Shown here one piece after another: positions 1 through 64,000 of a stretch of DNA of 64,000 bases. Both the position numbers and the translations under genes were made by a program. The first letter of the stretch is position 1, and each line of letters opens with the position of its first letter. This stretch comes from Pseudomonadota bacterium (GTDB lineage Bacteria; Pseudomonadota; Gammaproteobacteria; Burkholderiales; Burkholderiaceae_F), in the NCBI GenBank assembly GCA_023443095.1, contig JAEZVV010000071.1, positions 10,525 through 74,524 on the forward strand, in the 5' to 3' direction. Below the pieces are notes generated by a model. That model worked only from the letters and a program-made list of their open reading frames with translations, was not told the origin of the DNA and made no database searches.

Positions 1-585
1 AAGGTGGTATGGGCGGTCGCGCCCGGCATCCTGGTCGGCGCTCTGATCGGCGCCCAGATCGCCGGCCGCCTGCCGACCTTCTGGATCGCGACGATCTTCG
101 CCCTTTTCGTCGGCTTCTCGGCGCTGCAGATGCTGCGCGACCGCAAGCCCCATGCTGCGCGCCAGTTGCCTGGCGCGGCAGGCATGTTCGGCGCCGGCAA
201 CGGCATCGGCTTGATCTCGAGCCTGGTGGGCGCCGGCGGCGGCTTCATCTCGGTGCCCTTCATGGTCTGGTGCAACGTGAAGATCCACAATGCAGTGGCG
301 ACCTCGGCCGCGCTGGGCTTTCCGATCGCAGCGGCCGGAACAGTGGGCTACATCATCGCCGGCTGGAACACCCCCGGCCTGCCCGGGCTGCCGCAGACGC
401 TCGGCTTCATCTACCTGCCGGCCCTGATCACGGTAGTGACCACCAGCGTTCTGACCGCGCCGCTGGGGGCCAAGGTCGCCCACTCGATGGACACCAAGCC
501 GCTCAAGCGCATCTTCGCCCTGGTGCTTTTCGTGCTGGCGAGCTACATGTTCTACAAGGCGGTGCAGGCCTTCAGCTCGCTGTAA
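1..585 (+). CDS. TauE/SafE (TSUP) family membrane transporter, 5' end outside window
   Basis: Frame is open from the window edge. Multi-TM Gly/Ala-rich sequence (GAGGGFISVPFMVW, LTAPLGAKVAH) is typical of the TSUP family. Stop TAA at 583-585. Confidence 0.75.
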   Translation, partial: KVVWAVAPGILVGALIGAQIAGRLPTFWIATIFALFVGFSALQMLRDRKPHAARQLPGAAGMFGAGNGIGLISSLVGAGGGFISVPFMVWCNVKIHNAVATSAALGFPIAAAGTVGYIIAGWNTPGLPGLPQTLGFIYLPALITVVTTSVLTAPLGAKVAHSMDTKPLKRIFALVLFVLASYMFYKAVQAFSSL

Positions 586-597
586 GCCGCTCGCGGC

Positions 598-1434
598 CTA
601 AGGCACGGCGCCGCGCGGGGCGACTTGCGGCCGCTCGAGCGCCAGCTCCCGCCACATCGACGCGGCTTCGAGCACCAGACCGCGCTGCTCGAGAGCCAGC
701 GCATACCGAGAACGCTCGGCCACGCTCGCCTTCGCTCCCGGCCGCGCCGCCTGCCATTGCGTCCGCTCGGCTGCGGACAGGAGGCTGAACTCCGCCCTCG
801 CCTCGCGCCGGGCCGAGCCATCGACCCAGCTGACCCGCCACAAATACGTTTCTTCAGCATTCAGGCGCAGCGTCGCCGGCGCCCTCCATTCGTGTTGCTC
901 GGTCTCGGCCATGGCCACCACCAGACCATCGTCGTCGATCAACTCGAACCGGAAACGCGCCGCCGGCCCCGTCCAGCGAAACACCAGGCCCTCGCCCGTC
1001 ATCACGGTGCCGCGCGGCTGCGCCAGGACCACCGTCGCCGCCGCCGCCCGCATCTTGACCGCCCCCTGCACCACCTGCTCGGGCACGAGTCGCAAGCTGC
1101 GCGAGGGCGGCGCCGGGCGCAGCTTGGCGCTCGCGCCCGGGTCCAAGGCTGCAATCCCGTCGGCGCGCACCTCGAAGCGGCCGGTGCCGCGCAAGTCCCA
1201 CACCGCGTTGGCGTAACCCGCCACCACGTTCGCTCCCGGAGCGAGTCTGAGCACCGCGCCCGAAGGCAGCGTGTCGAGCATCTGCAGCGGCGCGTTGATG
1301 TCGCCGGTGCGCAGTTCGGCCTGGCCGCGGAGATCGAGCACCACCACAACCGGCCGCTCGAGCGCGACTCCCGCCGAACTCGCACACGCCAGCACTAGCC
1401 CCAGCCAGCCGCGCCCAACCCGCCCTATCGTCAT
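598..1434 (-). CDS. secreted protein of unknown function, downstream of the CHASE2 cyclase on the same strand
   Basis: 278-aa ORF with a signal-like N-terminus (GWLGLVLACASSAG). AAGGAGG lies upstream of the ATG at 1434. It starts 83 nt after the cyclase stop. Confidence 0.6.
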   Translation of the reverse strand: MTIGRVGRGWLGLVLACASSAGVALERPVVVVLDLRGQAELRTGDINAPLQMLDTLPSGAVLRLAPGANVVAGYANAVWDLRGTGRFEVRADGIAALDPGASAKLRPAPPSRSLRLVPEQVVQGAVKMRAAAATVVLAQPRGTVMTGEGLVFRWTGPAARFRFELIDDDGLVVAMAETEQHEWRAPATLRLNAEETYLWRVSWVDGSARREARAEFSLLSAAERTQWQAARPGAKASVAERSRYALALEQRGLVLEAASMWRELALERPQVAPRGAVP

Positions 1435-1517
1435 CGGTCCCTTCCTCCTTGCTGCGCGATGCTAGCCCGCTCCCCGCACCGATGCGTGCGCGCTTGCACC
1501 TTGCCGATGCCGAATTT

Positions 1518-3278
1518 TCACGTCCGCGCACCCCAGCCCATGACCCGCACCGGGCTGTGCCCCTTCAGTTCCACATCGCCCAGATCGTCGAAACCCGCGG
1601 TTTCGATCCCAGCCTCGCTTAACGCTTCGCGCGTCAGCGCCAGCGCATACCCGCGCTCCTTGGCCACGTCCTGCAGGCGGGCCGCCACGTTCACCGCGTC
1701 GCCCAGCGCGGTGTAGTCCTTGCGGTCCGGCGAACCGAGGTCGCCGTATACGGCGTCGCCCGCGGCCACGCCCAGCGCCAGCTCCAGCGGTGGCTGCCCC
1801 TCGGCGACCAGTTCCTGATTGAGCTGATCGATCGCGGCGCACACCGCCCGGGCGGCAGCGACCGCGGCTCGCGCCGGGCGCTCGATCGCCTCGGGTGCGC
1901 CGAACATCACCATCAAACCGTCGCCGCGGAAGTTGTCTATGGTTCCGCCCTGGGCGTGGATCACCGGCGTGATCGCGGCGTAATAACGGTTGAGCAAAGC
2001 GAGCACGGTGTCGGGCGCAGCCCGCTCGGACAGACTGGTGAAGCCGCGCAAATCGGCGAACAGGAAAGCCAGGTGGCGCCGGCCGCCGCCGGCCGCGACC
2101 CGGCCGTCGAGAATCGCGCGCAGGACCTGCGGGCTGACGTAACCGCCGAAAGTCGACGTCAGCCGCCTCTGTTCGCGCCGGTGCAGGCGGGCGTCAAGCA
2201 CGGTCCGCGCCGCCACCGCGACCCCGCCCGCCAGCCAGACCGGCCCCAGGAGCAGGACCCAGCCGGCCGGGATCAGGGCCCACAGCAAGACGAAGCTCGC
2301 CAGCATCGCTCCCGCCAGGCTCGCCCAGCGGCTTGCCTGGCCACCGACCGCCGCCAGCGCCGCGAAGCTCAGCACCAGCAAGCCCAGCACCGGCCACGGC
2401 ACCGGGCGCAGGAATCCTCCCGCCAACAGGTTGCGCATGGCCTGGGCATGCACCAGCACTCCTGGCGGCGAGCTGAGCTTCGACTCCCAGGCCGCCAGGT
2501 TCACCGGCTGCGGCAGCCGATCGACAAAAGGCAGGACGCTGCCGAGCAGGACCACCCGTCCTTCGAGGCGGTCGCGCAAGCTGGCGCCATCACCGCGACG
2601 CTGGGCAGAGACCACGTCGTTCATTGGCAGGTAAGAAAAAACCGGCCCGATCGACCAGTCGATCCAGCCGGCGCCAGCCACCAGACCAAGCTTGTGGGCG
2701 GCCCGATCGATCAGGGTCGGCTCGCCACCGAGGCCCGGTTCAAAACGCCGCACGGCATGATCAGCATCGAGCGGATAAAGCGCGGGTCCGGCCGCGTCGG
2801 CGCCCGCCGCCGCCAGCAGCGGAGGATGGATCGCCTGCAGCCGGCCGCTGGCATCGGGCTCGATCGCCAGCACCAAGCCGGTGGCCCGCGCCGCCGCCAG
2901 GGCCTGCATCAGGGTCAGGTCGTAACCGGGGCGAAGCGGCTCGGCCGAACGATCGGGCAACACGATGTCGAGCAGGATCAGGCGGGGTCGGCCTGCCGCG
3001 AGTCCGGCCAGGGCGTCGGCCAACTCGCGGTGGATCAGGCCCAGGGGTTCGGCGGTGGAATCGAGCATGGCCTGATCGAGCCCGACCACGACCACTTCGG
3101 GGGCGGAGCGCGGGCCTAAGGCACGCAGGCCGTGCATGGCGGCGTCGACCATGGGAACCGACGCCCGCTGCGCCCATGGCGAGACCAGCATGGCCAGCCC
3201 CGCCAGTCCGCCCAACACGAATGCGAAAAGCGCCGCGCGCCGCAGCCGGCGCGTCAGCGCGCGAGTCTGCGCTGCCAT
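1518..3278 (-). CDS. CHASE2-type sensor adenylate/guanylate cyclase (class III)
   Basis: N-terminal TM segment, a large extracytoplasmic region, then a TM cluster. C-terminal cyclase motifs FLFADLRGFTSLSE and FRGDGLMVMFGAP. Start set at ATG 3278, preceded by GGAGGAAG. The track ORF runs on to 3911 only as an unstopped upstream frame. Confidence 0.85.
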   Translation of the reverse strand: MAAQTRALTRRLRRAALFAFVLGGLAGLAMLVSPWAQRASVPMVDAAMHGLRALGPRSAPEVVVVGLDQAMLDSTAEPLGLIHRELADALAGLAAGRPRLILLDIVLPDRSAEPLRPGYDLTLMQALAAARATGLVLAIEPDASGRLQAIHPPLLAAAGADAAGPALYPLDADHAVRRFEPGLGGEPTLIDRAAHKLGLVAGAGWIDWSIGPVFSYLPMNDVVSAQRRGDGASLRDRLEGRVVLLGSVLPFVDRLPQPVNLAAWESKLSSPPGVLVHAQAMRNLLAGGFLRPVPWPVLGLLVLSFAALAAVGGQASRWASLAGAMLASFVLLWALIPAGWVLLLGPVWLAGGVAVAARTVLDARLHRREQRRLTSTFGGYVSPQVLRAILDGRVAAGGGRRHLAFLFADLRGFTSLSERAAPDTVLALLNRYYAAITPVIHAQGGTIDNFRGDGLMVMFGAPEAIERPARAAVAAARAVCAAIDQLNQELVAEGQPPLELALGVAAGDAVYGDLGSPDRKDYTALGDAVNVAARLQDVAKERGYALALTREALSEAGIETAGFDDLGDVELKGHSPVRVMGWGART

Positions 3279-3324
3279 TCTTCCTCCCGCGCCCATTATG
3301 GCGGCTTGGAAAGCCCCGACGGGA

Positions 3325-3339
3325 CGCGGATAATCCGCG
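3325..3339. promoter_or_regulatory. perfect 15-bp palindrome CGCGGAT-A-ATCCGCG in the divergent cyclase/Crp intergenic region (candidate operator)
   Basis: Read directly from the sequence. It lies between start codons 3278 (-) and 3399 (+). It does not match the CRP or FNR consensus. Confidence 0.25.
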
Positions 3340-3398
3340 CCGAGCGACACTGCCCAACAAACAACAGTCCGGCTGCCCCCACCGGCAAGGAGAAGACC

Positions 3399-4043
3399 AT
3401 GAGCCTCACGGAGCAGCACCTGGCTGCCATCGGCGACCCGATGGTTCGCGAACTCGCCGCACGCGGACAGCTGCGCAGCTTTCCCAAAAACGCGGTGATC
3501 ATCAACGAAGGCGACAAGGGCGAGTCGTTGTTTGTGATCCTCAGCGGCCGGGTCAAGGTCTACGTCTCGGACGACGACGGTCGCGAGATGATCCTCGACA
3601 TCCACGGCGCAGGCGACTACGTGGGCGAGATGTCGCTCGACGGCCGGCCGCGTTCGGCCTCGGTGATGACGCTCGACCCCAGCACCTGCTCCGTGGTCAC
3701 GCGCGATGACTTGCGTGCCGCCATCGCCGCCAATCCCGATGTGGCGATGAGTCTCATCTCGACCTTGATCGAACGCGCCCGCGTCGCCACCGACAACGTG
3801 AAGAACCTGGCCCTGATGGACGTCTACGGCCGGGTCGCGCGCCTCCTGCTGCAGATCGCCAAGGAAGACGGCAGCGGCAAGCTGGTCGTGCCCGAACGCA
3901 TGACCCAGCAAGACATCGCCGACCGCGTCGGCGCGTCGCGCGACATGATCAGCCGCATCTTCAAGGACCTCACCATCGGCGGCTACGTGACGGTCGACAA
4001 CCGCGTCATCACGATCAACCGCAAACCTCCCGCCCGCTGGTAG
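3399..4043 (+). CDS. Crp/Fnr family cyclic-nucleotide-binding transcription regulator
   Basis: cNMP-binding beta-roll (FVILSGRVKVY, GDYVGEMSL) plus a C-terminal HTH (QQDIADRVGASRDMISRIFKDL). AAGGAGAAG lies upstream of ATG 3399. Confidence 0.9.
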   Translation: MSLTEQHLAAIGDPMVRELAARGQLRSFPKNAVIINEGDKGESLFVILSGRVKVYVSDDDGREMILDIHGAGDYVGEMSLDGRPRSASVMTLDPSTCSVVTRDDLRAAIAANPDVAMSLISTLIERARVATDNVKNLALMDVYGRVARLLLQIAKEDGSGKLVVPERMTQQDIADRVGASRDMISRIFKDLTIGGYVTVDNRVITINRKPPARW

Positions 4044-4163
4044 ACCCCGCGCGGCCTGTCCGATTTCCGACAGGCTGCAGGCCGAATGCCCGACTGCAGC
4101 GCCGCTGCCGGAACGCGATGATGCCCGTCATCAGCCGCACCGGCGGCGCGCCCAGGAGGGTCC

Positions 4164-4757
4164 ATGACGGCCTCGACGCAATTGATCTACCCCGGCCGCA
4201 ACGCGCCTTCGTGGCGGCCGGCGGCGGTTCCCGCCGTCGACAGCGCCGATGCCGTCTTCATCTTCCCCTACGATCCGGCCTGGCCGATCCGCTTCCGCAT
4301 CGAAGCCCAGCTTCTGCGGGTCGTGCTGGCCGACCTGCAACCGCAAATCGAACACATCGGCAGCACGGCCGTGCCCGAGCTCGCCGCCAAACCGATCATC
4401 GACATCCTGGTGGGCGTGTCTTCGCTCGAGCGGTTCATGCGCCATGGAATGCGGCTGGCGAGCTACGGCTACGACTATGTGCCCGCCTACGAAACCTCCC
4501 TGCCCAACCGGCGATTCTTCAAGCGGGTGGTCGACGGCGTGCGCACTCACCATGTCCATGTGGTGGAAGCCGGCGGCAAGGACTGGACCCGCTACCTGCA
4601 GTTCCGCGACAGCCTGCGGTCCAGCCCCGAGCTCGCTGCCGATTACGCCCGGCTCAAGCATCAACTGGCCTTGCGCCACCGTCATGACCGCGATGCCTAC
4701 ACCGCCGGCAAGAGCAGTTTCGTCGAACAGGCCCTGCTGACGCCGTCAGCGGCCTGA
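4164..4757 (+). CDS. GrpB family protein (UPF0157, nucleotidyltransferase-like)
   Basis: Motifs IEHIGSTAVPELAAKPIIDILV, RTHHVHV and YARLKHQLA. GGAGG lies before the ATG. Confidence 0.8.
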   Translation: MTASTQLIYPGRNAPSWRPAAVPAVDSADAVFIFPYDPAWPIRFRIEAQLLRVVLADLQPQIEHIGSTAVPELAAKPIIDILVGVSSLERFMRHGMRLASYGYDYVPAYETSLPNRRFFKRVVDGVRTHHVHVVEAGGKDWTRYLQFRDSLRSSPELAADYARLKHQLALRHRHDRDAYTAGKSSFVEQALLTPSAA

Positions 4758-4783
4758 AACCAGCGACACCGGCCGAACCAGGC

Positions 4784-5587
4784 TCAGGCCCCGGCGGGCT
4801 GGGCGCGGCGCCGGGCCCAGACGAACAGAGCCAGGCCCAGAACAATCATCGGCAGCGACAGCCACTGGCCTTGCGATAGCCCCAGGGCACGCAGCCCCAG
4901 GTAGGCATCGGGTTCGCGTGCGAACTCGGCCAGGAAGCGGGCGATGCCGTAGCCGATCAGAAACAGGGCGGCGACACTGCCGCGGGGCCGCGGCCGGATC
5001 GAATACAGCCACAGGACCACGAACAGCAGCAGGCCTTCGAGCCCGGCCTGGTAGAGCTGCGAAGGATGGCGCGGCAGGCCGTCGCCGGCCTGAGGAAACA
5101 CCATCGCCCACGGCCAGGTGCTGGCGTCGGCCACCCGCCCCCACAACTCGCCGTTGATGAAGTTGCCGATCCGGCCCGCCATCAGGCCCAGAGGAACCAG
5201 CGGCGCGACGAAATCGGCGATCTGCCAGAACGGCTTGGCACGGGTACGGGCGAACCAGAGCATGGCGAGGACCACGCCGATGATGCCGCCGTGGGCGGCC
5301 ATGCCGCCTTCCCAGACCTTGAAGATCGCGAGCGGGTTGGCAAAGTAGTAGGCCGGCTGATAGAAGAGAACAAAGCCGAGGCGGCCGCCGACGATCACTC
5401 CGATCACGCCGAAAAACAGCAGGTCCTCGACGTCACGCTTGCTCATGCCGCGCCAGGTCTGACGCGCGCGCCAGTTGCCCAGAAGCATGAAAAGCGCAAA
5501 ACCGACCAGGTACATCAGGCCGTACCAGCGCACGGCCAGAGGGCCGATCTCGAAGGCGATGGGATTGAACTGCGGATGAACGAGCAT
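4784..5587 (-). CDS. lgt: prolipoprotein diacylglyceryl transferase
   Basis: N-terminus [35 protein letters not shown] and HPSQLYQ are Lgt signatures. Confidence 0.95.
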
Positions 5588-5901
5588 GGGCGGTGGGCCG
5601 GAGCCGGGCTGATCGGAGCGGCCGCTATTATTGCGTACGAGTTCGCCGCCATCTCCTGCTCCCTCATCTCACCCCAGCCCGCAGAGCGCAGCCAGCTCCG
5701 GGGCAACTCCCAGCCCCCGCGCCGCGCCCTCCGCGGTCGACGCGCCGACGGGCTGTCGGGGCTTCCGGTTCGGCGGACCGAGGTGGGGGATAATGGTTGC
5801 GTTGCCCAGAACACGGCTCAAGAGGTTGTCCGCATGGGCGCGCGAGGGGCTCTTACTCCCGGGGCCCGCTTCCCTTCCGCGATCTCACTTCAGAAACCAC
5901 G

Positions 5902-7761
5902 ATGCCTGCATACCGATCCAAGACCTCCACCGCCGGCCGCAACATGGCAGGGGCGCGCTCCCTCTGGCGCGCCACCGGCATGAAAGACGAAGATTTCTCC
6001 AAGCCCATCATTGCGGTGGTCAACTCCTTCACCCAGTTCGTGCCCGGGCACGTGCACCTGAAGGACCTGGGCCAGCTCGTCGCGCGCGAGATCGAGGCCG
6101 CCGGCGGCGTGGCCAAGGAGTTCAACACCATCGCGGTCGACGACGGCATCGCCATGGGACACGACGGCATGCTGTATTCGCTGCCCAGCCGCGACATCAT
6201 CGCCGACTCGGTCGAATACATGGTCAACGCGCACTGCGCCGACGCCATGGTGTGCATCTCCAACTGCGACAAGATCACTCCCGGCATGCTCATGGCCGCG
6301 ATGCGCCTGAACATTCCGGTGATCTTCGTCTCCGGCGGCCCCATGGAAGCCGGCAAGGCGCGCCTGGCCAACCCCGACACCAAGGCGCTCGAGTTCAAGA
6401 AGCTCGACCTGGTCGACGCGATGGTGATCGCGGCCGACCAAGCCTATTCCGACGCCGACGTGGCCGAGGTCGAACGCTCGGCCTGCCCCACCTGCGGTTC
6501 GTGCTCGGGCATGTTCACGGCCAACTCGATGAACTGCCTGACCGAAGCGCTCGGCCTGTCTTTACCCGGCAACGGCACCGTGGTCGCGACTCACGCCGAC
6601 CGCGAGCAGCTCTTCAAGCGCGCCGGCCGCCGCATCGTCGAGCTGGCCCGCCAGTACTACGAGCAGGAAGACGAACGCGTGTTGCCGCGTTCGGTGGGCT
6701 TTGCGGCCTTCGAAAACGCGATGACGCTCGACATCGCCATGGGCGGCTCGACCAACACCATCCTGCACCTGCTTGCGATCGCGCGCGAGGCCGGGATCGA
6801 CTTCACCATGGCCGACATCGACCGCCTCTCGCGCGTCGTGCCGCAGCTGTGCAAGGTGGCGCCCAACACCAGCAAGTACCACATCGAGGACGTGCACCGC
6901 GCGGGCGGCATCATGGCCATCCTGGGCGAGCTCGACCGCGCCGGCAAGCTGCACACCGACGCACCCACCGTGCATGCCGCCACGCTCAAGGACGCGCTCG
7001 ATCAGTGGGACATCGCCCGCACCCGGGACGAGGCCGTCAGAACCTTCTACCGGGCCGGTCCGGCCGGAGTCCCCTCGCAGGTGGCGTTCAGCCAGGCGAC
7101 GCGCTGGCCCAGCATGGACCTCGACCGCGCCGAGGGCTGCATCCGCTCTTACGAACACGCCTACTCCAAGGAAGGCGGCCTGGCCGTGCTCACGGGCAAC
7201 ATCGCCCTAGACGGTTGCGTGGTCAAGACCGCCGGCGTCGACGAAAGCATCCTCGTGTTCGAGGGAACGGCGCACGTCACCGAATCGCAGGACGAGGCGG
7301 TGGAGAACATCCTCGGCGACAAGGTCAAGGCGGGCGACGTGGTGATCGTGCGTTACGAAGGCCCCAAGGGCGGCCCCGGCATGCAGGAGATGCTCTACCC
7401 CACCAGCTACATCAAGTCCAAGGGATTGGGCAAGGCCTGCGCGCTGCTGACCGACGGCCGCTTCTCGGGCGGCACCTCGGGCCTGTCAATCGGCCACTGC
7501 TCGCCCGAAGCGGCGGCCGGCGGCGCTATTGGCCTGGTGCGCGACGGCGACAGGATCCGCATCGACATCCCGAACCGCACGATCAACGTGCTGCTGTCGG
7601 ACGATGAACTGGCACGCCGCCGCGAAGAGCAGAACGCCAAGGGCTGGAAGCCCGCCCGGCCTCGTCCGCGCAAGGTGTCGGCGGCGCTCAAGGCCTACGC
7701 CAAGCTGGTCATGTCGGCCGACAAGGGTGCGGTGCGCGACCCGGCGCTGCTCGACGACTGA
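5902..7761 (+). CDS. ilvD: dihydroxy-acid dehydratase
   Basis: [27 protein letters not shown]-terminus plus the [12 protein letters not shown] and [10 protein letters not shown] motifs. Start is at the internal ATG 5902 of the longer track ORF. Confidence 0.95.
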
Positions 7762-7793
7762 ACCTGCAGCGGGCCGCGTGCCCGCTGCATCCA

Positions 7794-7821
7794 GGCCGCT
7801 CCCCGGAGCGGCTTTTTTTTT
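7794..7821 (+). terminator. rho-independent terminator of ilvD; its T-tract is the insertion site of the accessory element
   Basis: GCCGCTCC..GGAGCGGC stem followed by T9 (7813-7821). A second hairpin, GCAGCGGG/CCCGCTGC, lies at 7766-7788. Confidence 0.6.
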
Positions 7822-7844
7822 GGGTATCCGGAACCGGGGGTGGG
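7822..7844 (+). repeat. terminal inverted repeat, transposase-proximal end: GGGTATCCGGAACCGGGGGTGGG
   Basis: Matches the reverse complement of 21725-21747 at 18/23 positions. It sits directly after the T9 run. Confidence 0.55.
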
Positions 7845-7859
7845 AGAGACGCCCCGGGT

Positions 7860-9272
7860 TCAGTCGAACTCGCCCGCCTCGATGAGGTCGCAGAGCGTGG
7901 GGATGTGGGCGCCAAGCCAGCGGACTTCGACCACTTCCTCGTACCGCTCCCGTGTGGGCCGGCGGATGGTCTTGATGGCTGAGGGGGCAAAGAAGTCCAT
8001 GGTTGCCTCGGCGGGCTCCGATGGAGAGGATGGAGTCTTGACGCGCTTGCGGACCATGACGCGCTCCTCGATCTTGGCGAGATTATGGTACAGCAGCCGC
8101 GCCCGCAGAATGCGGAAGCTCTGGCCTCGGGTGATCCGATTGGAGTCCTTGATAAAGCGATTGAGCGACTCCGTGTACCCGTTGGTGAACGGGTAGTCGA
8201 ACACCGCGAAGACGTGCTGGTGCCAGTTGTCCACGTCGCAGGCGAGGCGCCTGAACCAGTGCGCCACCCGAGGGTCCAGCGTCCGCTTCCACGTCTCGAA
8301 CTCCCTCTCGGCGGCCGCGCGGCTGGGGGCATCGTAGATGTCGAAGAACGCCTCCTTGGCCGCCTGTGCGACGCCGAGCAACGGGTACTTGGTTCGCAGC
8401 CTGTCGAGAACCGCCAGTTCGCTCGGATCGAGCTTGGCTTCGCGCTTGAGCAGCAGGTGGCGCTCATCCTTGAGCGACAGGCGCTCCGTCCGCGCCTCCT
8501 TGCCCTTCAGTTCGGTCTTCCGAATGTGCTTGCGGAGCGTTTCCACGGCCTCGACCGCCATGCGCATGACGTGGAACTTGTCGGCGACGACCGGAGCGTG
8601 CGGGAAGTAGGTCGCGGCCATCTGGCGGTAGGCATTCCAGAGGTCGGTCACGACGACCTCCACCTTGTGCTTGTCCGCCATCGCCGTGAAGTAGGCGTCC
8701 AGATGCTTCTTAGTGCGGCCCGGCAACAGCTCAACGAAGGTATTGGCTTCGACGTTCGTGATCACGCCGAGGTAGCCCTTCCCGATCTTGACCTCGTCGA
8801 TCCCGAGCACGCGCGGCGTCGTAGGCATGTGCTGTGCTTCCAGCACGTGGATGCGCTCATCGACGATGTTTCGCACCGTGCGGGGATCAATCCCGGTCTG
8901 CCGGGAGACTTCCTCGAAGGTGAGGCGCAGACCGTGCTTCTCGACGAACTCGACGAGCCGCTTGGTCGCCAACCGGTCCTCGTGAATGTCCTCTAGCCGC
9001 TCGTGAAAGGTCTTGCCGCACTTGACACACAGATACCGGTGGCGCGTCAGAACGAGCTTGAGCGGCTTGCCGAACGTTGGGGTGTCGGCCACTTCCTGCT
9101 GTGAGGTGCCGTGCCCGACAAAGGCGCTGGCGCCGCAGTGGCGGCAGGCCGAAGGCGGTGCGCTCGCCTTGACGCGGACCAGCGAGTACGGGGCGTCCGG
9201 CGCCGATCCCATCTCCATGAAGCTCAGCGAGGGCAGACCGAGCAGGTCGCGCCCTCCGAAACTGTCTGCCAT
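7860..9272 (-). CDS. ISL3 family transposase
   Basis: 470 aa. N-terminal zf-ISL3-like CRHCGAS...HG. DDE_Tnp_ISL3-like core (LGIDEVKIGKG, VVTDLWNAYR, VADKFHVMRM, NGYTESLNRFIK). GGAGGG SD before ATG 9272. Confidence 0.9.
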   Translation of the reverse strand: MADSFGGRDLLGLPSLSFMEMGSAPDAPYSLVRVKASAPPSACRHCGASAFVGHGTSQQEVADTPTFGKPLKLVLTRHRYLCVKCGKTFHERLEDIHEDRLATKRLVEFVEKHGLRLTFEEVSRQTGIDPRTVRNIVDERIHVLEAQHMPTTPRVLGIDEVKIGKGYLGVITNVEANTFVELLPGRTKKHLDAYFTAMADKHKVEVVVTDLWNAYRQMAATYFPHAPVVADKFHVMRMAVEAVETLRKHIRKTELKGKEARTERLSLKDERHLLLKREAKLDPSELAVLDRLRTKYPLLGVAQAAKEAFFDIYDAPSRAAAEREFETWKRTLDPRVAHWFRRLACDVDNWHQHVFAVFDYPFTNGYTESLNRFIKDSNRITRGQSFRILRARLLYHNLAKIEERVMVRKRVKTPSSPSEPAEATMDFFAPSAIKTIRRPTRERYEEVVEVRWLGAHIPTLCDLIEAGEFD

Positions 9273-9401
9273 CGCTCACCCTCCGGCATCGAGCCACGCC
9301 CCCTTGGTCTGCCTGCGGTCGCGCTGTTATGCTGTGACTGATTGAATGCAAACCGTACGCAACTGGTAGGCGTTTTGCTTCATACTATCACCGGAGCGAA
9401 C

Positions 9402-9590
9402 ATGGCGAAAGAGTCGTCCGTCACCGTCACGCTGCGCGTGCCGGAGAGCATCAGAGAGTTGTTGCGCGCGGCTGCCGAGAAAGACCACCGCAGCATGGCC
9501 AACATGGTGGAGGTGCTGATCCTGCGGCACTGCGAGTCCAATGGAATTTCGGTCGCGCGGAAACGAACAGTGCGGGCGACAAAGGAATAG
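9402..9590 (+). CDS. ribbon-helix-helix (CopG/Arc/MetJ-like) DNA-binding protein
   Basis: 62 aa. VTVTLRVPESIRELLRAAAEKDHRSMANMVEVLI fits a beta-strand plus two helices. GGAG lies 6 nt before ATG 9402. It is the first gene of the plus-strand cargo. Confidence 0.65.
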   Translation: MAKESSVTVTLRVPESIRELLRAAAEKDHRSMANMVEVLILRHCESNGISVARKRTVRATKE

Positions 9591-9642
9591 CGGCCGAGGC
9601 TCATCGGGTGAGCTTTAGACAATCCAAACTAACCAAGAACCA

Positions 9643-11367
9643 ATGCTTCCCCGTGAAAAGGCCAAATTTCCTGCTCTTCTGCGAGCGTTGCAGGGGGTCG
9701 TCCGCGCAGGGAAAACGCCAGAGCGTGTAGTCGCGGCCGTACTCAATGCAGTGTTGGATGAGCGTTACCCGCTGTTGGTTCGGTTGACTAGCAGCAAAGC
9801 TGTTCAGTCGCACCCGGCGGTGGCGAATTTTGTGCGCTGGCTTGTGCCCATGAATGTTGCCGAGATCGGTTTTTGGGTGAGTTCCGCGTACGCGCAGTTG
9901 GTTCTGCCCGAGTTTCGGCGGAAGCGGGCCATGTTCTTTACACCACCGATGATGGGCGAACGACTCCTCGACCAGATGGAGCGGGCTGGCGTGAACTGGG
10001 GAGCGGCACGCGTGATCGACATTGCCTGCGGTGGCGCCGCCTTCTTGGCGCCTGCGGGGTTGCGCATGGCGCAGCGGGTCGCGGCGACCGGCGCCACTGC
10101 CAATCAGGTGCTGGTCCATGTTGAGAGCCACCTGCACGGGATCGAGATCGAGCGCTTTCTCGCGAAGCTGTCGGTCACCTTTGTCGGCATGGCGCTCTAC
10201 CCGTGGATCGTCGCAGCAGGCCGGTTGCCGAAGCTCAGGGTCATCGTTGGGAACGCTATGGGGCGCCCTGCCATCCTGTCGGAGCGCTTTGATGCCGTGA
10301 TCTGCAATCCGCCTTACCGCAAGCTCACGAGTGAGGAAGCCGCCGAGCTTCCGGCCAAGCTCCAGCGGTTGGTCTACTTTCAACCGAACCTGTACAACAT
10401 GTTCATGGCCCGGTCGCTGAACCTGCTTTCTCCGATGGGTGTCGCTGGCCTGCTGACACCGATGAGCTTCCTTTCGGGGCGTTCATTTGTCCCACTGCGG
10501 CAGCATCTTGCGACCCAGCGGCGAGTAGCGAGCATCGACATCGTTGAACAGCGGCTCGGAGTCTTCCTGGGTGTGCAGCAGGACACGGCAATCAGCACCT
10601 TTGCCCCTCTTCTAAATCGCCCGACGCGGACCAAGGTGTTTGCCGCGAGTAGCGACCAGCGGTGGCACTCCGCCGGCAAGGTCGTCCTGCAGGCCACTGG
10701 CGCGCCGTGGGTGCTCCCCCGCAATGCGGACGACGCTACGCTTATCGCTCACAGCAACGGGCAGCGTCTCGCCGACTACGGCTACGAGCCCTGCATCGGC
10801 GACGTAGTCCCGCTCCGAGAGACGCGAGCCTTGTATGCAAGCCACGCTGAAGCCAAAGCGGCCGGAGTCAAGCATGCGGTGCCAATGCTGCGTGCCGCCG
10901 AGATTCGCTCCGACGGTAGCCTCGCATTCCCACGCGCAGGGCGCTCAGACTGCTTCCTTGACGCCAGCAGCAATGCTCAGGGGGTAATTCGGCTTCCGTG
11001 CGTGGCGCTTCATCGTGTCAGTTCGACGGACCAACGGCGGCGATTCGTGGCGGCCCCCGTGCCCATTGAGTTGCAGCAAACTCATGACGGAGTGATCGGA
11101 GAGAATCACGTCATCTTTCTGACCGCCACACGGCCGGATGCGCTTGCGCCGGACCTCTTGGTGCGCATCCTTGGCTCTGAGCCTGTGGATCGGATGTTCC
11201 GCTGTCGCTCTGGATCGGCCAACGTGTCCACCTACGAGCTGTCGCACCTGCCCATGCCTGATGCCTCGCTAGTGGAGCAGGCGCTGGCAGCCGGAGCCGA
11301 CATTGATACGGCGGTGCTCCGAGGTTACGGCATCGACTCGACCAATCATCAAGGCGCGCCACTATGA
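9643..11367 (+). CDS. N6-adenine DNA methyltransferase (gamma class, Eco57I/N6_Mtase-like), DrmMI-like
   Basis: Motif I VIDIACGGAAF and motif IV VICNPPY. About 250 aa of C-terminal region is a putative target-recognition domain. The stop overlaps the next start (ATGA). Confidence 0.85.
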   Translation: MLPREKAKFPALLRALQGVVRAGKTPERVVAAVLNAVLDERYPLLVRLTSSKAVQSHPAVANFVRWLVPMNVAEIGFWVSSAYAQLVLPEFRRKRAMFFTPPMMGERLLDQMERAGVNWGAARVIDIACGGAAFLAPAGLRMAQRVAATGATANQVLVHVESHLHGIEIERFLAKLSVTFVGMALYPWIVAAGRLPKLRVIVGNAMGRPAILSERFDAVICNPPYRKLTSEEAAELPAKLQRLVYFQPNLYNMFMARSLNLLSPMGVAGLLTPMSFLSGRSFVPLRQHLATQRRVASIDIVEQRLGVFLGVQQDTAISTFAPLLNRPTRTKVFAASSDQRWHSAGKVVLQATGAPWVLPRNADDATLIAHSNGQRLADYGYEPCIGDVVPLRETRALYASHAEAKAAGVKHAVPMLRAAEIRSDGSLAFPRAGRSDCFLDASSNAQGVIRLPCVALHRVSSTDQRRRFVAAPVPIELQQTHDGVIGENHVIFLTATRPDALAPDLLVRILGSEPVDRMFRCRSGSANVSTYELSHLPMPDASLVEQALAAGADIDTAVLRGYGIDSTNHQGAPL

Positions 11368-14195
11368 ACGCGTGGCAGAACGGCCGAGGTGGGCGTGACA
11401 ATCTGCCGCGTCGGCTGAAAGACCGCGAGGCTGCATTGAAGCGTCAGAGGGAACTGGCCTCACGCTCTGGTGTGCGACGCAAGGTGCCGCCGGACATGCC
11501 AGCAGATGTTGCCAAAACATCTGCGGTCGAGGCGCCGGCACCAAACCAAGCGCCCGAAGTCATGCTGGCGGGACAGCCGATTCTGTCGCTGCTGACCGAG
11601 GGCAAAGGCAAGCCGTTACCACAGCATTTGACGGCGGCCCTGACCGAAGCGGTCGATGCCTATTTGCGTGCTGCCCAATCCGGTACGCGCGAGCTGCTGC
11701 TTCTGTGGCCGGGATCGCTTACTTGTCTGCCCCTTATTCACTCCATTGCCACCCTCGAACGGTGGGCCAATGGCTACAAGCTAGGTTTCCGGGCCGCGCT
11801 CTACCCGGCCACCAAGGCTTCGTTCCGGGAGCTCAACCACCTGTTCGTAGATCGCGACGAAATCGACGCCATGCACGTGGACGTGCAGTCTGTGAGCAAC
11901 CCGCCGGGCGCTCTGTCCAAAGAGCGTTGCGACGAGAAGGACCTCATGTTCTACGCCCTCAACAGCATGCGGGCGGAAGCAGTGACGGAGGGTCTGCAGC
12001 CGTGCCTCAACGAACTGCTGCCGCACTTTGACATCGTGACCGGCGAGTGGACTGAAATTGCAAAGCTCAACTATGGCCGCCACTACCTTGACCACCTCTC
12101 GAAAAAGCTGAAGCGACTCGCCTACAAGCGTGACCTGCGAGAGCGTGTGCTGCCCGTGCTAGGGCAGGCTCAGACGGTGCCTGACGCCATCTTTGGGCTG
12201 TCGCACAAGATGAATAAGCGTCAGATCGAGGACGCTCTCAAAAACCTGAAAAGGTTGGGCTCGCTGAATGTCATCCTGCTTGATGCGACCCGGTCGTCGT
12301 TCGCTCGCACCGAGAAGCTGATGCGCCGAATCGGCGCCGTGCTTGCGTTGATTGACGAGGTGTTTGGCGCCAAGGGACCAGGTGTGCTGATCTTTACAAA
12401 CGACGCTCGGCAAATGTTGATGCTGCGTGCAGCGCTGAATCGTGAAGAGGCGCGCCACAACTTTCGCATTGGTCCGACGCGGGGCCTGTGCCAGCGTGAT
12501 AACAACCTCGGCTTGCAGCCGCAGCCCTATCAGCCTCCGGTTGCCCCAGCACCGAGTGTCATTAGCGTCGAGATCACCGACCGGGAATCGGCGAGGCTCC
12601 TAAACCAAGCCTTTCGAATGGGGCGCGATCTCGCAAGCTTCGAGCCGGCGGCCGCCGCGTTGCAGTCTGCCGCGAAGCACCTGCAGACAATGGTCAATCT
12701 GCCAGCCTCGGCCGGGGTGTTGCACGGCTGGCTCAACGAGACGCATGCCGACAGCGAACAGAGGCGACATTTCGACTGGATCGACTATCGTGCCCGGCTA
12801 CGGAACGCCGCAAAGGAAGTGCCCATTGAATTGGCGGCCCGCCTTGCCGAGTGGGCCGATGTCGCCGACAAGCTTCTACGCGCTCACGAGGACGGCACTC
12901 CACTCGCGCGAGCATTGGTGTCACGCATCAAGCTCCGCGCCGGGAACGACGCTCGGGTGCTGGTGCTGACAGTCAACCCGTTCTACGCCAAGCTTGCTTC
13001 CCAGTTCTTCCACGCCGACCCGGCCAACGAACCGCTGCGAGACCGAGTCCGCTTTATCGGCGTTACCCACCTCCGGCCGCAAGTGGAGACAGGGTGGGCC
13101 ACGCACGTTGTCGCCTGTGCGCTGTCGCCCGAGCTGCTGCGGTGGACGGTCACCACACCAACCCTACCGGGTCCGCTGGACTTTCTCCTTACCCAACAGA
13201 GCGCGGTCAGCGCGAACTATGCGCTAGAACCGGTACTTCAGCACCCGAGCTTCGCCCCGTACTTCGAGCGTGTGCGGGCGATTTGCGGCCCCATCGCAGC
13301 CGTGCGGGGCCTGCTGACCGGTATCCCGCCCGGTCACGACTACGAGCCGCCACTCATCACCCTGCCGCCGAAAGGCTCCGATGGAGAAGGGAGCAGCGGG
13401 AGTGACGACGGCGAGCGCTGGCCGACCGACTACGTGGACATCGTGCTCGACGATGGTCGCCACATCCAGCGCGGGCGCGGCGCGCGGGTCTATGTCTACG
13501 ACCCGTCCGCCCGGGACAGTCGCACCATGGGCTTCCGCGCGGCACACGCTGAGGAGTTGCGCCCGGGCTGGCTACTTTTCGTCATGTCGGACGAGTTGCG
13601 CGATGCGGCGGAAGCGACCTTTGCGCTAGCAGGCATTACCTTCGCCGAAGCAAACCGCTACGAACAGATACTGCGGCTCTACCACGCGCAAGTGCGCCTC
13701 GCGGTGCAGGCCCGATTCCCCGGCTGCAACGTCGCTGACGCTGCGCGCGGCATTCACGGCGCCATGATCGCGCTCGATCCGAAGGCGAAGACAGTTTCGG
13801 CCACAAACATTCGGTACTGGATCAACCTGAAGCGGGCCGAGGACACGCCTTACGTTGATTTGATGCCACAGGCACCACGGCATCAGGAGACCTTTAGGCT
13901 GTTCATGATGGCGCTGGGTTTCGACGCAAAGGACATCAACAACTTCTGGCAGGGCGCAGTGCGCCCGGTACGCGGTAGCCGCATCTCCGATGGGCAGAAC
14001 CTGATCGACCACTACGCTCGGGTGTTGTTCGATCCGGAAGCGGCGGCTGCATACGACCGCCTCACCCCAGCCATGCTGGACAGCCTGCGCGCCAACGTGC
14101 TGCACAACGTCGCCGAGGTGGTCGAGGCGCGCCTTGTAGTTGTCGCGCCTCCTACGGAAGACGACGAGCCAAAAATCGCTGCGAATTTCGCCTGA
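11364..14195 (+). CDS. 943-aa DISARM-associated protein of unknown function (occupies the DrmD/DrmE position)
   Basis: Long ORF translationally coupled to the MTase gene. No Walker A, DEAH, HKD or nuclease motif was seen. It has only faint helicase-like segments (LLLLWPGSL, VILLDATRSSF, VLIFTNDARQML). Confidence 0.8.
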   Translation: MNAWQNGRGGRDNLPRRLKDREAALKRQRELASRSGVRRKVPPDMPADVAKTSAVEAPAPNQAPEVMLAGQPILSLLTEGKGKPLPQHLTAALTEAVDAYLRAAQSGTRELLLLWPGSLTCLPLIHSIATLERWANGYKLGFRAALYPATKASFRELNHLFVDRDEIDAMHVDVQSVSNPPGALSKERCDEKDLMFYALNSMRAEAVTEGLQPCLNELLPHFDIVTGEWTEIAKLNYGRHYLDHLSKKLKRLAYKRDLRERVLPVLGQAQTVPDAIFGLSHKMNKRQIEDALKNLKRLGSLNVILLDATRSSFARTEKLMRRIGAVLALIDEVFGAKGPGVLIFTNDARQMLMLRAALNREEARHNFRIGPTRGLCQRDNNLGLQPQPYQPPVAPAPSVISVEITDRESARLLNQAFRMGRDLASFEPAAAALQSAAKHLQTMVNLPASAGVLHGWLNETHADSEQRRHFDWIDYRARLRNAAKEVPIELAARLAEWADVADKLLRAHEDGTPLARALVSRIKLRAGNDARVLVLTVNPFYAKLASQFFHADPANEPLRDRVRFIGVTHLRPQVETGWATHVVACALSPELLRWTVTTPTLPGPLDFLLTQQSAVSANYALEPVLQHPSFAPYFERVRAICGPIAAVRGLLTGIPPGHDYEPPLITLPPKGSDGEGSSGSDDGERWPTDYVDIVLDDGRHIQRGRGARVYVYDPSARDSRTMGFRAAHAEELRPGWLLFVMSDELRDAAEATFALAGITFAEANRYEQILRLYHAQVRLAVQARFPGCNVADAARGIHGAMIALDPKAKTVSATNIRYWINLKRAEDTPYVDLMPQAPRHQETFRLFMMALGFDAKDINNFWQGAVRPVRGSRISDGQNLIDHYARVLFDPEAAAAYDRLTPAMLDSLRANVLHNVAEVVEARLVVVAPPTEDDEPKIAANFA

Positions 14196-14231
14196 AACGG
14201 CGCTCTACTTCAACCGATCCTCCCGCGCGCT

Positions 14232-17200
14232 ATGCCAACTGTTCGTAGCAACCCCGACGCCATCGCCACGTCGCTCAAGGAGGCGGTCGCCGACGCCCTT
14301 GGCAACATCGTCTTCGGTCACAGTTCCGGTAGCGGCGAATTCGGGGTCGCTGTCTACGGCGCACAGCCAAGCCGGCTGTTTGTCTCCGGCTTCCTCTTGC
14401 CCCAACGGGAGACTGACGACGGCGACGAGGTAACGAGCCCGATCTGGATTTCCTCGCACGGCCTCGACCTGCAGGTTGCCGCCCACGGCACAGGGACGAT
14501 CACGCTGCAGCCGCGCTTCGCCGTATACCTGCGGGTGTTTCCAACGGCTGCCGACCTGCTGCGTCCGGACTGCGCACTTCGCTTACCGCAGCTCAATGCG
14601 GCCGTGCGAGGGCAGTTGGCTGCGGTCTATCGAACTGCCTTAGCCGCGCGCTGGGCGACGCTGCAGAGCAAGTACGCAACGCGCAGCAAGTGCCCGCAGT
14701 GGAAAGACATCCAAGCCGAGGAATACGCAAAGGCGTGCAAGCAACTGGGCGTGCCTGATTGCGACTGGATGCAGCCGCAGGCGCTGGAGGCGCAGGCGGC
14801 ACCGCCGCCGGAGAACAATGCCGAAAATGAAGGCGGCGCGCAGGAGATGGCTGCTGCTGGCGGGGCGAAGAGCTTCGAATTCGATGCGGCCAGTGACGCC
14901 CTCTTCGAAGTGGTCGAACCTCCGCCCAAGTGGCTCCGCCTAGAAATGGAGCCGCCGCCTCTAACGCTCGATCCGTATGCAGCGCCGGATGTGCGTGCCG
15001 CCGCCATCGAGGCGAACGAGGCGGCAATGGAACAGTACGTGCAGCATCGCATCGCGGCGTGGCTCGCCGACACCGATCCGATCACAGGCGGCGCGCTGTG
15101 GGTGTTCCGCAAGGGCGAGACGGTGAAGGCGTCCGAGCGCGTCAACTGGGACGCCTACCTCGCCGCCATGCGGGCGCGCAATGCCGACCCCTACGTCCCC
15201 GAGATCAAGCCCTGCTGGGACATCGACGTGGTCGTGGACTACACCGACCCGACCCGCTTCAACCTGCACCTTGCTCTGGAGAACCACAGCACGCCGGTGG
15301 TCCGTGGCAGCGACCGGATCGAGCACGCGCTGTTCCAGACCGAAGTCGAGGTGTACCTGCCGGTCGCCACGCACCGCAGCCTCCGGCTTGACCGGGTGGA
15401 GCCGTCCTACCGCTACAACCGCTACCTCACATACCCGGCCCTAGGCTTCAACGGCAGCGTGGAGGAGTTGGCGACCGACGAAGGCTACAAGCGCCTGCGC
15501 ACGACGTGGGCGCCGCGCTTCGTGCAGCCGCGCGTGCGTCCGCTCCCATATCCGGGCGTGGTGTGCGGGCTGCGGGCGTTGGCTACGGCCCCGGACCTCT
15601 CCGGACTCTCACCGCTCGTGACCGAGTTCCAGAAGTGGATCGCGGAGCTGCCTGCTCGTATCGACCCCACGGCTGGCGCGCGGGACGCGGCCGAGGCCAA
15701 GCGCGAGCAAGAGGCGTTCGCGGCCCACATCAAGGCGTGGACGCTGGAGTCCGAGGCCATCGCCGCCGGTATTGCGATCCTCGAAGAGTCGCGCGTCCAA
15801 TGGAGTGCGCCCGGCCCGCAGGCCGATCCCAAGGGCATTCCGTACGAAGCGTGGCAAGCCATGAACGAGACCATGGCCAACCTGATGCAGCGCCAGCGAG
15901 GCGACGACAACGGCCAGTGGTACCTGTTCCAATTGGCGTTCATCCTCGCTTCGCTGCCGGCGGTGGTTACCCGGATGCCGGAGTTCCGCCACCACTACAA
16001 CCCGAAGCGCGACGACAGTGTGACGCTGCTCTACTTCAGCACCGGCGGCGGCAAGTCGGAAGCGTTCTTCGGCTTGCTCGCCTTCACCCTGTTCTTCGAC
16101 CGGCTGCGCGGCAAGACGTTTGGTGTGACCGCGCTCGTGCGCTACCCGCTCCGACTTCTGACCGTGAACCAGTCGCAGCGGATGGCGCGCATGCTGGCGC
16201 AGGCCGAGCAGGTGCGGGCGGCCCGCCACTACCCCGGTGCGCCGTTCGCCATCGGTTTCTGGGTCGGCAGCGGCAGCACACCCAACCACCACAACGACCG
16301 AGGCGTGAAGGACGTGCCGTTCGTGGACGAGGTAAAGGTTTCCGAAGCCAAGCTGATGGACGCCAACGCTCACTACGCCGCCGCGCGGAAGGCTTGGCGC
16401 AAGCTGCCGCACTGCCCGTTCTGCGGCGGAGAGACCGGCCTGCGGCGCCTGCGCGACGCCGATGGTGGCACGCTGGCCCACGTGTGCTTCAACGCCAAGT
16501 GCTTCTCCCAGCGTAACGGACTGGGCACACCGCTGCCGTTCTACATCTGCGACGAAGACATCTACGACCTCGCGCCGGCGGTGGTCTTGGGTACCGTCGA
16601 TAAGCTGGCGATGATCGGCCACAGTGCGACCACGCTGCGCCAGGTGCTTGCGATGTTTGGCGCCGCGCCGTGGCGCCACGTCACCACTGGACGCCTGCAC
16701 ATGCCGACGTTGAAGCATCTCGCTGACGGGCCCGGCGCACACGGCTACGAGGCTGTTCACCCGTGCTACGCCGGCGGGGTAAAACTCTTCCACGACCCGC
16801 AGCCGGCGCTGATCGTGCAGGACGAAGCGCACCTCTTGGACGAGTCGCTGGGTAGCTTCTCCGGTCTCTTCGAGTCGGCGCTCGACGCCGTGTTTTCTGA
16901 GCTTGCAAAGGCGCAGCGCGGGGTCATTGCGACTGACGCCCACGGCAAGCGCCGCCGGGCCAAGGTGATCGCCGCCTCGGCCACTGTGGCTGACCCTGAG
17001 CGGCAGTTGCAGCACCTTTACCAGCGCCACATTCCGGCCACACAGTTCCCGCACCCGGGCCCGGACATCTACAGCTCGTTCTACGCCGGACCGCAACCGC
17101 CGGATGAGGTGGGCCGCGCCGCGCTCCCGGCCGACCTCGTCGAACTGCGGGCGAAGACCGGCCGTTTTTACCGCGCAATCATGACTAACGGGCGGCCGCA

Positions 17201-18410
17201 CACCGCGACCTCCGTAACCGTGCTGGCGACCTTCCACTCCATTGTCACCAGTCTGCTGGGACAACTCCTCCCGGACGATCCGACCGAGCACGCGGCGGCG
17301 CGCGACCTCCTGCTGCGCCACCTGTCGCCGGCGGTGACTGAGACGTTCCTGCGGGACGCGCTGCAGGCGTCCACCGCCAGCGAACTGGCAACTCTGATCG
17401 ACCTGCACCGGGTCGCCCTTACCTACGTCACCAACAAGAAGGGCGGCGACCAGATACAAGCGGCCGAGGCGGAGGAGACGCGCAAGCGCCATGCTGCTCT
17501 GCAGTTGCCCTTCAATGGGCTGCGCGCAGAGCTGATCACCGGCTCAGTCGATCAGGGCGCGATCAACAACACGGTCGAGGCCACACGCAACCGGCCCGAC
17601 CCAGGGCAGCCGTTCCGACCGCTCGACGGTGAGTTGCGCTCCATCGTCGCGACCTCCGCTATTTCGCACGGCGTGGACATCGAGGAACTGAACTCGATGT
17701 TCTTCGCCGGCCTCCCCTCGGACGTAGCTGAGTACATCCAAGCCTCATCTCGGATCGGCCGCAGCCACGTCGGCTTTTCGCTCCTGATCCCGACGCCGCA
17801 GCGCCGCCGCGACCGCTACGTGGTGGAGGTGTTCGACATCTTCCACCGCTTCTTGGAACGGATGGTGAAGCCGGCCGCCATCGACCGTTGGGCCGAGCGG
17901 GCAGTGTTGCGGGTCCTGCCGAGCTTCTTCCAGTCGGCGGTGTGCGGCGCCATTGCGCTGGGCGAACTGATGACCCTGCCGGACGACGAAAAGGGCAAGT
18001 GGCGGCTGTTGCAATACGTGGCGCAGGTGCTCGACCTGCACGCACAGGACAAGAAGGCGTTCGAGGACATGGTGACCGACTTCATCGAGTTGGCAATTGG
18101 CCTCACCGACAACTTCGCGCCCGACGGCAAGGAGCACTACCAGCGCATGGTGCGCGAGAACATCCGCTCGTTCTTGGACGAGATGCGCATGGGGGCCTAC
18201 AAGAACACAGCCGTCTTCAACTATTTCAACGACCAGAATGTGCTGCGTCGGCCAATGACCTCGCTGCGCGACGTGGATGAAGCCGGCACTCTGCGCCGGG
18301 GCGGCAGCGACGAGAATCCCGACGGTCGCGGCCGGTTGCACGACGCGCAGGTCATCGCCGTCATGGACTTCATCCGTTACGGCACGGCCAAGGCAGGAGA
18401 AAGCGAATGA
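14232..18410 (+). CDS. drmA: DrmA-like superfamily-2 DEAH helicase
   Basis: Walker A STGGGKSEAF, DEAH box IVQDEAHLL and motif VI SSRIGRSHVG. A CxxC...CxxxC zinc-ribbon insert lies at 16413-16502. The gene is followed by a DUF1998 gene. Confidence 0.85.
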   Translation: MPTVRSNPDAIATSLKEAVADALGNIVFGHSSGSGEFGVAVYGAQPSRLFVSGFLLPQRETDDGDEVTSPIWISSHGLDLQVAAHGTGTITLQPRFAVYLRVFPTAADLLRPDCALRLPQLNAAVRGQLAAVYRTALAARWATLQSKYATRSKCPQWKDIQAEEYAKACKQLGVPDCDWMQPQALEAQAAPPPENNAENEGGAQEMAAAGGAKSFEFDAASDALFEVVEPPPKWLRLEMEPPPLTLDPYAAPDVRAAAIEANEAAMEQYVQHRIAAWLADTDPITGGALWVFRKGETVKASERVNWDAYLAAMRARNADPYVPEIKPCWDIDVVVDYTDPTRFNLHLALENHSTPVVRGSDRIEHALFQTEVEVYLPVATHRSLRLDRVEPSYRYNRYLTYPALGFNGSVEELATDEGYKRLRTTWAPRFVQPRVRPLPYPGVVCGLRALATAPDLSGLSPLVTEFQKWIAELPARIDPTAGARDAAEAKREQEAFAAHIKAWTLESEAIAAGIAILEESRVQWSAPGPQADPKGIPYEAWQAMNETMANLMQRQRGDDNGQWYLFQLAFILASLPAVVTRMPEFRHHYNPKRDDSVTLLYFSTGGGKSEAFFGLLAFTLFFDRLRGKTFGVTALVRYPLRLLTVNQSQRMARMLAQAEQVRAARHYPGAPFAIGFWVGSGSTPNHHNDRGVKDVPFVDEVKVSEAKLMDANAHYAAARKAWRKLPHCPFCGGETGLRRLRDADGGTLAHVCFNAKCFSQRNGLGTPLPFYICDEDIYDLAPAVVLGTVDKLAMIGHSATTLRQVLAMFGAAPWRHVTTGRLHMPTLKHLADGPGAHGYEAVHPCYAGGVKLFHDPQPALIVQDEAHLLDESLGSFSGLFESALDAVFSELAKAQRGVIATDAHGKRRRAKVIAASATVADPERQLQHLYQRHIPATQFPHPGPDIYSSFYAGPQPPDEVGRAALPADLVELRAKTGRFYRAIMTNGRPHTATSVTVLATFHSIVTSLLGQLLPDDPTEHAAARDLLLRHLSPAVTETFLRDALQASTASELATLIDLHRVALTYVTNKKGGDQIQAAEAEETRKRHAALQLPFNGLRAELITGSVDQGAINNTVEATRNRPDPGQPFRPLDGELRSIVATSAISHGVDIEELNSMFFAGLPSDVAEYIQASSRIGRSHVGFSLLIPTPQRRRDRYVVEVFDIFHRFLERMVKPAAIDRWAERAVLRVLPSFFQSAVCGAIALGELMTLPDDEKGKWRLLQYVAQVLDLHAQDKKAFEDMVTDFIELAIGLTDNFAPDGKEHYQRMVRENIRSFLDEMRMGAYKNTAVFNYFNDQNVLRRPMTSLRDVDEAGTLRRGGSDENPDGRGRLHDAQVIAVMDFIRYGTAKAGESE

Positions 18411-20680
18411 GCCCCAACCCCGCGCCGATCCACGGCTTCGACGACGAGAACGAAGAGCGTCGCGAACGCACCGCCCCCACCATGAGCCGCTCATGGGGGC
18501 AGCTCGCGACGGCGTACGCCCCCGGCGCCTTCTTCACGTTCGAGGGCGGGCTGGGCGCCTGCCTCGCCCAGTCCGATGGGCAGGCCGGTCTGCAAGAGGC
18601 CAACATTTCGCCCACGGTACGCCACCAGATCGTGATGCGCTTCGAGGACGCGGTGAAGTCGTGGTTCAACGCCGCGATGCACTGCCGGCCCAACGACAGC
18701 AAAAGGCCGCCGGTGCTCGCTTCACAGTGCGTGTCGCAGTCGCTGATCAACAGCAACTACAACGGGCTGCGGCCGGTAGATGGCTCGCGCTACGTGTTCC
18801 TGTCACCCGAGCGCATGGGCTACGTCCCAGCGCCGCTAACTTTCGTCTGCAACCACTGCGGGCTCTACCGCTACTTCGGCAGTGTGCGTGACTTTGCCGC
18901 GCGCAAGGACGCGGCGCTCAACGTAAAGTGCTCGCACAGCGCCGGCAACTGCCACTGGCGTCAACTCGATGTGATCTTCGTCCACTGGTCCGGCAACTGG
19001 GAGCCAGTGCGTCCCGGTAAGTGGTACTGGGACAACAACGCAAAGGAAGTGCAGGAGCCGTTCGACCGCTGTCGGCAGTGCGGCGGCAATGAGTTCCGGC
19101 TAGAGACGCGGCACAGCGAATCGGCCATCGGTCGCTGGTACTTTGTTTGCGCCAACCCCGCGTGCAAGCATGAGGACCACGACGGTTGGGTGAAGAACGA
19201 CCACGACACGCTCGACATCGTGCGCGAGGACTTCATCCGCTTGCCGGCAGTGGCACACATGGAGCCGGTGTCCTACCGGGCGTCGGCAGCCTACTACCCG
19301 CAGGCTGATCAGTTCATCTTGTTCGCGGACCACCAAGAGGGCCTGCTGGCTTTGCTCGACCCGAGCCGCCAAAACGACCTCAAGGACTTCATCGCGCAGC
19401 GCTTCGGATTCGGCCGCGCCCGCCCGTCGATGAGCGAGATCGAAACCATCCTCAAGCAGTCAGAGAAGGGCGCAGCGTCGCTCGCCCGGTTCAGGCTCAA
19501 GGCGGAGATGCTGGGGAAGCTCCCACAGCCGCTGACGGGGCTCTACGTCGAGATGGCCGAATCGCTCAAGGACGATTTGCGCGAGATCGAAAATAGTTGG
19601 TATTCCGAGGGGTTGGTGCGCGAGAAAAACAGTCTTCCGGTGGCGCTCATCAACGGCATCGACGAGCGCAAGAACGACTTCGACGCGCGATACGATCCCT
19701 ACCGGCTGGTGGTAGAACACGAGGCGCTGAAACAGAATCACTTGGAGGCGCCCCGGGAGGCGACCGGGCGCTCGCCCTTCGTCCACTTCGACCGACTCGA
19801 CAAGGACTTGGCGCCCAAGGACGAGGCAGAGCAGGCACAGCAGGAAGCCGCGACGCGGCTGATGCTCGACAGGCTGGGGCTGGACACCATGGGCCTCATT
19901 CGCAACTTCAAGTTGTGCAAGTTCACGTACGGCTTTACACGAGTCAGCGCGACGCCCATCGTCGAGAAACACCGCATCCGAATGCCGGTACGGCTCAACC
20001 TGTTCCCGCCCGTGAAGATGGAACAGGGAGCATCGCGCACGCCAATCTACGTCATCACGCAGGAGAACGAAGCGTTCTACGTGCGACTCAACCCAGCGAT
20101 GGTGTACCAATGGCTGGGCAGTCTCAATCTCGCCGATATGTTCACGTGGGACCCAGCGGGCGAGGTGCCGCTTGGCGCCCTGCTCTTGGAGCGGGCGCAG
20201 CCGATGCAGCGTTTCCTTGCTAACGTGCATCGGGAACAGGACCCCCTCGCTTACTACTACACCTACACCCTGCTCCATACCTATTCGCACGTGATGATGC
20301 GGGCCATAGCCGAACTCTCGGGGCTCGATGCCACCTCGCTTGGCGAGTACCTGTTCCCGGCCGACCTGTCCTTCGTCATCTACCGCAGCGGCACCACGCT
20401 CGATCTAGGCAACCTGTCGTCGCTCTGGCGAAACGACAACGCCAACTTTCTGCGCCACATCGGCGAGCCGACGACGCTGGCCTGCAATTCGGGCAGCCTG
20501 TGCGCGGAGCGTGGTGGCGCCTGTCCGGACTGCATCCTGATCCCGGAGCAGTCGTGCATCGCCCAGAACCAGCTCCTCTCGCGCAGCGTGCTGCGGGGCG
20601 GTCCCCGTCCGCGCGAGGACGGGGGCACCCACCGCATTCCCGGGTACCTCGACATCGTCCATGCTGCCTTGGTCTCCTGA
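18407..20680 (+). CDS. drmB: DrmB-like DUF1998 protein
   Basis: C-terminal TLLHTYSHVMMRAI plus the Cys cluster CNSGSLCAERGGACPDCILIPEQSC (DUF1998 signature). ATGA overlap with the helicase gene. Confidence 0.85.
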   Translation: MSPNPAPIHGFDDENEERRERTAPTMSRSWGQLATAYAPGAFFTFEGGLGACLAQSDGQAGLQEANISPTVRHQIVMRFEDAVKSWFNAAMHCRPNDSKRPPVLASQCVSQSLINSNYNGLRPVDGSRYVFLSPERMGYVPAPLTFVCNHCGLYRYFGSVRDFAARKDAALNVKCSHSAGNCHWRQLDVIFVHWSGNWEPVRPGKWYWDNNAKEVQEPFDRCRQCGGNEFRLETRHSESAIGRWYFVCANPACKHEDHDGWVKNDHDTLDIVREDFIRLPAVAHMEPVSYRASAAYYPQADQFILFADHQEGLLALLDPSRQNDLKDFIAQRFGFGRARPSMSEIETILKQSEKGAASLARFRLKAEMLGKLPQPLTGLYVEMAESLKDDLREIENSWYSEGLVREKNSLPVALINGIDERKNDFDARYDPYRLVVEHEALKQNHLEAPREATGRSPFVHFDRLDKDLAPKDEAEQAQQEAATRLMLDRLGLDTMGLIRNFKLCKFTYGFTRVSATPIVEKHRIRMPVRLNLFPPVKMEQGASRTPIYVITQENEAFYVRLNPAMVYQWLGSLNLADMFTWDPAGEVPLGALLLERAQPMQRFLANVHREQDPLAYYYTYTLLHTYSHVMMRAIAELSGLDATSLGEYLFPADLSFVIYRSGTTLDLGNLSSLWRNDNANFLRHIGEPTTLACNSGSLCAERGGACPDCILIPEQSCIAQNQLLSRSVLRGGPRPREDGGTHRIPGYLDIVHAALVS

Positions 20681-21518
20681 GCTGCGGCAGGCGTTCCTAC
20701 GGCTTGCCCCGCAGGCGGCTGTTTCCGGCGCGCTTTGCCGGGCTGCGGCCGACGAGCGCTTCAGCGGGACACTCCGGCTGCGCGACATCTGTACCGCTTC
20801 CGGCCTGGCAGAATCTCGTAGCAAGACCGTCGAGCAGGTACTCTCGGCGGGTGCGGACCTCGGGCTCTTCGTCCGTCGTAGCGATGTCGAATGGTCTTCA
20901 GGCGCTGATCCACGTTTTTTCGCCATGCTGGCGACGGCATTGGAAGCGGCCGCTCTGTACCGCGAGCAGGTCCACGTCGATGCCAATCAGGTCGAGATCG
21001 TGCTCACGCCGCCCGGCAACCCATCCCGTCTGTGTGACTCGCTGCGCCAGCGCGGCTGGGCGGAAGCCGACTTGGAGCACACCGAACCCGTCTTGTTGCA
21101 CCTCGCCCATCAGGCGAACACGCGCTTCGTGATTCTGTCGCCGTTCATCGACTACGGCGGCGCGACCAACATGCTGGCACTTTTCCAAGCGACGCCTGTC
21201 ACTGCGCGCCGGGTGCTCATAACCCGCTGCCCCGACGGCGTGGTTCCGCCTGCGCTCCATCCGCTTCTGCCGTCGCTCACTGGGCTGAATGTCGCAGTCC
21301 ACAGCTACTGGCTGCCTCGTCCCGGCAACGGTTATGAGACATTCCACGCGAAAATTGTTTTGTCAGACGACCGAGCTGCTTACCTCGGCTCCGCCAACAT
21401 GACCCAAGCTTCGCTGTCTCTCAGCATGGAGTTGGGAACCTTCCTTCGGGGCTCGGGTGTCACGACGTTGATGAGCGTCATTGATGCAATCTTGACCGTA
21501 GCGCCGAAGATCAACTAA
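20661..21518 (+). CDS. drmC: DrmC-like phospholipase D family nuclease
   Basis: Single HKD motif FHAKIVLSDDRAAYLGSANMT. 20-nt overlap with the preceding gene. Confidence 0.85.
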   Translation: MLPWSPELRQAFLRLAPQAAVSGALCRAAADERFSGTLRLRDICTASGLAESRSKTVEQVLSAGADLGLFVRRSDVEWSSGADPRFFAMLATALEAAALYREQVHVDANQVEIVLTPPGNPSRLCDSLRQRGWAEADLEHTEPVLLHLAHQANTRFVILSPFIDYGGATNMLALFQATPVTARRVLITRCPDGVVPPALHPLLPSLTGLNVAVHSYWLPRPGNGYETFHAKIVLSDDRAAYLGSANMTQASLSLSMELGTFLRGSGVTTLMSVIDAILTVAPKIN

Positions 21519-21605
21519 GTCACCCCGCCAACAGACGACGGTGAGGTCGTTCTTGGGGGCCGCTGCATCAGCGATGGCTAGGTAAATTGGGCGACGCCGT
21601 CCCGA

Positions 21606-21747
21606 GGCCACCCACGCCGTTTTCCGTTTCGGGGGTGCGGCCACCAACATCCTGACTCACCGCGCCACCCACGCTGGATTCCGTTTTGGCGTTGCGGCCT
21701 CCCGGTGCCCCTGATACCCCGGCACCCACGCTCCTTTCCGGAAACCC
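21606..21747 (+). repeat. three direct copies, 57 bp apart, of a CACCCACGC-N4-6-TTCCG unit; the third copy is the terminal IR
   Basis: CCCAC cores at 21611, 21668 and 21725. Copies 1 and 2 share about 32 of 39 positions (GCCACCCACGC..TTCCGTTT.GG.GTGCGGCC.CC). Confidence 0.6.
21725..21747 (-). repeat. terminal inverted repeat, cargo-distal end (reverse complement GGGTTTCCGGAAAGGAGCGTGGG)
   Basis: Pairs with 7822-7844 and is followed directly by T8 (21748-21755). Confidence 0.55.
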
Positions 21748-21815
21748 TTTTTTTTAGGCCTAGCCCAGGCCCGCCAGGGTTCGTTCACCAGCGAGGCGTT
21801 GTTTCAGGCCCCGCA

Positions 21816-22049
21816 TCAACGGCGCTTGTCGTTGCGGATCAGGGTCTGCTTGAAGCGGTTCTGGCGCGCCTGGTCGTATTCGTCGTGCGCGCGTTTCTTG
21901 TCGAGGCCCAGTCGGCGTTCGAAAAACTCGAACCAGACCAGGGCCAGCGCGAGCGGCGCCACGATCCACCACCATGAGAGTTCGCCGACATAACTGACGT
22001 TGAGCAGTTTCAGCACGATCAGGGCAAGGCCGAGCCAGACGAGATACAT
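21816..22049 (-). CDS. small Trp-rich membrane protein (TIGR04438-like)
   Basis: MYLVWLGLALIVLKLL...ELSWWWIVAPLALALVWFEFFE followed by a basic tail. Start taken at the internal ATG 22049. Confidence 0.65.
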   Translation of the reverse strand: MYLVWLGLALIVLKLLNVSYVGELSWWWIVAPLALALVWFEFFERRLGLDKKRAHDEYDQARQNRFKQTLIRNDKRR

Positions 22050-22216
22050 GGTGCGAGCGCGCGAGGACTGAGTGATACGAGTCACTATAACCGCGCCGGA
22101 CAAGAATCCGGCAAGCGCCGCGACCGGGCTTGTGCACCGATATGCGGGATCCTCCGTTAGTATCTGCAGTCATCGGGCTTCCCCTCCCTTTGCCCGACCT
22201 CTTACATGGAGTCTGT

Positions 22217-22528
22217 ATGAAAATCACCGCAGCCCTTGCCACCGTTGGCCTGCTCGCCATCGGCAACACTGCCCTGGCCCAGAGCGCCCCGGACCTCGCC
22301 AAGCAGAAGAACTGCTTTGCCTGCCACGCCGTCGACAAGAAGCTGGTGGGCCCGTCCTACAAGGACGTCGCCGCCAAATACAAGGGCAACAAGGACGCCG
22401 TGACCATCCTCGCGAAGAAGATCCGCGAAGGTGGCGTCGGCACCTGGGGCCAGGTCCCGATGCCCGCCAACCCCCAAGTCAACGCCGCCGAGGCCGACAC
22501 CCTGGCCAAGTGGGTGATCGCCCAGTAA
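22217..22528 (+). CDS. class I cytochrome c (c551/c552-like), periplasmic
   Basis: Signal peptide, CFACH haem-binding motif and distal PMP Met. GGAG before ATG 22217. Confidence 0.9.
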   Translation: MKITAALATVGLLAIGNTALAQSAPDLAKQKNCFACHAVDKKLVGPSYKDVAAKYKGNKDAVTILAKKIREGGVGTWGQVPMPANPQVNAAEADTLAKWVIAQ

Positions 22529-22566
22529 GTCCGACGCCAGGCCTGCCGGTTCGCCGGCAAAGAAAA

Positions 22567-22587
22567 GGGCGCTGCGGCGCCCTTTTT
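22567..22587 (+). terminator. rho-independent terminator after the cytochrome c gene
   Basis: GGGCGC-TGCG-GCGCCC followed by TTTTT. Confidence 0.6.
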
Positions 22588-22790
22588 GTCGCACCTAGCC
22601 AGGGCCGGCACGAATCGAACCCGGCCTCGAACCCGAGTGTCGCGCCGGTGACGCGTTCGACCGGATTTCGAGGGCCAATTTCAATGCAGGGGTTATCCCG
22701 GGGATAGAATCGACTGGTTTCGTGTGTCCGTTGCGCGGCGCCGAACGCCATCCACCACCGTTCGATCGAGCATTTCCAGGAGAGAGCTAG

Positions 22791-23987
22791 ATGATGCACC
22801 CCATGTTCAAGCTGGCGCCGCTGGCCGTCGTTGTCGCCGTCGCGCTCGCCGCGTGCGGCAAGAAGGAAGAGCCGGCGAAGAAGGAAGAAACCAAGGCCCC
22901 CGCCGCCGCTGCCGCGCCGGCCGATGTGATCAAGATCGGCCATGTCGCCCCGCTGACCGGTGGCATCGCCCACCTTGGCAAGGACAATGAAAACGGCGCC
23001 CGCCTGGCGGTCGACGAGATCAACGCCGCCGGCGGCATCAAGCTCGGCGACAAGACCTACAAGCTGGAGCTGGTGGCCGAAGACGACAAGGCCGACCCGA
23101 AGGAAGGCACGATCGCCGCCCAGAAGCTGGTCGACGCGGGCGTGATCGCCGTGGTCGGCCACCTGAACTCGGGCACCACGATCCCGGCCTCGAAGATCTA
23201 TTCCGACGCCAGCGTGGCCCAGATTTCGCCTTCGGCGACCAACCCGAAATACACGGACCAGGGCTTCAAGACCACCTTCCGCGTGGTGGCCAACGACAAC
23301 CAGCAGGGCTCGGTGCTCGCCAACTACGCCAAGGACGGGCTCAAGGCCAAGACCGTGGCGATCATCGACGACCGCACCGCCTATGGCCAGGGCCTGGCCG
23401 ATGTGTTCGAGAAGGTCGCCAAGGAAGGCGGCATCAAGGTGGTGACGCGCGAGTTCACCAACGACAAGGCGACCGACTTCAACGCGATTCTCACCAAGGT
23501 CAAGGCCGGCAAGCCGGAAGTGATCATGTACGGCGGCATGGACGCCACCGCCGGCCCGATGGCCAAGCAGATGAAGCAGCTCGGCATCAAGAGCGTGTTG
23601 CTTGCCGGCGACGGCGCCTGCTCGCCCGAGTTCGTCAAGCTCGCCGGCGACGCGGCCGAGGTCCTGCATTGCTCGATGGCGGGCGAAGCGGTCGAGAAGC
23701 TCGCCAAGGGCGAAGAGTTCAAGACCAAGTACAAGGCCAAGTTCAACCAGGACGTCCAGATCTATTCGCCCTACTCGTACGACGCGGTGTACGTGATCGC
23801 CGACGCCATCAAGCGCGCCGGCAAGGCCGACCGTGCGGCAGTGACCGCGGCCGTGCCCGCCACCAACCTGCCGGCGCTCACCGGCAACATCACCTTCGAC
23901 GAAAAGGGTGACATCAAGGGCGGCGCGATCTCGCTGTTCAAGGTTGGCAAGGACGGCAAGCTCGAATACATCTCGACCTCGCGTTAA
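22791..23987 (+). CDS. branched-chain amino-acid ABC transporter substrate-binding lipoprotein (LivJ/K-like)
   Basis: Lipobox LAAC. IKIGHVAPLTGGIAHLGKDNENGARLAVDEINAAGG is typical of Peripla_BP_6. Confidence 0.9.
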   Translation: MMHPMFKLAPLAVVVAVALAACGKKEEPAKKEETKAPAAAAAPADVIKIGHVAPLTGGIAHLGKDNENGARLAVDEINAAGGIKLGDKTYKLELVAEDDKADPKEGTIAAQKLVDAGVIAVVGHLNSGTTIPASKIYSDASVAQISPSATNPKYTDQGFKTTFRVVANDNQQGSVLANYAKDGLKAKTVAIIDDRTAYGQGLADVFEKVAKEGGIKVVTREFTNDKATDFNAILTKVKAGKPEVIMYGGMDATAGPMAKQMKQLGIKSVLLAGDGACSPEFVKLAGDAAEVLHCSMAGEAVEKLAKGEEFKTKYKAKFNQDVQIYSPYSYDAVYVIADAIKRAGKADRAAVTAAVPATNLPALTGNITFDEKGDIKGGAISLFKVGKDGKLEYISTSR

Positions 23988-24002
23988 GCCGGCATGGCAC
24001 GG

Positions 24003-24035
24003 GAAGCGGCACCTTAGGGTGCCGCTTCTTTTTTT
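24003..24035 (+). terminator. hairpin plus T7 between the binding-protein gene and livH (intra-operon attenuator/terminator)
   Basis: GAAGCGGCACC-TTAG-GGTGCCGCTTC followed by TTTTTTT. Confidence 0.6.
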
Positions 24036-24108
24036 GTGGCCGGTTTTGGCTTTCGATCTTGTTAGGATGCGCCCTGCGCGGGATAACCCTCGCACCGCTG
24101 GAGTAGCG

Positions 24109-25038
24109 ATGGACACTTTCATTCAACAGATCATCAACGGCCTCGTGCTCGGCAGCCTCTATTCGCTGATCGCACTCGGCTACACGATGGTTTACGGCAT
24201 CCTCAACCTGATCAACTTCGCCCACGGCGACGTCTTGATGGTCGGCGCCATGACCGCCCTGTCGGTGATCATGCTGTTCAAGGGCCTCTACCCCGAGATG
24301 CCGGCCTGGCTGCTGATGAGCGCCGGACTGATCACCGCGATTCCCGTGTGCGTGATCCTCTCGCTCGTGATCGAACGCGTCGCCTACCGTCCGCTGCGCA
24401 ATGCACCGCGCCTGGCGCCGCTGATCACGGCGATCGGTGTGTCGATCGTGATACAGACGATCGGCATGATGGTCTGGGGACGCAACTACCGCACCTTTCC
24501 GGAGCTGATCCCGCAGCTCAACTTCGACATCGGCGGCGCCACCATCACGCTCACCAAGCTGATCGTGATCCTGATGTCGGCCGCCCTCATGGTGGCGCTG
24601 ATGCTGCTGGTCAACCGCACCAAGCTCGGCCGCGCCATGCGCGCCACCGCCGAGAACCCGCGCGTGGCCGGCCTGATGGGCGTCAACCCCAACCTCGTGA
24701 TCGCGCAGACCTTCGCCATCGGGGCGGCGCTGGCCGCAGTGGCCGGAGTGATGATCGGCGCCACCTACTCGGTGGTGCACTTCTCGATGGGCTTTCTGCC
24801 CGGTCTCAAGGCCTTCACCGCCGCGGTGCTGGGCGGAATCGGCAACATCCCCGGAGCCATGGTCGGCGGCCTGCTGCTCGGCCTGATCGAAGCGCTGGGT
24901 GCGGGCTACATCGGCGATCTCACCGGCGGCGTGCTGGGCTCGCACTACCAGGACGTATTCGCCTTCGTGATCCTGGTGATCGTCCTGATCTTCCGCCCGC
25001 AGGGTCTCTTGGGCGAACGCGTCGCCGACCGCGCCTGA
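24109..25038 (+). CDS. livH: branched-chain amino-acid ABC transporter permease
   Basis: MDTFIQQIINGLVLGSLYSLIALGYTMVYG N-terminus. GGAG before ATG 24109. Confidence 0.9.
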   Translation: MDTFIQQIINGLVLGSLYSLIALGYTMVYGILNLINFAHGDVLMVGAMTALSVIMLFKGLYPEMPAWLLMSAGLITAIPVCVILSLVIERVAYRPLRNAPRLAPLITAIGVSIVIQTIGMMVWGRNYRTFPELIPQLNFDIGGATITLTKLIVILMSAALMVALMLLVNRTKLGRAMRATAENPRVAGLMGVNPNLVIAQTFAIGAALAAVAGVMIGATYSVVHFSMGFLPGLKAFTAAVLGGIGNIPGAMVGGLLLGLIEALGAGYIGDLTGGVLGSHYQDVFAFVILVIVLIFRPQGLLGERVADRA

Positions 25039-25048
25039 AGGAAGCACC

Positions 25049-26203
25049 ATGAACCTGTATTTCCCCAAGTGGCGCGACAACCCGGCGGCGGCCTTCGCCG
25101 CCACCTTCGTGGTCGCCGCCGTCCTGATCGCCCTGCCCTTCGTCGTCGGCCAGCTCGGCAACGCCTGGGTGCGCGCCGCCGCCTTCGCCCTGCTCTACGT
25201 GATGCTCGCGCTCGGCCTCAACATCGTGGTCGGCTTTGCCGGCCTGCTCGACCTTGGCTACATCGCGTTCTACGCAGTCGGCGCCTACATGTACGCGCTG
25301 CTCGCCAGCCCGCACCTGACCAGCACCTTCCCGGCCATCGCGGCCATGTTCCCCGACGGCCTGCACAACTCGATCTGGATGGTTGTCCCGCTCGGCGCCG
25401 GCCTCGCGGCCTTCTTCGGCATCATGCTGGGGGCGCCGGTGCTGCGGCTGCGCGGCGACTATCTGGCGATCGTCACGCTCGGCTTCGGCGAGATCATCCG
25501 CATCTTCATGAACAACCTGAACGCGCCGGTCAACATCACCAACGGCCCGCAGGGCATCACCCTGATCGACCCCATCAGTTTCGGCGGAGTGAGCCTCGCC
25601 AAGCCGCTCACGCTCTTCGGCGTGACCCTGCCCTCGGTCTACCTGTACTACTACCTGTTCCTGGTGCTGGCGATCATCACCATCGTCATCTGCATCCGCT
25701 TGCAGAACTCCCGCATCGGCCGCGCCTGGATGGCGATCCGAGAGGACGACATCGCCGCCAAGGCGATGGGAATCAACATACGCAACGTCAAGCTGCTCGC
25801 CTTCGCCCTCGGCGCGACCTTCGGCGGCGTGGCCGGCGCCATGTTCTCGGCCTTCCAGGGCTTCGTCTCGCCCGAGAGCTTTTCGCTGATGGAATCGATC
25901 ATCGTGCTGGCGATGGTGGTGCTGGGCGGCATCGGCCACATTCCCGGCGTGATCCTGGGCGCGGTCCTGCTCGCGGTGTTCCCGGAGGTCCTGCGCCACA
26001 CCGTGCAGCCGATCCAGATGGCGCTGTTCGGCAAGGTCATCGTCGACGCCGAAGTGCTGCGCATGCTGATCTACGGCCTGGCCATGGTGCTGATCATGTT
26101 GTACCGCCCCAAGGGCTTGTGGCCCGCCCCCGATCACGGCATCAACCCGTCCGAGAAACTCGGCGGCGGCAAGGGCGGCAAGGCCGCCACTGCGGGAGCC
26201 TGA
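25049..26203 (+). CDS. livM: branched-chain amino-acid ABC transporter permease
   Basis: LGLNIVVGFAGLLDLGYIAFYAVGAY. Follows livH by 10 nt. Confidence 0.9.
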   Translation: MNLYFPKWRDNPAAAFAATFVVAAVLIALPFVVGQLGNAWVRAAAFALLYVMLALGLNIVVGFAGLLDLGYIAFYAVGAYMYALLASPHLTSTFPAIAAMFPDGLHNSIWMVVPLGAGLAAFFGIMLGAPVLRLRGDYLAIVTLGFGEIIRIFMNNLNAPVNITNGPQGITLIDPISFGGVSLAKPLTLFGVTLPSVYLYYYLFLVLAIITIVICIRLQNSRIGRAWMAIREDDIAAKAMGINIRNVKLLAFALGATFGGVAGAMFSAFQGFVSPESFSLMESIIVLAMVVLGGIGHIPGVILGAVLLAVFPEVLRHTVQPIQMALFGKVIVDAEVLRMLIYGLAMVLIMLYRPKGLWPAPDHGINPSEKLGGGKGGKAATAGA

Positions 26204-26204
26204 G

Positions 26205-26987
26205 ATGAGCGAGACCATCCTCAAAGTCAACGGCGTCAACAAACGTTTCGGCGGTCTGCAGGCGCTCTCCGATGTCGGCATCGAAATCGAACGCGGCCAG
26301 ATCTACGGCCTGATCGGGCCCAACGGCGCCGGCAAGACCACGTTTTTCAACGTCATCACCGGGCTCTACACGCCGGACTCGGGCAGCTTTGTGCTCGGGG
26401 GCAAGCCCTACACCCCGAGCGAGGTGCATAAGGTCGCTGCGGCCGGCATCGCGCGCACCTTCCAGAACATCCGCCTGTTCCCGGAGATGACCGCGCTCGA
26501 AAACGTCATGGTCGGTCGCCACGTTCGCACCAAGGCCGGCGCGCTCGGCGCGGTGCTGCGGCTGCCTTCGCAGCGGCGCGAAGAAGCCGAAATCAAGGCG
26601 CGCGCCATCGAACTGCTCGACTATGTCGGCATCCGCAAGTATGCCGACTACCAGGCGCGCACCCTGGCCTACGGTGACCAGCGCCGGCTCGAAATCGCCC
26701 GGGCGCTCGCCACCGACCCCAAGCTGCTCGCGCTCGACGAACCCGCCGCCGGCATGAACGCCACCGAGAAGCTGACCCTGCGCAAGCTGCTCGAACGGAT
26801 CCAGACCGACGGCATCAGCATCCTGCTGATCGAACACGACGTGAAGCTGGTGATGGGCCTGTGCAACCGGGTCACCGTGCTCGACTACGGCAAGATCATC
26901 GCCATGGGGGCACCGGCCGAGGTGCAGCGCCACCCCAAGGTGATCGAGGCCTATCTCGGCGCCGCCCACGCACCGAAGGTGGCGTGA
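26205..26987 (+). CDS. livG: branched-chain amino-acid ABC transporter ATP-binding protein
   Basis: Walker A GPNGAGKTT, LAYGDQRRLEIARAL, Walker B LLALDEPAAG. Confidence 0.9.
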   Translation: MSETILKVNGVNKRFGGLQALSDVGIEIERGQIYGLIGPNGAGKTTFFNVITGLYTPDSGSFVLGGKPYTPSEVHKVAAAGIARTFQNIRLFPEMTALENVMVGRHVRTKAGALGAVLRLPSQRREEAEIKARAIELLDYVGIRKYADYQARTLAYGDQRRLEIARALATDPKLLALDEPAAGMNATEKLTLRKLLERIQTDGISILLIEHDVKLVMGLCNRVTVLDYGKIIAMGAPAEVQRHPKVIEAYLGAAHAPKVA

Positions 26988-27039
26988 TGGAGCGCCTACA
27001 CGCCGTCTTCCGCGGCCCGGGCAACTCCGCCCTCCCCGT

Positions 27040-27061
27040 CCCTCTCCGGCCGGAGAAGGGG
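27040..27061. other. GC-rich hairpin in the 100-nt livG-livF spacer
   Basis: CCCTCTCCGG/CCGGAGAAGGG near-palindrome. The rest of the operon is tightly packed. Confidence 0.3.
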
Positions 27062-27087
27062 ATTCGTGCCATACAAAAGGTTGTTCG

Positions 27088-27807
<720 letters not shown>

Positions 27808-27810
27808 GCC

Positions 27811-28233
27811 TCATAGCCGTTTGCCTAGGCTCACCACTTCGTCCAGCTCGTAGCCCAGGGCGCGCCAGAAAGCGCGCCCGCGGTGGTTGCTCTCCAAGAC
27901 CTGCAGATTGAGCTTGGGGCAGCCGAGCCGCTTCAGCTCCGCTTCGGCATGCTCGACCAGGCGCGCGGCGATTCCCCGCCCGCGCCAGGCCGGATCGACC
28001 CCCACCGAATACAGCCAGCCGCGGTGGCCGTCCCAGCCCGCCATTGCGGTCGCCACCAGGCGGCCCTCGACTTCGCAACCCCAGAACAGACCGTCGGCCA
28101 GAGCGAGTTTGCGCGCGGCGCTGGCACGCGGGTCGCGCTGCGGTCGCGACGGGTCGACGTATTCGGGAAACACGGCGCGCCAGAGCTCGACCACGGCGAC
28201 GACATCGTCGGTTTCAAGCTGCCGGATCTTCAT
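27811..28233 (-). CDS. GNAT family N-acetyltransferase
   Basis: WRGRGIAARLVEHAE acetyl-CoA motif. Start set at ATG 28233; the track uses GTG 28251. Confidence 0.75.
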   Translation of the reverse strand: MKIRQLETDDVVAVVELWRAVFPEYVDPSRPQRDPRASAARKLALADGLFWGCEVEGRLVATAMAGWDGHRGWLYSVGVDPAWRGRGIAARLVEHAEAELKRLGCPKLNLQVLESNHRGRAFWRALGYELDEVVSLGKRL

Positions 28234-28334
28234 AGGCACTCGCTCAGCCACGAGCCGCGGCCCCCGGCAAACACCAGCGGCGGGCGCGCGGCGATATCGA
28301 TCAGCACACCGACTTCGAATCCATCCAGCTTCAT
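28230..28334 (-). CDS. candidate 34-aa small ORF (MKLDGFEVGVLIDIAARPPLVFAGGRGSWLSECL) coupled to the GNAT gene
   Basis: GAGGAG lies 7 nt before ATG 28334. Its TGA overlaps the GNAT ATG as ATGA. Too short for the ORF track. No family recognised. Confidence 0.35.
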   Translation of the reverse strand: MKLDGFEVGVLIDIAARPPLVFAGGRGSWLSECL

Positions 28335-28346
28335 GCCGTTCTCCTC

Positions 28347-28376
28347 AAAAAGAAAAAGGCCGCGTCGTGCGCGGCC
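28347..28376 (-). terminator. rho-independent terminator (minus strand) after the reductase gene
   Basis: On the minus strand: GGCCGCG-CACGA-CGCGGCC then TTTTTCTTTTT. Confidence 0.6.
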
Positions 28377-28498
28377 CCGGTTTCCGGTGTCGTTTCTTCG
28401 CGCGCGATTCAGCCTCCCCCAGCGGGGCGGCGGCGTCGGACGAGGAAGGTCGAGTTCATGGACTGGATTGCAGCACGAAAGTCGGGGTGCGCCAAGGC

Positions 28499-29560
28499 TT
28501 AACTCTCGGCGTTAATCAAGTCTGCCTGCGAGGTGAAGGAATCGGCAAAGAACTGGTCCTCCGGCAGACGGCAGCGGCCGACGAAGTCCTTCTGCGCGTT
28601 CTCGACCATGACCGGCGCACCGCAGGCATAGACCTGGTAGGCCGAGAGATCGGGCAGGTCGGCCATCACCGCCTGGTGGACAAAACCGGTGCGCCCGGTC
28701 CAGCCGTCTTCGGGCAGGGCATTGGAAACCACCGGCACGTAGCGGAAGTTGGGTTCCGTGGCGACCCACTGCTGAACCAGCGCATGCTGGTAGAGGTCGC
28801 GCGGGCGGCGCCCACCCCAGTAAAACAGCACCGGCGTATCGCGGTTGATGCCCTGGTGGAAGAGGTGTTCGGCAATCGCCTTGATCGGCGCAAAACCAGT
28901 ACCGCTGGCGAGCAGGACGATAGGCCGCTGCCTGTCGTCGCGCAGGAAGAATGTGCCGAGCGGCCCTTCGCAGCGAAGGATGTCGCGCTCTTTGAAGACC
29001 GGCTGGCCCTCTTTAGCAAGGCCGAACAAGGCGTCGGTGAAACGCCCGCCCGGCATGTGACGGATGTGGAACTGCAAGGTCCCGTCGGCGTGCGGCGGGG
29101 TGGCGATCGAATAACTGCGGCGGGTGTTGTCGCGCAGGATGAAGTCGAGGTACTGCCCGGCACGGTACTGCAGGCGCTCGGCCGCGGGCAGCTGCACCGA
29201 GACGATCGCCACGTCCTCGCTCAGGCGTTCAATCTTGACGATGCGTGCCGGCATCTTGCGCACCGGGATATCCCCCATCCCACTCAGCTCCCGCGCCTCG
29301 ATCACGAGGTCGGTCCGGGCATGGGCGCAGCAAAAAAGCGCCTTGCCGGCGGCCTTCTCCTCGGCGCTCAAGGCATGCGCCGCGTGCGGTCCCTGCTCGA
29401 TTTCGCCTTCGAGCACCGTGCCCTTGCAGCTGCCGCAGGCGCCGTTCTTGCAGCCATAGGGCAAGCCCACTCCCTGGCGCAGGGCGGCGGTGAGTATCGT
29501 TTCGGTGGGGTCGGCGCTGAACTGATGGCCCGTGGCTCGGACCGTGATCTGGCAGGACAT
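28499..29560 (-). CDS. 2Fe-2S ferredoxin / FAD-NAD(P) oxidoreductase (CDP-6-deoxy-delta-3,4-glucoseen reductase-like)
   Basis: CKNGACGSCK plant-type ferredoxin motif, RSYSIA FAD motif, LLASGTGFAPI NAD motif. Start at the internal ATG 29560. Confidence 0.85.
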   Translation of the reverse strand: MSCQITVRATGHQFSADPTETILTAALRQGVGLPYGCKNGACGSCKGTVLEGEIEQGPHAAHALSAEEKAAGKALFCCAHARTDLVIEARELSGMGDIPVRKMPARIVKIERLSEDVAIVSVQLPAAERLQYRAGQYLDFILRDNTRRSYSIATPPHADGTLQFHIRHMPGGRFTDALFGLAKEGQPVFKERDILRCEGPLGTFFLRDDRQRPIVLLASGTGFAPIKAIAEHLFHQGINRDTPVLFYWGGRRPRDLYQHALVQQWVATEPNFRYVPVVSNALPEDGWTGRTGFVHQAVMADLPDLSAYQVYACGAPVMVENAQKDFVGRCRLPEDQFFADSFTSQADLINAES

Positions 29561-29570
29561 AATCGGCGGA

Positions 29571-30482
29571 ATGCTCAATGACAGCAAAAAATGGCGGCGC
29601 CCCAAGCTTGGCGCTCCGCGCCTGCTGATCGTCGGTTGCGGCGATGTGGGCGGGAGGATTCTCGCACGCGCCAAGGACCGTTTCCGCGTCCTCGCCCTCA
29701 CCTCAACCCCAGCCCGTGTAGGTGAATTGCGCGCCGCCGGCGCGGTGCCGATGGTGGTCGACCTCGATCGGCGCGCTTCGCTCGCCCGGATTTCACCGTT
29801 CGCGACGCGGGTTATCCATCTCGCGCCACCGCCCAACGGCGGCGAAAGCGATCCGCGCACCCGCCATCTGATCGCAGCCCTCGGCGGCCGCGCAGGGAAG
29901 TTGGTCTATGTCAGCACCACCGGCGTCTACGGCGACCGCCAGGGCGCGACCACGGCCGAAACCACGCCGGTGCGCCCGGCCTCGGCACGCGCCCGGCGCC
30001 GAGTCGCAGCCGAACTTGTCCTGCGCCGTGCCGGTCGCCGCGGCCGGCTGATGAGCAGCATCCTGCGCGCGCCTGGCATCTACGCCCACGACCGCCTGCC
30101 ACTCGACCGCCTGCGCGCGGGCACGCCCGCATTGGCCGCTGCCGACGACGTTTTCACCAACCACATCCACGCCGACGACCTCGCCCGCCTGGTCCTGGCT
30201 GCGCTGACCCGCGGCCGGCCCAGCCGCGTCTACAACGCGGTCGACGATTCCGAACTAACCATGGGCGAGTATTTCGACCGCGTCGCCGATGCCTTCGCTC
30301 TGCCACGGCCGCCGCGGCTGGCGCGCGCCGAGCTGGCCCGGGTCGTGAGCCCGGCACTGCTGTCTTTCATGAGCGAATCGCGCCGCGTCGGCAACCAACG
30401 CCTGCGGCGCGAACTGCGGCTGCGCCTGGCCTGGCCCACCGTCGACGCCGCGCTCGCCGCCATCACCAAGGAAGCATCATGA
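29571..30482 (+). CDS. NAD-dependent epimerase/dehydratase (SDR) family protein
   Basis: Rossmann motif LLIVGCGDVGGRI. Start 29571 was chosen to avoid overlap with the divergent gene. Confidence 0.7.
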   Translation: MLNDSKKWRRPKLGAPRLLIVGCGDVGGRILARAKDRFRVLALTSTPARVGELRAAGAVPMVVDLDRRASLARISPFATRVIHLAPPPNGGESDPRTRHLIAALGGRAGKLVYVSTTGVYGDRQGATTAETTPVRPASARARRRVAAELVLRRAGRRGRLMSSILRAPGIYAHDRLPLDRLRAGTPALAAADDVFTNHIHADDLARLVLAALTRGRPSRVYNAVDDSELTMGEYFDRVADAFALPRPPRLARAELARVVSPALLSFMSESRRVGNQRLRRELRLRLAWPTVDAALAAITKEAS

Positions 30483-30835
30483 AAAAGGCTCTGGGAGGCC
30501 TGGTCTATTCCACCGAATTCGGCCGCATGTGCCCGGTCTGCGGCAAGCCGCAATCGAGCTGTGTATGCAAGGCGGCCGCGGCTGCGCCTCAGGGCGACGG
30601 CATCGTCCGCGTGTCCCGGGAAACCAAGGGCCGGGGCGGCAAATGTGTCACCGTGATCAAGGGCATGGATCTGGACCCACTCGCTCTGGCCGACGCGGCC
30701 AAACGCCTGAAAGCAGCCTGCGGATCGGGCGGCACGGCCAAGGACGGGGTGATCGAGATCCAGGGCGACCACGCCGATCAAGTCGTGACCCTTCTCAAGC
30801 AGCAGGGTCGAACCGTCAAACGGGCGGGCGGCTGA
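30479..30835 (+). CDS. yciH: SUI1/YciH translation initiation factor-like protein
   Basis: [12 protein letters not shown]...[23 protein letters not shown] overlap with the upstream gene. Confidence 0.9.
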
Positions 30836-30884
30836 CATAAGGCTTAGCGGCGGCGACGCCGCCCACAGAAACAGGAAGACCAAG

Positions 30885-31700
30885 ATGCAAGACTTGCCCC
30901 CCGCGGTCATCGAACTGCCCGGCCGACGCGTAGCTGCGGAACTGACCCGCCTGCGCACCACCGCACCGCTGGTACATTGTCTGACCAACGAAGTGGTGCA
31001 GTCGATCACGGCCAATGTGTTGCTTGCGCTCGGCGCCTCGCCCGCGATGATCGTGGCCGACGAAGAGGTCTCGGATTTCGCCGCCATCGCTGGCGCGCTC
31101 CTGATCAACGTCGGCACCTTGTATCCGGCCCGCCTGCGCGCGATGCAGCGGGCGGTCGCCGCTGCCAACACCGCCGGCCGCCCGTGGACGCTAGACCCGG
31201 TGGCCGCCGGCGTCCTGGCCTACCGCAGCGACGCCCTGCGCGAGCTGATGACGCAGAAACCGGCGGCGATCCGCGGCAACGCGTCTGAAATCCTGAGCCT
31301 GACGGGCGGTGCGGCCAGCGGCAAGGGCGTCGACAGCACCGCCACCTCGTCGGCCGCCCTGAGCGCCGCGCAGCAGCTCGCGCGCCAGACCGGCGCGGTA
31401 GTCGCCGTGACCGGCGAGATCGACTATGTCACCGATGGCGAGCTCACCTGGAGCGTGAGCGGCGGCCATCCGCTGATGACCCGCGTCGTCGGCACCGGCT
31501 GCGCGCTGTCGGCCGTAGTCGCAGCCTTCACCGCCGGTGCGACCGACCGCCTTGCCGCCACCGCGGCCGCCTGCGCCGTGATGGCGCGCGCCGGTGAAGA
31601 AGCGGCTCGGATCGCCGCAGGCCCGGGCAGCTTCCTGCCGGCTTTCCTCGATGCGATCTACCGAATGAAGCCCGAAGACTGGATGAGCGAAGCGACATGA
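30885..31700 (+). CDS. thiM: hydroxyethylthiazole kinase
   Basis: [28 protein letters not shown] and the ALLINVGTL motif. Confidence 0.9.
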
Positions 31701-32332
31701 AACCCGCGCTCGATCTTTCCCTCTACCTGGTGCTCGACCCCGAACTCTGCGGCGGGCTCGACGGCATGGTGAACACGGCGCTCGCTGCCGTCGGCGGTGG
31801 CGTCACCGTGGTCCAGCTGCGCGCGCCCCAGTGGAAAAAGCGGCAATGGGTCGAAGCGGCGACCCGCCTCAAGCTCGCCCTCGACCCACACCGAGTGCCG
31901 CTGATCATCAACGACCATATCGACGTCGCCCTGCTGGTCGACGCGGCCGGCGTGCACGTCGGCCAGCAGGACATCCGGCCCGAGCAGGTGCGCCGCCTGA
32001 TCGGGCCGGGCAAGTGGTTGGGCCTGTCGGTCTCGAACGCGGAGCAGATGGCCGCGGTCGAGGCAAACGGCCTCGATTACCTGGGCGTGGGGCCGGTGTT
32101 CGCCACCGGCACCAAAGCCGACGCCGCCCCGGTGATTGGGCTCGAGACCTTTGCCCGCTTGATGCAGGCCAAGCCCTTGCCGGTGGTGGCGATCGGCGGC
32201 ATCGGCGCCGGCCGCATCGCGCCGCTGCTCGCTGCCGGCGCCGACGGCGTGGCCGTAGTGTCGGCAATCTGCGGCCAGCCTGACCCGGCAGTCGCGGCGC
32301 GGGCCTTGCGGACCGAAGGCTGGCCGGGCTGA
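31697..32332 (+). CDS. thiE: thiamine-phosphate synthase
   Basis: [24 protein letters not shown] and [10 protein letters not shown] motifs. ATGA overlap with thiM. Confidence 0.9.
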
Positions 32333-32459
32333 ACCCATCCGGGTGCACCAGGCCTGACGCTGGCAGGCGGAGAATCTCCGCCGCCTGCCCGCCCCTCACG
32401 ACAAACGCGTCACGGTCGCGGAGGACACCCTCATGTTGACCGAGCTTCAGATCGCGAGG

Positions 32460-33143
32460 CTAGGCCGGCCGGTCTCCCGCCGGAGCGATCGGGGCCGAGA
32501 AGCTGCGCAACCAGCCGACCAGGCCGTCGAGCATCGGAGATTCGACTTCCGCCGCTGGCGCTCCCTCCGGGCGTGCCAGGCCGACCCGGTTGTGCCAGTA
32601 GGTGCGCAGCCCGACCCGCTGGGTGCCGAACAGGTCGTAACCCGAGCCCGCGACAAAGGCCACCTCGTCCGCCGCCAGGCCTAGGCGATCCAGCACCATC
32701 TGATAAGGCCGGGGGTCGGGTTTGTAGAAGCCCGCCTCTTCGGCGGTGACCACCGCGTCCCAATCGACTCCCAGGCGGCTGGCGGCGACCGCTCCCAGGC
32801 GCTGCGAGCAGTTGGTCGCGACCGCCAGCTTGCACACCGGCCGCAGGGCGAGCAGAGCCTCGCGCGCACCGCTCCAGACCGGCAACTCGTGCCAAAGCGC
32901 TTCGAGTTCGCGAGCGGCTGTGTCGGGCAGCCCCGTGTTGCGGGCCGCCTCTAGCACCAACGCTTCGTAAGGGCGGTAAGCGCCGCAACCGTAGGTGAGC
33001 CTCAGGTACTCGGCGCGCCAGGCGCGGCCGCTCGCCTCGCCGCCGGCGGCGCGGTTCCATACGGTCCAGGAGTCGAGCAAGGCGGTGAGCAGATCGAAAA
33101 TCACCGCCTTGGGCCAGGCGGGAGCGGATGGGGACGGGGTCAT
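32460..33143 (-). CDS. HAD superfamily hydrolase
   Basis: AVIFDLLTALLDS (motif I-like), VATNCS, FYKPDPRPY, VAGSGYD. Start uncertain (33143 or 33188). Confidence 0.7.
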   Translation of the reverse strand: MTPSPSAPAWPKAVIFDLLTALLDSWTVWNRAAGGEASGRAWRAEYLRLTYGCGAYRPYEALVLEAARNTGLPDTAARELEALWHELPVWSGAREALLALRPVCKLAVATNCSQRLGAVAASRLGVDWDAVVTAEEAGFYKPDPRPYQMVLDRLGLAADEVAFVAGSGYDLFGTQRVGLRTYWHNRVGLARPEGAPAAEVESPMLDGLVGWLRSFSAPIAPAGDRPA

Positions 33144-33426
33144 AGCGAGGGGGCCGCCGCGCTCCAACCTCAGAATGATGCCGGGCACGCGCGCCGATCA
33201 GGGGTAACGGCGCGATCATGACTGCGAACCCGCCCGGTGTCCCGTCGTCGGCTTACTCCCGATCAAGTATTCGACATACCCCCGGCGGCAAGCGTCCCCG
33301 CCACGCCGAGCCAGCCTGTCTGTCTGGCACACCTCAGAGAGTTTTTGGACAACTGGAAAACAATGGCGCGGTCAAGGTCTGCGCCAAGCTGCCCGGCTGG
33401 TTCACGGTGCCCCGCGCATGCAGCCT

Positions 33427-34248
33427 TCAGCTCGCGTTCAGCCGTGCGTCGATCCGCGCCAGAGCTTCCGCAGCGCCCATTGCCAAGCCGGTTCCCAGCC
33501 GTCCCCTCACCTGCGGCTCACGCAGGTTGATCCGCAGGTAGGGCATGCCGCTGTGTTCGGTAAATGCGCGCACGGTCGAAATCTCGGTGCCGGCACCGAT
33601 TTCGATCGCCACCAGGTTCATGCCCTGCGCCAACCATTCGCGCAACTCCCAGCGCTGGCCTTCGGTGCGCCGCGCCACCCAAGCCTCGTCACTGAACATC
33701 AGGATGTTCGGGCGTGCGACCTCGCCGCAATGCGGGCAGCGCGGCGGAGCGTTAAGCAGGCGGCAGCTCGTCTCGTCGACCTCGGGCTGGAAACTGTCGG
33801 CCGGCCAGATCGCTTGGCGGCAACCGTCGATGCACTGCAGGCGGTGGATCGAGCCATGCGCCTCGCACACCTCGGTCAAGCCGGCTTTTTGGAACTGGCC
33901 ATCAACGTTGCTGGTGAAAACAAAGGAGCCGAGCGGCTTGGCCTCGGCCCAGCGGCGCAGGGTCGCAAATCCCGGATGCGGCACGGTGTCGCGGTAGAGC
34001 TTGAGCCGGTGGCCATAAAAGCCCCAGGCGAGCGATGCATCAACGCGGAAATGGGCGGGATCGGCGATGTCTTGAAAGCGGATGCCCGCTGCTGCCAGAA
34101 CGGGGTAGGCGCGCCAAAACCCCGCGGCGCCGCGAAAGTCGGGCAACCCGGAGTCAACCCCCATGCCAGCGCCAGCGGTGATGAGCAAACCATCGGCCGC
34201 GCCGATGAGGTCGGCGGCGTGGGCTATCGAGGAGGGGACGAGTTCCAT
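33427..34248 (-). CDS. SIR2 family NAD-dependent protein deacylase
   Basis: GAGMGVDSGLPDFRG, TSNVDGQF, HGS and a zinc site C..C...CPHCG. Confidence 0.85.
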   Translation of the reverse strand: MELVPSSIAHAADLIGAADGLLITAGAGMGVDSGLPDFRGAAGFWRAYPVLAAAGIRFQDIADPAHFRVDASLAWGFYGHRLKLYRDTVPHPGFATLRRWAEAKPLGSFVFTSNVDGQFQKAGLTEVCEAHGSIHRLQCIDGCRQAIWPADSFQPEVDETSCRLLNAPPRCPHCGEVARPNILMFSDEAWVARRTEGQRWELREWLAQGMNLVAIEIGAGTEISTVRAFTEHSGMPYLRINLREPQVRGRLGTGLAMGAAEALARIDARLNAS

Positions 34249-34458
34249 CTCAAGATCGGAAGTAGGACCGACGACAAACTGACTTCCTCACGCGACATCG
34301 ATCGTCAACGGAGTGCACGTCCCTTCAGCCGCGCACCGATGAAAATGACGAAGTTCTGCTAATAGTCGCGGACGTCCAGGGCGGCATCGGCAGCATCCTA
34401 CCGGGCGGCCCGGCTACGCCAGCGCAATCACCACAAAACCCTAACGCGGACCGCTCTG

Positions 34459-34496
34459 AAAAAAAACGGCCCCGCCGAGATGAGCTCGCGGAGCCG
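34459..34496 (-). terminator. rho-independent terminator about 65 nt downstream of tRNA-Thr
   Basis: Minus strand: CGGCTCCGCGAG..CTCGGCGGGGCCG hairpin followed by T8 (plus-strand A8 at 34459-34466). Confidence 0.55.
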
Positions 34497-34559
34497 TTTG
34501 CGGGAAAAGTGTTTCTTGTGGGGAAACTTCCACCACAAAACACTAGTCCTCCGGGTCTT

Positions 34560-34635
<76 letters not shown>

Positions 34636-34729
34636 GAAGAGGGCGAAGTATACGGTAGCTTGGCTTACTCTCGCAATTTGAACTCTGGCGGCGCGCCGAA
34701 CGCGCGGATCCAACACAGAGCAAACCCGC

Positions 34730-35626
34730 ATGAACGGCGTACTCCTCATGCTGCCCGACTTCGCGCTGATCGCCCTCGGCGCCCTGCTCGCGCGGCGGCT
34801 TCGCTTTCCCGACGGCTTCTGGAGCGGGGTCGAGAAGCTGGTTTATTTCGTCCTGTTTCCGCCGCTGCTTTTCCATGCGATCGGGACGGCGAAATTTTCG
34901 CTGATCTCAACCCAGTGGTTCCTGATCACCGGCCTGGCCGCCATGGGCGGGGCCGTTGCACTCGGGTTTCTCGGCCACCCGCTGCTGCGGGTGCCGGGAA
35001 ACATCTTCGCCTCGAGCGTACAGACCGCGTTCCGCTTCAACTCTTTCGTCGGCTTCGCCCTGGCATCGAGCCTTTACGGCACCGAAGGCCTGGCGCTGAT
35101 GGCCTTGCTCACCGCTCTGTGGGTGCCGATCGCCAACCTGGTGGCTGTGAGCAGCCTGGCGGGGCAAGGCGGGCAGAACGTCTGGCGCGAACTGGCGCGC
35201 AATCCGCTGATCCTTTCCACGGCGGCGGGGCTTGCGTTCAACCTGAGCGGTCTGACCCTGCCCGAACCAGCGACGGTGCTGCTGCAGCGGTTGGGCAGCG
35301 CCAGTCTTGCGCTCGGCCTGCTGGCCATCGGTGCCGGCCTGCGTTTTGCCGACGCCAACAGCTTCCGCCCGGTGATTGCATGGTTTGCCACGGTGCGGCT
35401 GGCACTGGTGCCGGCTCTGGCGTTCGGGCTCGCACTGCTGGCTCATCTCTCGACGCTGGAACTGCAGGTGCTGGTGCTCTTTGCCGCGCTGCCCACGGCG
35501 TCGACCTGCTACATCCTCGCCGTTCGCATGGGCGGGCACGGGCCGGTGGTGGCGGCGATCATCACGGTGCAGACTCTACTCGCGATGTTCACCCTGCCCG
35601 CGTGGGTGGCGGCCAGCAGCGCTTAA
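34730..35626 (+). CDS. AEC (auxin efflux carrier) family transporter
   Basis: Ten-TM-like profile. N-terminus LPDFALIALGALLAR...VEKLVYFVLFPPLLF. Confidence 0.8.
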   Translation: MNGVLLMLPDFALIALGALLARRLRFPDGFWSGVEKLVYFVLFPPLLFHAIGTAKFSLISTQWFLITGLAAMGGAVALGFLGHPLLRVPGNIFASSVQTAFRFNSFVGFALASSLYGTEGLALMALLTALWVPIANLVAVSSLAGQGGQNVWRELARNPLILSTAAGLAFNLSGLTLPEPATVLLQRLGSASLALGLLAIGAGLRFADANSFRPVIAWFATVRLALVPALAFGLALLAHLSTLELQVLVLFAALPTASTCYILAVRMGGHGPVVAAIITVQTLLAMFTLPAWVAASSA

Positions 35627-36729
35627 GTCGACTCGCCGTGGCGCGCCAGTGCCCAGGCCACGTGGCTGCGCACCAGGTCTGAAACGTCGTCGGCTCGTGC
35701 ACGCAAGGCTGCGAGCACGGCCTCGCTGCGCGGCGCATTGCCCAGTCCGATTGCGATATTGCGCAACCAGGCCTCGTGGCCGATGCGGCGGATCGCGCTG
35801 CCGGCGTGGCGCTGCTCGAACTCGGATTCGGTCCAGGCAAACAGCTCGACCAGGGTCGCGGCATCGAGCCCGTGGCGCACGTCGAAGTCGGGGGTGCTGG
35901 CGCGGCGCGCATATTTGTTCCATGGGCAGGCGAGCTGGCAGTCGTCGCAGCCGTAGACGCGGTTGCCGATCGCGGCCCGGAACTCTTCCGGAATCGCGCC
36001 GCGGTGTTCGATCGTTAGGTAGGAGATGCAGCGCCGCGCGTCGACCTGATAGGGCGCGGTGATCGCCTGCGTCGGACAGCTCTCGAGGCAGCGCGAACAC
36101 GAACCGCAGTGCGCATCGCCCGGGGCGTCGGCGGGCAGCGGCAGGTCGGTCAGGATCTCGCCCAGGAAGAACATCGAACCGGCCTCGCGCGACAGCAGCA
36201 GCGTGTGTTTGCCGCGCCAGCCTAGCCCCGAGGCCTGAGCCAGTTCCACCTCCATCACCGGCGCCGAGTCGGTGGCCACGCGGTAGCCGTAGGGGCCGGC
36301 AACTTGTTCGATGCGGGTGGCGAGCTGCTGCAGGCGGGCACGCAAGACCTTGTGGTAGTCGCGGCCACGGGCGTAGATCGAGACCGCCGCCGCTTCGCCG
36401 TCAGCCAAGCGTTGCGCTTCGTGCTCGATCCAGTCCGGCCCTGCCGAGCGCGGCAGATAGTCCATGCGTGCGGTGATCACCCGTAGCGCGCCTGGCAGTA
36501 TCAGGCCCGGATCGGCGCGTAGTTCGGCGTGGCGGGCCATGTAGTCCATCTCGCCGTGGCGGCCGGCGGCGAGCCAGGTGCGCAGCCGCGCCGAGGCCTG
36601 GTCGAGCTCGATGCCCGCGATCGCCACCGCGCCGAAACCGAGTTCACGCCCCCAATGCTTGAGCGATGTCGCGAGCGAAGCGAGGTCGATCGACCGACTG
36701 CCGGTATCCTGAGGGGCCTTGACGTTCAT
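35623..36729 (-). CDS. queG: tRNA epoxyqueuosine(34) reductase
   Basis: 4Fe-4S motifs CGSCSRCLESCPTQAI and CDDCQLACPWN, plus C-terminal HEAT-like repeats. Confidence 0.9.
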   Translation of the reverse strand: MNVKAPQDTGSRSIDLASLATSLKHWGRELGFGAVAIAGIELDQASARLRTWLAAGRHGEMDYMARHAELRADPGLILPGALRVITARMDYLPRSAGPDWIEHEAQRLADGEAAAVSIYARGRDYHKVLRARLQQLATRIEQVAGPYGYRVATDSAPVMEVELAQASGLGWRGKHTLLLSREAGSMFFLGEILTDLPLPADAPGDAHCGSCSRCLESCPTQAITAPYQVDARRCISYLTIEHRGAIPEEFRAAIGNRVYGCDDCQLACPWNKYARRASTPDFDVRHGLDAATLVELFAWTESEFEQRHAGSAIRRIGHEAWLRNIAIGLGNAPRSEAVLAALRARADDVSDLVRSHVAWALARHGEST

Positions 36730-36742
36730 GAGCCGATTCTAG

Positions 36743-37255
36743 GTGTCCCGCACGACCGAACTTGTCCTGCCTGACGAAACAGCTACCGCCCGCCTGGGAC
36801 GGGCGCTCGCCGCCGGGCTTGCCGCCCAGCTCTCCACGATCGAGCAAGCGGGCTTCAACTTTCGCCTCGAAGGCGACCTGGGTGCGGGCAAAACTGCGCT
36901 GATCCGCGCTCTGCTGCGGGGCTTGAACGTGAGCGGCCCCATCAAAAGCCCTAGCTTCGCCCTAGTTGAAGCTTATAAAGTTTCGAGCTTAGACTTCTAT
37001 CACTTTGATTTTTATCGGTTCGCTGATCCAGCCGAATTTGCGTCCGCGGGTTTCCGCGAAAACTTCGGGCCCGGCAACATCACGGCCGTCGAATGGCCCA
37101 ACCGCGCCGGACCGCGCCTGCCCGCGGCTGATCTCGAAATCGAACTGGACGTGGCCGGCGACGGCCGCGTCGCCCGACTCTTTGCGCGAACTCCCACTGG
37201 CCAAGCATGCCTGAGCGAAGCACTGAAATCCTGGGAATCTCCCGCCGCCGCCTGA
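36743..37255 (+). CDS. tsaE: tRNA t6A37 biosynthesis ATPase TsaE
   Basis: LEGDLGAGKTALIRALLRGL Walker A and SPSFALVEAY...FYHFDFYR. GTG start. Confidence 0.85.
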   Translation: MSRTTELVLPDETATARLGRALAAGLAAQLSTIEQAGFNFRLEGDLGAGKTALIRALLRGLNVSGPIKSPSFALVEAYKVSSLDFYHFDFYRFADPAEFASAGFRENFGPGNITAVEWPNRAGPRLPAADLEIELDVAGDGRVARLFARTPTGQACLSEALKSWESPAAA

Positions 37256-38511
37256 TCCACGCTGGCGCGGGTTCGCTCGTCCTCTCGCTCTCCCCCTTCC
37301 ACATCGCCCGCGGCGCCCAGCTGCTGGATCTGCGCATGTGGCCGGCCCGCGACTACACGCGGCTGACGCTCGAACACGACGAACCGCTCAAGGTCAGCCA
37401 CTTCGTGATCCGCGAAGGACAGCTGCGGCTGGTGGTCGACATCGAGGGGCTGGAGCTCAACGCCCGCCTGCAGGAGCTGGTGGGGCGCGTCTCCCCCAAC
37501 GATCCGTACGTGCTGAGCCTGCGCGCAGGGCAGTACCAACCGCGCGTGGTGCGGCTGGTGATGGAACTCAAGGAGGACATCCAGCCGCAGGTCTTTTCGC
37601 TGGCGCCGGTAGGGCCTTATGGCCATCGGCTGGTGTTCGACCTTTATCCGACCCGCCCGGCCGACCCGCTGATGGCGCTGCTGCAAAAGCCCGAGACGGA
37701 GACCGAGGACGACGACCCGATCGGCCGCGCCATCGCCGAGGCGGAACGCAATGCCCGGCGCGACCGGCCCGCCCCCAGCGAACCGAAGGGACCGCGCATG
37801 GCGCGGCTGGTGACGATTGCGATCGACCCCGGCCATGGCGGCGAAGACCCGGGCGCCGTCGGGCGCGCCGGCACCTTCGAGAAAAACGTCACGCTGTCGA
37901 TCGCCAAACGCCTGCACGCAATGATCGACGCTCAGCCCTCGATGCGGGCAGCGCTCACCCGCGACGGCGATTACTTCGTGCCCTTGAACCGACGGGTCGC
38001 CAAGGCCCGCGCGGTGAAAGCCGACCTGCTGGTGTCGATCCACGCCGATGCGTGGATCAAGCCCGACGCGCGCGGCTCCTCGGTTTTTGCCCTGTCCGAA
38101 CGCGGCGCCACCAGCAGCGCCGCCGCCTGGATGGCGAAGCGGGAAAACGACGCCGACCTGATCGGCGGAGTCAACCTCGGCATCCACGACAAGCAACTCG
38201 CGCGCGTCCTGCTCGATCTCTCGACCACGGCGCAGATCAACGACAGCCTCAAGTTCGGCGCTTCGGTGCTGCGCGAGCTCGAACGCATCAACAAGCTGCA
38301 CAAGCCGCGGGTCGAGCAGGCCGGGTTTGCGGTCCTGAAAGCCCCGGACATTCCCTCGATCCTGGTCGAGACCGCCTTCATCAGCAACCCGGAAGAAGAA
38401 GCCCGGCTGCGCGACAACGACTATCAGGACGAGATGGCCCGCGCGATCATGAAGGGCATCCAGCGCTACTTCGCGAAGAATCCGCCCCTGGCGCGCGGCC
38501 GCGTCGCCTAA
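37207..38511 (+). CDS. amiC: N-acetylmuramoyl-L-alanine amidase with Tat signal and AMIN domain
   Basis: SRRRLIHAGAG twin-arginine motif, AMIN-like LRMWPARDYTRLTLE, and Amidase_3 motifs IAIDPGHGGEDPGA and SIHADA. Confidence 0.9.
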   Translation: MPERSTEILGISRRRLIHAGAGSLVLSLSPFHIARGAQLLDLRMWPARDYTRLTLEHDEPLKVSHFVIREGQLRLVVDIEGLELNARLQELVGRVSPNDPYVLSLRAGQYQPRVVRLVMELKEDIQPQVFSLAPVGPYGHRLVFDLYPTRPADPLMALLQKPETETEDDDPIGRAIAEAERNARRDRPAPSEPKGPRMARLVTIAIDPGHGGEDPGAVGRAGTFEKNVTLSIAKRLHAMIDAQPSMRAALTRDGDYFVPLNRRVAKARAVKADLLVSIHADAWIKPDARGSSVFALSERGATSSAAAWMAKRENDADLIGGVNLGIHDKQLARVLLDLSTTAQINDSLKFGASVLRELERINKLHKPRVEQAGFAVLKAPDIPSILVETAFISNPEEEARLRDNDYQDEMARAIMKGIQRYFAKNPPLARGRVA

Positions 38512-38580
38512 GGTTGCCGGCCCGCTTACAATGGCGGGAGTCAACCCACTCACCAATCATTCACGCGCGGAGAGGCAAAC

Positions 38581-39645
38581 ATGGCGCTGGTATCGATGCG
38601 TCAACTCCTGGATCACGCGGCCGACAACGGCTACGGCGTCCCGGCGTTCAACGTCAACAATCTGGAGCAGGTCCAGGCGATCATGGAAGCCGCGTCCGAA
38701 ACCGGCGCGCCCGTGATCATGCAAGCCTCGGCCGGCGCCCGTAAGTATGCCGGCGAGACCTTCCTCAAGCACCTGATCCAGGCCGCTGTCGAGTCGTATC
38801 CGCAGATTCCGGTGTGTATGCACCAGGACCACGGCCAGAGCCCGGCCGTGTGCGAAGGCGCGATGAACCTGGGCTTCTCGTCGGTCATGATGGACGGCTC
38901 GCTCAAGGAAGACGGCAAGACCATCGCCGACTACGACTACAACGTCGCGGTCACCCAGAAGGTGGTGGCGATGGCCCACGCCAAGGGCGTGAGCGTCGAA
39001 GGTGAGCTGGGCTGCCTCGGTTCGCTCGAGACCATGCAGGGCGACAAGGAAGACGGCCACGGCACCGAAGCGGTGATGACCCGCGACCAACTGCTGACCG
39101 ACCCCGCGCAGGCGGCCGACTTCGTCGCCCGCACCCAGCTCGACGCGCTGGCGATCGCCATCGGCACCAGCCACGGCGCGTACAAGTTCACGCGCAAGCC
39201 CACCGGCGACATCCTGGCGATCGAGCGCATCAAGGAGATCCACGGCCGCATTCCCAACACCCACCTGGTGATGCACGGTTCCTCCAGCGTCCCGCAAGAC
39301 CTGCTCGCGATCATCCGCGAACACGGCGGCGCCATGAAGGAAACCTATGGCGTTCCGGTCGAGGAAATCCAGGAGGCGATCAAATACGGCGTGCGCAAGG
39401 TCAACATCGACACCGACATCCGCCTGGCGATGACGGCAGCGATCCGGAAGTTCCTGTTCGAAAACCCCAGCCATTTCGATCCGCGCGACTACCTCAAGCC
39501 CGCGCGCGCCGCCGCCAAGGCGATCTGCAAGCAGCGCTACCTGGAGTTCGGCTGCGAAGGCCAGGGCGCCAAGATCAAGGCGGTAAGCCTGGTCGACATG
39601 GCGGCCCGCTACCAGGCCGGCGAACTGGCGCAGCGCGTCAACTGA
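38581..39645 (+). CDS. fba: class II fructose-bisphosphate aldolase
   Basis: [43 protein letters not shown]. Confidence 0.95.
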
Positions 39646-39665
39646 GCCGCGTCGGTTTGATCCAC

Positions 39666-39695
39666 AAGGCGGCCCTCGGGCCGCCTTCGTCGTTT
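39666..39695 (+). terminator. hairpin after fba (weak T-tail)
   Basis: AAGGCGGCC-CTCG-GGCCGCCTT then CGTCGTTT. Confidence 0.4.
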
Positions 39696-39697
39696 GG

Positions 39698-41542
39698 ATG
39701 GCCCCAATGAAGCCTGTCGACCTTGCCCCCTTCGCCCTGCTCGACTCGAGTCGCGGCGAGGGTGCGCCAGGGGGCCGGCTCTACACCGGCTTCGTACGCG
39801 AGCACCGCTGCACCGACCCGGCGCAACTCGACGCGGTCTGGGCAGCGGTAAAGGCCGATCAGGCGAAGGGCCAACACGCGCTTCTGCTGGCCGACTACGA
39901 ATGGGGCGCCAAGCTGCTGCAAGCGGGCAATGAGAAACTTGCCGCGAACGATGCCAGCTCGCTGCGAATATTGATGTTCGCTTCGCTCGAACACCTTGAT
40001 CGAGGGGGCGTCGAGGCCTGGCTCGCCACCGCCGACGGCAGTGACCAAGCCTCGCCTGCCGGCATCGGCTGCTGGCAGGCTGGCGTCACCGAAGCCGAGT
40101 ACCGCGCCGCCGTCGACCGCATCCACGACTGGATCGCGGCAGGCGAGACTTATCAAGTCAACTACACCTACCGCCTGGATGGCCGCGCTTTTGGCTCACC
40201 GATCGGGCTCTACCGGCGACTGCGAACTCGGCAGCCCGTCGCTTTTGGTGCTCTGATCCGCCTGCCGGCGGGGGACGAGACCGAATGGGTCCTGTCGTGT
40301 TCGCCCGAACTCTTCGTCGAACATCGAGCCGGACAACTCCTCACTCGACCCATGAAGGGCACGGCGCCGCGCTCGGCTGAGCCGGGACAAGACCGGGCGA
40401 ATGCCGAATGGCTGGCGACCGACGCCAAGAACCGCGCCGAAAACCTGATGATCGTCGACCTGCTGCGCAACGACCTCGGCCGCGTAGCAGAAACCGGTTC
40501 GGTGCAGGTGCCGCAGCTCTTTGCGATCGAGAGTTATCACACCGTCCACCAGATGACCTCGACCATCACCGCCCGGCTGCGCCCCGGCCTCGAACTGCCG
40601 GCGGTGCTGCGAGCCTTGTTCCCCTGCGGCTCGATCACGGGCGCGCCCAAACACCACACGATGGAGTTGATCGCCCGCCTCGAAAACACGCCGCGCGGCC
40701 TCTATTGCGGCGCGGTCGGCTGGGTCGATCCCGCGGGCAGCGGCTCATGCGGCGATTTCTGCCTGTCGGTAGCGATCCGCACCCTCACCTTGGGACCCGA
40801 GCGTGGCGGCCGGCGCGCAGCGCAACTGGGAGTGGGCGGCGGCATCGTGATCGACTCGGACGCCGGCGCCGAATGGAACGAGACCCACACCAAAGCCCGT
40901 TTCGCCACCACGTTGGACCCCGGCTTCACCCTGTTCGAAACCATGCTCGCCGAAGGCGGCCGCATCCCCCTGCTCGAAGCCCATCTGAAACGGCTGGCAA
41001 CCAGCGCTTTCGAACTCGGCTTCGGCTTCGACGAACCCGCCACCCGCACGGCCATCGCCGCCGCCTTGGCGGCGCTGCCCGCCGAGCCCCCGCAGCGCGT
41101 GCGGCTCGACCTCGCCCACGACGGCACGCTGAAACTCCAGTCCGGCCCGCGCGGACCACAACCTGCAGGCCCGGTCCGCTTGCTGCTCGCGACCGCACCC
41201 TTGCCCGCCGCGGACTCCCTGCTGCTGGGCCACAAGACCTCGCTGCGCCCGAGTTACGACGCCGCCATCCGCGCCGCGCAAGCCCAGGGGGCGTTTGATT
41301 GCCTGTTTTTCAATGATCGCGGCGAACTGACCGAAGGCGGACGCTGCAACGTCTTTGTCAAGCTGGAAGGTCGCTGGTTCACGCCGCCACTGACGGCGGG
41401 GCTCCTGCCGGGGGTGATGCGGGCCAAGCTGCTGGCCGATCTCGATGCACGCGAACGCACCCTGACAATGGCAGACCTTGGACATACACAGGACCTGCTC
41501 GTATGCAACGCGCTGCGCGGAGCTCTGCCGGCGCGGCTCTGA
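39698..41542 (+). CDS. pabB: fused aminodeoxychorismate synthase component I / aminodeoxychorismate lyase
   Basis: Chorismate-binding motifs (PELFVEH, NRAENLMIVDLLRNDL, GSITGAPK, YCGAVGW) are followed by a class IV aminotransferase-like tail (LLEAHLKRL...GLLPGVMR). Confidence 0.85.
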   Translation: MAPMKPVDLAPFALLDSSRGEGAPGGRLYTGFVREHRCTDPAQLDAVWAAVKADQAKGQHALLLADYEWGAKLLQAGNEKLAANDASSLRILMFASLEHLDRGGVEAWLATADGSDQASPAGIGCWQAGVTEAEYRAAVDRIHDWIAAGETYQVNYTYRLDGRAFGSPIGLYRRLRTRQPVAFGALIRLPAGDETEWVLSCSPELFVEHRAGQLLTRPMKGTAPRSAEPGQDRANAEWLATDAKNRAENLMIVDLLRNDLGRVAETGSVQVPQLFAIESYHTVHQMTSTITARLRPGLELPAVLRALFPCGSITGAPKHHTMELIARLENTPRGLYCGAVGWVDPAGSGSCGDFCLSVAIRTLTLGPERGGRRAAQLGVGGGIVIDSDAGAEWNETHTKARFATTLDPGFTLFETMLAEGGRIPLLEAHLKRLATSAFELGFGFDEPATRTAIAAALAALPAEPPQRVRLDLAHDGTLKLQSGPRGPQPAGPVRLLLATAPLPAADSLLLGHKTSLRPSYDAAIRAAQAQGAFDCLFFNDRGELTEGGRCNVFVKLEGRWFTPPLTAGLLPGVMRAKLLADLDARERTLTMADLGHTQDLLVCNALRGALPARL

Positions 41543-41630
41543 GCCCCTCCTCTTCCGGCCGCTGTCGATCCGCCTTACAGGCTTGCCGGACTGATTTTTC
41601 AAGTCATTGATTTAAAAGGACCTCTATCCC

Positions 41631-41646
41631 TGGCATCGTTCGTGCA
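41631..41646 (+). promoter_or_regulatory. candidate sigma-54 (-24/-12) promoter TGGCAT-CGTTC-GTGCA
   Basis: GG-N10-GC spacing is exact and TGGCA and TGCA match the consensus. It lies 52 nt upstream of the PEP-CTERM gene ATG, in an AT-rich intergenic region. Confidence 0.5.
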
Positions 41647-41697
41647 TAGGAATAAGCGCGGTACTCGATGTGTCCACCAACTGGAGGGGAGGTCCAA

Positions 41698-42453
41698 ATG
41701 AACCTCAAGAAGACTCTGATCGCAATGGCGCTGGTTGCGGCTTCCGCTCCGGCATTGTCGGCCACCATCACCATCAGCAACCTGCGCAGCGACTGGCTCA
41801 ACCCGGTACCGGCGGGCAATGTCACGATCACCAACCAGGCCGGCAGTCTGGTCGACACGGCGCTGTGGCCGCCCACCCCTGCGAACCCCCAAAGCGGTTA
41901 CACCTTCGACCCGACCAACGGCAATATCGTTCTTCTGAACGTGCCGCCGGCGACGCCGACCTTCCAAGTGGGGGTCTTCCAACACATCAACCAGCCCATT
42001 CCGGCGGGCACATCGATCACGAGCATCCAGCTGCGCATCACGGGTGACATCGACATCGACGGCACGAAGTTCCTCAACCAGACTTATTTGTTCAATCTGG
42101 CGCACTTCGAAACCCCGAACGAAGACAACCCCTGCGCGGACGGCGGAGCCAACGGCGTGGGCGTGAACATCAACGGCTGTGCCGACCGAGTCACCATCAC
42201 CCCGGTCGGTGGGCAGCAATCGACCTTCAAGGTCGGCGGCATCGACTACACGCTTTATCTCGACGGCTTCCAGCAGATCGGTGCTCCCAACCCGAATCCG
42301 GTCTACTGGACTCAGGAGCAAACGACCAACACGGCCAACCTGATCGGCCACGTCGCCGCGGTGGTGAACATCCCCGAGCCTGCCGGCCTCGCTCTGACCG
42401 GTTTGGCGCTCGTCGGCCTGGGCCTGATCCGTCGTCGCAAGACTTCGGTTTAA
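41698..42453 (+). CDS. PEP-CTERM sorting-domain secreted protein
   Basis: Signal peptide. C-terminal IPEPAGLALTGLALVGLGLIRRRK (PEP motif, TM, basic tail). GGAGGGGAGG before ATG 41698. Confidence 0.85.
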   Translation: MNLKKTLIAMALVAASAPALSATITISNLRSDWLNPVPAGNVTITNQAGSLVDTALWPPTPANPQSGYTFDPTNGNIVLLNVPPATPTFQVGVFQHINQPIPAGTSITSIQLRITGDIDIDGTKFLNQTYLFNLAHFETPNEDNPCADGGANGVGVNINGCADRVTITPVGGQQSTFKVGGIDYTLYLDGFQQIGAPNPNPVYWTQEQTTNTANLIGHVAAVVNIPEPAGLALTGLALVGLGLIRRRKTSV

Positions 42454-42475
42454 GCCCTCGCTCTTAAGCGCCAAA

Positions 42476-42495
42476 GGGGCGGCCTATGCCGCCCC
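42476..42495. terminator. hairpin between convergent PEP-CTERM and M14 peptidase genes
   Basis: GGGGCGGC-CTAT-GCCGCCCC. The T-tail is poor on both strands. Confidence 0.4.
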
Positions 42496-42533
42496 TCTTC
42501 ATATCGACTGGACGGACGTTCTGCCGCCCGCCA

Positions 42534-44231
42534 TTAACCCAGAGTCACTTTCCCGCCGACTCGCCCGGCGCGGTCGTGCCAGCACTCGAACTCGAGTTCA
42601 TCTCCCGCCCGGCCTTTGACGATCCACTCGGCCAGCGCCCTTTCGGCACTGGGTTTCTTGGCCTGCCAGAAGCTGATCCCGGTATGGACGTAAGCCCAGC
42701 CCTCAAGTTCCCCCAGCTCCAGCCGCGGTTTGCCGGCCAGGAGCTCGGCGCCGGCCGGCAGGGTGATCGTCGCCAGCGCACCGCGAGTCTGCTGGTTCCT
42801 AAGCGCCATCTTCGTGACATACGTTGGCAGCCATCCGCTGTTGGCGACCACCAAGCGCACCCGCCAAGTGTCCTCGTCGATCCGCTCAGCACTGGCTTGG
42901 GTCAACTCGAGCCGCGGCAGGATCAGCGCCTGCCACAGCAACCACTGCGGGAAACGGGCGATCTCCTTCTCGCGCAGCGCGGGAGGCGGATTGGTAAAGA
43001 GCTCGAAGCGGTTCCAGCCGCCGATCTCGACCCGCCCCAGTTGCGGATGATCGAAGGGCTTCCAGTCGAGGTGGCCCGCGCCCGGCGCCACCCGCTGGGC
43101 CCAGCGATAAACCTTGAGATCGTCGGCTATCGGGTGGTCGCGGAACCAGTGGATGAAGTCGCGGTTCTCGATACCGGCCTCCTGCTTAGGGTTCCAGATC
43201 TCGATCGTCCAGGTGAAGCGCCCCAGATGTTCGTAGATCCAGTCGAACGAGCCGCTGATGAACTCGCCCGGCATGTACTGGAACTCGTGAAAGATCGAGA
43301 TCGCCGGATAACCGGTGAGCGCCTCGCCCTTCTTGCCGACAGTCTGGTAGGTCCACAAGTCCTCGGCCGGCATCTGGGTATCGGCGGCCGAGCCGAAAGG
43401 CCGCAGCAACACCCCCGAGAAGGTGTGCACGCTGGTGCCGTTGCCGATGTTGGGGTGGGCCATGAAAAACTCGACCACGGCCCGCACTTCGGGCTCGCTG
43501 GTGGGGTAGGGACCGGCACCGAGCTGCTGGTGCTCCTGGCGCCAGTTCGACGGAAAGTTCCGGTTGAGGTCCAGCCCTTGCTGACTGCCGTTGACGCCGA
43601 CGAGCTCGATGTTCACGCCGTCGAAGTTCTCGATCAGACCTTCGCTCATCACCCGGTAGTAGTCGCCGCCAGGAGGATCGATCGGGTCGCGGCGCACCAG
43701 CAGCTGCGGCTCGTCGGGATGTTTCTTCCATGGACCGTTGGGGTCAAGCACCCGCATCTGCAGGATGCGGCCGTCGCCGTCGATGTCCTGCGCCAGCAAT
43801 CCTTCGTGAAGCTCTTCGTCGAAAGGGTAGCGGCGGGTGGCGGAGCGGACGAACCTGGGCGAATCGGCGATCGCCCACTCGGCGCCGTCGGGATTGAGCC
43901 GAGGGCAGACATAGAAGACGCGGGTATCGAGCGCGCGGGTGACGTCGGCGTCATGGCCGTAAGCCTTGAGCAGATACTCGACAAAATATAGGCAGGTAAG
44001 CGAGGCGGTGAGTTCGACCGAGTGGATATTGCCGTCGACCCAGCTCGCCGGCTTGTCGGACGCGGCGCCGGTCGCCCGATTGGTGATGGCGGCGACCCAG
44101 ATCTCGCGCCCCTCATGGCTGCGGCCAATCGCTTCCAGTGCCATCAGGTTCGGATGTTCGGCCGCAAAGGTCTGCAGGTAGTCGACAAGTTCGGCGTAAC
44201 GAGGGAAACGCGAGTAATCGATAGTTGGCAT
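42534..44231 (-). CDS. M14 family zinc carboxypeptidase-like protein
   Basis: SHEGREIWVAAITN...VDGNIHSVELT (HxxE zinc motif region), followed by a large C-terminal extension. Confidence 0.8.
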   Translation of the reverse strand: MPTIDYSRFPRYAELVDYLQTFAAEHPNLMALEAIGRSHEGREIWVAAITNRATGAASDKPASWVDGNIHSVELTASLTCLYFVEYLLKAYGHDADVTRALDTRVFYVCPRLNPDGAEWAIADSPRFVRSATRRYPFDEELHEGLLAQDIDGDGRILQMRVLDPNGPWKKHPDEPQLLVRRDPIDPPGGDYYRVMSEGLIENFDGVNIELVGVNGSQQGLDLNRNFPSNWRQEHQQLGAGPYPTSEPEVRAVVEFFMAHPNIGNGTSVHTFSGVLLRPFGSAADTQMPAEDLWTYQTVGKKGEALTGYPAISIFHEFQYMPGEFISGSFDWIYEHLGRFTWTIEIWNPKQEAGIENRDFIHWFRDHPIADDLKVYRWAQRVAPGAGHLDWKPFDHPQLGRVEIGGWNRFELFTNPPPALREKEIARFPQWLLWQALILPRLELTQASAERIDEDTWRVRLVVANSGWLPTYVTKMALRNQQTRGALATITLPAGAELLAGKPRLELGELEGWAYVHTGISFWQAKKPSAERALAEWIVKGRAGDELEFECWHDRAGRVGGKVTLG

Positions 44232-44314
44232 GGCAGCTGCGATCGGGGCGGTCCACAGAAGGGGAAGGCCAGTGTAGCCAGGGCCTCGCCGACTCGGGCT
44301 TTTATGATGGTGGC

Positions 44315-44710
44315 ATGCAACACACCCACCACGACAGCCGCTCTCTCAAGGGCAAACGCGGGCTGCGCCGTCTGATCAACGCCTTCAGGTACTCGCGCGA
44401 CGGCTTTGCTGCCGCCTGGAAAAGCGAAGACGCGTTCCGCCAGGAAGCGGTCCTCGCCGGCCTTATGATCCCGGTAGCGCTGCTGCTGCCCGTCGCCCTG
44501 GTCGAGAAAATCCTGCTGATCGGAGTCGTGGTTCTGGTCTTGATCGTCGAAGTGCTCAACACCGCCATTGAAGCCGCAATCGACCGCCACGGCCACGAAA
44601 TCCACCCGCTCGCCAAACAGGCCAAGGACCTCGGTTCGGCCGCTGTTTTGCTGGCTTTGTTGCTCGCAGCCGGTGTCTGGGCGGCCATCCTGATCAGCCG
44701 CTTCGCCTGA
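44315..44710 (+). CDS. dgkA: diacylglycerol kinase
   Basis: GLRRLINAFRYSRDGF...FRQE...EVLNTAIEAAIDR. Start at the internal ATG 44315. Confidence 0.9.
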   Translation: MQHTHHDSRSLKGKRGLRRLINAFRYSRDGFAAAWKSEDAFRQEAVLAGLMIPVALLLPVALVEKILLIGVVVLVLIVEVLNTAIEAAIDRHGHEIHPLAKQAKDLGSAAVLLALLLAAGVWAAILISRFA

Positions 44711-44764
44711 AAGCTCGCGCCAAGCACGTAAAATCCGGCTTTTGACCGCAGGGACTCAAGCGCC

Positions 44765-45661
44765 ATGGCCGGACTACTCAAAAGCGATTTGACTTCGCTT
44801 CCCCTCGTTTATCGCGGCAAGGTGCGCGACAGTTGGGCCGTGGGCGAAGACAAGCTGCTCATCATCACCAGCGACCGCCTCTCGGCCTTCGACGTTGTGC
44901 TGGACGAGCCGATCACTGATAAGGGCCGAGTCTTGAACGCACTCTCGAACTTCTGGTTCGACAAGCTCAAGGACGTGGTGCCCAACCACCTCACCGGCAT
45001 CGATCCGACCTCGGTCGTGAGCGCGGCCGATGCGCCGCAGGTGCGGGGCCGCTCGGTGGTGGCGATGAAATTGAAGCCCCTGCCGGTCGAAGCCGTGGTG
45101 CGCGGCTACCTGATCGGCTCCGGCTGGAAGGACTACCAGGCCACGGGCAGCGTCTGCGGCGTCGCCCTGCCTCCCGGGCTGAAGATGGCGCAGAAGCTGC
45201 CCGAGCCCATCTTCACCCCGGCCGCCAAGGCCGCGCTCGGCGAACACGACGAAAACATCAACTTCGACCAGGTGATCGCCACCGTCGGCGCCGAACTGGC
45301 CGAGCAAATCCGCACTGTTTCGATCGAGCTCTACCGGAAGGCGAGCGACTACGCCGCCACCCGCGGCATCATCATCGCCGACACCAAGTTCGAGTTCGGC
45401 CTCGACGCCGATGGCCGCCTGCGCCTGATGGACGAGGTGCTCACTCCCGATTCGTCGCGCTTCTGGCCGGCCGACCAGTACCAGGTCGGCATCTCGCCGC
45501 CCAGCTACGACAAGCAGTTTGTGCGCGACTGGCTCGAGACCCAGCCCTGGAACAAGACCGCGCCTGCGCCCACGCTGCCGCCCGAGGTGGTCGCTGCCAC
45601 CGCCGCCAAGTACCGCGAGGCGCTGGTCAAGCTCACCGGCGCCGATCTGCCCGCCGCCTGA
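44765..45661 (+). CDS. purC: phosphoribosylaminoimidazole-succinocarboxamide synthase
   Basis: [32 protein letters not shown]. Confidence 0.95.
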
Positions 45662-45684
45662 GCGCCACAGGTAAATACCCACGT

Positions 45685-45715
45685 GTGCGGGGCAGGCTCG
45701 GAGCCTGCCCCGCAC
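45685..45715. other. perfect 14-bp-stem hairpin between purC and purE
   Basis: GTGCGGGGCAGGCT-CGG-AGCCTGCCCCGCAC with no T-run after it. Confidence 0.5.
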
Positions 45716-45745
45716 GCCTTTAGAATCCGGCCTTTTGCGGGAACG

Positions 45746-46252
45746 ATGATGGTCACAGCTGCACGAGCCACGCCCCTGGTGGGAGTCGTGATGGGTTCCA
45801 ACTCCGATTGGGACGTGATGAGCCACGCGTGCAGCGTGCTCAAGGAGTTCGAAGTGCCGTTCGAGGCTCAGGTGCTCTCCGCCCACCGCATGCCCGACGA
45901 GATGTTCGACTACGCTGAAAGCGCCCGCACCCGCGGCCTGCGCGTGATCATCGCCGGCGCCGGCGGCGCGGCCCACCTGCCGGGCATGATCGCCGCCAAG
46001 ACCGTGATCCCGGTACTCGGCGTGCCAGTGCCTTCGAAGTACCTGCGCGGCGAAGACTCGCTGCTGTCTATCGTTCAGATGCCCAAGGGCGTCCCGGTCG
46101 CCACGTTCGCCATCGGCGAAGCCGGCGCCGGCAATGCCGCCCTCTTTGCCGTGGCCATGCTCGCCGCAGAAAACCCCGACCTCGCCATGCGCCTGGCCCA
46201 GTTCCGTGCCACTCAGAACGAGAAGGCCCGCAACATGACCTTGCCGCTCTGA
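45746..46252 (+). CDS. purE: 5-(carboxyamino)imidazole ribonucleotide mutase
   Basis: [34 protein letters not shown]. Start taken at ATG 45746 after the hairpin. Confidence 0.9.
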
Positions 46253-46260
46253 GGCCCGCC

Positions 46261-47424
46261 ATGACGCAGCACACTCCGATCGCCCCCGGCCAGTGGCTGG
46301 GCCTTCTGGGCGGCGGCCAGCTCGGCCGCATGTTCGCGATGGCCGCGCAAAGCCTGGGCTACCGCGTGTGTGTGCTCGACCCCGGCGCCGACGGCCCGGC
46401 CGCGGCCGTGGCTGACGCCCATGTCCAAGCCGATTACCTCGACCCGCGCGGCCTGCAGCAGCTCGCAGAAAAATGCCGCGCCGCCTCCACCGAGTTCGAA
46501 AACGTTCCGGCCGCCGCGCTGCAGTTCCTGGCCCGCCACTGCGAGGTCAGCCCCGGCGCCGAGGCGGTGGCGATCGCCCAGGACCGCGTCGCCGAGAAGC
46601 GGTTCATCGCGGCCTGCGGCGCGCCGGTCGCGCCCCATGCCGTGGTCGCCACCGAGGCCGACTGCGCCGGCGCCAGTACCAAACTTCTGCCCGGCATCCT
46701 GAAGTCGGCCCGTCTCGGTTACGACGGCAAGGGCCAGGTTCGGGTGAAGACCTCGGCCGAGCTGCACGCCGCCTTCCGCCAGTTGGGCGGCGTGCCCTGC
46801 GTGCTCGAGAAGATGCTCCCGCTCGCGCTCGAAGTCTCGGTAGTGGTGTGCCGCAGCCGCGACGGCCAGACCGTGAGCTTTCCGGTCTCGGAAAACGAAC
46901 ACCGCGACGGCATCCTGGCGGTGAGCGTCCTTCCCGCCCGCATCGACGCGACGCTGGCCCAGCGTGCGCGTGAAGTCGCGATGAAAATCGCGCGCGAGAT
47001 GGATTACGTCGGCGTGCTGTGTGTCGAGTTCTTCGTGCTCGCCGACGGTTCGCTGGTCGTCAACGAGATGGCGCCGCGCCCGCACAACAGCGGCCACGCC
47101 ACCATCGACGCCTGCGCCACCAGCCAGTTCGAACAGCAGGCGCGAGTCATGGCCGGACTGCCGCTGGGCGACACCACCCAGCTCGCACCCGCCGTGATGC
47201 TCAACCTCCTGGGCGACCTGTGGTTCGAGGGTGAGGCGCAGCGAGAGCCCGACTGGGCGAGCGTGCTCGCCATCCCCGGCGCCAAGCTCCACCTCTACGG
47301 CAAGACCGAGGCGCGGCGCGGCCGCAAGATGGGGCACATCACCTGCCTGGGCTCGACTCCGGCGCAAGCCCTGGAGCGCGCCAACCAGGCCGCGGCCATC
47401 CTCGGCCTGCCCGCCGCGACATGA
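46261..47424 (+). CDS. purK: 5-(carboxyamino)imidazole ribonucleotide synthase
   Basis: LGLLGGGQLGRM, ATP-grasp GYDGKGQ, EMAPRPHNSGH. Confidence 0.9.
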   Translation: MTQHTPIAPGQWLGLLGGGQLGRMFAMAAQSLGYRVCVLDPGADGPAAAVADAHVQADYLDPRGLQQLAEKCRAASTEFENVPAAALQFLARHCEVSPGAEAVAIAQDRVAEKRFIAACGAPVAPHAVVATEADCAGASTKLLPGILKSARLGYDGKGQVRVKTSAELHAAFRQLGGVPCVLEKMLPLALEVSVVVCRSRDGQTVSFPVSENEHRDGILAVSVLPARIDATLAQRAREVAMKIAREMDYVGVLCVEFFVLADGSLVVNEMAPRPHNSGHATIDACATSQFEQQARVMAGLPLGDTTQLAPAVMLNLLGDLWFEGEAQREPDWASVLAIPGAKLHLYGKTEARRGRKMGHITCLGSTPAQALERANQAAAILGLPAAT

Positions 47425-48413
47425 TTCCGCCGCTCGCCCCTGCGCAGATCGGCCAGGCCGCCGAGGTCCTCGCCGCTGGCGGTCTGGTGGCGATGCCGAC
47501 CGAGACGGTCTACGGCCTCGCGGCCGACGCCGACAACGCTGACGCGGTGCGGGCCATCTTTGCCGCCAAGGGTCGCCCCGCCGATCACCCGGTGATCGTT
47601 CACGTGGCTGGCGCCGAGGCACTCGACGCCTGGGCGAGCGAGGTGCCAGCCGCGGCGCGCACCCTGGCTGCCGCTTTCTGGCCGGGGCCTTTGACCATGG
47701 TCCTCAAGCGCAGCAGCCGCGCCGGCGACTTCGTCACCGGCGGCCAGGACACCGTGGGCTTGCGCTGCCCGTCCCATCCCTGGGCGCACGCACTGATCGC
47801 CGCTTTTGCCGGCGCCAGCCACAAAGGCGTGGCCGCCCCCAGCGCCAACAGCTTCGGCCGCATCAGCCCGACCACCGCGGCCCATGTACGAGCCGACCTT
47901 GGCGAAAAACCGGCCGGCAAGGTCGACCTCATCCTCGATGGCGGCGCCTGCCCGGTGGGCATCGAGTCGACCATCGTCGACCTCTCGGGGGAGTCGCCGC
48001 GCTTGCTGCGCCATGGCTCGGTGACTCGCGCCATGCTCGAAGCGACGCTGGGCCAGGCCGTTCCCGATGCCGGCGCCGACGCACCGCGCGCCTCCGGCCG
48101 CTTGAAGAGCCATTACGCGCCGCGAACGCCGGTCGAACTGGTCGCGCCCGGCGAACTGCCGGCGCGGATCAACCAGTTGCGCGGCACCCGTCTGGCCGTG
48201 CTCGCCCCTGCCGCGTCCCTGCTCGACGCCCCGGCCCACGTCGTCAAGCGCCTGCTCGCCGAAGCCAGCGCCGAGGACTACGGGCGCAAGCTCTACGCGC
48301 AGCTGCACGAACTCGACGCCGCCGGCGCCGAACTGATCCTCATCACGCGGTCGCCCGACACCCCCGCCTGGGCCGCGGTCAACGACCGTCTCGAACGCGC
48401 TGCCGCACGCTGA
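47421..48413 (+). CDS. tsaC: L-threonylcarbamoyladenylate synthase (YrdC plus Sua5 domains)
   Basis: PTETVYGLAADA, KGRPADHP, SANSFGRISPT. ATGA overlap with purK. Confidence 0.85.
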   Translation: MIPPLAPAQIGQAAEVLAAGGLVAMPTETVYGLAADADNADAVRAIFAAKGRPADHPVIVHVAGAEALDAWASEVPAAARTLAAAFWPGPLTMVLKRSSRAGDFVTGGQDTVGLRCPSHPWAHALIAAFAGASHKGVAAPSANSFGRISPTTAAHVRADLGEKPAGKVDLILDGGACPVGIESTIVDLSGESPRLLRHGSVTRAMLEATLGQAVPDAGADAPRASGRLKSHYAPRTPVELVAPGELPARINQLRGTRLAVLAPAASLLDAPAHVVKRLLAEASAEDYGRKLYAQLHELDAAGAELILITRSPDTPAWAAVNDRLERAAAR

Positions 48414-48567
48414 CCGCCCGCCGCCAGCGCGGCGCTGGAGATCGGCCTCGAGTCTGTTGCAGCCCCACCACGCGACAAGTATTTACCCTTGTCGCACCTG
48501 GCTTGCTCCGTATGATCCTTTGACCAAGCTCCGTCCACGGAGCGGTTCAAGTCGAAGGAGACAAAAA

Positions 48568-49605
48568 ATGCATTTCGAACAATCGCGTCGCCGTCTGCTG
48601 GGCTTGCTGGCAGCCTCGAGCACCGCCGTTCTGCTCGCCGCCTGCGGCGGCGATGGGGACCCGGTCTTCAACCCGCCCGCGGCCGGTCAGAAATACAGCC
48701 AGGCGGTGGTCGTCGGCGCGAGCATCTCGGACACGGGCAATGTCTGTGCCGCTACGCCTACCAGCTGCCCGCCCCCGCCCTATGCCACCGGGGTCGCCTC
48801 CAATGGCACGCTCTGGATCCAGAACGTTGCGGCGAACTACAAGGTCGCGGTCAACCCCTCGCTCAAGGGCGGCACCAACTACGCGTATGGCGGCGCCCGC
48901 ACCGGCGCCGTGCCGGCGCCGCTGGCGACGGCTCCGGCCCTGGTCGGCGGCGTGCCCTCGATGGTGCAGCAGCTCGACATGTATTTCGCCACCACGGGCC
49001 AACGCGCCGACCCCAAGGCCTTGTACGTGGTCGATGCCACCACCTTCGGCAACAACTTCAACGCGGCGGCAACCGCCTTCGTGGCCGCGGTCGGCGCCGG
49101 CCAGGTGCCGGCTTCGGACCAGACCGCCTACTTCACCCGCGTGACCACGGCAGCGGTGACCGACATCGTCGGCATCGTCAACAAGCTCTACTTCGCCGGT
49201 GCGCGCCAGATCCTGGTGGTCAACGTTCCCAACCTCGGGGTCACGCCGCTTCTGACCGGCAACGGTGCGGCGCCGAACAACCCGAACGCAACCGCTGGCA
49301 CCCAGCTGTCGTTCGGCTTCAACCAGAACCTGGCAGCCCAGTTCAACGGTTTTGCCTCGTCGTGGGCCGGGCTGAACCTCAAGACCTTCGACACTTTCCC
49401 GCTCAACACCCAGGCGGCGCAGAACCCGGCCTCGCTCGGCTTCACCAACGGCACGGCCGCCTGCTTCGTGGCCCCCAGCGCCGCCCTACCCGCCGGTTCG
49501 CTCTGCGCCAACCCCGGCAGCTATTTCTACTGGGACCAGCTCCACCCCACTGCTGCCACCGGCAAGCTGTTCTCCGACCGCGTCATCACCCTGCTCGGCG
49601 CCTGA
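48568..49605 (+). CDS. SGNH/GDSL family lipase/esterase lipoprotein
   Basis: RRRLL signal with the LAAC lipobox, block I GASISDTGN, C-terminal DQLHPT. AAGGAG before ATG 48568. Confidence 0.8.
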   Translation: MHFEQSRRRLLGLLAASSTAVLLAACGGDGDPVFNPPAAGQKYSQAVVVGASISDTGNVCAATPTSCPPPPYATGVASNGTLWIQNVAANYKVAVNPSLKGGTNYAYGGARTGAVPAPLATAPALVGGVPSMVQQLDMYFATTGQRADPKALYVVDATTFGNNFNAAATAFVAAVGAGQVPASDQTAYFTRVTTAAVTDIVGIVNKLYFAGARQILVVNVPNLGVTPLLTGNGAAPNNPNATAGTQLSFGFNQNLAAQFNGFASSWAGLNLKTFDTFPLNTQAAQNPASLGFTNGTAACFVAPSAALPAGSLCANPGSYFYWDQLHPTAATGKLFSDRVITLLGA

Positions 49606-49620
49606 TCCGCCGCAGCAAGC

Positions 49621-49654
49621 AACGACAAGGGCGCCCGCGGGCGCCCTTGTCGTT
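49621..49654. terminator. bidirectional hairpin terminator between convergent genes
   Basis: 15-bp stem AACGACAAGGGCGCC-CGCG-GGCGCCCTTGTCGTT. Confidence 0.6.
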
Positions 49655-49668
49655 GGCTAGGGCCGGCA

Positions 49669-51237
49669 TCAGATCGCCGCACTGCGCTCCAGCTTGAAGC
49701 GCGCCACCGCTTCGGTCAGGCGCAGCGCCTGGTCCTTGAGGCTTTGCGCCGCCGCCGCGCTTTGCTCGACCAGGGCCGCGTTTTGCTGGGTCATCTGGTC
49801 CAGCCCCGCCACCGCCTGGTTGACCTGCGTGATGCCCGAGCTCTGCTCCATCGTGCTCTGGCTGATCTCGCCGATCAGGTCGCTCACGCGTTTGGCCTGC
49901 ACCACGATTTCGTCCATGGTGCGCCCCGCTTCGGCGACCTGGGCCGAACCGCTGGCGACCTTGTCGACCGAGTCCGAGATCAGGCTCTTGATCTCGCGCG
50001 CGGCCTGAGCGCTGCGCTGAGCCAGGGTGCGGACTTCGCCCGCCACCACGGCAAAACCTCGCCCCTGCTCGCCCGCCCGCGCCGCTTCGACCGCCGCGTT
50101 CAAGGCCAGGATGTTGGTCTGGAAGGCGATGCCGTCGATCACGCCGATGATCTCGGCGATCTTGCGGCTCGACTCGGTGATCGATCCCATCGTCGTCACC
50201 ACCTGCCCTACCGCCGCCCCGCCCTGATGGGCGATGTCCGACGCCGCCGCCGCCAAGCGGTTCGCTTCGCGCGCCGTCTCCGCACTGGCCTTGACGGTCA
50301 CGGTGAGTTCCTCCATCGCGCTGGCCGTCTCTTGCAGGGAACTGGCCTGGGACTCGGTCCGGCTCGACAGGTCCTGGTTGCCGACTGCGATTTCGCCGCT
50401 CGCCGTGCTGACCGAAGCCACGCCGGCGTGGACTTCGCCCACCACCGACCGCAGCGAGATCGCCATCGCGCGCAGGGAGCGCAGCAACGCGCTCAGTTCG
50501 TCGCGGCCTTCGGCCTGCGGCACCTCGATCGAGAGGTCGCCACGCGCCACCGCGTCGGCGGCCACGACCGCTTCGCCCAGAGGCCGGGTCATCGAGCGCG
50601 AGATCCAGAGCGAGAACACCACCCCGCCGGTCAAACCCAGGAGCAGGATGAGCGCAGTGATGACGACGGTTCTCTGCAAGCGCTGGTTCGACTCGAGCAA
50701 CATGCGATCCGATTCACGCACGTTGTAGGCCGTCAGCGCCTCGATCGATTGAGTCAGGGCATCTCGCGCCTTTTGGCCATCGCCCACCATCAGGTTCGCT
50801 GCCGGGTCGCTCTGCCCTTGCCGGATCAGTTGCACCACGCGGCCGCTGACTTCCTTGTACTGGGTCCAGGATTGCACGACAGCGTCGTACAGCTTGCGCT
50901 CCTCCTGCGAACTGGGGTCGACCAGGCCGGCATAAGTTTTCAGCGCGGCCGCCACCTCGGCGTCACTCTTGGTGATGCGTTCGAAAGCCACATCGCCGTT
51001 GCCTCGCTGGTGCCCGATCATGAAGCGGAACTCGCGTGTCCGATAGGTGGCCGTCGCGTCGGCGAGCTGCCCTAGGGTGCGGACGCTGGGCAGCATATTG
51101 GTGCCAATCTGCTCCGCATCATGGCCGATCTTGCGCAACTCCATCAGGCCGATGCCATTGGTGATGACAAGAAAAACAAGCAGGGGGGCCACCAGCAACG
51201 CCAGACGTTGAGCGACCTTTAACTGACCGAGATTCAT
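49669..51237 (-). CDS. methyl-accepting chemotaxis protein (4HB sensor, HAMP, MA domain)
   Basis: Signalling hairpin [29 protein letters not shown]. Start at ATG 51237; the track ORF uses an upstream TTG. Confidence 0.9.
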
Positions 51238-51417
51238 AAAGATTCTTCGAGAAAAAGACGGACTCAACGCGCCCCAGTTCCTGGTCCACGACGCGTTCAG
51301 TCCGCCTTAGGGGCCCCGGCTCTAAGCAGTACCGCCGGCATGACTTTCGTACTTCGGCCCCGGATCTCCAGAAATTAGAGGTATCCGCCAAATGGCGACT
51401 ACGGACAAACCCTTGAA

Positions 51418-51672
51418 TCAACCGAAACGCAGCTTCATCACCAGGATGAAAAACGCAAGCGCCAGAGTGATGGTGTTGGCGGCCACAACCGGCCAGGCGC
51501 CCAAAAGCAGGCCATAAACCAGCCAGGCAGCGACGCCAGTCGTGAAAATCGCGTACATCCCAAGCGACACGCCCTCGGCTTTGCGGCTTTTCCAGGTGAG
51601 CCAGGCCTGCGGCACAAAAGCGATAGTGGTGAGGCTGGCGGCGAAATAACCAATAAGGTCGGTGCTGTTCAC
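51418..51672 (-). CDS. SemiSWEET / PQ-loop family small transporter
   Basis: Three-TM 84-aa tail of a longer track ORF with the PQ motif (AFVPQAWLTWKSRKAEGVSL). The GTG start is uncertain and has no clear SD. Confidence 0.55.
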   Translation of the reverse strand: MNSTDLIGYFAASLTTIAFVPQAWLTWKSRKAEGVSLGMYAIFTTGVAAWLVYGLLLGAWPVVAANTITLALAFFILVMKLRFG

Positions 51673-51822
51673 GGCGGTAGGGCGGGGAGAAAGGAAGGCG
51701 GTCGGGTCGGTCGGCGCCCTGGGCGGCGCGCCTCGGCCACGGTGCCACACGAGGTCGGAGCCCGAAGTATAGGGAGCGGCATCCGACCCACGCCCGCCGT
51801 GACGAGCGTCACAGGAGACGAC

Positions 51823-52989
51823 ATGGATCTGGACTTCACCCCGGCCGAAGAGGCCTTTCGCGCCGAAGTCAAAGCCTTCCTCGCCGCCGAACTTCCGGCC
51901 GTCATCGGCGCCACTGTTCCGGCCGAGGCTCGGATCGACAGCGAGTCGATCACCCGTTGGCAAAAGGCGCTTTTTGCCCGCGGCTGGGGGGCTCCGAACT
52001 GGCCCCTGGCCTGGGGCGGAACCGGTTGGGATCCGGTCCTCCAGCATATCTTCGAGGAAGAGACGGCGCTGGCCGGCGCTCCGCGCCAGCTGCCTTTCGG
52101 GTTGAAAATGGTGGGACCGGTCCTGATGAAGTTCGGCAGCCCCGAGCAATGCCACCGCTTCCTGCCGCGGATACCCAGCGCCCTGGACTGGTGGTGCCAG
52201 GGCTATTCGGAGCCGGGGGCCGGCAGCGACCTTGCAGCACTCTCGACCCGTGCCGAACGCCGTGGCGAGATCTATGTCGTCAACGGCCAGAAGACCTGGA
52301 CCACGCTGGCGCAATACGCCAACTGGATTTTCTGTCTGGTGCGCACCGATCCCGGCGCCAAGAAGCAGGAAGGCATCAGCTTCCTGCTGATCGATATGAG
52401 GTCGCCCGGCGTGACGGTGCGGCCGATCACCTTGCTCGACGGCAGCCGCGAGGTCAACGAGGTTTTCTTCGACCGGGTCGAAGTTCCGGTTGCGAATCGG
52501 GTCGGCGCCGAGAATCAGGGCTGGAGCATCGCGAAGTACCTGCTCGAACACGAGCGCACCGGCATCGCCGACATCGGCATCAGCAAACGCGAGCTTGCGC
52601 GGGCCAAGGCCGTGGCCGCGGCAAGTCAGTGCCGCGGCGCACCGCTAGCGGCCGAGCCCGGGTTTGCGGCGCGGCTCGCCCAAGCCGAAATCGACCTGCT
52701 CGGACTCGAGATGCTCAACCTGCGCGTGCTGGACGCCGCGCGCACGCGCGGCCATCCCGGTCCCCAGGCCTCGATGCTCAAGATCAAGGGCTCGGAGATC
52801 GCCCAGCGCATCAGCGAACTCGTGCTCGAAGCCAGCGGCGCCGCTGCCCTGCCCGCCGAGCGCGGCGACGGCGGCTGGCGCCCGGTGCCGGCGACGGCAA
52901 CCTACCTCAACTTGCGCAAGCTGACGATCTACGGCGGCAGCAACGAGATCCAGCGCTCGATCATCGCCAAACATCTGCTCGATCTCTGA
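51823..52989 (+). CDS. acyl-CoA dehydrogenase, large subunit type
   Basis: WCQGYSEPGAGSDLA, GQKTWTT, IYGGSNEIQRSIIA. AGGAGA before ATG 51823. Confidence 0.85.
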   Translation: MDLDFTPAEEAFRAEVKAFLAAELPAVIGATVPAEARIDSESITRWQKALFARGWGAPNWPLAWGGTGWDPVLQHIFEEETALAGAPRQLPFGLKMVGPVLMKFGSPEQCHRFLPRIPSALDWWCQGYSEPGAGSDLAALSTRAERRGEIYVVNGQKTWTTLAQYANWIFCLVRTDPGAKKQEGISFLLIDMRSPGVTVRPITLLDGSREVNEVFFDRVEVPVANRVGAENQGWSIAKYLLEHERTGIADIGISKRELARAKAVAAASQCRGAPLAAEPGFAARLAQAEIDLLGLEMLNLRVLDAARTRGHPGPQASMLKIKGSEIAQRISELVLEASGAAALPAERGDGGWRPVPATATYLNLRKLTIYGGSNEIQRSIIAKHLLDL

Positions 52990-53014
52990 TGTCGCCCCTG
53001 CTGCGAGGACAGAC

Positions 53015-54028
53015 ATGGACTTCTCCACCACCGACGAGCAGAACATGCTGCTCGATTCCTGCGACCGCTGGGCGCGTCAACGCGGCGGGTTTTCGAACCG
53101 CCGCGAACTGCTAACGCACCCTCCCGCCGAGCGGTCGCGACTCTGGTCCGAGCTCGCCGAGATGGGTCTGACTGCCCTGCTGGTGCCGGCCTCCAACGGC
53201 GGGCTCGAACGTCCCCTGATCGACGCCGCCCTGGTTGCGCAATCGCTTGGCCGCGGCTGGCTGATCGAACCGTTCGCCGAATGCGCGATCGGCGCCGCCC
53301 ACATGCTGGCGCAAGCCCCGGCGAGCGGAGTCGCGGCGCAGACCCTGGCCGCCATCGCCAGCGGCGAACAGATCGTGGTTCCGCTCGCCAGCGGCCCGAC
53401 CGCCGCCAGCCCGGGCGCCAACGTCACCCAGGCCGCGGCAGCCGACGCGCTGCTGAGCTACGACGGCGAATCGCTGCTCCTGGTTCGCCGCGGCGACGCC
53501 GCCCTGAGCGCTTACCGCCAGTTCGACGGCACACCCGGCGCCACCGTCCGCTGGGACCCGGCCCTGGCCACGGCCCTGGCGCGCGGCGACCCGGCCCGCC
53601 ACGCCTGGCAGCGTGGCCTGGCGGCGATGGCGATCGGACGGATAGGCAGCGGCCTGGGCCTGGCGCGCACCGTTCTCGATCTCACGGCCGACTACCTGCG
53701 CACGCGCCAGCAGTTCGGCCAGCCGATCGGGCGTTTCCAGGCCCTGGCCCACCGTCTCGCCGACCTGCTGGTCGACTATGAAATGGCCCAGTCGATCTGG
53801 CTCGCCGCTGCCTTGCGGCCAGCCTCGCCCCGCACTCTGGCGGCGGCGCAGGTGCTTGCCCACCAGGCCTTGCGGGCTATCGGCCAACAGGCGATGCAGC
53901 TGCACGGAGCGATCGGCATGACCGAGGAACTGGCGATTTCACACTACGTCAAACATCTGCTGGCGCTCGAGATAACACTCGGACCACGCGACGACGCGCT
54001 GCACGACTTCATGGCCGCATCCGCCTGA
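53015..54028 (+). CDS. acyl-CoA dehydrogenase family protein, small-subunit type
   Basis: ACAD-like fold (RQQFGQPIGRFQAL, QLHGAIGMTEE) but it lacks the GxGSD/catalytic region of the partner. It starts 25 nt after the large subunit. Confidence 0.75.
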   Translation: MDFSTTDEQNMLLDSCDRWARQRGGFSNRRELLTHPPAERSRLWSELAEMGLTALLVPASNGGLERPLIDAALVAQSLGRGWLIEPFAECAIGAAHMLAQAPASGVAAQTLAAIASGEQIVVPLASGPTAASPGANVTQAAAADALLSYDGESLLLVRRGDAALSAYRQFDGTPGATVRWDPALATALARGDPARHAWQRGLAAMAIGRIGSGLGLARTVLDLTADYLRTRQQFGQPIGRFQALAHRLADLLVDYEMAQSIWLAAALRPASPRTLAAAQVLAHQALRAIGQQAMQLHGAIGMTEELAISHYVKHLLALEITLGPRDDALHDFMAASA

Positions 54029-54134
54029 GACATAAGGCAAGCGGCCGCGCCCATTGCCCGGGTAATCCCTCTCGATTCGCGGTTCGAGCTCCGAACGTGT
54101 TCCAATTCTGCCCTGACACGTTGGAGAAACGCTC

Positions 54135-55034
54135 ATGGCTTACAACAGACCCCGCCCCTCCTCGCCCGCTCGCAAGAGCGCAGGCGCCCGCCCGGGGGGC
54201 AAGCCCGCCCGCACCGGCATGCCTTACGGCCGCCCGGTGGCCTCGCGCAGCCCGGCCGCACGGCCGGTCCGCAGCGTCACCGAGCAGACCCTGGGCGTGC
54301 GGCTGTCCAAGCTGATGAGCGAACTCGGCATGGCGTCGCGCCGCGAGGCCGACGAATGGATCGCCAAGGGCTGGGTCAGCGTCGACGGCCAGGTCGTGAG
54401 CGAACTCGGCACCCGGGTGATGCCGAGCCAGAAGATCACGCTCGACGCGCAGGCGCGCAAGCAGCAGGCGGGCCTGGTCACCATCGTGCTCAACAAGCCG
54501 GTCGGTTATGTCAGCGGCCAGGCCGAAGACGGCTACGAACCCGCACGAGTCTTGATCACGCCCGACAACCAGTGGCGCGAAGACCCGTCCGGCATCCGCT
54601 TCCAGCGCAGCCACCTGACGAGCCTGGTGCCCGCGGGCCGGCTCGACATCGATTCGGTCGGCCTCTTGATCCTCACCCAGGACGGCCGCGTGGCCAAGCA
54701 GCTGATCGGCCAGGACAGCGAGATCGACAAGGAATACATGGTCCGGGTGGCGATGAAGAACCCGAACAACCAGCTCTCGCCCGCCTCGCTCGAACTGCTG
54801 CGCTTCGGCCTGGAACTCGACGGCGAAAAGCTCAAGCGCGCCCGCGTCGAGTGGATCAACGACGACCAGCTGCTCTTCGTTCTCAAGGAAGGCAAGAAGC
54901 GCCAGATCCGCCGCATGTGCGAGGCGGTCGGCCTCAAGGTTCTGCGCCTGAAGCGCGTTCGTATCGGCCGCGTCGTCCTGGGCGACCTGCCGGTCGGCAA
55001 GTGGCGCTATTTGCGCGACGACGAGCGTTTCTGA
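54135..55034 (+). CDS. RsuA/RluF-family rRNA pseudouridine synthase with a basic N-terminal extension
   Basis: S4 domain ([21 protein letters not shown]), catalytic [25 protein letters not shown]. Confidence 0.85.
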
Positions 55035-55044
55035 GGCCCCGACG

Positions 55045-55395
55045 ATGAGCCTCACGGTCTACGGCATTCCCAACTGCGACACGGTCAAGCGCGCCCGCGC
55101 CTGGCTGGCCGAACAGGGCGTGGAGTTCCGCTTTCACGACTTCAAGAAGCAGGGCCTTCCCGCCGAACGGCTCGATGCCTGGCTGGACGCTCTCGGCTGG
55201 GAGGCTCTGCTCAACCGCAAGGGCACGACCTGGCGCAAGCTCGACGAAGCCACTCGCGCCGCGGTGGTCGACGCCGCCAGCGCCCGCGCCCTGATGCTGA
55301 CCCACGCGAGCCTGATCAAGCGCCCGGTGGTCGAATGGGCCGACGCTGCCGTCAGCGTCGGCTTTGCCCCCAACGACTGGTTGCCACGCCTCTGA
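55045..55395 (+). CDS. ArsC/Spx family protein (YffB-like)
   Basis: VYGIPNCDTVKRARAWL, GTTWRKL, LIKRPV. Confidence 0.85.
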   Translation: MSLTVYGIPNCDTVKRARAWLAEQGVEFRFHDFKKQGLPAERLDAWLDALGWEALLNRKGTTWRKLDEATRAAVVDAASARALMLTHASLIKRPVVEWADAAVSVGFAPNDWLPRL

Positions 55396-55440
55396 ACCTT
55401 CTGCCGCGACGCGCCCAAGCGTGTTGCCCTGCTCCGATTC

Positions 55441-56346
55441 ATGTCCTCTCACGCCCCTGCCGCGACGCCTGCCGTCGCGGCCCGCCACCCGCGTTTCCCG
55501 GAAGCGATCCTCGTCTTCATCACGATGATCTGGGGCGGCACCTTCCTGCTGCTCCAGTTCGCCCTCCAGTGGACCGAACCCTTCCACCTGGTGGCGATGC
55601 GATTTGGCCTGGCGGCGGTTTTCTTCGCGCTCTACCTGCGTCGACGGGCGCTGCACATCACCCGCACCGAGTGGGTGGCAGGCAGCCTGATCGGTCTGGC
55701 TCTGTTTCTGGGCTACACCTTGCAGACCGCCGGCCTGCAGTTCATTCCCAGCAGCACCTCGGCCTTTCTCACCGCGCTCTATGTGCCCTTCGTGCCGCTG
55801 CTGCAGTTCCTGTTCCTGCGCCACAAGCCGCACGCAGCCGCCTGGCTCGGCATCGCCCTGGCCTTTGCCGGCATGGTCCTGCTCGCCAACCCGTTCGAGC
55901 TGAGCCTGGCCAACGGCACCGGCGAATGGCTGACGGTGGTGAGCGCGGTGGCGATCGCCGCCGAAATTCTGCTCGTGAGCCACTACGCCCGCCATTGCAA
56001 CCCGGCGCGGCTGACCCTGGTGCAGATGAGCGTGGTTGCCGTGCTCGCCGGCCTGGGTGCGGCGCTGTCCGGCGAAGCCACGCCGCAGTTCACGCCCGGC
56101 CTGCTGGCGAGCATCACCGCCCTCGCCGCCGCGCTCGCCTTCATCCAGCTCGCGATCAACTGGGCGCAGCGCACCGTGAGCGCCACCCGCGCGACCCTGA
56201 TCTACGCGCTCGAGCCGGTGTGGGCAGGTCTGTTCGGCCGCATCGCGGGCGAACGCCTGGGGCCTCTCGGCCTGCTCGGCGGCGCCTTGATCGTCTTCGC
56301 CGTGGTGGTAAGCGAATGGCGGCCGCGCCGCGGCAAACCGCAATGA
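55441..56346 (+). CDS. EamA/DMT family transporter
   Basis: Ten-TM profile with duplicated EamA-like halves. Confidence 0.8.
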   Translation: MSSHAPAATPAVAARHPRFPEAILVFITMIWGGTFLLLQFALQWTEPFHLVAMRFGLAAVFFALYLRRRALHITRTEWVAGSLIGLALFLGYTLQTAGLQFIPSSTSAFLTALYVPFVPLLQFLFLRHKPHAAAWLGIALAFAGMVLLANPFELSLANGTGEWLTVVSAVAIAAEILLVSHYARHCNPARLTLVQMSVVAVLAGLGAALSGEATPQFTPGLLASITALAAALAFIQLAINWAQRTVSATRATLIYALEPVWAGLFGRIAGERLGPLGLLGGALIVFAVVVSEWRPRRGKPQ

Positions 56347-57176
56347 ACGGACTCCCCGCAAGCCGCAGCGCAGGATCCGCCTGCGTCGGCGTGTTCGACT
56401 CGGGCCTGGGTGGCCTGTCGGTCCTGCGCGCGATCCGCTCGGCCCTGCCGCACGAACACCTGGTGTATGTCGCCGACTCCGCCAACGCCCCTTATGGAGA
56501 TCGCAGCGAAGCCTTCATCATCGAGCGTTCGGTCGCAATCACCGACTTCCTGGTCGGGCGCGGCGCCAAGGCGATCGTGGTCGCCTGCAACACTGCCACT
56601 GCGGTGGCGATCGCGGCGCTGCGGCAGCGCTACACCCTGCCCGTGATCGGGATCGAACCCGCCGTCAAACCAGCAGCGGCAACGAGCGAGTCCCACGTGG
56701 TGGGTGTGCTCGCCACCACCCGCACCTTGGCGAGCGAGAAGTATCAGCGCCTCGCCGCCCGTTTCTCCGAACGCGCAACGCTGCTGCGCCAGCCCTGCCC
56801 CGGCTGGGTCGAGCGGGTCGAGGCAGGCGACATGTCGAGCCCGGAAACCGTAGCCCTGGTGCGCCGCTACGTCGCCCCCCTGCTGGCGCGGGGCGCCGAC
56901 ACCCTGGTACTGGGTTGCACCCACTACCCTTTCCTTGCCGAAACCATCGCCCGGGTGACCGGCCCCGGCGTCAAGCAAATCGAACCCGGCGCCGCGGTCG
57001 CCCGGGTGCTCAAGGAAAGGCTGGCCGCCGCCGGCGCCCTGGCCGACCCTGAACAAGTGGGCAACGAGGAGTTCTGGGGCAGCGACAGCTCGGAACGGAT
57101 CGCGGCCGTGGCGACTCGCCTGTGGGGGCAAGCCGTGCCCCTGCTACCACTCGCTGACACCAGAACCGCTTGCTAG
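56343..57176 (+). CDS. murI: glutamate racemase
   Basis: VGVFDSGLGGLSV, DSANAPYG, VVACNTA, LGCTHYP. ATGA overlap with the upstream gene. Confidence 0.95.
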   Translation: MNGLPASRSAGSACVGVFDSGLGGLSVLRAIRSALPHEHLVYVADSANAPYGDRSEAFIIERSVAITDFLVGRGAKAIVVACNTATAVAIAALRQRYTLPVIGIEPAVKPAAATSESHVVGVLATTRTLASEKYQRLAARFSERATLLRQPCPGWVERVEAGDMSSPETVALVRRYVAPLLARGADTLVLGCTHYPFLAETIARVTGPGVKQIEPGAAVARVLKERLAAAGALADPEQVGNEEFWGSDSSERIAAVATRLWGQAVPLLPLADTRTAC

Positions 57177-57750
57177 AGGCGGTCTGAGTCTTCGCCCCCC
57201 GCCCATTGCGCCCGCGTGACGCGGTAGAGGCAATGCCGCCGCAGGGGGCTGTCCGCCGCCAGCGCCGGGTGATCAAAATCCTCGCCGGTGTCGGCCATGC
57301 CGATACGCTCCATCACGGCGCGCGAGCGGCGGTTGGCCAGCACGGCGAAGGACACGATCTGCGCCAGCCCCAGCTGCTCGAACCCGGCGTTCAAGGCGGC
57401 CCGCGCCGCCTCGCTCGCATACCCCTGTCCCCAGTGCTCGCGCGCCAGGCGCCAGCCGACCTCGACGCAGGGCGAAAACGGCAGATCGGCCCGCGGCACG
57501 GCCAGGCCGACGAAACCGATGAAATCGCCGCCCGCTTTCGATTCGACTGCCCAGAAGCCCCAACCCTGGAGCTCGAACGCGGCCTCGATGCGATCGGCGA
57601 GCGCGTCGCTTTCGGCCCGCGCCAGCGGCGAGGGGAAAAACTCCATCACCTCCGGATCGGCGTTGAGTGCGGCGAAAGGCTCGCGGTCGGCCGTCCGCCA
57701 GCGGCGCAGCCGCAAGCGGGGAGTGTCGAGTTCGATCACGGCGACACTCA

Positions 57751-57751
<1 letters not shown>
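57173..57751 (-). CDS. GNAT family N-acetyltransferase (RimJ/RimL-like)
   Basis: TPRLRLRRW, WGQGYASEAARA. Confidence 0.8.
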
Positions 57752-58935
<1,184 letters not shown>

Positions 58936-58979
58936 CGGAAACCTCGTGGTGGAGCGGGTAGAAAGTGCGGCCATACCGA

Positions 58980-59441
58980 TCAATCGCGATCCGGCAGCAG
59001 GAAGGACTCGGCCGCGGCGCGGAAGTCGGCCGGGATCGGGATCGGCCGGTGGGTCTCGAGCGAAGTCACCACCAGCGACTGGCGCATCCTCAGCCTCAGT
59101 TCGTCGCCGCGGCGCACGCCGAGCGCGAGCTGGATCGAACTGCCGCCCAGGTGTTCGACGCTCAGGCCGAAGCGGCAGGTTTCGCCCAGCAGCGACGGGC
59201 CGAGGAACTCGCATTGCAGGCCCACCGTCGGCAGGCCGATCCGGCGCGAGCCGATCAGCTCGCCGTAACCGATGCCCAGCGCCTCGGTCACCCAGTCTTC
59301 GACCAGGCCGTTGAGGATCACCAGGTACTGCGGGTAGAACACCATGCCCGCCGGATCGCAGTGGGCAAAACGGATCAACACCTCACGCTCGAAGGCGTGA
59401 ACCAGCGGGATGCCGTCGAGGCGGATTCTTTCGGGTTTCAT
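58980..59441 (-). CDS. hotdog-fold acyl-CoA thioesterase (4HBT/YbgC-like)
   Basis: [17 protein letters not shown] motif. Only the last 153 codons of the 392-aa track ORF are used. Confidence 0.75.
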
Positions 59442-59464
59442 GTCGAGGTCCGGGTCGGGAGGCT

Positions 59465-60091
59465 TCAGAGTTCGCGCAGGATGGCTCGCACCGGGCTCGC
59501 ATCGAGGCCGGCCAGTCTGAGCGGTAGAGCGATCAGCTCGTAGTCGCCTTCGGCCACCTCGTCGAGCACCAGGCCTTCGAGCACGGCGAGGCCATGGTGC
59601 CGCAGCACCTGGTGGCTGGGCAGGGTCGTGCTGGTTTCGGGGTCGACCGAAGGTGTGTCGAGCCCGACCAGTTTCACGCCGCGATCCGCCAGCAGTTCGA
59701 GCGCGGCCGGAGCGAAGGCCGTGAAGTCCGGATCCCAGCGATCGCGCGGCGCCTTGCGGTAGGTGCGCAGCAGGACCCTTGCCGGCAGGCCGGCCAGCGC
59801 ATGCTGAAGATGCTCGGGCTGGATCAGGGCGCCGATTCCGACCGCATGGATCACCCGGCACGGTCCCAGGTAGGGCACCAGACTCACCTCGCCGATGCCG
59901 GCGCCGGCCGGATCGACATGCAGCGGCGCGTCGGCGTGGGCGCCGATGTGGGGCGAGAGCCGGATTTCGGAAACGTTGACCGGACAGTCGGAGCCCATCT
60001 GCCAAGCCCAGCGCAGCGAATACGGGGTGTCGCCCGGGAAGACCGGCGTCGCGGGAGACACCGGGGGCGAGATGTCCCAGATCTTTTTCAT
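59465..60091 (-). CDS. kynB: kynurenine formamidase (cyclase family)
   Basis: [32 protein letters not shown]. Confidence 0.8.
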
Positions 60092-60996
60092 GTCCCGATT
60101 CTAGGGGGCCGGCGCGCCGGCCAGCGCAGAATCCCGGTCGACAAGGCGGTCCCGGCAAGGACGATGTCGCCGCCGATCGCCATGTTGATCGACAGGCCTT
60201 CGTCCAGGAACAACACTCCCCACACCACGGCGAAAAGCGGGATCAGGAAGGTCACGCTCACCGCGCCGGTGGCGCCGACGCGCGCGATCAGGCGGAAGAA
60301 AAGCAGGTAAGCGAGCGCCGTGCACAAGAGGCCGAGCGCAATCGCCGCCGCCCAGTCGCCTGCCGCCGGCGGTGTGGCCGGCCAGAACCAAAGGGCGAAC
60401 GGCAGCAGCACCACGGTGGCGGCGATCAGGCTGCCGCCGGCCGTGACCAGGGCCGGCACTCCGGCGAGGGAACGCCGGGCGAGATTGGCGCCCACGCCGT
60501 AACACAGGGTCGCTCCCAGCCCGGCAGCAATCGCCAGCAGGACCGCCAGGCCGTCGCCGCGCAGGCCGACACGGTCCGACACCAGGACCGCGACCCCGCC
60601 CAGGCCCACCACCAGCCCTGCCACACGGGCGAGCGGCAGGCGGTCGCCAAGCCACAGCCAGGCGATCAGCGCGGTCCACATCGGCGCGGTGGCGTTGAGG
60701 ATCGCCGCCATGCCCGCAGTCAGGGTGAGCGTGGAATAGGCAAAAAGCACGAATGGCAGGGTCGAGTTGATCACGCCCACCCAGGCGATTGCCTGCCACT
60801 TCTGCCGCACCAGCCCCAGCTCGCCGCGCCACATCAGGATCGGCAGCAAAAGCAGCGCGGCCGACCCCACCCGCACAGAGATCAAGGCAACCGGCCCGAA
60901 GACGGGTGCGGCGATGCGCATGAAAAGAAAGGAAGCGCCCCACAGGGCGCCCAGCAGAACCAAGTCAGTGAGATCGCGCGGTTTCATGCCCCGCAT
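60088..60996 (-). CDS. EamA/DMT family transporter
   Basis: Ten-TM profile. GGAGAC lies 7 nt before ATG 60996. 4-nt overlap with kynB. Confidence 0.75.
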
Positions 60997-61172
60997 TTTG
61001 CATGTCTCCGGCAGCACCACCACCCGCTTCTTGCCGCCACACACCGTGCCGACACGATTGCTCCGAGCGAACACTCACACTAGCGGGTTTGCCTTTCCCT
61101 ACTGACTTCCCGTTGCTCGCCGAAGACCCAGGCAGGGGCCGCGCCGCTGCCCTCAACCCAAACGCAACCCGC

Positions 61173-62720
61173 ATGAACTTTCTCAAGCACTTGAAGATCG
61201 GCACCCGACTGGTTTTGATGTCCGGCGTTCTCATTGCGTCGTCGCTCGTGGTCGCTTTGTTTGCGAGCGCCCAGATCACGAGACTCGACAACGTTCTTGA
61301 CGACTTGGTTGGTCACTCCACCACGCAGGTGATGCTGCTCAACGACATCAAACACAACCTGGCTGCGGTGGCTCTGGGGGTGCGCAACATCGTGCTGGTT
61401 GACAACGAGCAAGCCATCGCCGACGAGGCGCACCGGATCGAGGCCACGCGGGCCGGCACGGTCGAGCTGCTGAACCGGCTCGAGACCTTGAGCTCGAATC
61501 CGGAAGAACGGCGCCTGCTCGATGCCGCGCTCGAGACCCGCGGCCCCTACGCCGAAGCCAACAACCGCGCCTTGGCGCTGGCCCGCGCCAATCAGGACGC
61601 CGAAGCCACGCGGGTCCTGCTGGCCGAAGTCAGGCCCCGCCAAGCTGCCTACACCCAGGCTATCGATGAACTGCTCACAGCCACGACCGCGCAGATGAGC
61701 GCCAACAGCGAAAGGGCGCGCGCGCTGGCCGCCGCCGACGCCCGCCTGATGCTGGGGATCGCAGCCATCACCGCCGTGCTCGGCATCGTGCTGGCCTGGA
61801 CCGTGACGCGCTCGATCACGGTCCCCATCCACCAGGCGGTGGCGGTAGCGAAAACCGTCGCTGCCGGCGACCTCACGTCCCGCATCGAAATCGACCGCCA
61901 CGACGAAACCGGTCAGTTGCTCGCCGCCCTCAAATCGATGAACGAAAGCCTCGCCAAAGTGGTGGGCGAAGTCCGGCTGGGAACCGACAACATCGCCAGC
62001 AGCTCGGAGGAAATCGCGCTGGGCAACGTCGACCTCAGCCAGCGCACCGAAGAGCAGGCCTCGAACCTGCAGGAAACCGCCGCCTCGATGGAGCAGCTGA
62101 CATCGATCGTCAAGCAAAACGCGGACGCGGCGCGCCAGGCCAACCAACTGGCCGTACGCGCCAGCGAAGCGGTGACCGAAGGCGGGGAAGCCTCACGCCA
62201 GATGCTCTCGACGATGGATGAAATCAGCACGGCCAGCCACAGGATCACCGAGATCATCGGAGCGATCGACGGCATCGCTTTCCAGACCAACATCCTGGCT
62301 CTCAACGCCGCGGTCGAGGCCGCACGCGCCGGCGAACAGGGGCGCGGTTTTGCCGTGGTCGCCACCGAAGTCCGCAGTCTGGCTCAGCGCAGCGCCGAAG
62401 CCGCCAAGGAGATCAAGCGCTTGATCGACGACAGCCTGGACAAGGTCGAGGCGGGTTCGCGGCTGGCCGACAACACCGGCCGCAGCATGGAGGAGATCGT
62501 GCTCCAGGTGCGCCGGGTCACCGATCTGATCGGCGAAATCAGTTCGGCCAGCGCCGAGCAGGCCGGCGGCATCTCCCAGATCGGCGCAGCCGTGATGCAG
62601 CTCGACCAGGCGACGCAACAGAACGCCGCCCTGGTCGAACAAAGTGCCGCCGCAGCCGACAGCCTCAAGCAGCAGGCGGCAAGACTGGCCGAAGCGGTCA
62701 AGGTGTTCAAACTCGCCTAA
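61173..62720 (+). CDS. methyl-accepting chemotaxis protein (4HB sensor, HAMP, MA domain)
   Basis: [29 protein letters not shown]. Start at the internal ATG 61173. Confidence 0.9.
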   Translation: MNFLKHLKIGTRLVLMSGVLIASSLVVALFASAQITRLDNVLDDLVGHSTTQVMLLNDIKHNLAAVALGVRNIVLVDNEQAIADEAHRIEATRAGTVELLNRLETLSSNPEERRLLDAALETRGPYAEANNRALALARANQDAEATRVLLAEVRPRQAAYTQAIDELLTATTAQMSANSERARALAAADARLMLGIAAITAVLGIVLAWTVTRSITVPIHQAVAVAKTVAAGDLTSRIEIDRHDETGQLLAALKSMNESLAKVVGEVRLGTDNIASSSEEIALGNVDLSQRTEEQASNLQETAASMEQLTSIVKQNADAARQANQLAVRASEAVTEGGEASRQMLSTMDEISTASHRITEIIGAIDGIAFQTNILALNAAVEAARAGEQGRGFAVVATEVRSLAQRSAEAAKEIKRLIDDSLDKVEAGSRLADNTGRSMEEIVLQVRRVTDLIGEISSASAEQAGGISQIGAAVMQLDQATQQNAALVEQSAAAADSLKQQAARLAEAVKVFKLA

Positions 62721-62881
62721 ACCCTCCCCGAACCGCGGGATTACCCCGCACCCCATGTCAGGACCGGGGCCCGGGCAAGTTCGCGGTGGCGACTTGATGC
62801 AAACTCAGCGCTACCGTGAACCGGACCGCCGCCCCTGCCTCTTGGACGCTAGCCGGGCGGTCCCGTCAGGAGAACCCCAAC

Positions 62882-63463
62882 GTGCCTCAAACCCCAAGCC
62901 CAGCTGACGTACTCGACCACCTCGCCCTTCGTTATTCGGTCGGCCCCAAGTACCTTGCCGAACCGGCGCCGACCCCGGCCGAACTGCTGCTGGCAACCCG
63001 GGTGGCGCTGCGCGCGCCCGACCACGGCGGACTCAGGCCGTTCCGCTTCGTACGCGTCGACGCCAGCCAGCGCGACCGCCTGGGCGAGCTTTTTGCTCAG
63101 GGCGCGCGCCGCCGCGGCCGCAGCGAAGCCGAAATCGAACAGGCTCGCAGCCGCGCCCACAACGGCCCGGCCCTGCTCGCCCTGGTGGGCCGGGCTCGCG
63201 CCGGCGTCGACGACATTCCGGAAATCGAGCAGTGGTTGTGCGTCGGCTCGGGCCTGATGAACTTCCTCAACGCCTTGCACCTGATGGGTTACGGCGCCAA
63301 ATGCCTGAGCGGCGCCTCGGTCCGCGACACCGAGCTGCAGGAGGCTTTCTGCGACGAAGGCGAACAGCTGCTCGCCTGGATCGTGATGGGAACGCCGACC
63401 CGCTCGGCCCACCCCAAACACGAGGACGACGAACGCCAGACCTTGGTCGACTGGCAGGGCTGA
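62882..63463 (+). CDS. nitroreductase family protein
   Basis: RAPDHGGLRPFRF, and LMNFLNALHLMGYGAKCLSG typical of the family. GTG 62882 is 8 nt after AGGAGA. Confidence 0.75.
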   Translation: MPQTPSPADVLDHLALRYSVGPKYLAEPAPTPAELLLATRVALRAPDHGGLRPFRFVRVDASQRDRLGELFAQGARRRGRSEAEIEQARSRAHNGPALLALVGRARAGVDDIPEIEQWLCVGSGLMNFLNALHLMGYGAKCLSGASVRDTELQEAFCDEGEQLLAWIVMGTPTRSAHPKHEDDERQTLVDWQG

Positions 63464-63473
63464 TCCGGCCCGA

Positions 63474-64000
63474 TCAGGGCGCCTGGCTCCAGCCGCGGCG
63501 CTCGGCCGTGTAAGCCGCCAGGCTTTCGACCCACAGGCGAACGTCCTCGGCCACCCCCGCCGCGCCGCGCGCCCCAGTCCCTACGGCCGCGGTCGGCTCG
63601 CCGTTCCAGTCCAGCCCCGCTTCGCTCCACAGCGGCAGACTCGTGTAGGCAATCAAGCCCTCGGGCTCGAGCCCGCCCATCACGGTCTGCCAGCCGCGTG
63701 CGGGCGATTGCCAGCCGCGCGCCCAGGCCCGGGCCACGCCCCGCGGTCCGATCGGCTGACGCTGCTCGGCCATAACATCGAGCGCCGCGGCGCTGCCATG
63801 CGATGGCGCGTGGCCGGCGCCGATCAAATGCCCGAGCTCGTGCGCCAGGGTCCAGTCGTCGATCGCGGCAAGCGCGTCGACCACGGCCCAGCGGCGCCAG
63901 GCGAGCTCATCGCGGCCGAGCTCGGTTGCGGCCGGCCGCGGCGGCGCATAACCGCAAAAACCGATAGCCTGCGCCGCGGCGCCGAAATCCTCGACCAGGA
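63474..64000 (-). CDS. HExxH zinc metalloprotease-like protein, 5' end outside window
   Basis: HELGHLIGAGH motif. The frame stays open with no in-frame stop from 63885 to the window edge. Confidence 0.6.
   Translation of the reverse strand, partial: LVEDFGAAAQAIGFCGYAPPRPAATELGRDELAWRRWAVVDALAAIDDWTLAHELGHLIGAGHAPSHGSAAALDVMAEQRQPIGPRGVARAWARGWQSPARGWQTVMGGLEPEGLIAYTSLPLWSEAGLDWNGEPTAAVGTGARGAAGVAEDVRLWVESLAAYTAERRGWSQAP

What the first reader, a model, noticed from the sequence alone, without database searches (positions are those of the whole stretch)
7813..21755. The whole defence locus appears to be passenger cargo of one 13.9-kb ISL3-type transposon inserted in the ilvD terminator
Seen: GGGTATCCGGAACCGGGGGTGGG (7822-7844) and the reverse complement of 21725-21747 (GGGTTTCCGGAAAGGAGCGTGGG) match at 18/23 positions, and at 11 of the first 12. 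The left repeat is directly preceded by T9 (7813-7821, the tail of the ilvD terminator hairpin). The right repeat is directly followed by T8 (21748-21755). The only transposase (ISL3 family, intact, 7860-9272) ends 16 bp inside the left repeat. I found no matching terminal repeat in the 130 bp upstream of its start codon (9273-9400). Established: ISL3 elements have terminal IRs of roughly 15-40 bp and make 8-bp target duplications, and some (for example ISPpu12) carry passenger genes. From memory, Pseudomonas ISL3 members have termini starting GGGTAT, which needs an ISfinder check. Inference: a T9 tract was the target, T8 was duplicated, and the RHH-to-DrmC operon moves as cargo. That would be a compact vehicle for horizontal spread of a large defence system.
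Basis: partly seen in the sequence, partly recalled or inferred. Interest (0 to 1): 0.75.

Follow-up and report, generated by a model that had tools for sequence, protein, structure and literature searches.

The report
Defence operon inside an ISL3 transposon
A 13.9-kb block holding a DISARM-like anti-phage operon and one ISL3 transposase gene is a single transposon that landed in the T-run of the ilvD terminator, and near-identical genomes without it show the untouched site.

Summary
Window 7822-21747 (13,926 bp) is one ISL3-family unit transposon. It has imperfect 23-bp terminal inverted repeats (18/23), an intact ISL3 transposase, a ribbon-helix-helix (RHH) gene and a five-gene DISARM-like operon.

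- **Empty site:** two metagenome contigs, 98-99.5% identical in the flanks, read ilvD - hairpin - T8 (or T7) - AGGCCTAGCCC with no insert. The filled site has T9 and T8.
- **End architecture:** the transposase-distal end holds three phased copies of the inner repeat motif, 57 bp apart. All four relatives whose distal end was read (transposase 43-61% identical) have the same layout.
- **Relatives with both ends read:** one carries a mer operon, one an RHH plus methylase/helicase pair (unambiguous 8-bp duplication TCTTTTTT), and one a second DISARM-like operon (13,880 bp, T8/T8).
- **Target:** four clade elements sit in the T-run of an intrinsic terminator.
- **Cargo exchange:** an 86%-identical RHH-to-DrmC cassette sits in a different ISL3 backbone at another locus.

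ISL3 elements with passenger genes are known (ISPst2, GGGTATCCGGAA ends), and ISSm4-type elements carry type I R-M. This is therefore a new variant of a known kind, not a new class. Transposition itself was not tested.

The parts
7793..7821 (+). ilvD intrinsic terminator: GC hairpin plus T9. The T-run is the insertion target, and 7814-7821 is the left copy of the 8-bp target duplication.
   Evidence: Terminator scan; RNA fold z -5.0; the empty site in L012 has the same hairpin with T8.
7822..7844 (+). Transposase-proximal terminal inverted repeat (IRR), GGGTATCCGGAACCGGGGGTGGG. It holds one copy of the GGAAnnnnGnGTGGG motif.
   Evidence: Homology with the 80%-identical relative L006 stops exactly at this tip. 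The same motif sits at the same place in L006, L007, L094 and L096.
7860..9272 (-). Intact ISL3-family transposase, 470 aa.
   Evidence: Pfam PF01610, PF14690 and PF13542. NCBIfam NF033550 scores 272 bits against a cut-off of 180. Relatives are of equal length.
9273..9401 (.). Divergent control region between the transposase and RHH genes. The RHH-proximal ~75 bp (about 9327-9401) are conserved. They probably hold the promoter and operator.
   Evidence: Alignment of five elements. The spacer is 129-141 bp in the four elements where both start codons were located. That it contains the promoter and operator is inferred.
9402..9590 (+). Ribbon-helix-helix (CopG/Arc-type) protein, 62 aa. Probable regulator of the backbone.
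   Evidence: Pfam RHH_5 and Arc. It is 71-76% identical in L006, L096, L097 and L098, although their cargo differs and their transposases are only 43-80% identical.
9643..11367 (+). N6-adenine DNA methyltransferase (Eco57I/N6_Mtase type). Cargo gene 1.
   Evidence: Pfam; PADLOC MTase_II 4.5e-122.
11364..14195 (+). 943-aa protein with no family match. Cargo gene 2, and conserved in every operon of this subtype.
   Evidence: No hit in Pfam, PADLOC, NCBIfam or PDB sequences. Proteins of 923-945 aa sit at the same position in L094, L098 and the P0132 and P0137 loci.
14232..18410 (+). DrmA-like helicase, 1392 aa. Cargo gene 3.
   Evidence: PADLOC DrmA 1.4e-86. NCBIfam DISARM_DrmAS scores 357 bits against a cut-off of 950.
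18407..20680 (+). DrmB-like protein, 757 aa. Cargo gene 4.
   Evidence: PADLOC DrmB 1.9e-17. NCBIfam DrmB_fam scores 39 bits against a cut-off of 240.
20661..21518 (+). DrmC-like phospholipase-D nuclease, 285 aa. Cargo gene 5.
   Evidence: Pfam PLDc_2; PADLOC DrmC 3.3e-12. NCBIfam scores 48.7 bits against a cut-off of 133.
21611..21626 (-). Inner repeat 3 of the distal end (CGGAAAACGGCGTGGG). Putative extra transposase-binding site.
   Evidence: (family D7). It lies 57 bp from repeat 2.
21668..21683 (-). Inner repeat 2 of the distal end (CGGAATCCAGCGTGGG).
   Evidence: It lies 57 bp from the terminal repeat.
21725..21747 (-). Transposase-distal terminal inverted repeat (IRL). It reads GGGTTTCCGGAAAGGAGCGTGGG from the tip inward.
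   Evidence: The empty-site break point is at 21747/21748.
21748..21755 (+). T8, the right copy of the 8-bp target duplication.
   Evidence: Empty alleles carry a single T8 or T7.

Best explanation
Window 7822-21747 is one 13,926-bp unit transposon of the ISL3 family. Its single transposase recognises a 23-bp terminal repeat next to its own 3' end. At the far end it recognises a matching terminal repeat backed by two more phased copies of the inner motif. Everything between the ends moves as passenger: a small RHH regulator and a five-gene DISARM-like operon of adenine methylase, a 943-aa unknown protein, and DrmA-, DrmB- and DrmC-like proteins.

The element inserted into the T-run of the ilvD intrinsic terminator and duplicated 8 T's. 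It belongs to a small ISL3 clade in which the transposase and RHH form the backbone and the cargo varies: DISARM-like operons, a methylase-helicase pair, a mer operon, and an unidentified cargo that begins with a secreted protein.

- **Shown:** the boundaries, the duplication, the empty site, the intact transposase, the conserved end architecture, and related cargo-laden elements at other sites.
- **Inferred:** movement by copy-out/paste-in through a circle, as reported for ISL3 members; binding of the transposase to the three distal repeats; control of the divergent promoters by the RHH protein; present-day activity.
For: - **Empty site.** L012 and L013 have no insert. The joined flanks align at 857/866 ungapped, with break points at 7820/21747. 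The filled site has T9+T8 and the empty site T8 or T7, so about 8 bases were duplicated.
- **Filled allele.** It recurs at 99.8-100% identity in five other samples.
- **Transposase.** Intact ISL3 transposase.
- **No near repeat.** No repeat lies next to its start codon.
- **Phased distal repeats.** Core spacings are 57/57 in the window, 56/57 in L007, 55/57 in L096, 45/57 in L097 and 56/57 in L098. More distant ISL3 elements show the same (L016 55/45, L109 56/46). The 45-46 and 55-57 classes differ by about one helical turn. Three same-strand motifs within 140 nt occurred in 0 of 200 shuffles.
- **Complete relatives.** L007 is 3,035 bp with merP-merT-merR-tnp. L096 is 6,502 bp with RHH, an N6_N4 methylase and a ResIII helicase, and a perfect duplication TCTTTTTT. 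L094/L097 is 13,880 bp with RHH and the same five-gene operon, T8/T8.
- **Sharp boundary.** Homology with L006 (transposase 80%) ends exactly at the repeat tip.
- **Second site.** L098 carries an 86%-identical RHH-to-DrmC cassette next to a different gene, bounded by a clade-type distal end.
- **Literature.** ISPst2 has IRL GGGTATCCGGAATTTCTGGTTGAT, 8-bp AT-rich duplications and passenger genes (PMC6305408). ISL3 members have circular intermediates (bioRxiv 10.1101/2023.06.07.543989).
Against: - The two terminal repeats differ at 5 of 23 positions. Alone they are not statistically remarkable.
- The duplication is a homopolymer, so its length is known only to within one base at this site.
- Only one copy of this exact element was found, always at the ilvD site. 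No second insertion site of the same element was seen, and no circle junction.
- The same DISARM-like operon also occurs with no ISL3 transposase gene called in the stretch shown upstream (P0132 and P0137 loci). The cargo is therefore not tied to the transposon.
- The homology break points with L098 (9358 and 21517) show that cargo can be swapped between backbones. The cargo could have entered this backbone after it inserted.
Confidence: 0.9

Rival explanations
1. The ISL3 backbone (transposase, RHH and both ends) inserted at the ilvD terminator with no cargo or different cargo. The DISARM-like cassette was then swapped in by homologous recombination with a related transposon. The 13.9-kb unit as seen today has therefore never itself transposed.
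For: L098 shares 86% nucleotide identity with the window only over 9358-21517. That interval starts in the conserved RHH promoter and ends at the DrmC stop. Its transposase N-terminus is only 43% identical and its distal end differs. The RHH gene and its upstream 45 bp are conserved enough (74-78% nucleotide identity) to act as a recombination anchor.
Against: There is no obvious second homologous anchor downstream of DrmC. Cargo-laden elements of similar size have clean duplications at other sites (L094/L097 T8/T8, L096 TCTTTTTT), so loaded elements do transpose. No intermediate allele (backbone only) was seen at this site among eight contigs spanning it.
Confidence: 0.07
2. An ordinary short IS of about 1.5 kb landed beside a defence island that had arrived earlier by another route. 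The distal repeat match is a coincidence.
For: The terminal repeat pair alone is within chance expectation. Some related DISARM-like operons lie in islands with tyrosine integrases and have no ISL3 gene called in the stretch shown upstream.
Against: No repeat lies near the transposase start. The empty site lacks both the IS and the island and keeps one T-run. The distal end has the three-copy phased architecture found at the distal ends of four relatives with other cargo. The T-run is duplicated around the whole 13.9 kb.
Confidence: 0.02
3. The structure is a genuine ISL3 unit transposon but is now a fixed, inactive relic that no longer moves.
For: Only one insertion site is known for this exact element. 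The repeats are imperfect (18/23). A sister element, L098, has a transposase gene disrupted after about residue 105.
Against: The transposase ORF is full length with all three domains. Presence and absence alleles coexist with 98-99.5% identical flanks, which argues for a recent event. Repeats of 18-21/23 are normal for the clade (L007 18/23, L096 21/23) and for ISPst2 (PMC6305408).
Confidence: 0.25

Closest known systems
ISPst2 / ISPpu12 group of the ISL3 family (passenger-carrying ISL3 elements of Pseudomonas and others)
   Same: ISL3 DDE transposase. Termini begin GGGTATCCGGAA (ISPst2 IRL GGGTATCCGGAATTTCTGGTTGAT). Repeats are imperfect and about 24 bp long. Duplications are 8 bp, AT-rich and often homopolymeric (TTTTTAAA, CAAAAAAG). 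Passenger genes, including a small regulator, lie inside the ends (PMC6305408, Table 3). An ISPpu12-encoded regulator, TnpR, controls transposition (the title of Christie-Oleza 2010, cited in bioRxiv 10.1101/2023.06.07.543989).
   Different: Those elements are about 3 kb with 2-3 small passenger genes for metal or permease functions. Here the cargo is 12 kb of defence genes, and the regulator is an RHH protein. The inner part of the repeat differs (GnGTGGG versus GGTTGAT). The closest named ISL3 transposases found (ISStma11, ISSm4) are only 36-38% identical. ISPst2 and ISPpu12 sequences were not compared directly.
ISSm4-family ISL3 elements on plasmids (for example Azospira pAZI09, L109 2812-13336)
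   Same: An ISL3 transposase sits at one end of a 10.5-kb element whose passengers are a complete restriction-modification system (type I hsdM, hsdS, hsdR and accessory genes). The element has terminal repeats, the 8-bp duplication ATTTTTTG, and two extra inner-repeat copies at the transposase-distal end, spaced 56 and 46 bp.
   Different: The transposase is 36% identical. The repeats start GGCT, not GGGT. The cargo is co-directional with the transposase gene and overlaps it, and there is no RHH gene. The T-run lies in the opposite orientation relative to the element. No description of its cargo was found in the searchable literature.
DISARM, classes 1 and 2 (DrmA, DrmB, DrmC plus a methylase and DrmD or DrmE)
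   Same: DrmA-like helicase, DrmB-like protein and DrmC-like PLD nuclease in that order, preceded by a DNA methylase.
   Different: All curated NCBIfam DISARM models score far below their cut-offs (357 against 950, 39 against 240, 48.7 against 133). No DrmD or DrmE was detected. A 943-aa protein with no detectable family sits in their place. The methylase matches a type II/Eco57I-like model better than DrmMI.
Other transposons known to carry defence systems (Tn7-like and Tn3-family elements)
   Same: A transposase-bounded unit with defence genes as cargo and insertion at a preferred kind of site. This comparison rests on my own knowledge and was not tested here.
   Different: Different transposase superfamilies and multi-protein machineries. 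This element needs a single DDE transposase of an IS family and has IS-like ends.

Membership tests
ISL3 family transposable element | DDE transposase of the ISL3 family, with the ISL3 zinc ribbon and HTH | tested here: met
   Pfam PF01610 1.7e-50, PF14690 and PF13542. NCBIfam NF033550 scores 272 bits against a cut-off of 180.
ISL3 family transposable element | Terminal inverted repeats of about 15-40 bp | tested here: met
   23-bp repeats with 18/23 identical, at 7822-7844 and 21725-21747. They are conserved in position and sequence pattern in five relatives. The GGGTATCCGGAA tip matches published ISPst2 (PMC6305408).
ISL3 family transposable element | 8-bp target-site duplication, usually AT-rich | tested here: met
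   T9 and T8 flank the element, against a single T8 or T7 in the empty alleles. The 8-bp duplication is unambiguous in clade member L096, TCTTTTTT.
ISL3 family transposable element | Compact IS size of about 1.2-2.3 kb with the transposase as the only gene | tested here: not met
   The element is 13,926 bp with six passenger genes. Passenger-carrying ISL3 elements are accepted members (ISPst2, 2,985 bp, PMC6305408; the ISSm4-type element of 10.5 kb). This makes it a unit transposon or transporter-IS form rather than excluding it.
ISL3 family transposable element | Transposition through an excised circular intermediate (copy-out/paste-in) | not testable with these tools
   Reported for ISL3 members (bioRxiv 10.1101/2023.06.07.543989, references 21-22). 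No read-level data were available here.
DISARM defence system | Core genes drmA, drmB and drmC together | tested here: inconclusive
   PADLOC models hit all three (1.4e-86, 1.9e-17, 3.3e-12). All three NCBIfam models fall well below their curated cut-offs.
DISARM defence system | Class-defining partner genes (drmD plus drmMI, or drmE plus drmMII) | tested here: not met
   There is no DrmD or DrmE hit. The methylase gives only a marginal DrmMI hit (9.8e-5) against 4.5e-122 for a type II methylase model. The 943-aa partner has no family.
DISARM defence system | Protection against phage | not testable with these tools
   Needs a phage challenge experiment.

The most novel reading that the evidence does not exclude
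The element may represent an undescribed ISL3 subclade specialised as a defence-gene vehicle. Its features would be:
- a conserved transposase-plus-RHH backbone;
- asymmetric ends, with one transposase site next to the transposase gene and three helically phased sites at the far end;
- oriented insertion into the U-tract of intrinsic terminators, which leaves the host terminator intact;
- interchangeable cargo cassettes (DISARM-like operons, a methylase-helicase pair, a mer operon) that are swapped between backbones by recombination at the conserved RHH promoter.
Probability: 0.45. Interest if true: 0.65.

Novelty: new variant of a known kind. Interest (0 to 1): 0.58.

Why it matters
This shows a concrete and very simple route for moving a large multi-gene anti-phage system. 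One IS-type transposase and two short ends move 12 kb of defence genes, with no integrase, conjugation genes or phage. The same backbone carries other defence or resistance cargo in distant bacteria, including a Hydrogenedentes genome, and the same cargo cassette appears in two different backbones. ISL3 unit transposons may therefore be an overlooked contributor to defence-island turnover.

Landing in terminator T-runs gives a safe harbour that spares host genes. It could also explain why such islands sit between convergent or tandem genes.

The three phased repeats at one end are a testable feature of ISL3 end recognition. They also give a practical signature for finding the far boundary of cargo-carrying ISL3 elements, which annotation pipelines currently report only as an isolated transposase gene.

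Tried and rejected
- A blastn search of the IS region against plasmids found only 66-71% fragments of other ISL3 genes.
- The single genome-contig scan with the transposase returned only two distant relatives, 31-36% identical, and not the source genome.
- The metagenome scan with the clade alignment added no new clade member. L014 is the same contig as L006 and L015 duplicates the L007 element; the rest were 36% identical or less. The viral scan gave one 35% hit.
- The first empty-site look-up failed because I used the TTG-extended ORF of the Trp-rich gene. The ATG-started 77-aa form worked.
- P0003 (transposase 68%), P0132 and P0137 had gene tables but no DNA, so their ends could not be read.
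- The shorter DrmC call (197 aa) in L009 and L010 looked like a nonsense variant. It is only a gene-caller start choice, because the DNA is identical.
- A DrmB search in plasmids found nothing closer than 44%.
- No sigma-70 consensus promoter was found in 7600-9700 or 21300-22200, and no terminator after DrmC.
- GC content inside the element is only slightly lower than in the flanks (0.61-0.68 against 0.64-0.68), so it is not diagnostic.
- Literature searches for ISL3 together with DISARM, anti-phage or cargo found no description of such an element.
- The paper on a Burkholderia thailandensis CDI transposon mentions ISL3 only in passing and is unrelated.
Full report
**1. The observation**

They match at 18 of 23 positions and at 11 of the first 12. 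The T9 is the tail of a strong hairpin that follows ilvD (-36.1 kcal/mol, z -5.0).

ORF 7860-9272 on the minus strand is a complete ISL3 transposase. Pfam finds the DDE_Tnp_ISL3, zinc-ribbon and HTH domains. NCBIfam transpos_ISL3 scores 272 bits against a cut-off of 180.

The repeat pair is not significant in isolation. The first 12 bases with up to two mismatches occur three times in the window, against 3.3 expected. The pair is not among the 25 longest of 544 inverted pairs in the region. The case therefore rests on position and on comparison.

**2. The empty site**

The 77-aa small Trp-rich protein encoded to the right of the element was looked up by exact sequence.

- Contigs L008-L011 carry the filled allele, at 99.8-99.95% identity to the window.
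- L012 and L013 carry the ilvD 3' end, both hairpins, a single T-run (T8 in L012, T7 in L013) and then AGGCCTAGCCC. They run straight into the Trp-rich gene.
- The window flanks joined through T8 align to L012 at 857 of 866 positions without a gap.
- Megablast places the break points at window 7820 and 21747.

The whole interval 7822-21747 is therefore present or absent as one block. The T-run is present once in the empty allele and twice (T9 and T8) in the filled one. That is what an 8-bp duplication of a T-run predicts, to within one base of homopolymer uncertainty.

**3. The distal end is a real transposon end**

Reading inward from 21747, the inner half of the repeat (CGGAAnnnnGCGTGGGTG) occurs three times on the same strand, with cores 57 and 57 bp apart. 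The transposase-proximal end has one copy.

Relatives of the transposase were found by protein search, and their contigs were fetched. The table lists the clade members examined.

| Locus | Transposase identity to window | Cargo | Length | Distal core spacing (bp) | Target duplication or flank |
|---|---|---|---|---|---|
| Window | - | RHH + DISARM-like operon | 13,926 bp | 57 / 57 | T9 / T8 |
| L007 | 61% | merP-merT-merR | 3,035 bp | 56 / 57 | GTTTTTTT / GTTTTTCG (6 of 8) |
| L096 (Hydrogenedentes MAG) | 48% | RHH, N6_N4 methylase, ResIII helicase | 6,502 bp | 55 / 57 | TCTTTTTT, perfect |
| L094/L097 | 50% | RHH + the same five-gene operon | 13,880 bp | 45 / 57 | T8 / T8 |
| L098 | 43% over the surviving N-terminal ~105 aa | RHH-to-DrmC cassette | not determined (contig cut in the transposase) | 56 / 57 | distal flank GATTTTTTT |
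| L006 | 80% | RHH, then a secreted protein | not determined (contig cut) | not seen | proximal flank GATTTTTTT |

More distant ISL3 elements show the same three-copy arrangement at the end far from the transposase stop codon. L016 has spacings of 55 and 45 bp, and the ISSm4-type element L109 has 56 and 46 bp. L001 has at least two copies, about 54 bp apart. The two spacing classes differ by about 11 bp, one helical turn. This suggests phased protein binding, which is an inference.

Three same-strand motif hits within 140 nt never occurred in 200 shuffles of the window.

No repeat-like motif lies between the transposase start and the RHH gene in the window. The conserved intergenic alignment of five elements shows none either. 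Homology between the window and L006 ends exactly at the repeat tip.

**4. Anatomy and probable mechanism**

The order of parts is:

- terminator hairpin and T-run;
- IRR (7822-7844);
- transposase (minus strand);
- a 129-bp divergent control region;
- RHH;
- methylase, the 943-aa unknown protein, DrmA-like, DrmB-like and DrmC-like genes;
- inner repeats 3 and 2;
- IRL (21725-21747);
- T8.

The RHH protein is 71-76% identical across five elements whose transposases are only 43-80% identical and whose cargo differs. The 75 bp upstream of its start codon are conserved. I therefore assign it to the backbone, as the likely regulator of the divergent transposase and cargo promoters. This would parallel the regulator TnpR of ISPpu12, which I know only from the title cited in bioRxiv 10.1101/2023.06.07.543989. 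That role is inferred.

ISL3 members are reported to form circular intermediates (same preprint). I therefore expect copy-out/paste-in of the whole 13.9 kb. This was not tested.

**5. Target choice**

In the window, L094, L096 and L007, the proximal repeat abuts a T-run that directly follows a stable GC hairpin (z from -2.9 to -5.0). This is the terminator of a gene convergent with the transposase in the window, L094 and L007. In L096 the contig ends before any such gene.

In all six clade insertions the T-run lies on the same strand relative to the element. The chance of that orientation agreement is about 0.03.

The simplest reading is the known ISL3 taste for AT-rich 8-mers. ISPst2 duplicates TTTTTAAA and CAAAAAAG (PMC6305408). 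In a genome of about 65% GC, such runs are mostly found at terminators. The orientation bias hints at something more specific. The insertion leaves the ilvD terminator intact.

**6. Cargo**

PADLOC recognises DrmA, DrmB and DrmC, and a type II-like adenine methylase. The curated NCBIfam DISARM models all score far below their cut-offs, and no DrmD or DrmE is present. The 943-aa protein matches nothing in Pfam, PADLOC, NCBIfam or PDB sequences. It is nevertheless conserved at the same position in every operon of this subtype. I call the cargo DISARM-like.

Of five operons of this subtype examined, three lie in ISL3 transposons of this clade: the window, L094/L097 and L098. Two have no ISL3 transposase gene called in the stretch shown upstream (the P0132 and P0137 loci). 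The P0137 operon lies near tyrosine integrases, and only about 1.3 kb upstream of it was shown.

L098 shares 86% nucleotide identity with the window only from 9358, inside the RHH promoter, to 21517, the DrmC stop. Its backbone is different. Cassettes are therefore exchanged between backbones. This leaves a small chance that the window's cargo entered after insertion (rival 1).

**7. Comparison with what is known**

The element passes the ISL3 tests for transposase, repeats and 8-bp AT-rich duplication. It fails only the compact-size criterion, as do accepted passenger-carrying members such as ISPst2.

A tblastn search of plasmids showed that the ISSm4-family ISL3 transposase (36% identical) sits at the 3' end of a type I R-M operon on many plasmids. 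In Azospira pAZI09 I delimited a 10,525-bp element with repeats starting GGCT, the duplication ATTTTTTG, and the same extra inner repeats. R-M-carrying ISL3 unit transposons therefore already exist under an ISfinder name. I found no paper that describes their cargo, and none linking ISL3 to DISARM or other anti-phage cargo.

**8. Verdict**

The finding is a new variant of a known kind. It is a large, defence-laden ISL3 unit transposon from a small clade with a conserved RHH backbone, asymmetric one-plus-three ends and terminator T-run insertion.

The host is a GC-rich betaproteobacterium of the Burkholderiales type, judged from the 90%-identity cluster that its ilvD belongs to.

Activity, the circular intermediate, transposase binding to the inner repeats, RHH regulation and anti-phage function all remain to be tested.

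Noticed in passing
window 11364-14195: The 943-aa protein between the methylase and the DrmA-like gene has no match in Pfam, PADLOC, NCBIfam or PDB sequences. Proteins of 923-945 aa sit at the same position in every related operon seen (L094, L098, P0132 and P0137 loci). It looks like an uncharacterised fifth component of this DISARM-like subtype.
   Followed up: partly
L098 536-12732 compared with window 9358-21517: The RHH-to-DrmC cassette is 86% identical in nucleotides to the window's. It sits in a different ISL3 backbone: the transposase N-terminus is 43% identical, the gene is disrupted after about residue 105, and the distal end is different. It lies beside a TRAM/tRNA-U5-methyltransferase-like gene. 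The homology starts inside the conserved RHH promoter, which suggests cassette exchange by recombination.
   Followed up: partly
L096 about 205-235; L097 about 13270-13300; L098 about 13010-13040: A conserved perfect palindrome, ACTACCGCATG-(3-4 nt)-CATGCGGTAGT, lies between inner repeats 2 and 3 at the distal end of three relatives. It is absent from the window and from L007. It could be a second protein-binding site or the cargo terminator.
   Followed up: no
L109 2812-13336 (Azospira sp. I09 plasmid pAZI09); L108 (Serratia pG5A4Y426): ISSm4-family ISL3 transposase genes overlap the 3' end of hsdR of a complete type I R-M operon on many enterobacterial, Aeromonas and other plasmids. In pAZI09 the whole 10,525 bp is bounded by 25-bp repeats and the duplication ATTTTTTG. 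It is therefore an R-M-carrying ISL3 unit transposon.
   Followed up: partly
L016 4092-4300: A distant ISL3 relative (35% identical) has the three-repeat distal end directly followed by a small ORF (MKSLNISLPEPLDAF...) that looks like an RHH or antitoxin-type protein. About 650 bp separate it from the transposase gene. Small regulators next to the distal end may be common in this ISL3 subgroup.
   Followed up: no
window 7765-7814: Two consecutive strong hairpins follow the ilvD stop codon, at 7765-7789 and 7793-7814. Only the second is followed by the T-run. Both are retained in the empty-site contig L012.
   Followed up: partly
L006 2416-3542: The 80%-identical sister element is flanked on its transposase-proximal side by an IS3-family element (rve and HTH_Tnp_1 ORFs). 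Its first cargo gene after RHH encodes a protein with a signal peptide, not a methylase.
   Followed up: no
L007 4310-4741: In the mer-carrying relative a MerR gene overlaps the transposase start by 4 bp on the same strand and takes the place of the RHH gene. This recalls the MerR-like regulator reported for ISPpu12.
   Followed up: no

Follow-up and report, generated by a model that had tools for sequence, protein, structure and literature searches.

We asked whether a six-gene locus in a Pseudomonadota contig encodes a DISARM system and, if so, whether it belongs to either of the two published classes. The genes occupy positions 9402-21518 of the 64,000 nucleotides analysed (the window). An initial annotation had read them as a DISARM-type operon that fits neither class. 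Re-checking the ORF layout reproduced exactly the six co-directional ORFs on the plus strand, the 4-nt ATGA overlaps at 11364-11367 and 18407-18410, the 20-nt overlap between drmB and drmC at 20661-20680 and every motif quoted in that annotation. Gaps of 52 nt and 36 nt separate the RHH gene from the methyltransferase gene and the gene for a 943-aa protein (protein X) from drmA. Homologs of each gene occur in the same order at many other loci, and dN/dS relative to the closest distinct relative was 0.09-0.12 for all six genes. They are therefore genuine genes and not open frames that arose by chance in a genome of 67% GC. Catalytic motifs are intact in the methyltransferase, DrmA and DrmC.

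The last three genes encode the DISARM core, as had been proposed. DrmA (14232..18410, plus strand; 1392 aa), a YprA-like SF2 helicase, matched the PADLOC DrmA model at 1.4e-86. It contains STGGGKSEAF at aa 603, with Walker A GGGKS at aa 605-609 (nt 16044-16058), IVQDEAHLL at aa 861, with DEAH at aa 864-867 (nt 16821-16832), and SSRIGR at aa 1172 within the motif VI QASSRIGR, as well as a Cys-rich insertion (CPFC...C...C, aa 728-757) and an N-terminal stretch of about 450 aa that is specific to its clade. A profile of its clade had a single match in the PDB, DrmA in 7S9V chain A (1.3e-74). DrmB (18407..20680, plus strand; 757 aa), which corresponds to the C-terminal module split off from the YprA-type helicase, matched PADLOC DrmB at 1.9e-17, and its only PDB relative is DrmB in 7S9V chain B (4.3e-4). 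This protein had been described as ending in a DUF1998 Cys cluster. The cluster itself is there, as a terminal four-Cys zinc cluster at aa 693-717 (nt 20483-20557), but Pfam DUF1998 gave no match even at E<=10; PGAP labels a Sinorhizobium ortholog fragment (match 6.7e-55) as DUF1998. DrmB is therefore identified by the profiles specific to it, by its match to the solved chain and by its Cys cluster, not by Pfam DUF1998. DrmC (20661..21518, plus strand; 285 aa), a single-HKD phospholipase-D-family nuclease with HxKxxxxD at aa 229-236 (nt 21345-21368), matched PADLOC DrmC at 3.3e-12 and Pfam PLDc_2 at 4.7e-7. All three proteins fell far short of the curated NCBIfam cutoffs: DrmA scored 357 bits on DrmAS (cutoff 950), DrmB 39 bits on DrmB_fam (cutoff 240) and DrmC 48.7 bits on DrmC_I (cutoff 133). 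The class 1 positive controls worked: a genuine DrmC scored 264 bits, a genuine DrmD 1393 bits and a genuine 1484-aa DrmMI 1668 bits.

Upstream of the core, the gene at 9643..11367 (plus strand) encodes a stand-alone gamma-class N6-adenine DNA methyltransferase of 574 aa, which PADLOC MTase_II (PDLC03338, 4.5e-122) covered over nearly its full length. Motif I (VIDIACGGAAF) at aa 124 precedes VICNPPY at aa 219, the NPPY of which lies at aa 222-225 (nt 10306-10317), and the target-recognition half is C-terminal. Pfam matches were to Eco57I (5e-12) and N6_Mtase (2e-5), and the nearest solved structure is CamA (7LNI, 4e-4). DrmMI belongs to the same broad Eco57I/gamma adenine family, which would suit an ordinary class 1 system with a shortened DrmMI and a DrmD decayed into protein X. 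However, the window methyltransferase reached 18 bits (9.8e-5) on the PADLOC DrmMI model, compared with the 1668 bits of the control, its gene precedes that of X whereas class 1 has the order DrmD-DrmMI, and DrmA scored 216 bits on DrmAL, for which the cutoff is 999.

The class 1 reading also makes a claim about protein X (11364..14195, plus strand), the product of the subtype's signature gene. X had no match among the Pfam, NCBIfam and PADLOC profiles, including the DrmD and SNF2 models, and hhalign of X against DrmD gave a probability of 0.15%. Its family comprises about 296 clusters at 50% identity. The AlphaFold model of X (AF2; pLDDT 89.9, pTM 0.83) predicts a RecA1-like domain (aa 76-405, nt 11589-12578), a helical insertion (aa 407-527), a RecA2-like domain (aa 532-648), a disordered linker (aa 657-686), a small beta domain (aa 690-740) and a helical C-terminal domain (aa 743-936). 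All 24 PDB matches found by Foldseek at E<=1e-3 were helicases (Hef, LGP2, RIG-I, ISW1, CHD1 and one UvrD), as were the BFVD matches, and the significant matches in both databases were mostly SF2, chiefly Hef/RIG-I-like and SNF2. Since global TM-scores were 0.18-0.33 and identities 7-12%, the helicase assignment rests on domain-level 3Di similarity.

The ATP-binding motifs of this fold are missing throughout the family. None of 99 members has GK[S/T] or DExx at the expected positions, and GK[S/T] is absent from the N-terminal 650 aa of every one of them. Placing the Walker sites by the order of secondary-structure elements, not by superposition, the would-be P-loop holds W115-P116 (nt 11706-11711), kept in 97-98 of the 99 members, and the would-be DExx site holds D307 followed by A or L and then T (nt 12282-12290). 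By its predicted structure X is thus an ATPase-dead SF2-helicase-fold protein with family-wide loss of the ATP-binding motifs, although it may have a non-canonical nucleotide site. The initial annotation had called X a protein with no catalytic motif; X does lack Walker A and DExx, but it is not featureless. An SNF2 or helicase profile match with intact Walker A and B, which was to count against that annotation, was sought in X with a negative result, the likeness to helicases being one of fold only. The SF2 fold, with the SNF2 remodelers ISW1, CHD1 and CSB among its matches, agrees with an origin of X from DrmD. Yet Walker A and B are lacking in 99/99 members while X is under purifying selection (dN/dS = 0.106), so the loss is ancient and stably maintained rather than a sign of recent decay. 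The idea of a decayed class 1 system does not survive the profile and motif tests, and we regard it as hardly credible.

If X is not DrmD, it might instead be a very divergent DrmE in a class 2-type system that has exchanged DrmMII for an adenine methylase, and no separate architecture would then be needed. X lies directly upstream of drmA, the DrmE-position slot in class 2-like loci such as that of L. plantarum pMK02 (DrmMII, an 801-aa protein, DrmA, DrmB), and the best NCBIfam model for the window DrmA is DrmAS, not DrmAL. The X profile and the 801-aa family were colinear over 273 columns in hhalign, and for both DrmE-position proteins the best alignment, though weak, fell in one and the same domain of X, the beta domain. 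These alignments were nevertheless non-significant (probability 0.3-0.6%, E 0.09-0.2), and none of 35 diverse X members matched any PADLOC DrmE model. The absence of a DrmE match is weak evidence, because the DrmE models also missed the DrmE-position proteins themselves. In a neighbour-joining (NJ) tree, the DrmA proteins of X-type loci formed a deep clade of their own, no closer to class 2-like DrmA (23-24% identity) than to class 1 DrmA (25-27%), and no C5 methylase was found in the cassette. We consider a disguised class 2 system unlikely. The claim that the locus fits neither published class was borne out: it has no DrmD, a methyltransferase with a marginal DrmMI score, no C5 methylase and no DrmE match.

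A survey of homologous loci, which the initial annotation had suggested, showed that the arrangement is conserved. DrmA follows X in 18/18 loci with enough flank, even for members less than 20% identical to the window X. DrmB comes next in 16/16 loci, and of the 16 that extend that far, 14 have a PLD gene. The methylase lies directly upstream of X in 21/22 loci, so the pairing of an adenine methylase with the 943-aa gene was upheld as a rule but is not universal; the exception (L020/L021) is a methylase-less variant that keeps X-DrmABC and has a WYL regulator. Pairwise-identity matrices correlated at r=0.98 for X and DrmA and at r=0.95 for the methyltransferase and X. The RHH gene, by contrast, proved not to be a conserved part of the architecture. 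It encodes a 62-aa CopG/Arc-like protein (9402..9590, plus strand; Pfam RHH_5 2.3e-6, Arc 1.2e-5; dN/dS = 0.105); the mechanically called ORF begins at TTG 9342, and ATG 9402 is preceded by GGAG at 6 nt. A 76% identical, uncalled copy is present in L039/L040, and tblastn at E<=10 over the X-bearing loci found none elsewhere. The RHH gene is lineage-specific, and its product is presumably a transcriptional regulator; a search for its operator repeat found none.

Standard annotation rules do not recognize these loci as DISARM, as had been anticipated. In RefSeq, the products of the orthologous Polaromonas locus are labelled N-6 methylase, hypothetical, DEAD/DEAH helicase, hypothetical and PLD-like, whereas canonical loci in the same collection bear the names drmA, drmC and drmD. 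The locus is a conserved, so far unnamed DISARM subtype. The suggestion of a third architecture holds in this sense; on the other hand, many DISARM-like classes are already acknowledged as uncharacterised in Bell et al. 2025 (bioRxiv 10.1101/2025.09.15.676423). Overall, the earlier reading of the locus is largely right.

The boundaries of the locus were given by an independently inserted copy found elsewhere in a chromosome (L039). DNA homology to L039 spans exactly window positions 9358-21517, ending one base short of the end of the last stop codon, and GC falls to 0.62-0.63 in this region. The left end (9358..9401, plus strand) comprises the leader and presumed promoter region of the RHH gene, upstream of which no sigma-70 consensus promoter was found. 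An ISL3-family transposase gene (7860..9272, minus strand; Pfam DDE_Tnp_ISL3 1.7e-50, with matches to Zn_ribbon_ISL3 and HTH_Tnp_ISL3) adjoins the cassette but lies outside the system, and an ISL3 fragment is also found beside the differently inserted copy. The region forms a complete 12.2-kb cassette that was acquired horizontally and moves as a unit. Related loci lie on plasmids near type I RM, HipA, VapBC and AbiE genes, and others adjoin SIR2 and WYL genes, P2-like tail genes or a relaxase. The exact span of homology, the GC drop, the adjacent ISL3 element and these neighbours point to a mobile, defence-type context.

The cassette could still serve a purpose other than immunity, as a YprA/MrfA-like repair or replication module with an orphan methylase, or be an inactive remnant beside an insertion sequence. 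YprA-family helicases also function in repair, MrfAB being an example given in Bell et al. 2025, and an ISL3 element is adjacent. Against this, a split DrmA/DrmB accompanied by a PLD gene is what characterises DISARM, the sole PDB relatives are DrmA and DrmB, every ORF and every catalytic motif has stayed intact with dN/dS of about 0.1, the cassette travels as a unit among toxin-antitoxin, RM, SIR2, WYL, prophage and plasmid genes, and an MrfB-like exonuclease is absent. A non-immune role or a dead remnant is thus very improbable.

We therefore favour, as the probable explanation, an unnamed DISARM subtype of composition N6-adenine methyltransferase-X-DrmA-DrmB-DrmC, in which X would be a non-catalytic partner of DrmAB and for which we infer anti-phage activity. 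Judging from its family, the methyltransferase would mark a host motif with m6A as a self signal. By homology, DrmA and DrmB would form a split YprA-type helicase, as in the Serratia DrmAB cryo-EM structure, that loads onto incoming DNA and moves along it. X may act as a DNA-binding or adaptor partner of DrmAB, filling the niche of the SNF2 motor DrmD in class 1 or of DrmE in class 2; this role is suggested by the strict linkage of X to DrmAB, which holds in the methylase-less variant too, and by their tight co-divergence. In published experiments, class 2 required drmA, drmB and drmE, and neither class required drmC (bioRxiv 10.1101/2021.12.28.474362). The need for DrmE in class 2 protection fits X as a core partner. 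DrmC would be an accessory effector, and the RHH protein may repress the operon, a role presumably taken by the WYL regulator in a different branch of the family.

Compared with known systems, the cassette shares with class 1 (DrmD-DrmMI-DrmA-DrmB-DrmC; Serratia sp. SCBI, 7S9V) the split YprA-type DrmA and DrmB, of which the solved Serratia chains are the only PDB sequence relatives, a PLD-family DrmC, an Eco57I/gamma N6-adenine methylase and, upstream of the DrmA gene, a gene for another protein of SF2 fold. It differs in having no SNF2 motor, since X lacks Walker A/DExx and sequence similarity to DrmD, in a methylase of 574 aa instead of about 1300-1500 aa that fails the DrmMI models, in the reversed order of the methylase and partner genes, and in a DrmA that is 25-27% identical and in a separate clade. 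With class 2 (DrmE-DrmA-DrmB-DrmC-DrmMII; Bacillus paralicheniformis) it shares a large, domain-unannotated protein encoded immediately upstream of drmA and the best score on the "short" DrmA model; its methylase, however, is an adenine and not a C5-cytosine enzyme, X matches no DrmE model and has no significant similarity to DrmE-position proteins, and DrmA is 23-24% identical. At the level of fold, X resembles Hef/RIG-I-like and SNF2 SF2 ATPases, its best Foldseek matches, in having a pair of RecA-like alpha/beta domains separated by an inserted helical domain, but it differs in its low identity and global TM-scores, in lacking motifs for ATP binding and hydrolysis, and in its added beta domain and 200-aa helical C-terminal domain. 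Other DISARM-like cassettes include McrBC-associated (eLife RP94800) and ShdA-containing (PMC10270631) operons; neither ShdA nor McrBC genes are present in the system here. ARMADA types I/II (bioRxiv 10.1101/2025.09.15.676423) and other DISARM-like cassettes are likewise defence systems built on a YprA-family helicase, which they combine with an adenine methylase and another protein of SF2 type. In ARMADA, the YprA helicase is unsplit and carries a fused Vsr nuclease, the BrxHII/RapA-like helicase is active and the PglX-like methylase is large, in contrast to the split DrmA/DrmB with a separate PLD gene, the dead helicase-like X and the short methylase of the present cassette.

The six genes of the cassette lie where the initial annotation had placed them, as forward-strand open reading frames at 9402-9590, 9643-11367, 11364-14195, 14232-18410, 18407-20680 and 20661-21518, which encode an RHH protein, a DNA methylase (MTase), the 943-aa protein X, DrmA, DrmB and DrmC, respectively. 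All peptide motifs quoted for these genes were found in them, the sequence at both 11364-11367 and 18407-18410 reads ATGA, and the 20-nt overlap at 20661-20680 was borne out. The 4-nt overlaps join the MTase gene to the next gene and drmA to drmB, and the two intergenic gaps of the cassette measure 52 and 36 nt. Long spurious ORFs are common in sequence of 67% GC, as exemplified by a 627-aa ORF antisense to drmA, so that the case for the six genes being real is built on homology and selection. The six genes recur elsewhere in the same order, and dN/dS against the closest distinct relative was 0.09-0.12 for all of them. An exact-sequence look-up of the X encoded here returned no gene on record, public sources name none of the six proteins, and no convincing promoter, terminator or operator emerged from scans of the RHH gene surroundings and of the region beyond drmC.

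The DISARM core was recognized from a YprA-type SF2 helicase with Helicase_C (DrmA), a separate DUF1998-module gene directly after drmA (DrmB), a PLD-family HKD protein (DrmC) and a DNA methyltransferase in the same operon. DrmA (1392 aa) matched the PADLOC DrmA profile at 1.4e-86 and Pfam Helicase_C at 4.7e-8, with GGGKS, DEAH and QASSRIGR all intact. DrmB (757 aa) matched PADLOC DrmB at 1.9e-17 and carries a four-cysteine cluster at aa 693-717, and DrmC (285 aa) matched PADLOC DrmC at 3.3e-12 and Pfam PLDc_2 at 4.7e-7, with HAKIVLSD at aa 229. The sole PDB match of a profile built from the DrmA clade was Serratia DrmA (7S9V_A, 1.3e-74), and the only real PDB match of DrmB was chain B of the same complex (7S9V_B, 4.3e-4). 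NCBIfam agreed on the families, with all scores far under the curated cutoffs: DrmA reached neither that of the class 2 model DrmAS (357 bits vs 950) nor that of the class 1 model DrmAL (216 bits vs 999), and the same held for DrmB_fam (39 bits vs 240) and DrmC_I (49 bits vs 133). The DUF1998 label initially given to the 757-aa protein is right in substance, as shown by the four-cysteine cluster and the DrmB profiles, but Pfam DUF1998 (PF09369) itself gave no match to DrmB even at E<=10. A fragment of the Sinorhizobium DrmB ortholog is labelled DUF1998 by PGAP. A Pfam-based rule would miss the DrmB of this cassette.

Type I DISARM is defined by DrmA, B, C and D with DrmMI, and type II by DrmA, B, C and E with DrmMII (PMC9252829; bioRxiv 10.1101/2021.12.28.474362). 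The proposal that the operon fits neither published class was upheld, since DrmD, DrmMI and DrmMII were each tested and found absent with positive controls working. X was rejected as a DrmD or SNF2 protein, as it matched no such profile (the SNF2-like helicase family pfam00176 included), hhalign against genuine DrmD returned a probability of 0.15%, and the motifs are absent; genuine DrmD scored 1393 bits as a control. No other gene within the cassette is a DrmD candidate. A side observation concerns the PADLOC 'DrmA' model PDLC02572, which matched a genuine SNF2-type DrmD (L042 141-3221, minus strand) end to end with 1371 bits, a score nearly equal to that of the best DrmD model; judging from this match, the 'DrmA' label of PDLC02572 in PADLOC-DB 2.0.0 is probably wrong.

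The only methylase of the cassette is a 574-aa N6-adenine enzyme, which confirms its initial designation as an adenine methyltransferase. It carries Pfam Eco57I/N6_Mtase domains and matched a REBASE-derived type II methylase model of PADLOC almost end to end (4.5e-122). Motif I (aa 124) precedes NPPY (aa 222), both intact and followed by a C-terminal half, which is the gamma arrangement of N6-adenine enzymes. The DrmMI model PDLC02643 aligned to ~60 residues at the catalytic motif only (E 9.8e-5, 18 bits), compared with 1668 bits for a genuine class 1 DrmMI of 1484 aa. Thus, the 574-aa protein is an adenine methylase and not the DrmMI of class 1. DrmMII (pfam00145) of class 2 was not found in the cassette, and a genuine DrmMII, from L. 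plantarum pMK02, scored 2.6e-138 on the DrmMII model. X also missed the PADLOC and NCBIfam DrmE models, a miss of little weight, given that two class 2-like loci carry DrmE-position proteins that went equally undetected. The best profile-profile alignment of X with the 801-aa family from one of these loci was colinear and, at a probability of 0.6%, not significant. These DrmE-position proteins, of 801 aa in L. plantarum pMK02 (L013 4832-7237), the locus with the clear DrmMII, and of 792 aa in Haliscomenobacter pHALHY02 (L012 5013-7391), have no PADLOC or NCBIfam match and are mutually dissimilar; on this comparison, several families unrelated in sequence seem to occupy the DrmE slot.

X itself had no match in Pfam, NCBIfam or PADLOC, nor had 35 diverse relatives (DrmD, SNF2 and DrmE models included), and a sequence search of X against the PDB returned noise only. 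Two AlphaFold (AF2) models were built, a mediocre one from 18 sequences (pLDDT 73.5) and a confident one from 99 (pLDDT 89.9, pTM 0.83). In the confident model, two alpha/beta domains (aa 76-405 and 532-648) enclose a helical insertion (aa 407-527), and a disordered linker then leads to a small beta domain (aa 690-740) and a helical C-terminal domain. Foldseek searches with both models returned helicases as every significant match (E<=1e-3), with the PDB and the BFVD viral library in agreement. The PDB matches were Hef, LGP2, RIG-I, MDA5 and Dicer-2, then the SNF2 remodelers ISW1, CHD1 and CSB, and one SF1 helicase, UvrD. Global TM-scores ranged only from 0.18 to 0.33, a low level that a multi-domain protein would be expected to give, and the assignment of X is therefore made at the level of the fold. 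The AF2 model and the Foldseek matches together place tandem RecA-like domains in X. Walker A and B motifs were absent from it, and GK[ST] occurred in the helicase-like region of 0 of 99 X sequences. The P-loop position after the first strand is instead held by a near-invariant W115-P116 (97 and 98 of 99), and the DExx position at a strand end by D307, followed by A or L and then T; these residues were put at the Walker positions by secondary-structure order and not by superposition. The initial description of the 943-aa protein as one without a catalytic motif is thus correct as to the Walker motifs, but it passed over the SF2-helicase fold in the AF2 model. A decayed duplicate of DrmA was also considered as the origin of X and found no support, with a probability of 0.4% when the X profile was aligned to the DrmA-clade profile by hhalign. 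Given the fold matches, the loss of motifs, the lack of detectable sequence kinship to DrmA or DrmD and a dN/dS of 0.106, X is predicted to have the shape of a helicase, to have lost its ATPase long ago and to evolve under purifying selection.

An exhaustive profile search placed the X family at 296 clusters at 50% identity, nearly all of ~900 aa, and a second, word-indexed homolog search with a diverse X profile added one protein only. Scans of species-representative genomes and of viral contigs found one X locus, in Rhodocyclus, and none, respectively; both depend on short peptide patterns, the Polaromonas copy being one that was missed, and are lower bounds that provide no evidence of rarity. 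We examined all retrievable X loci, on the plasmids pPNAP03 of Polaromonas naphthalenivorans and A of Sinorhizobium americanum, in the genome of Rhodocyclus purpureus and on metagenomic contigs, the last including members at the detection limit (profile E 1e-21 to 1e-36, 14-21% identity to the X of the window). DrmA followed X immediately at all 18 loci with flank, DrmB followed DrmA at 16 of 16, and a PLD gene followed DrmB at 14 of 16; of the two loci lacking it, one ends at a relaxase and the other has decayed by an IS66 insertion. Directly upstream of X, an Eco57I-type methylase of 531-628 aa was present at 21 of 22 X loci, so that the 943-aa gene is conserved beside the methyltransferase, a check that the initial annotation had called for. 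The one methylase-less locus (L020 2953-15194, and the same in L021) has a divergently transcribed HTH_11-WYL-WCX regulator upstream of X-DrmA-DrmB-DrmC and, after DrmC, a SIR2_2/Dsr1-like gene (PADLOC Dsr1 1.2e-56). By implication, the X-DrmABC module can occur in the absence of a cognate methylase.

Pairwise-identity matrices of five proteins from 14 loci were strongly correlated (X vs DrmA, r=0.98; DrmA vs DrmB, r=1.00; MTase vs X, r=0.95), showing that the cassette evolves as a unit. X was its fastest-evolving member, with a median pairwise identity of 22% vs 48% for DrmA. In a neighbour-joining tree, midpoint-rooted and without bootstrap support, DrmA of X-type loci formed a deep clade of its own; these proteins were 44-66% identical within the clade and 23-27% identical to DrmA of three class 1 loci, five class 2-like loci and a B. 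cereus variant. The latter, found on B. cereus plasmids in many records (L007 8305-20073), is a non-canonical arrangement with a PGAP-annotated drmA, in the order DrmA, DUF1998 protein, helicase-related protein, DUF4391, site-specific methylase and DEAD/DEAH helicase, and no PLD gene is listed there. The NCBI pipeline names the proteins of canonical loci as Drm and none of the Polaromonas orthologs, as anticipated by the suggestion that rule-based finders may miss the system.

The cassette, situated between ilvD and the genes of a branched-chain amino-acid ABC transporter and adjoining an ISL3 transposase, coincides with a dip in GC content (0.62-0.63 vs 0.67-0.70). Its closest distinct copy (L039), in which X is 82% identical, is found at another chromosomal site, and the DNA homology shared by the two spans exactly 9358-21517, beginning shortly before the RHH gene and ending at the drmC stop codon. 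Relatives were found on plasmids among type I RM, HipA, VapBC and AbiE genes, near P2-like tail genes, or near a relaxase, settings that are typical of defence cargo. In both the window (7860-9272, minus strand) and the closest copy (L039 74-439), an ISL3-family transposase gene lies immediately upstream of the cassette, and the IS DNA of these two copies, at different chromosomal sites, did not align. An ISL3 element may be involved in mobilising the cassette; looking for inverted repeats at the ends of the IS gave no clear result. Synonymous divergence between 9358-21517 and L039 536-12732 was a mosaic, with dS of 0.22-0.27 for DrmA and DrmB (95-96% amino-acid identity) and 0.76-1.59 for RHH, MTase, X and DrmC (76-84%), a pattern that suggests either internal recombination of the cassette or a later exchange of its DrmAB segment. 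The ~1.27 kb between the drmC stop codon and the gene for the ABC-transporter binding protein (21519-22790) is not in the L039 copy, and ORFs at 21705-21977, 22072-22707 and 21363-21650 (minus strand) had no Pfam match.

Other neighbourhoods added further observations. In Rhodocyclus (L004 175-7570), the cassette is directly preceded by genes for a RecC_C-domain protein (554 aa), a UvrD/GajB-like helicase (1230 aa) and a RecD-like protein (681 aa) that matches the PADLOC candidate PDC-S68, and this three-gene cluster may be a separate defence module. In L028 (1-7400 and 20401-22778), a distant copy comes right after P2-like tail genes (Tail_P2_I, DUF4815). A large AAA_22/PRTase-CE gene comes next, and this copy may therefore be cargo of a prophage in a defence hotspot. 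Elsewhere in the window, a single ORF at 39698-41542 fuses a PabB-like chorismate-binding domain to an ADC-lyase-like class IV aminotransferase, a housekeeping gene unrelated to the cassette.

The RHH gene had been counted as part of the architecture. It is present and encodes a CopG/Arc-type protein of 62 aa, but lies outside the conserved set. A copy with 76% identity occurs in the closest relatives as an uncalled gene, tblastn detected it at no other X-bearing locus at E<=10, and phmmer gave one weak match, a small Polaromonas ORF located past DrmC. On pPNAP03 (L005 16361-19635), the cassette is followed by this 68-aa, weakly RHH-like ORF (6.8e-6), a type I methylase with its S subunit, and a HipA/HTH toxin-antitoxin pair, with the R subunit not listed nearby. 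From this distribution, the RHH protein is a putative lineage-specific regulator, like the WYL protein of another branch, outside the conserved architecture.

The cassette combines an adenine methylase, a DrmAB-type split helicase and an HKD nuclease, all three intact, with a conserved helicase-fold partner predicted to be ATPase-dead and with tight operon coupling. We propose that the methylase would mark self DNA, that DrmAB, in the manner of the Serratia complex, would load onto foreign DNA, and that the RHH protein would repress the operon. X would be a non-catalytic DNA-binding or adaptor subunit of DrmAB and not a methylase helper, because it remains linked to DrmAB where the methylase is missing and its divergence tracks that of DrmA and DrmB most closely; this specific role is put forward tentatively, and we lean towards doubting it. 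DrmC would be accessory, as it is missing in some loci and is dispensable in both studied DISARM classes (bioRxiv 10.1101/2021.12.28.474362). On a bolder reading, the cassette would be the type example of a third DISARM class, defined by its own DrmA clade, a short gamma N6-adenine methylase and the family-specific pseudo-helicase X, with a Hef/RIG-I-like SF2 fold and an ancestrally lost ATP site, as an obligate non-catalytic subunit of DrmAB. X would then serve as DNA sensor or adaptor and determine when DrmAB fires, would evolve fastest because phage counter-defence targets it, and would belong to a system able to run without the methylase. We regard this joint reading as possible, if somewhat short of an even chance; if true, the methylase-less, WYL-regulated variant would imply self/non-self discrimination independent of methylation.

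That the cassette represents a distinct, conserved DISARM subtype is, by our assessment, very likely, and the initial interpretation is supported with corrections to the role of the RHH gene, the fold of X, the universality of the methylase and the DUF1998 label. Bell et al. (bioRxiv 10.1101/2025.09.15.676423) state that many DISARM-like classes await characterization, and further subtypes are thus anticipated in the field. No paper naming a third DISARM class was found in the searched literature, in which this subtype and its signature protein X appear undescribed. The X family (~300 clusters, for which Pfam, NCBIfam and PADLOC have no model) and the DrmA clade are invisible to current annotation rules, and such loci are therefore under-counted in censuses of defence systems; a profile of X would provide a specific marker for them. 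The system is of moderate interest, in that it isolates the role of a DISARM accessory protein and is overlooked by current tools. If it protects, that accessory role cannot be DNA translocation and must be sensing, scaffolding or regulation, and the methylase-less, WYL-regulated relatives offer a test of the need for methylation.

Among related systems, ARMADA combines a BrxHII-like helicase and a PglX-like methylase with a YprA helicase that is unsplit and fused to a nuclease, whereas the helicase of this cassette is split into DrmA and DrmB and its PLD gene is separate. BrxH models matched DrmA weakly, in the Helicase_C region (~1e-3), and PglX models matched only the catalytic motif of MTase (~1e-9 over ~90 aa). 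The McrBC-associated DISARM-like cassette, later named ARMADA, and the ShdA-containing one likewise differ from it in gene content. DISARM is among the least understood of the widespread defence systems, and a third architecture provides a natural comparison with the two published classes, having the same DrmAB machine with an accessory protein that is helicase-shaped and, as predicted, without ATPase.
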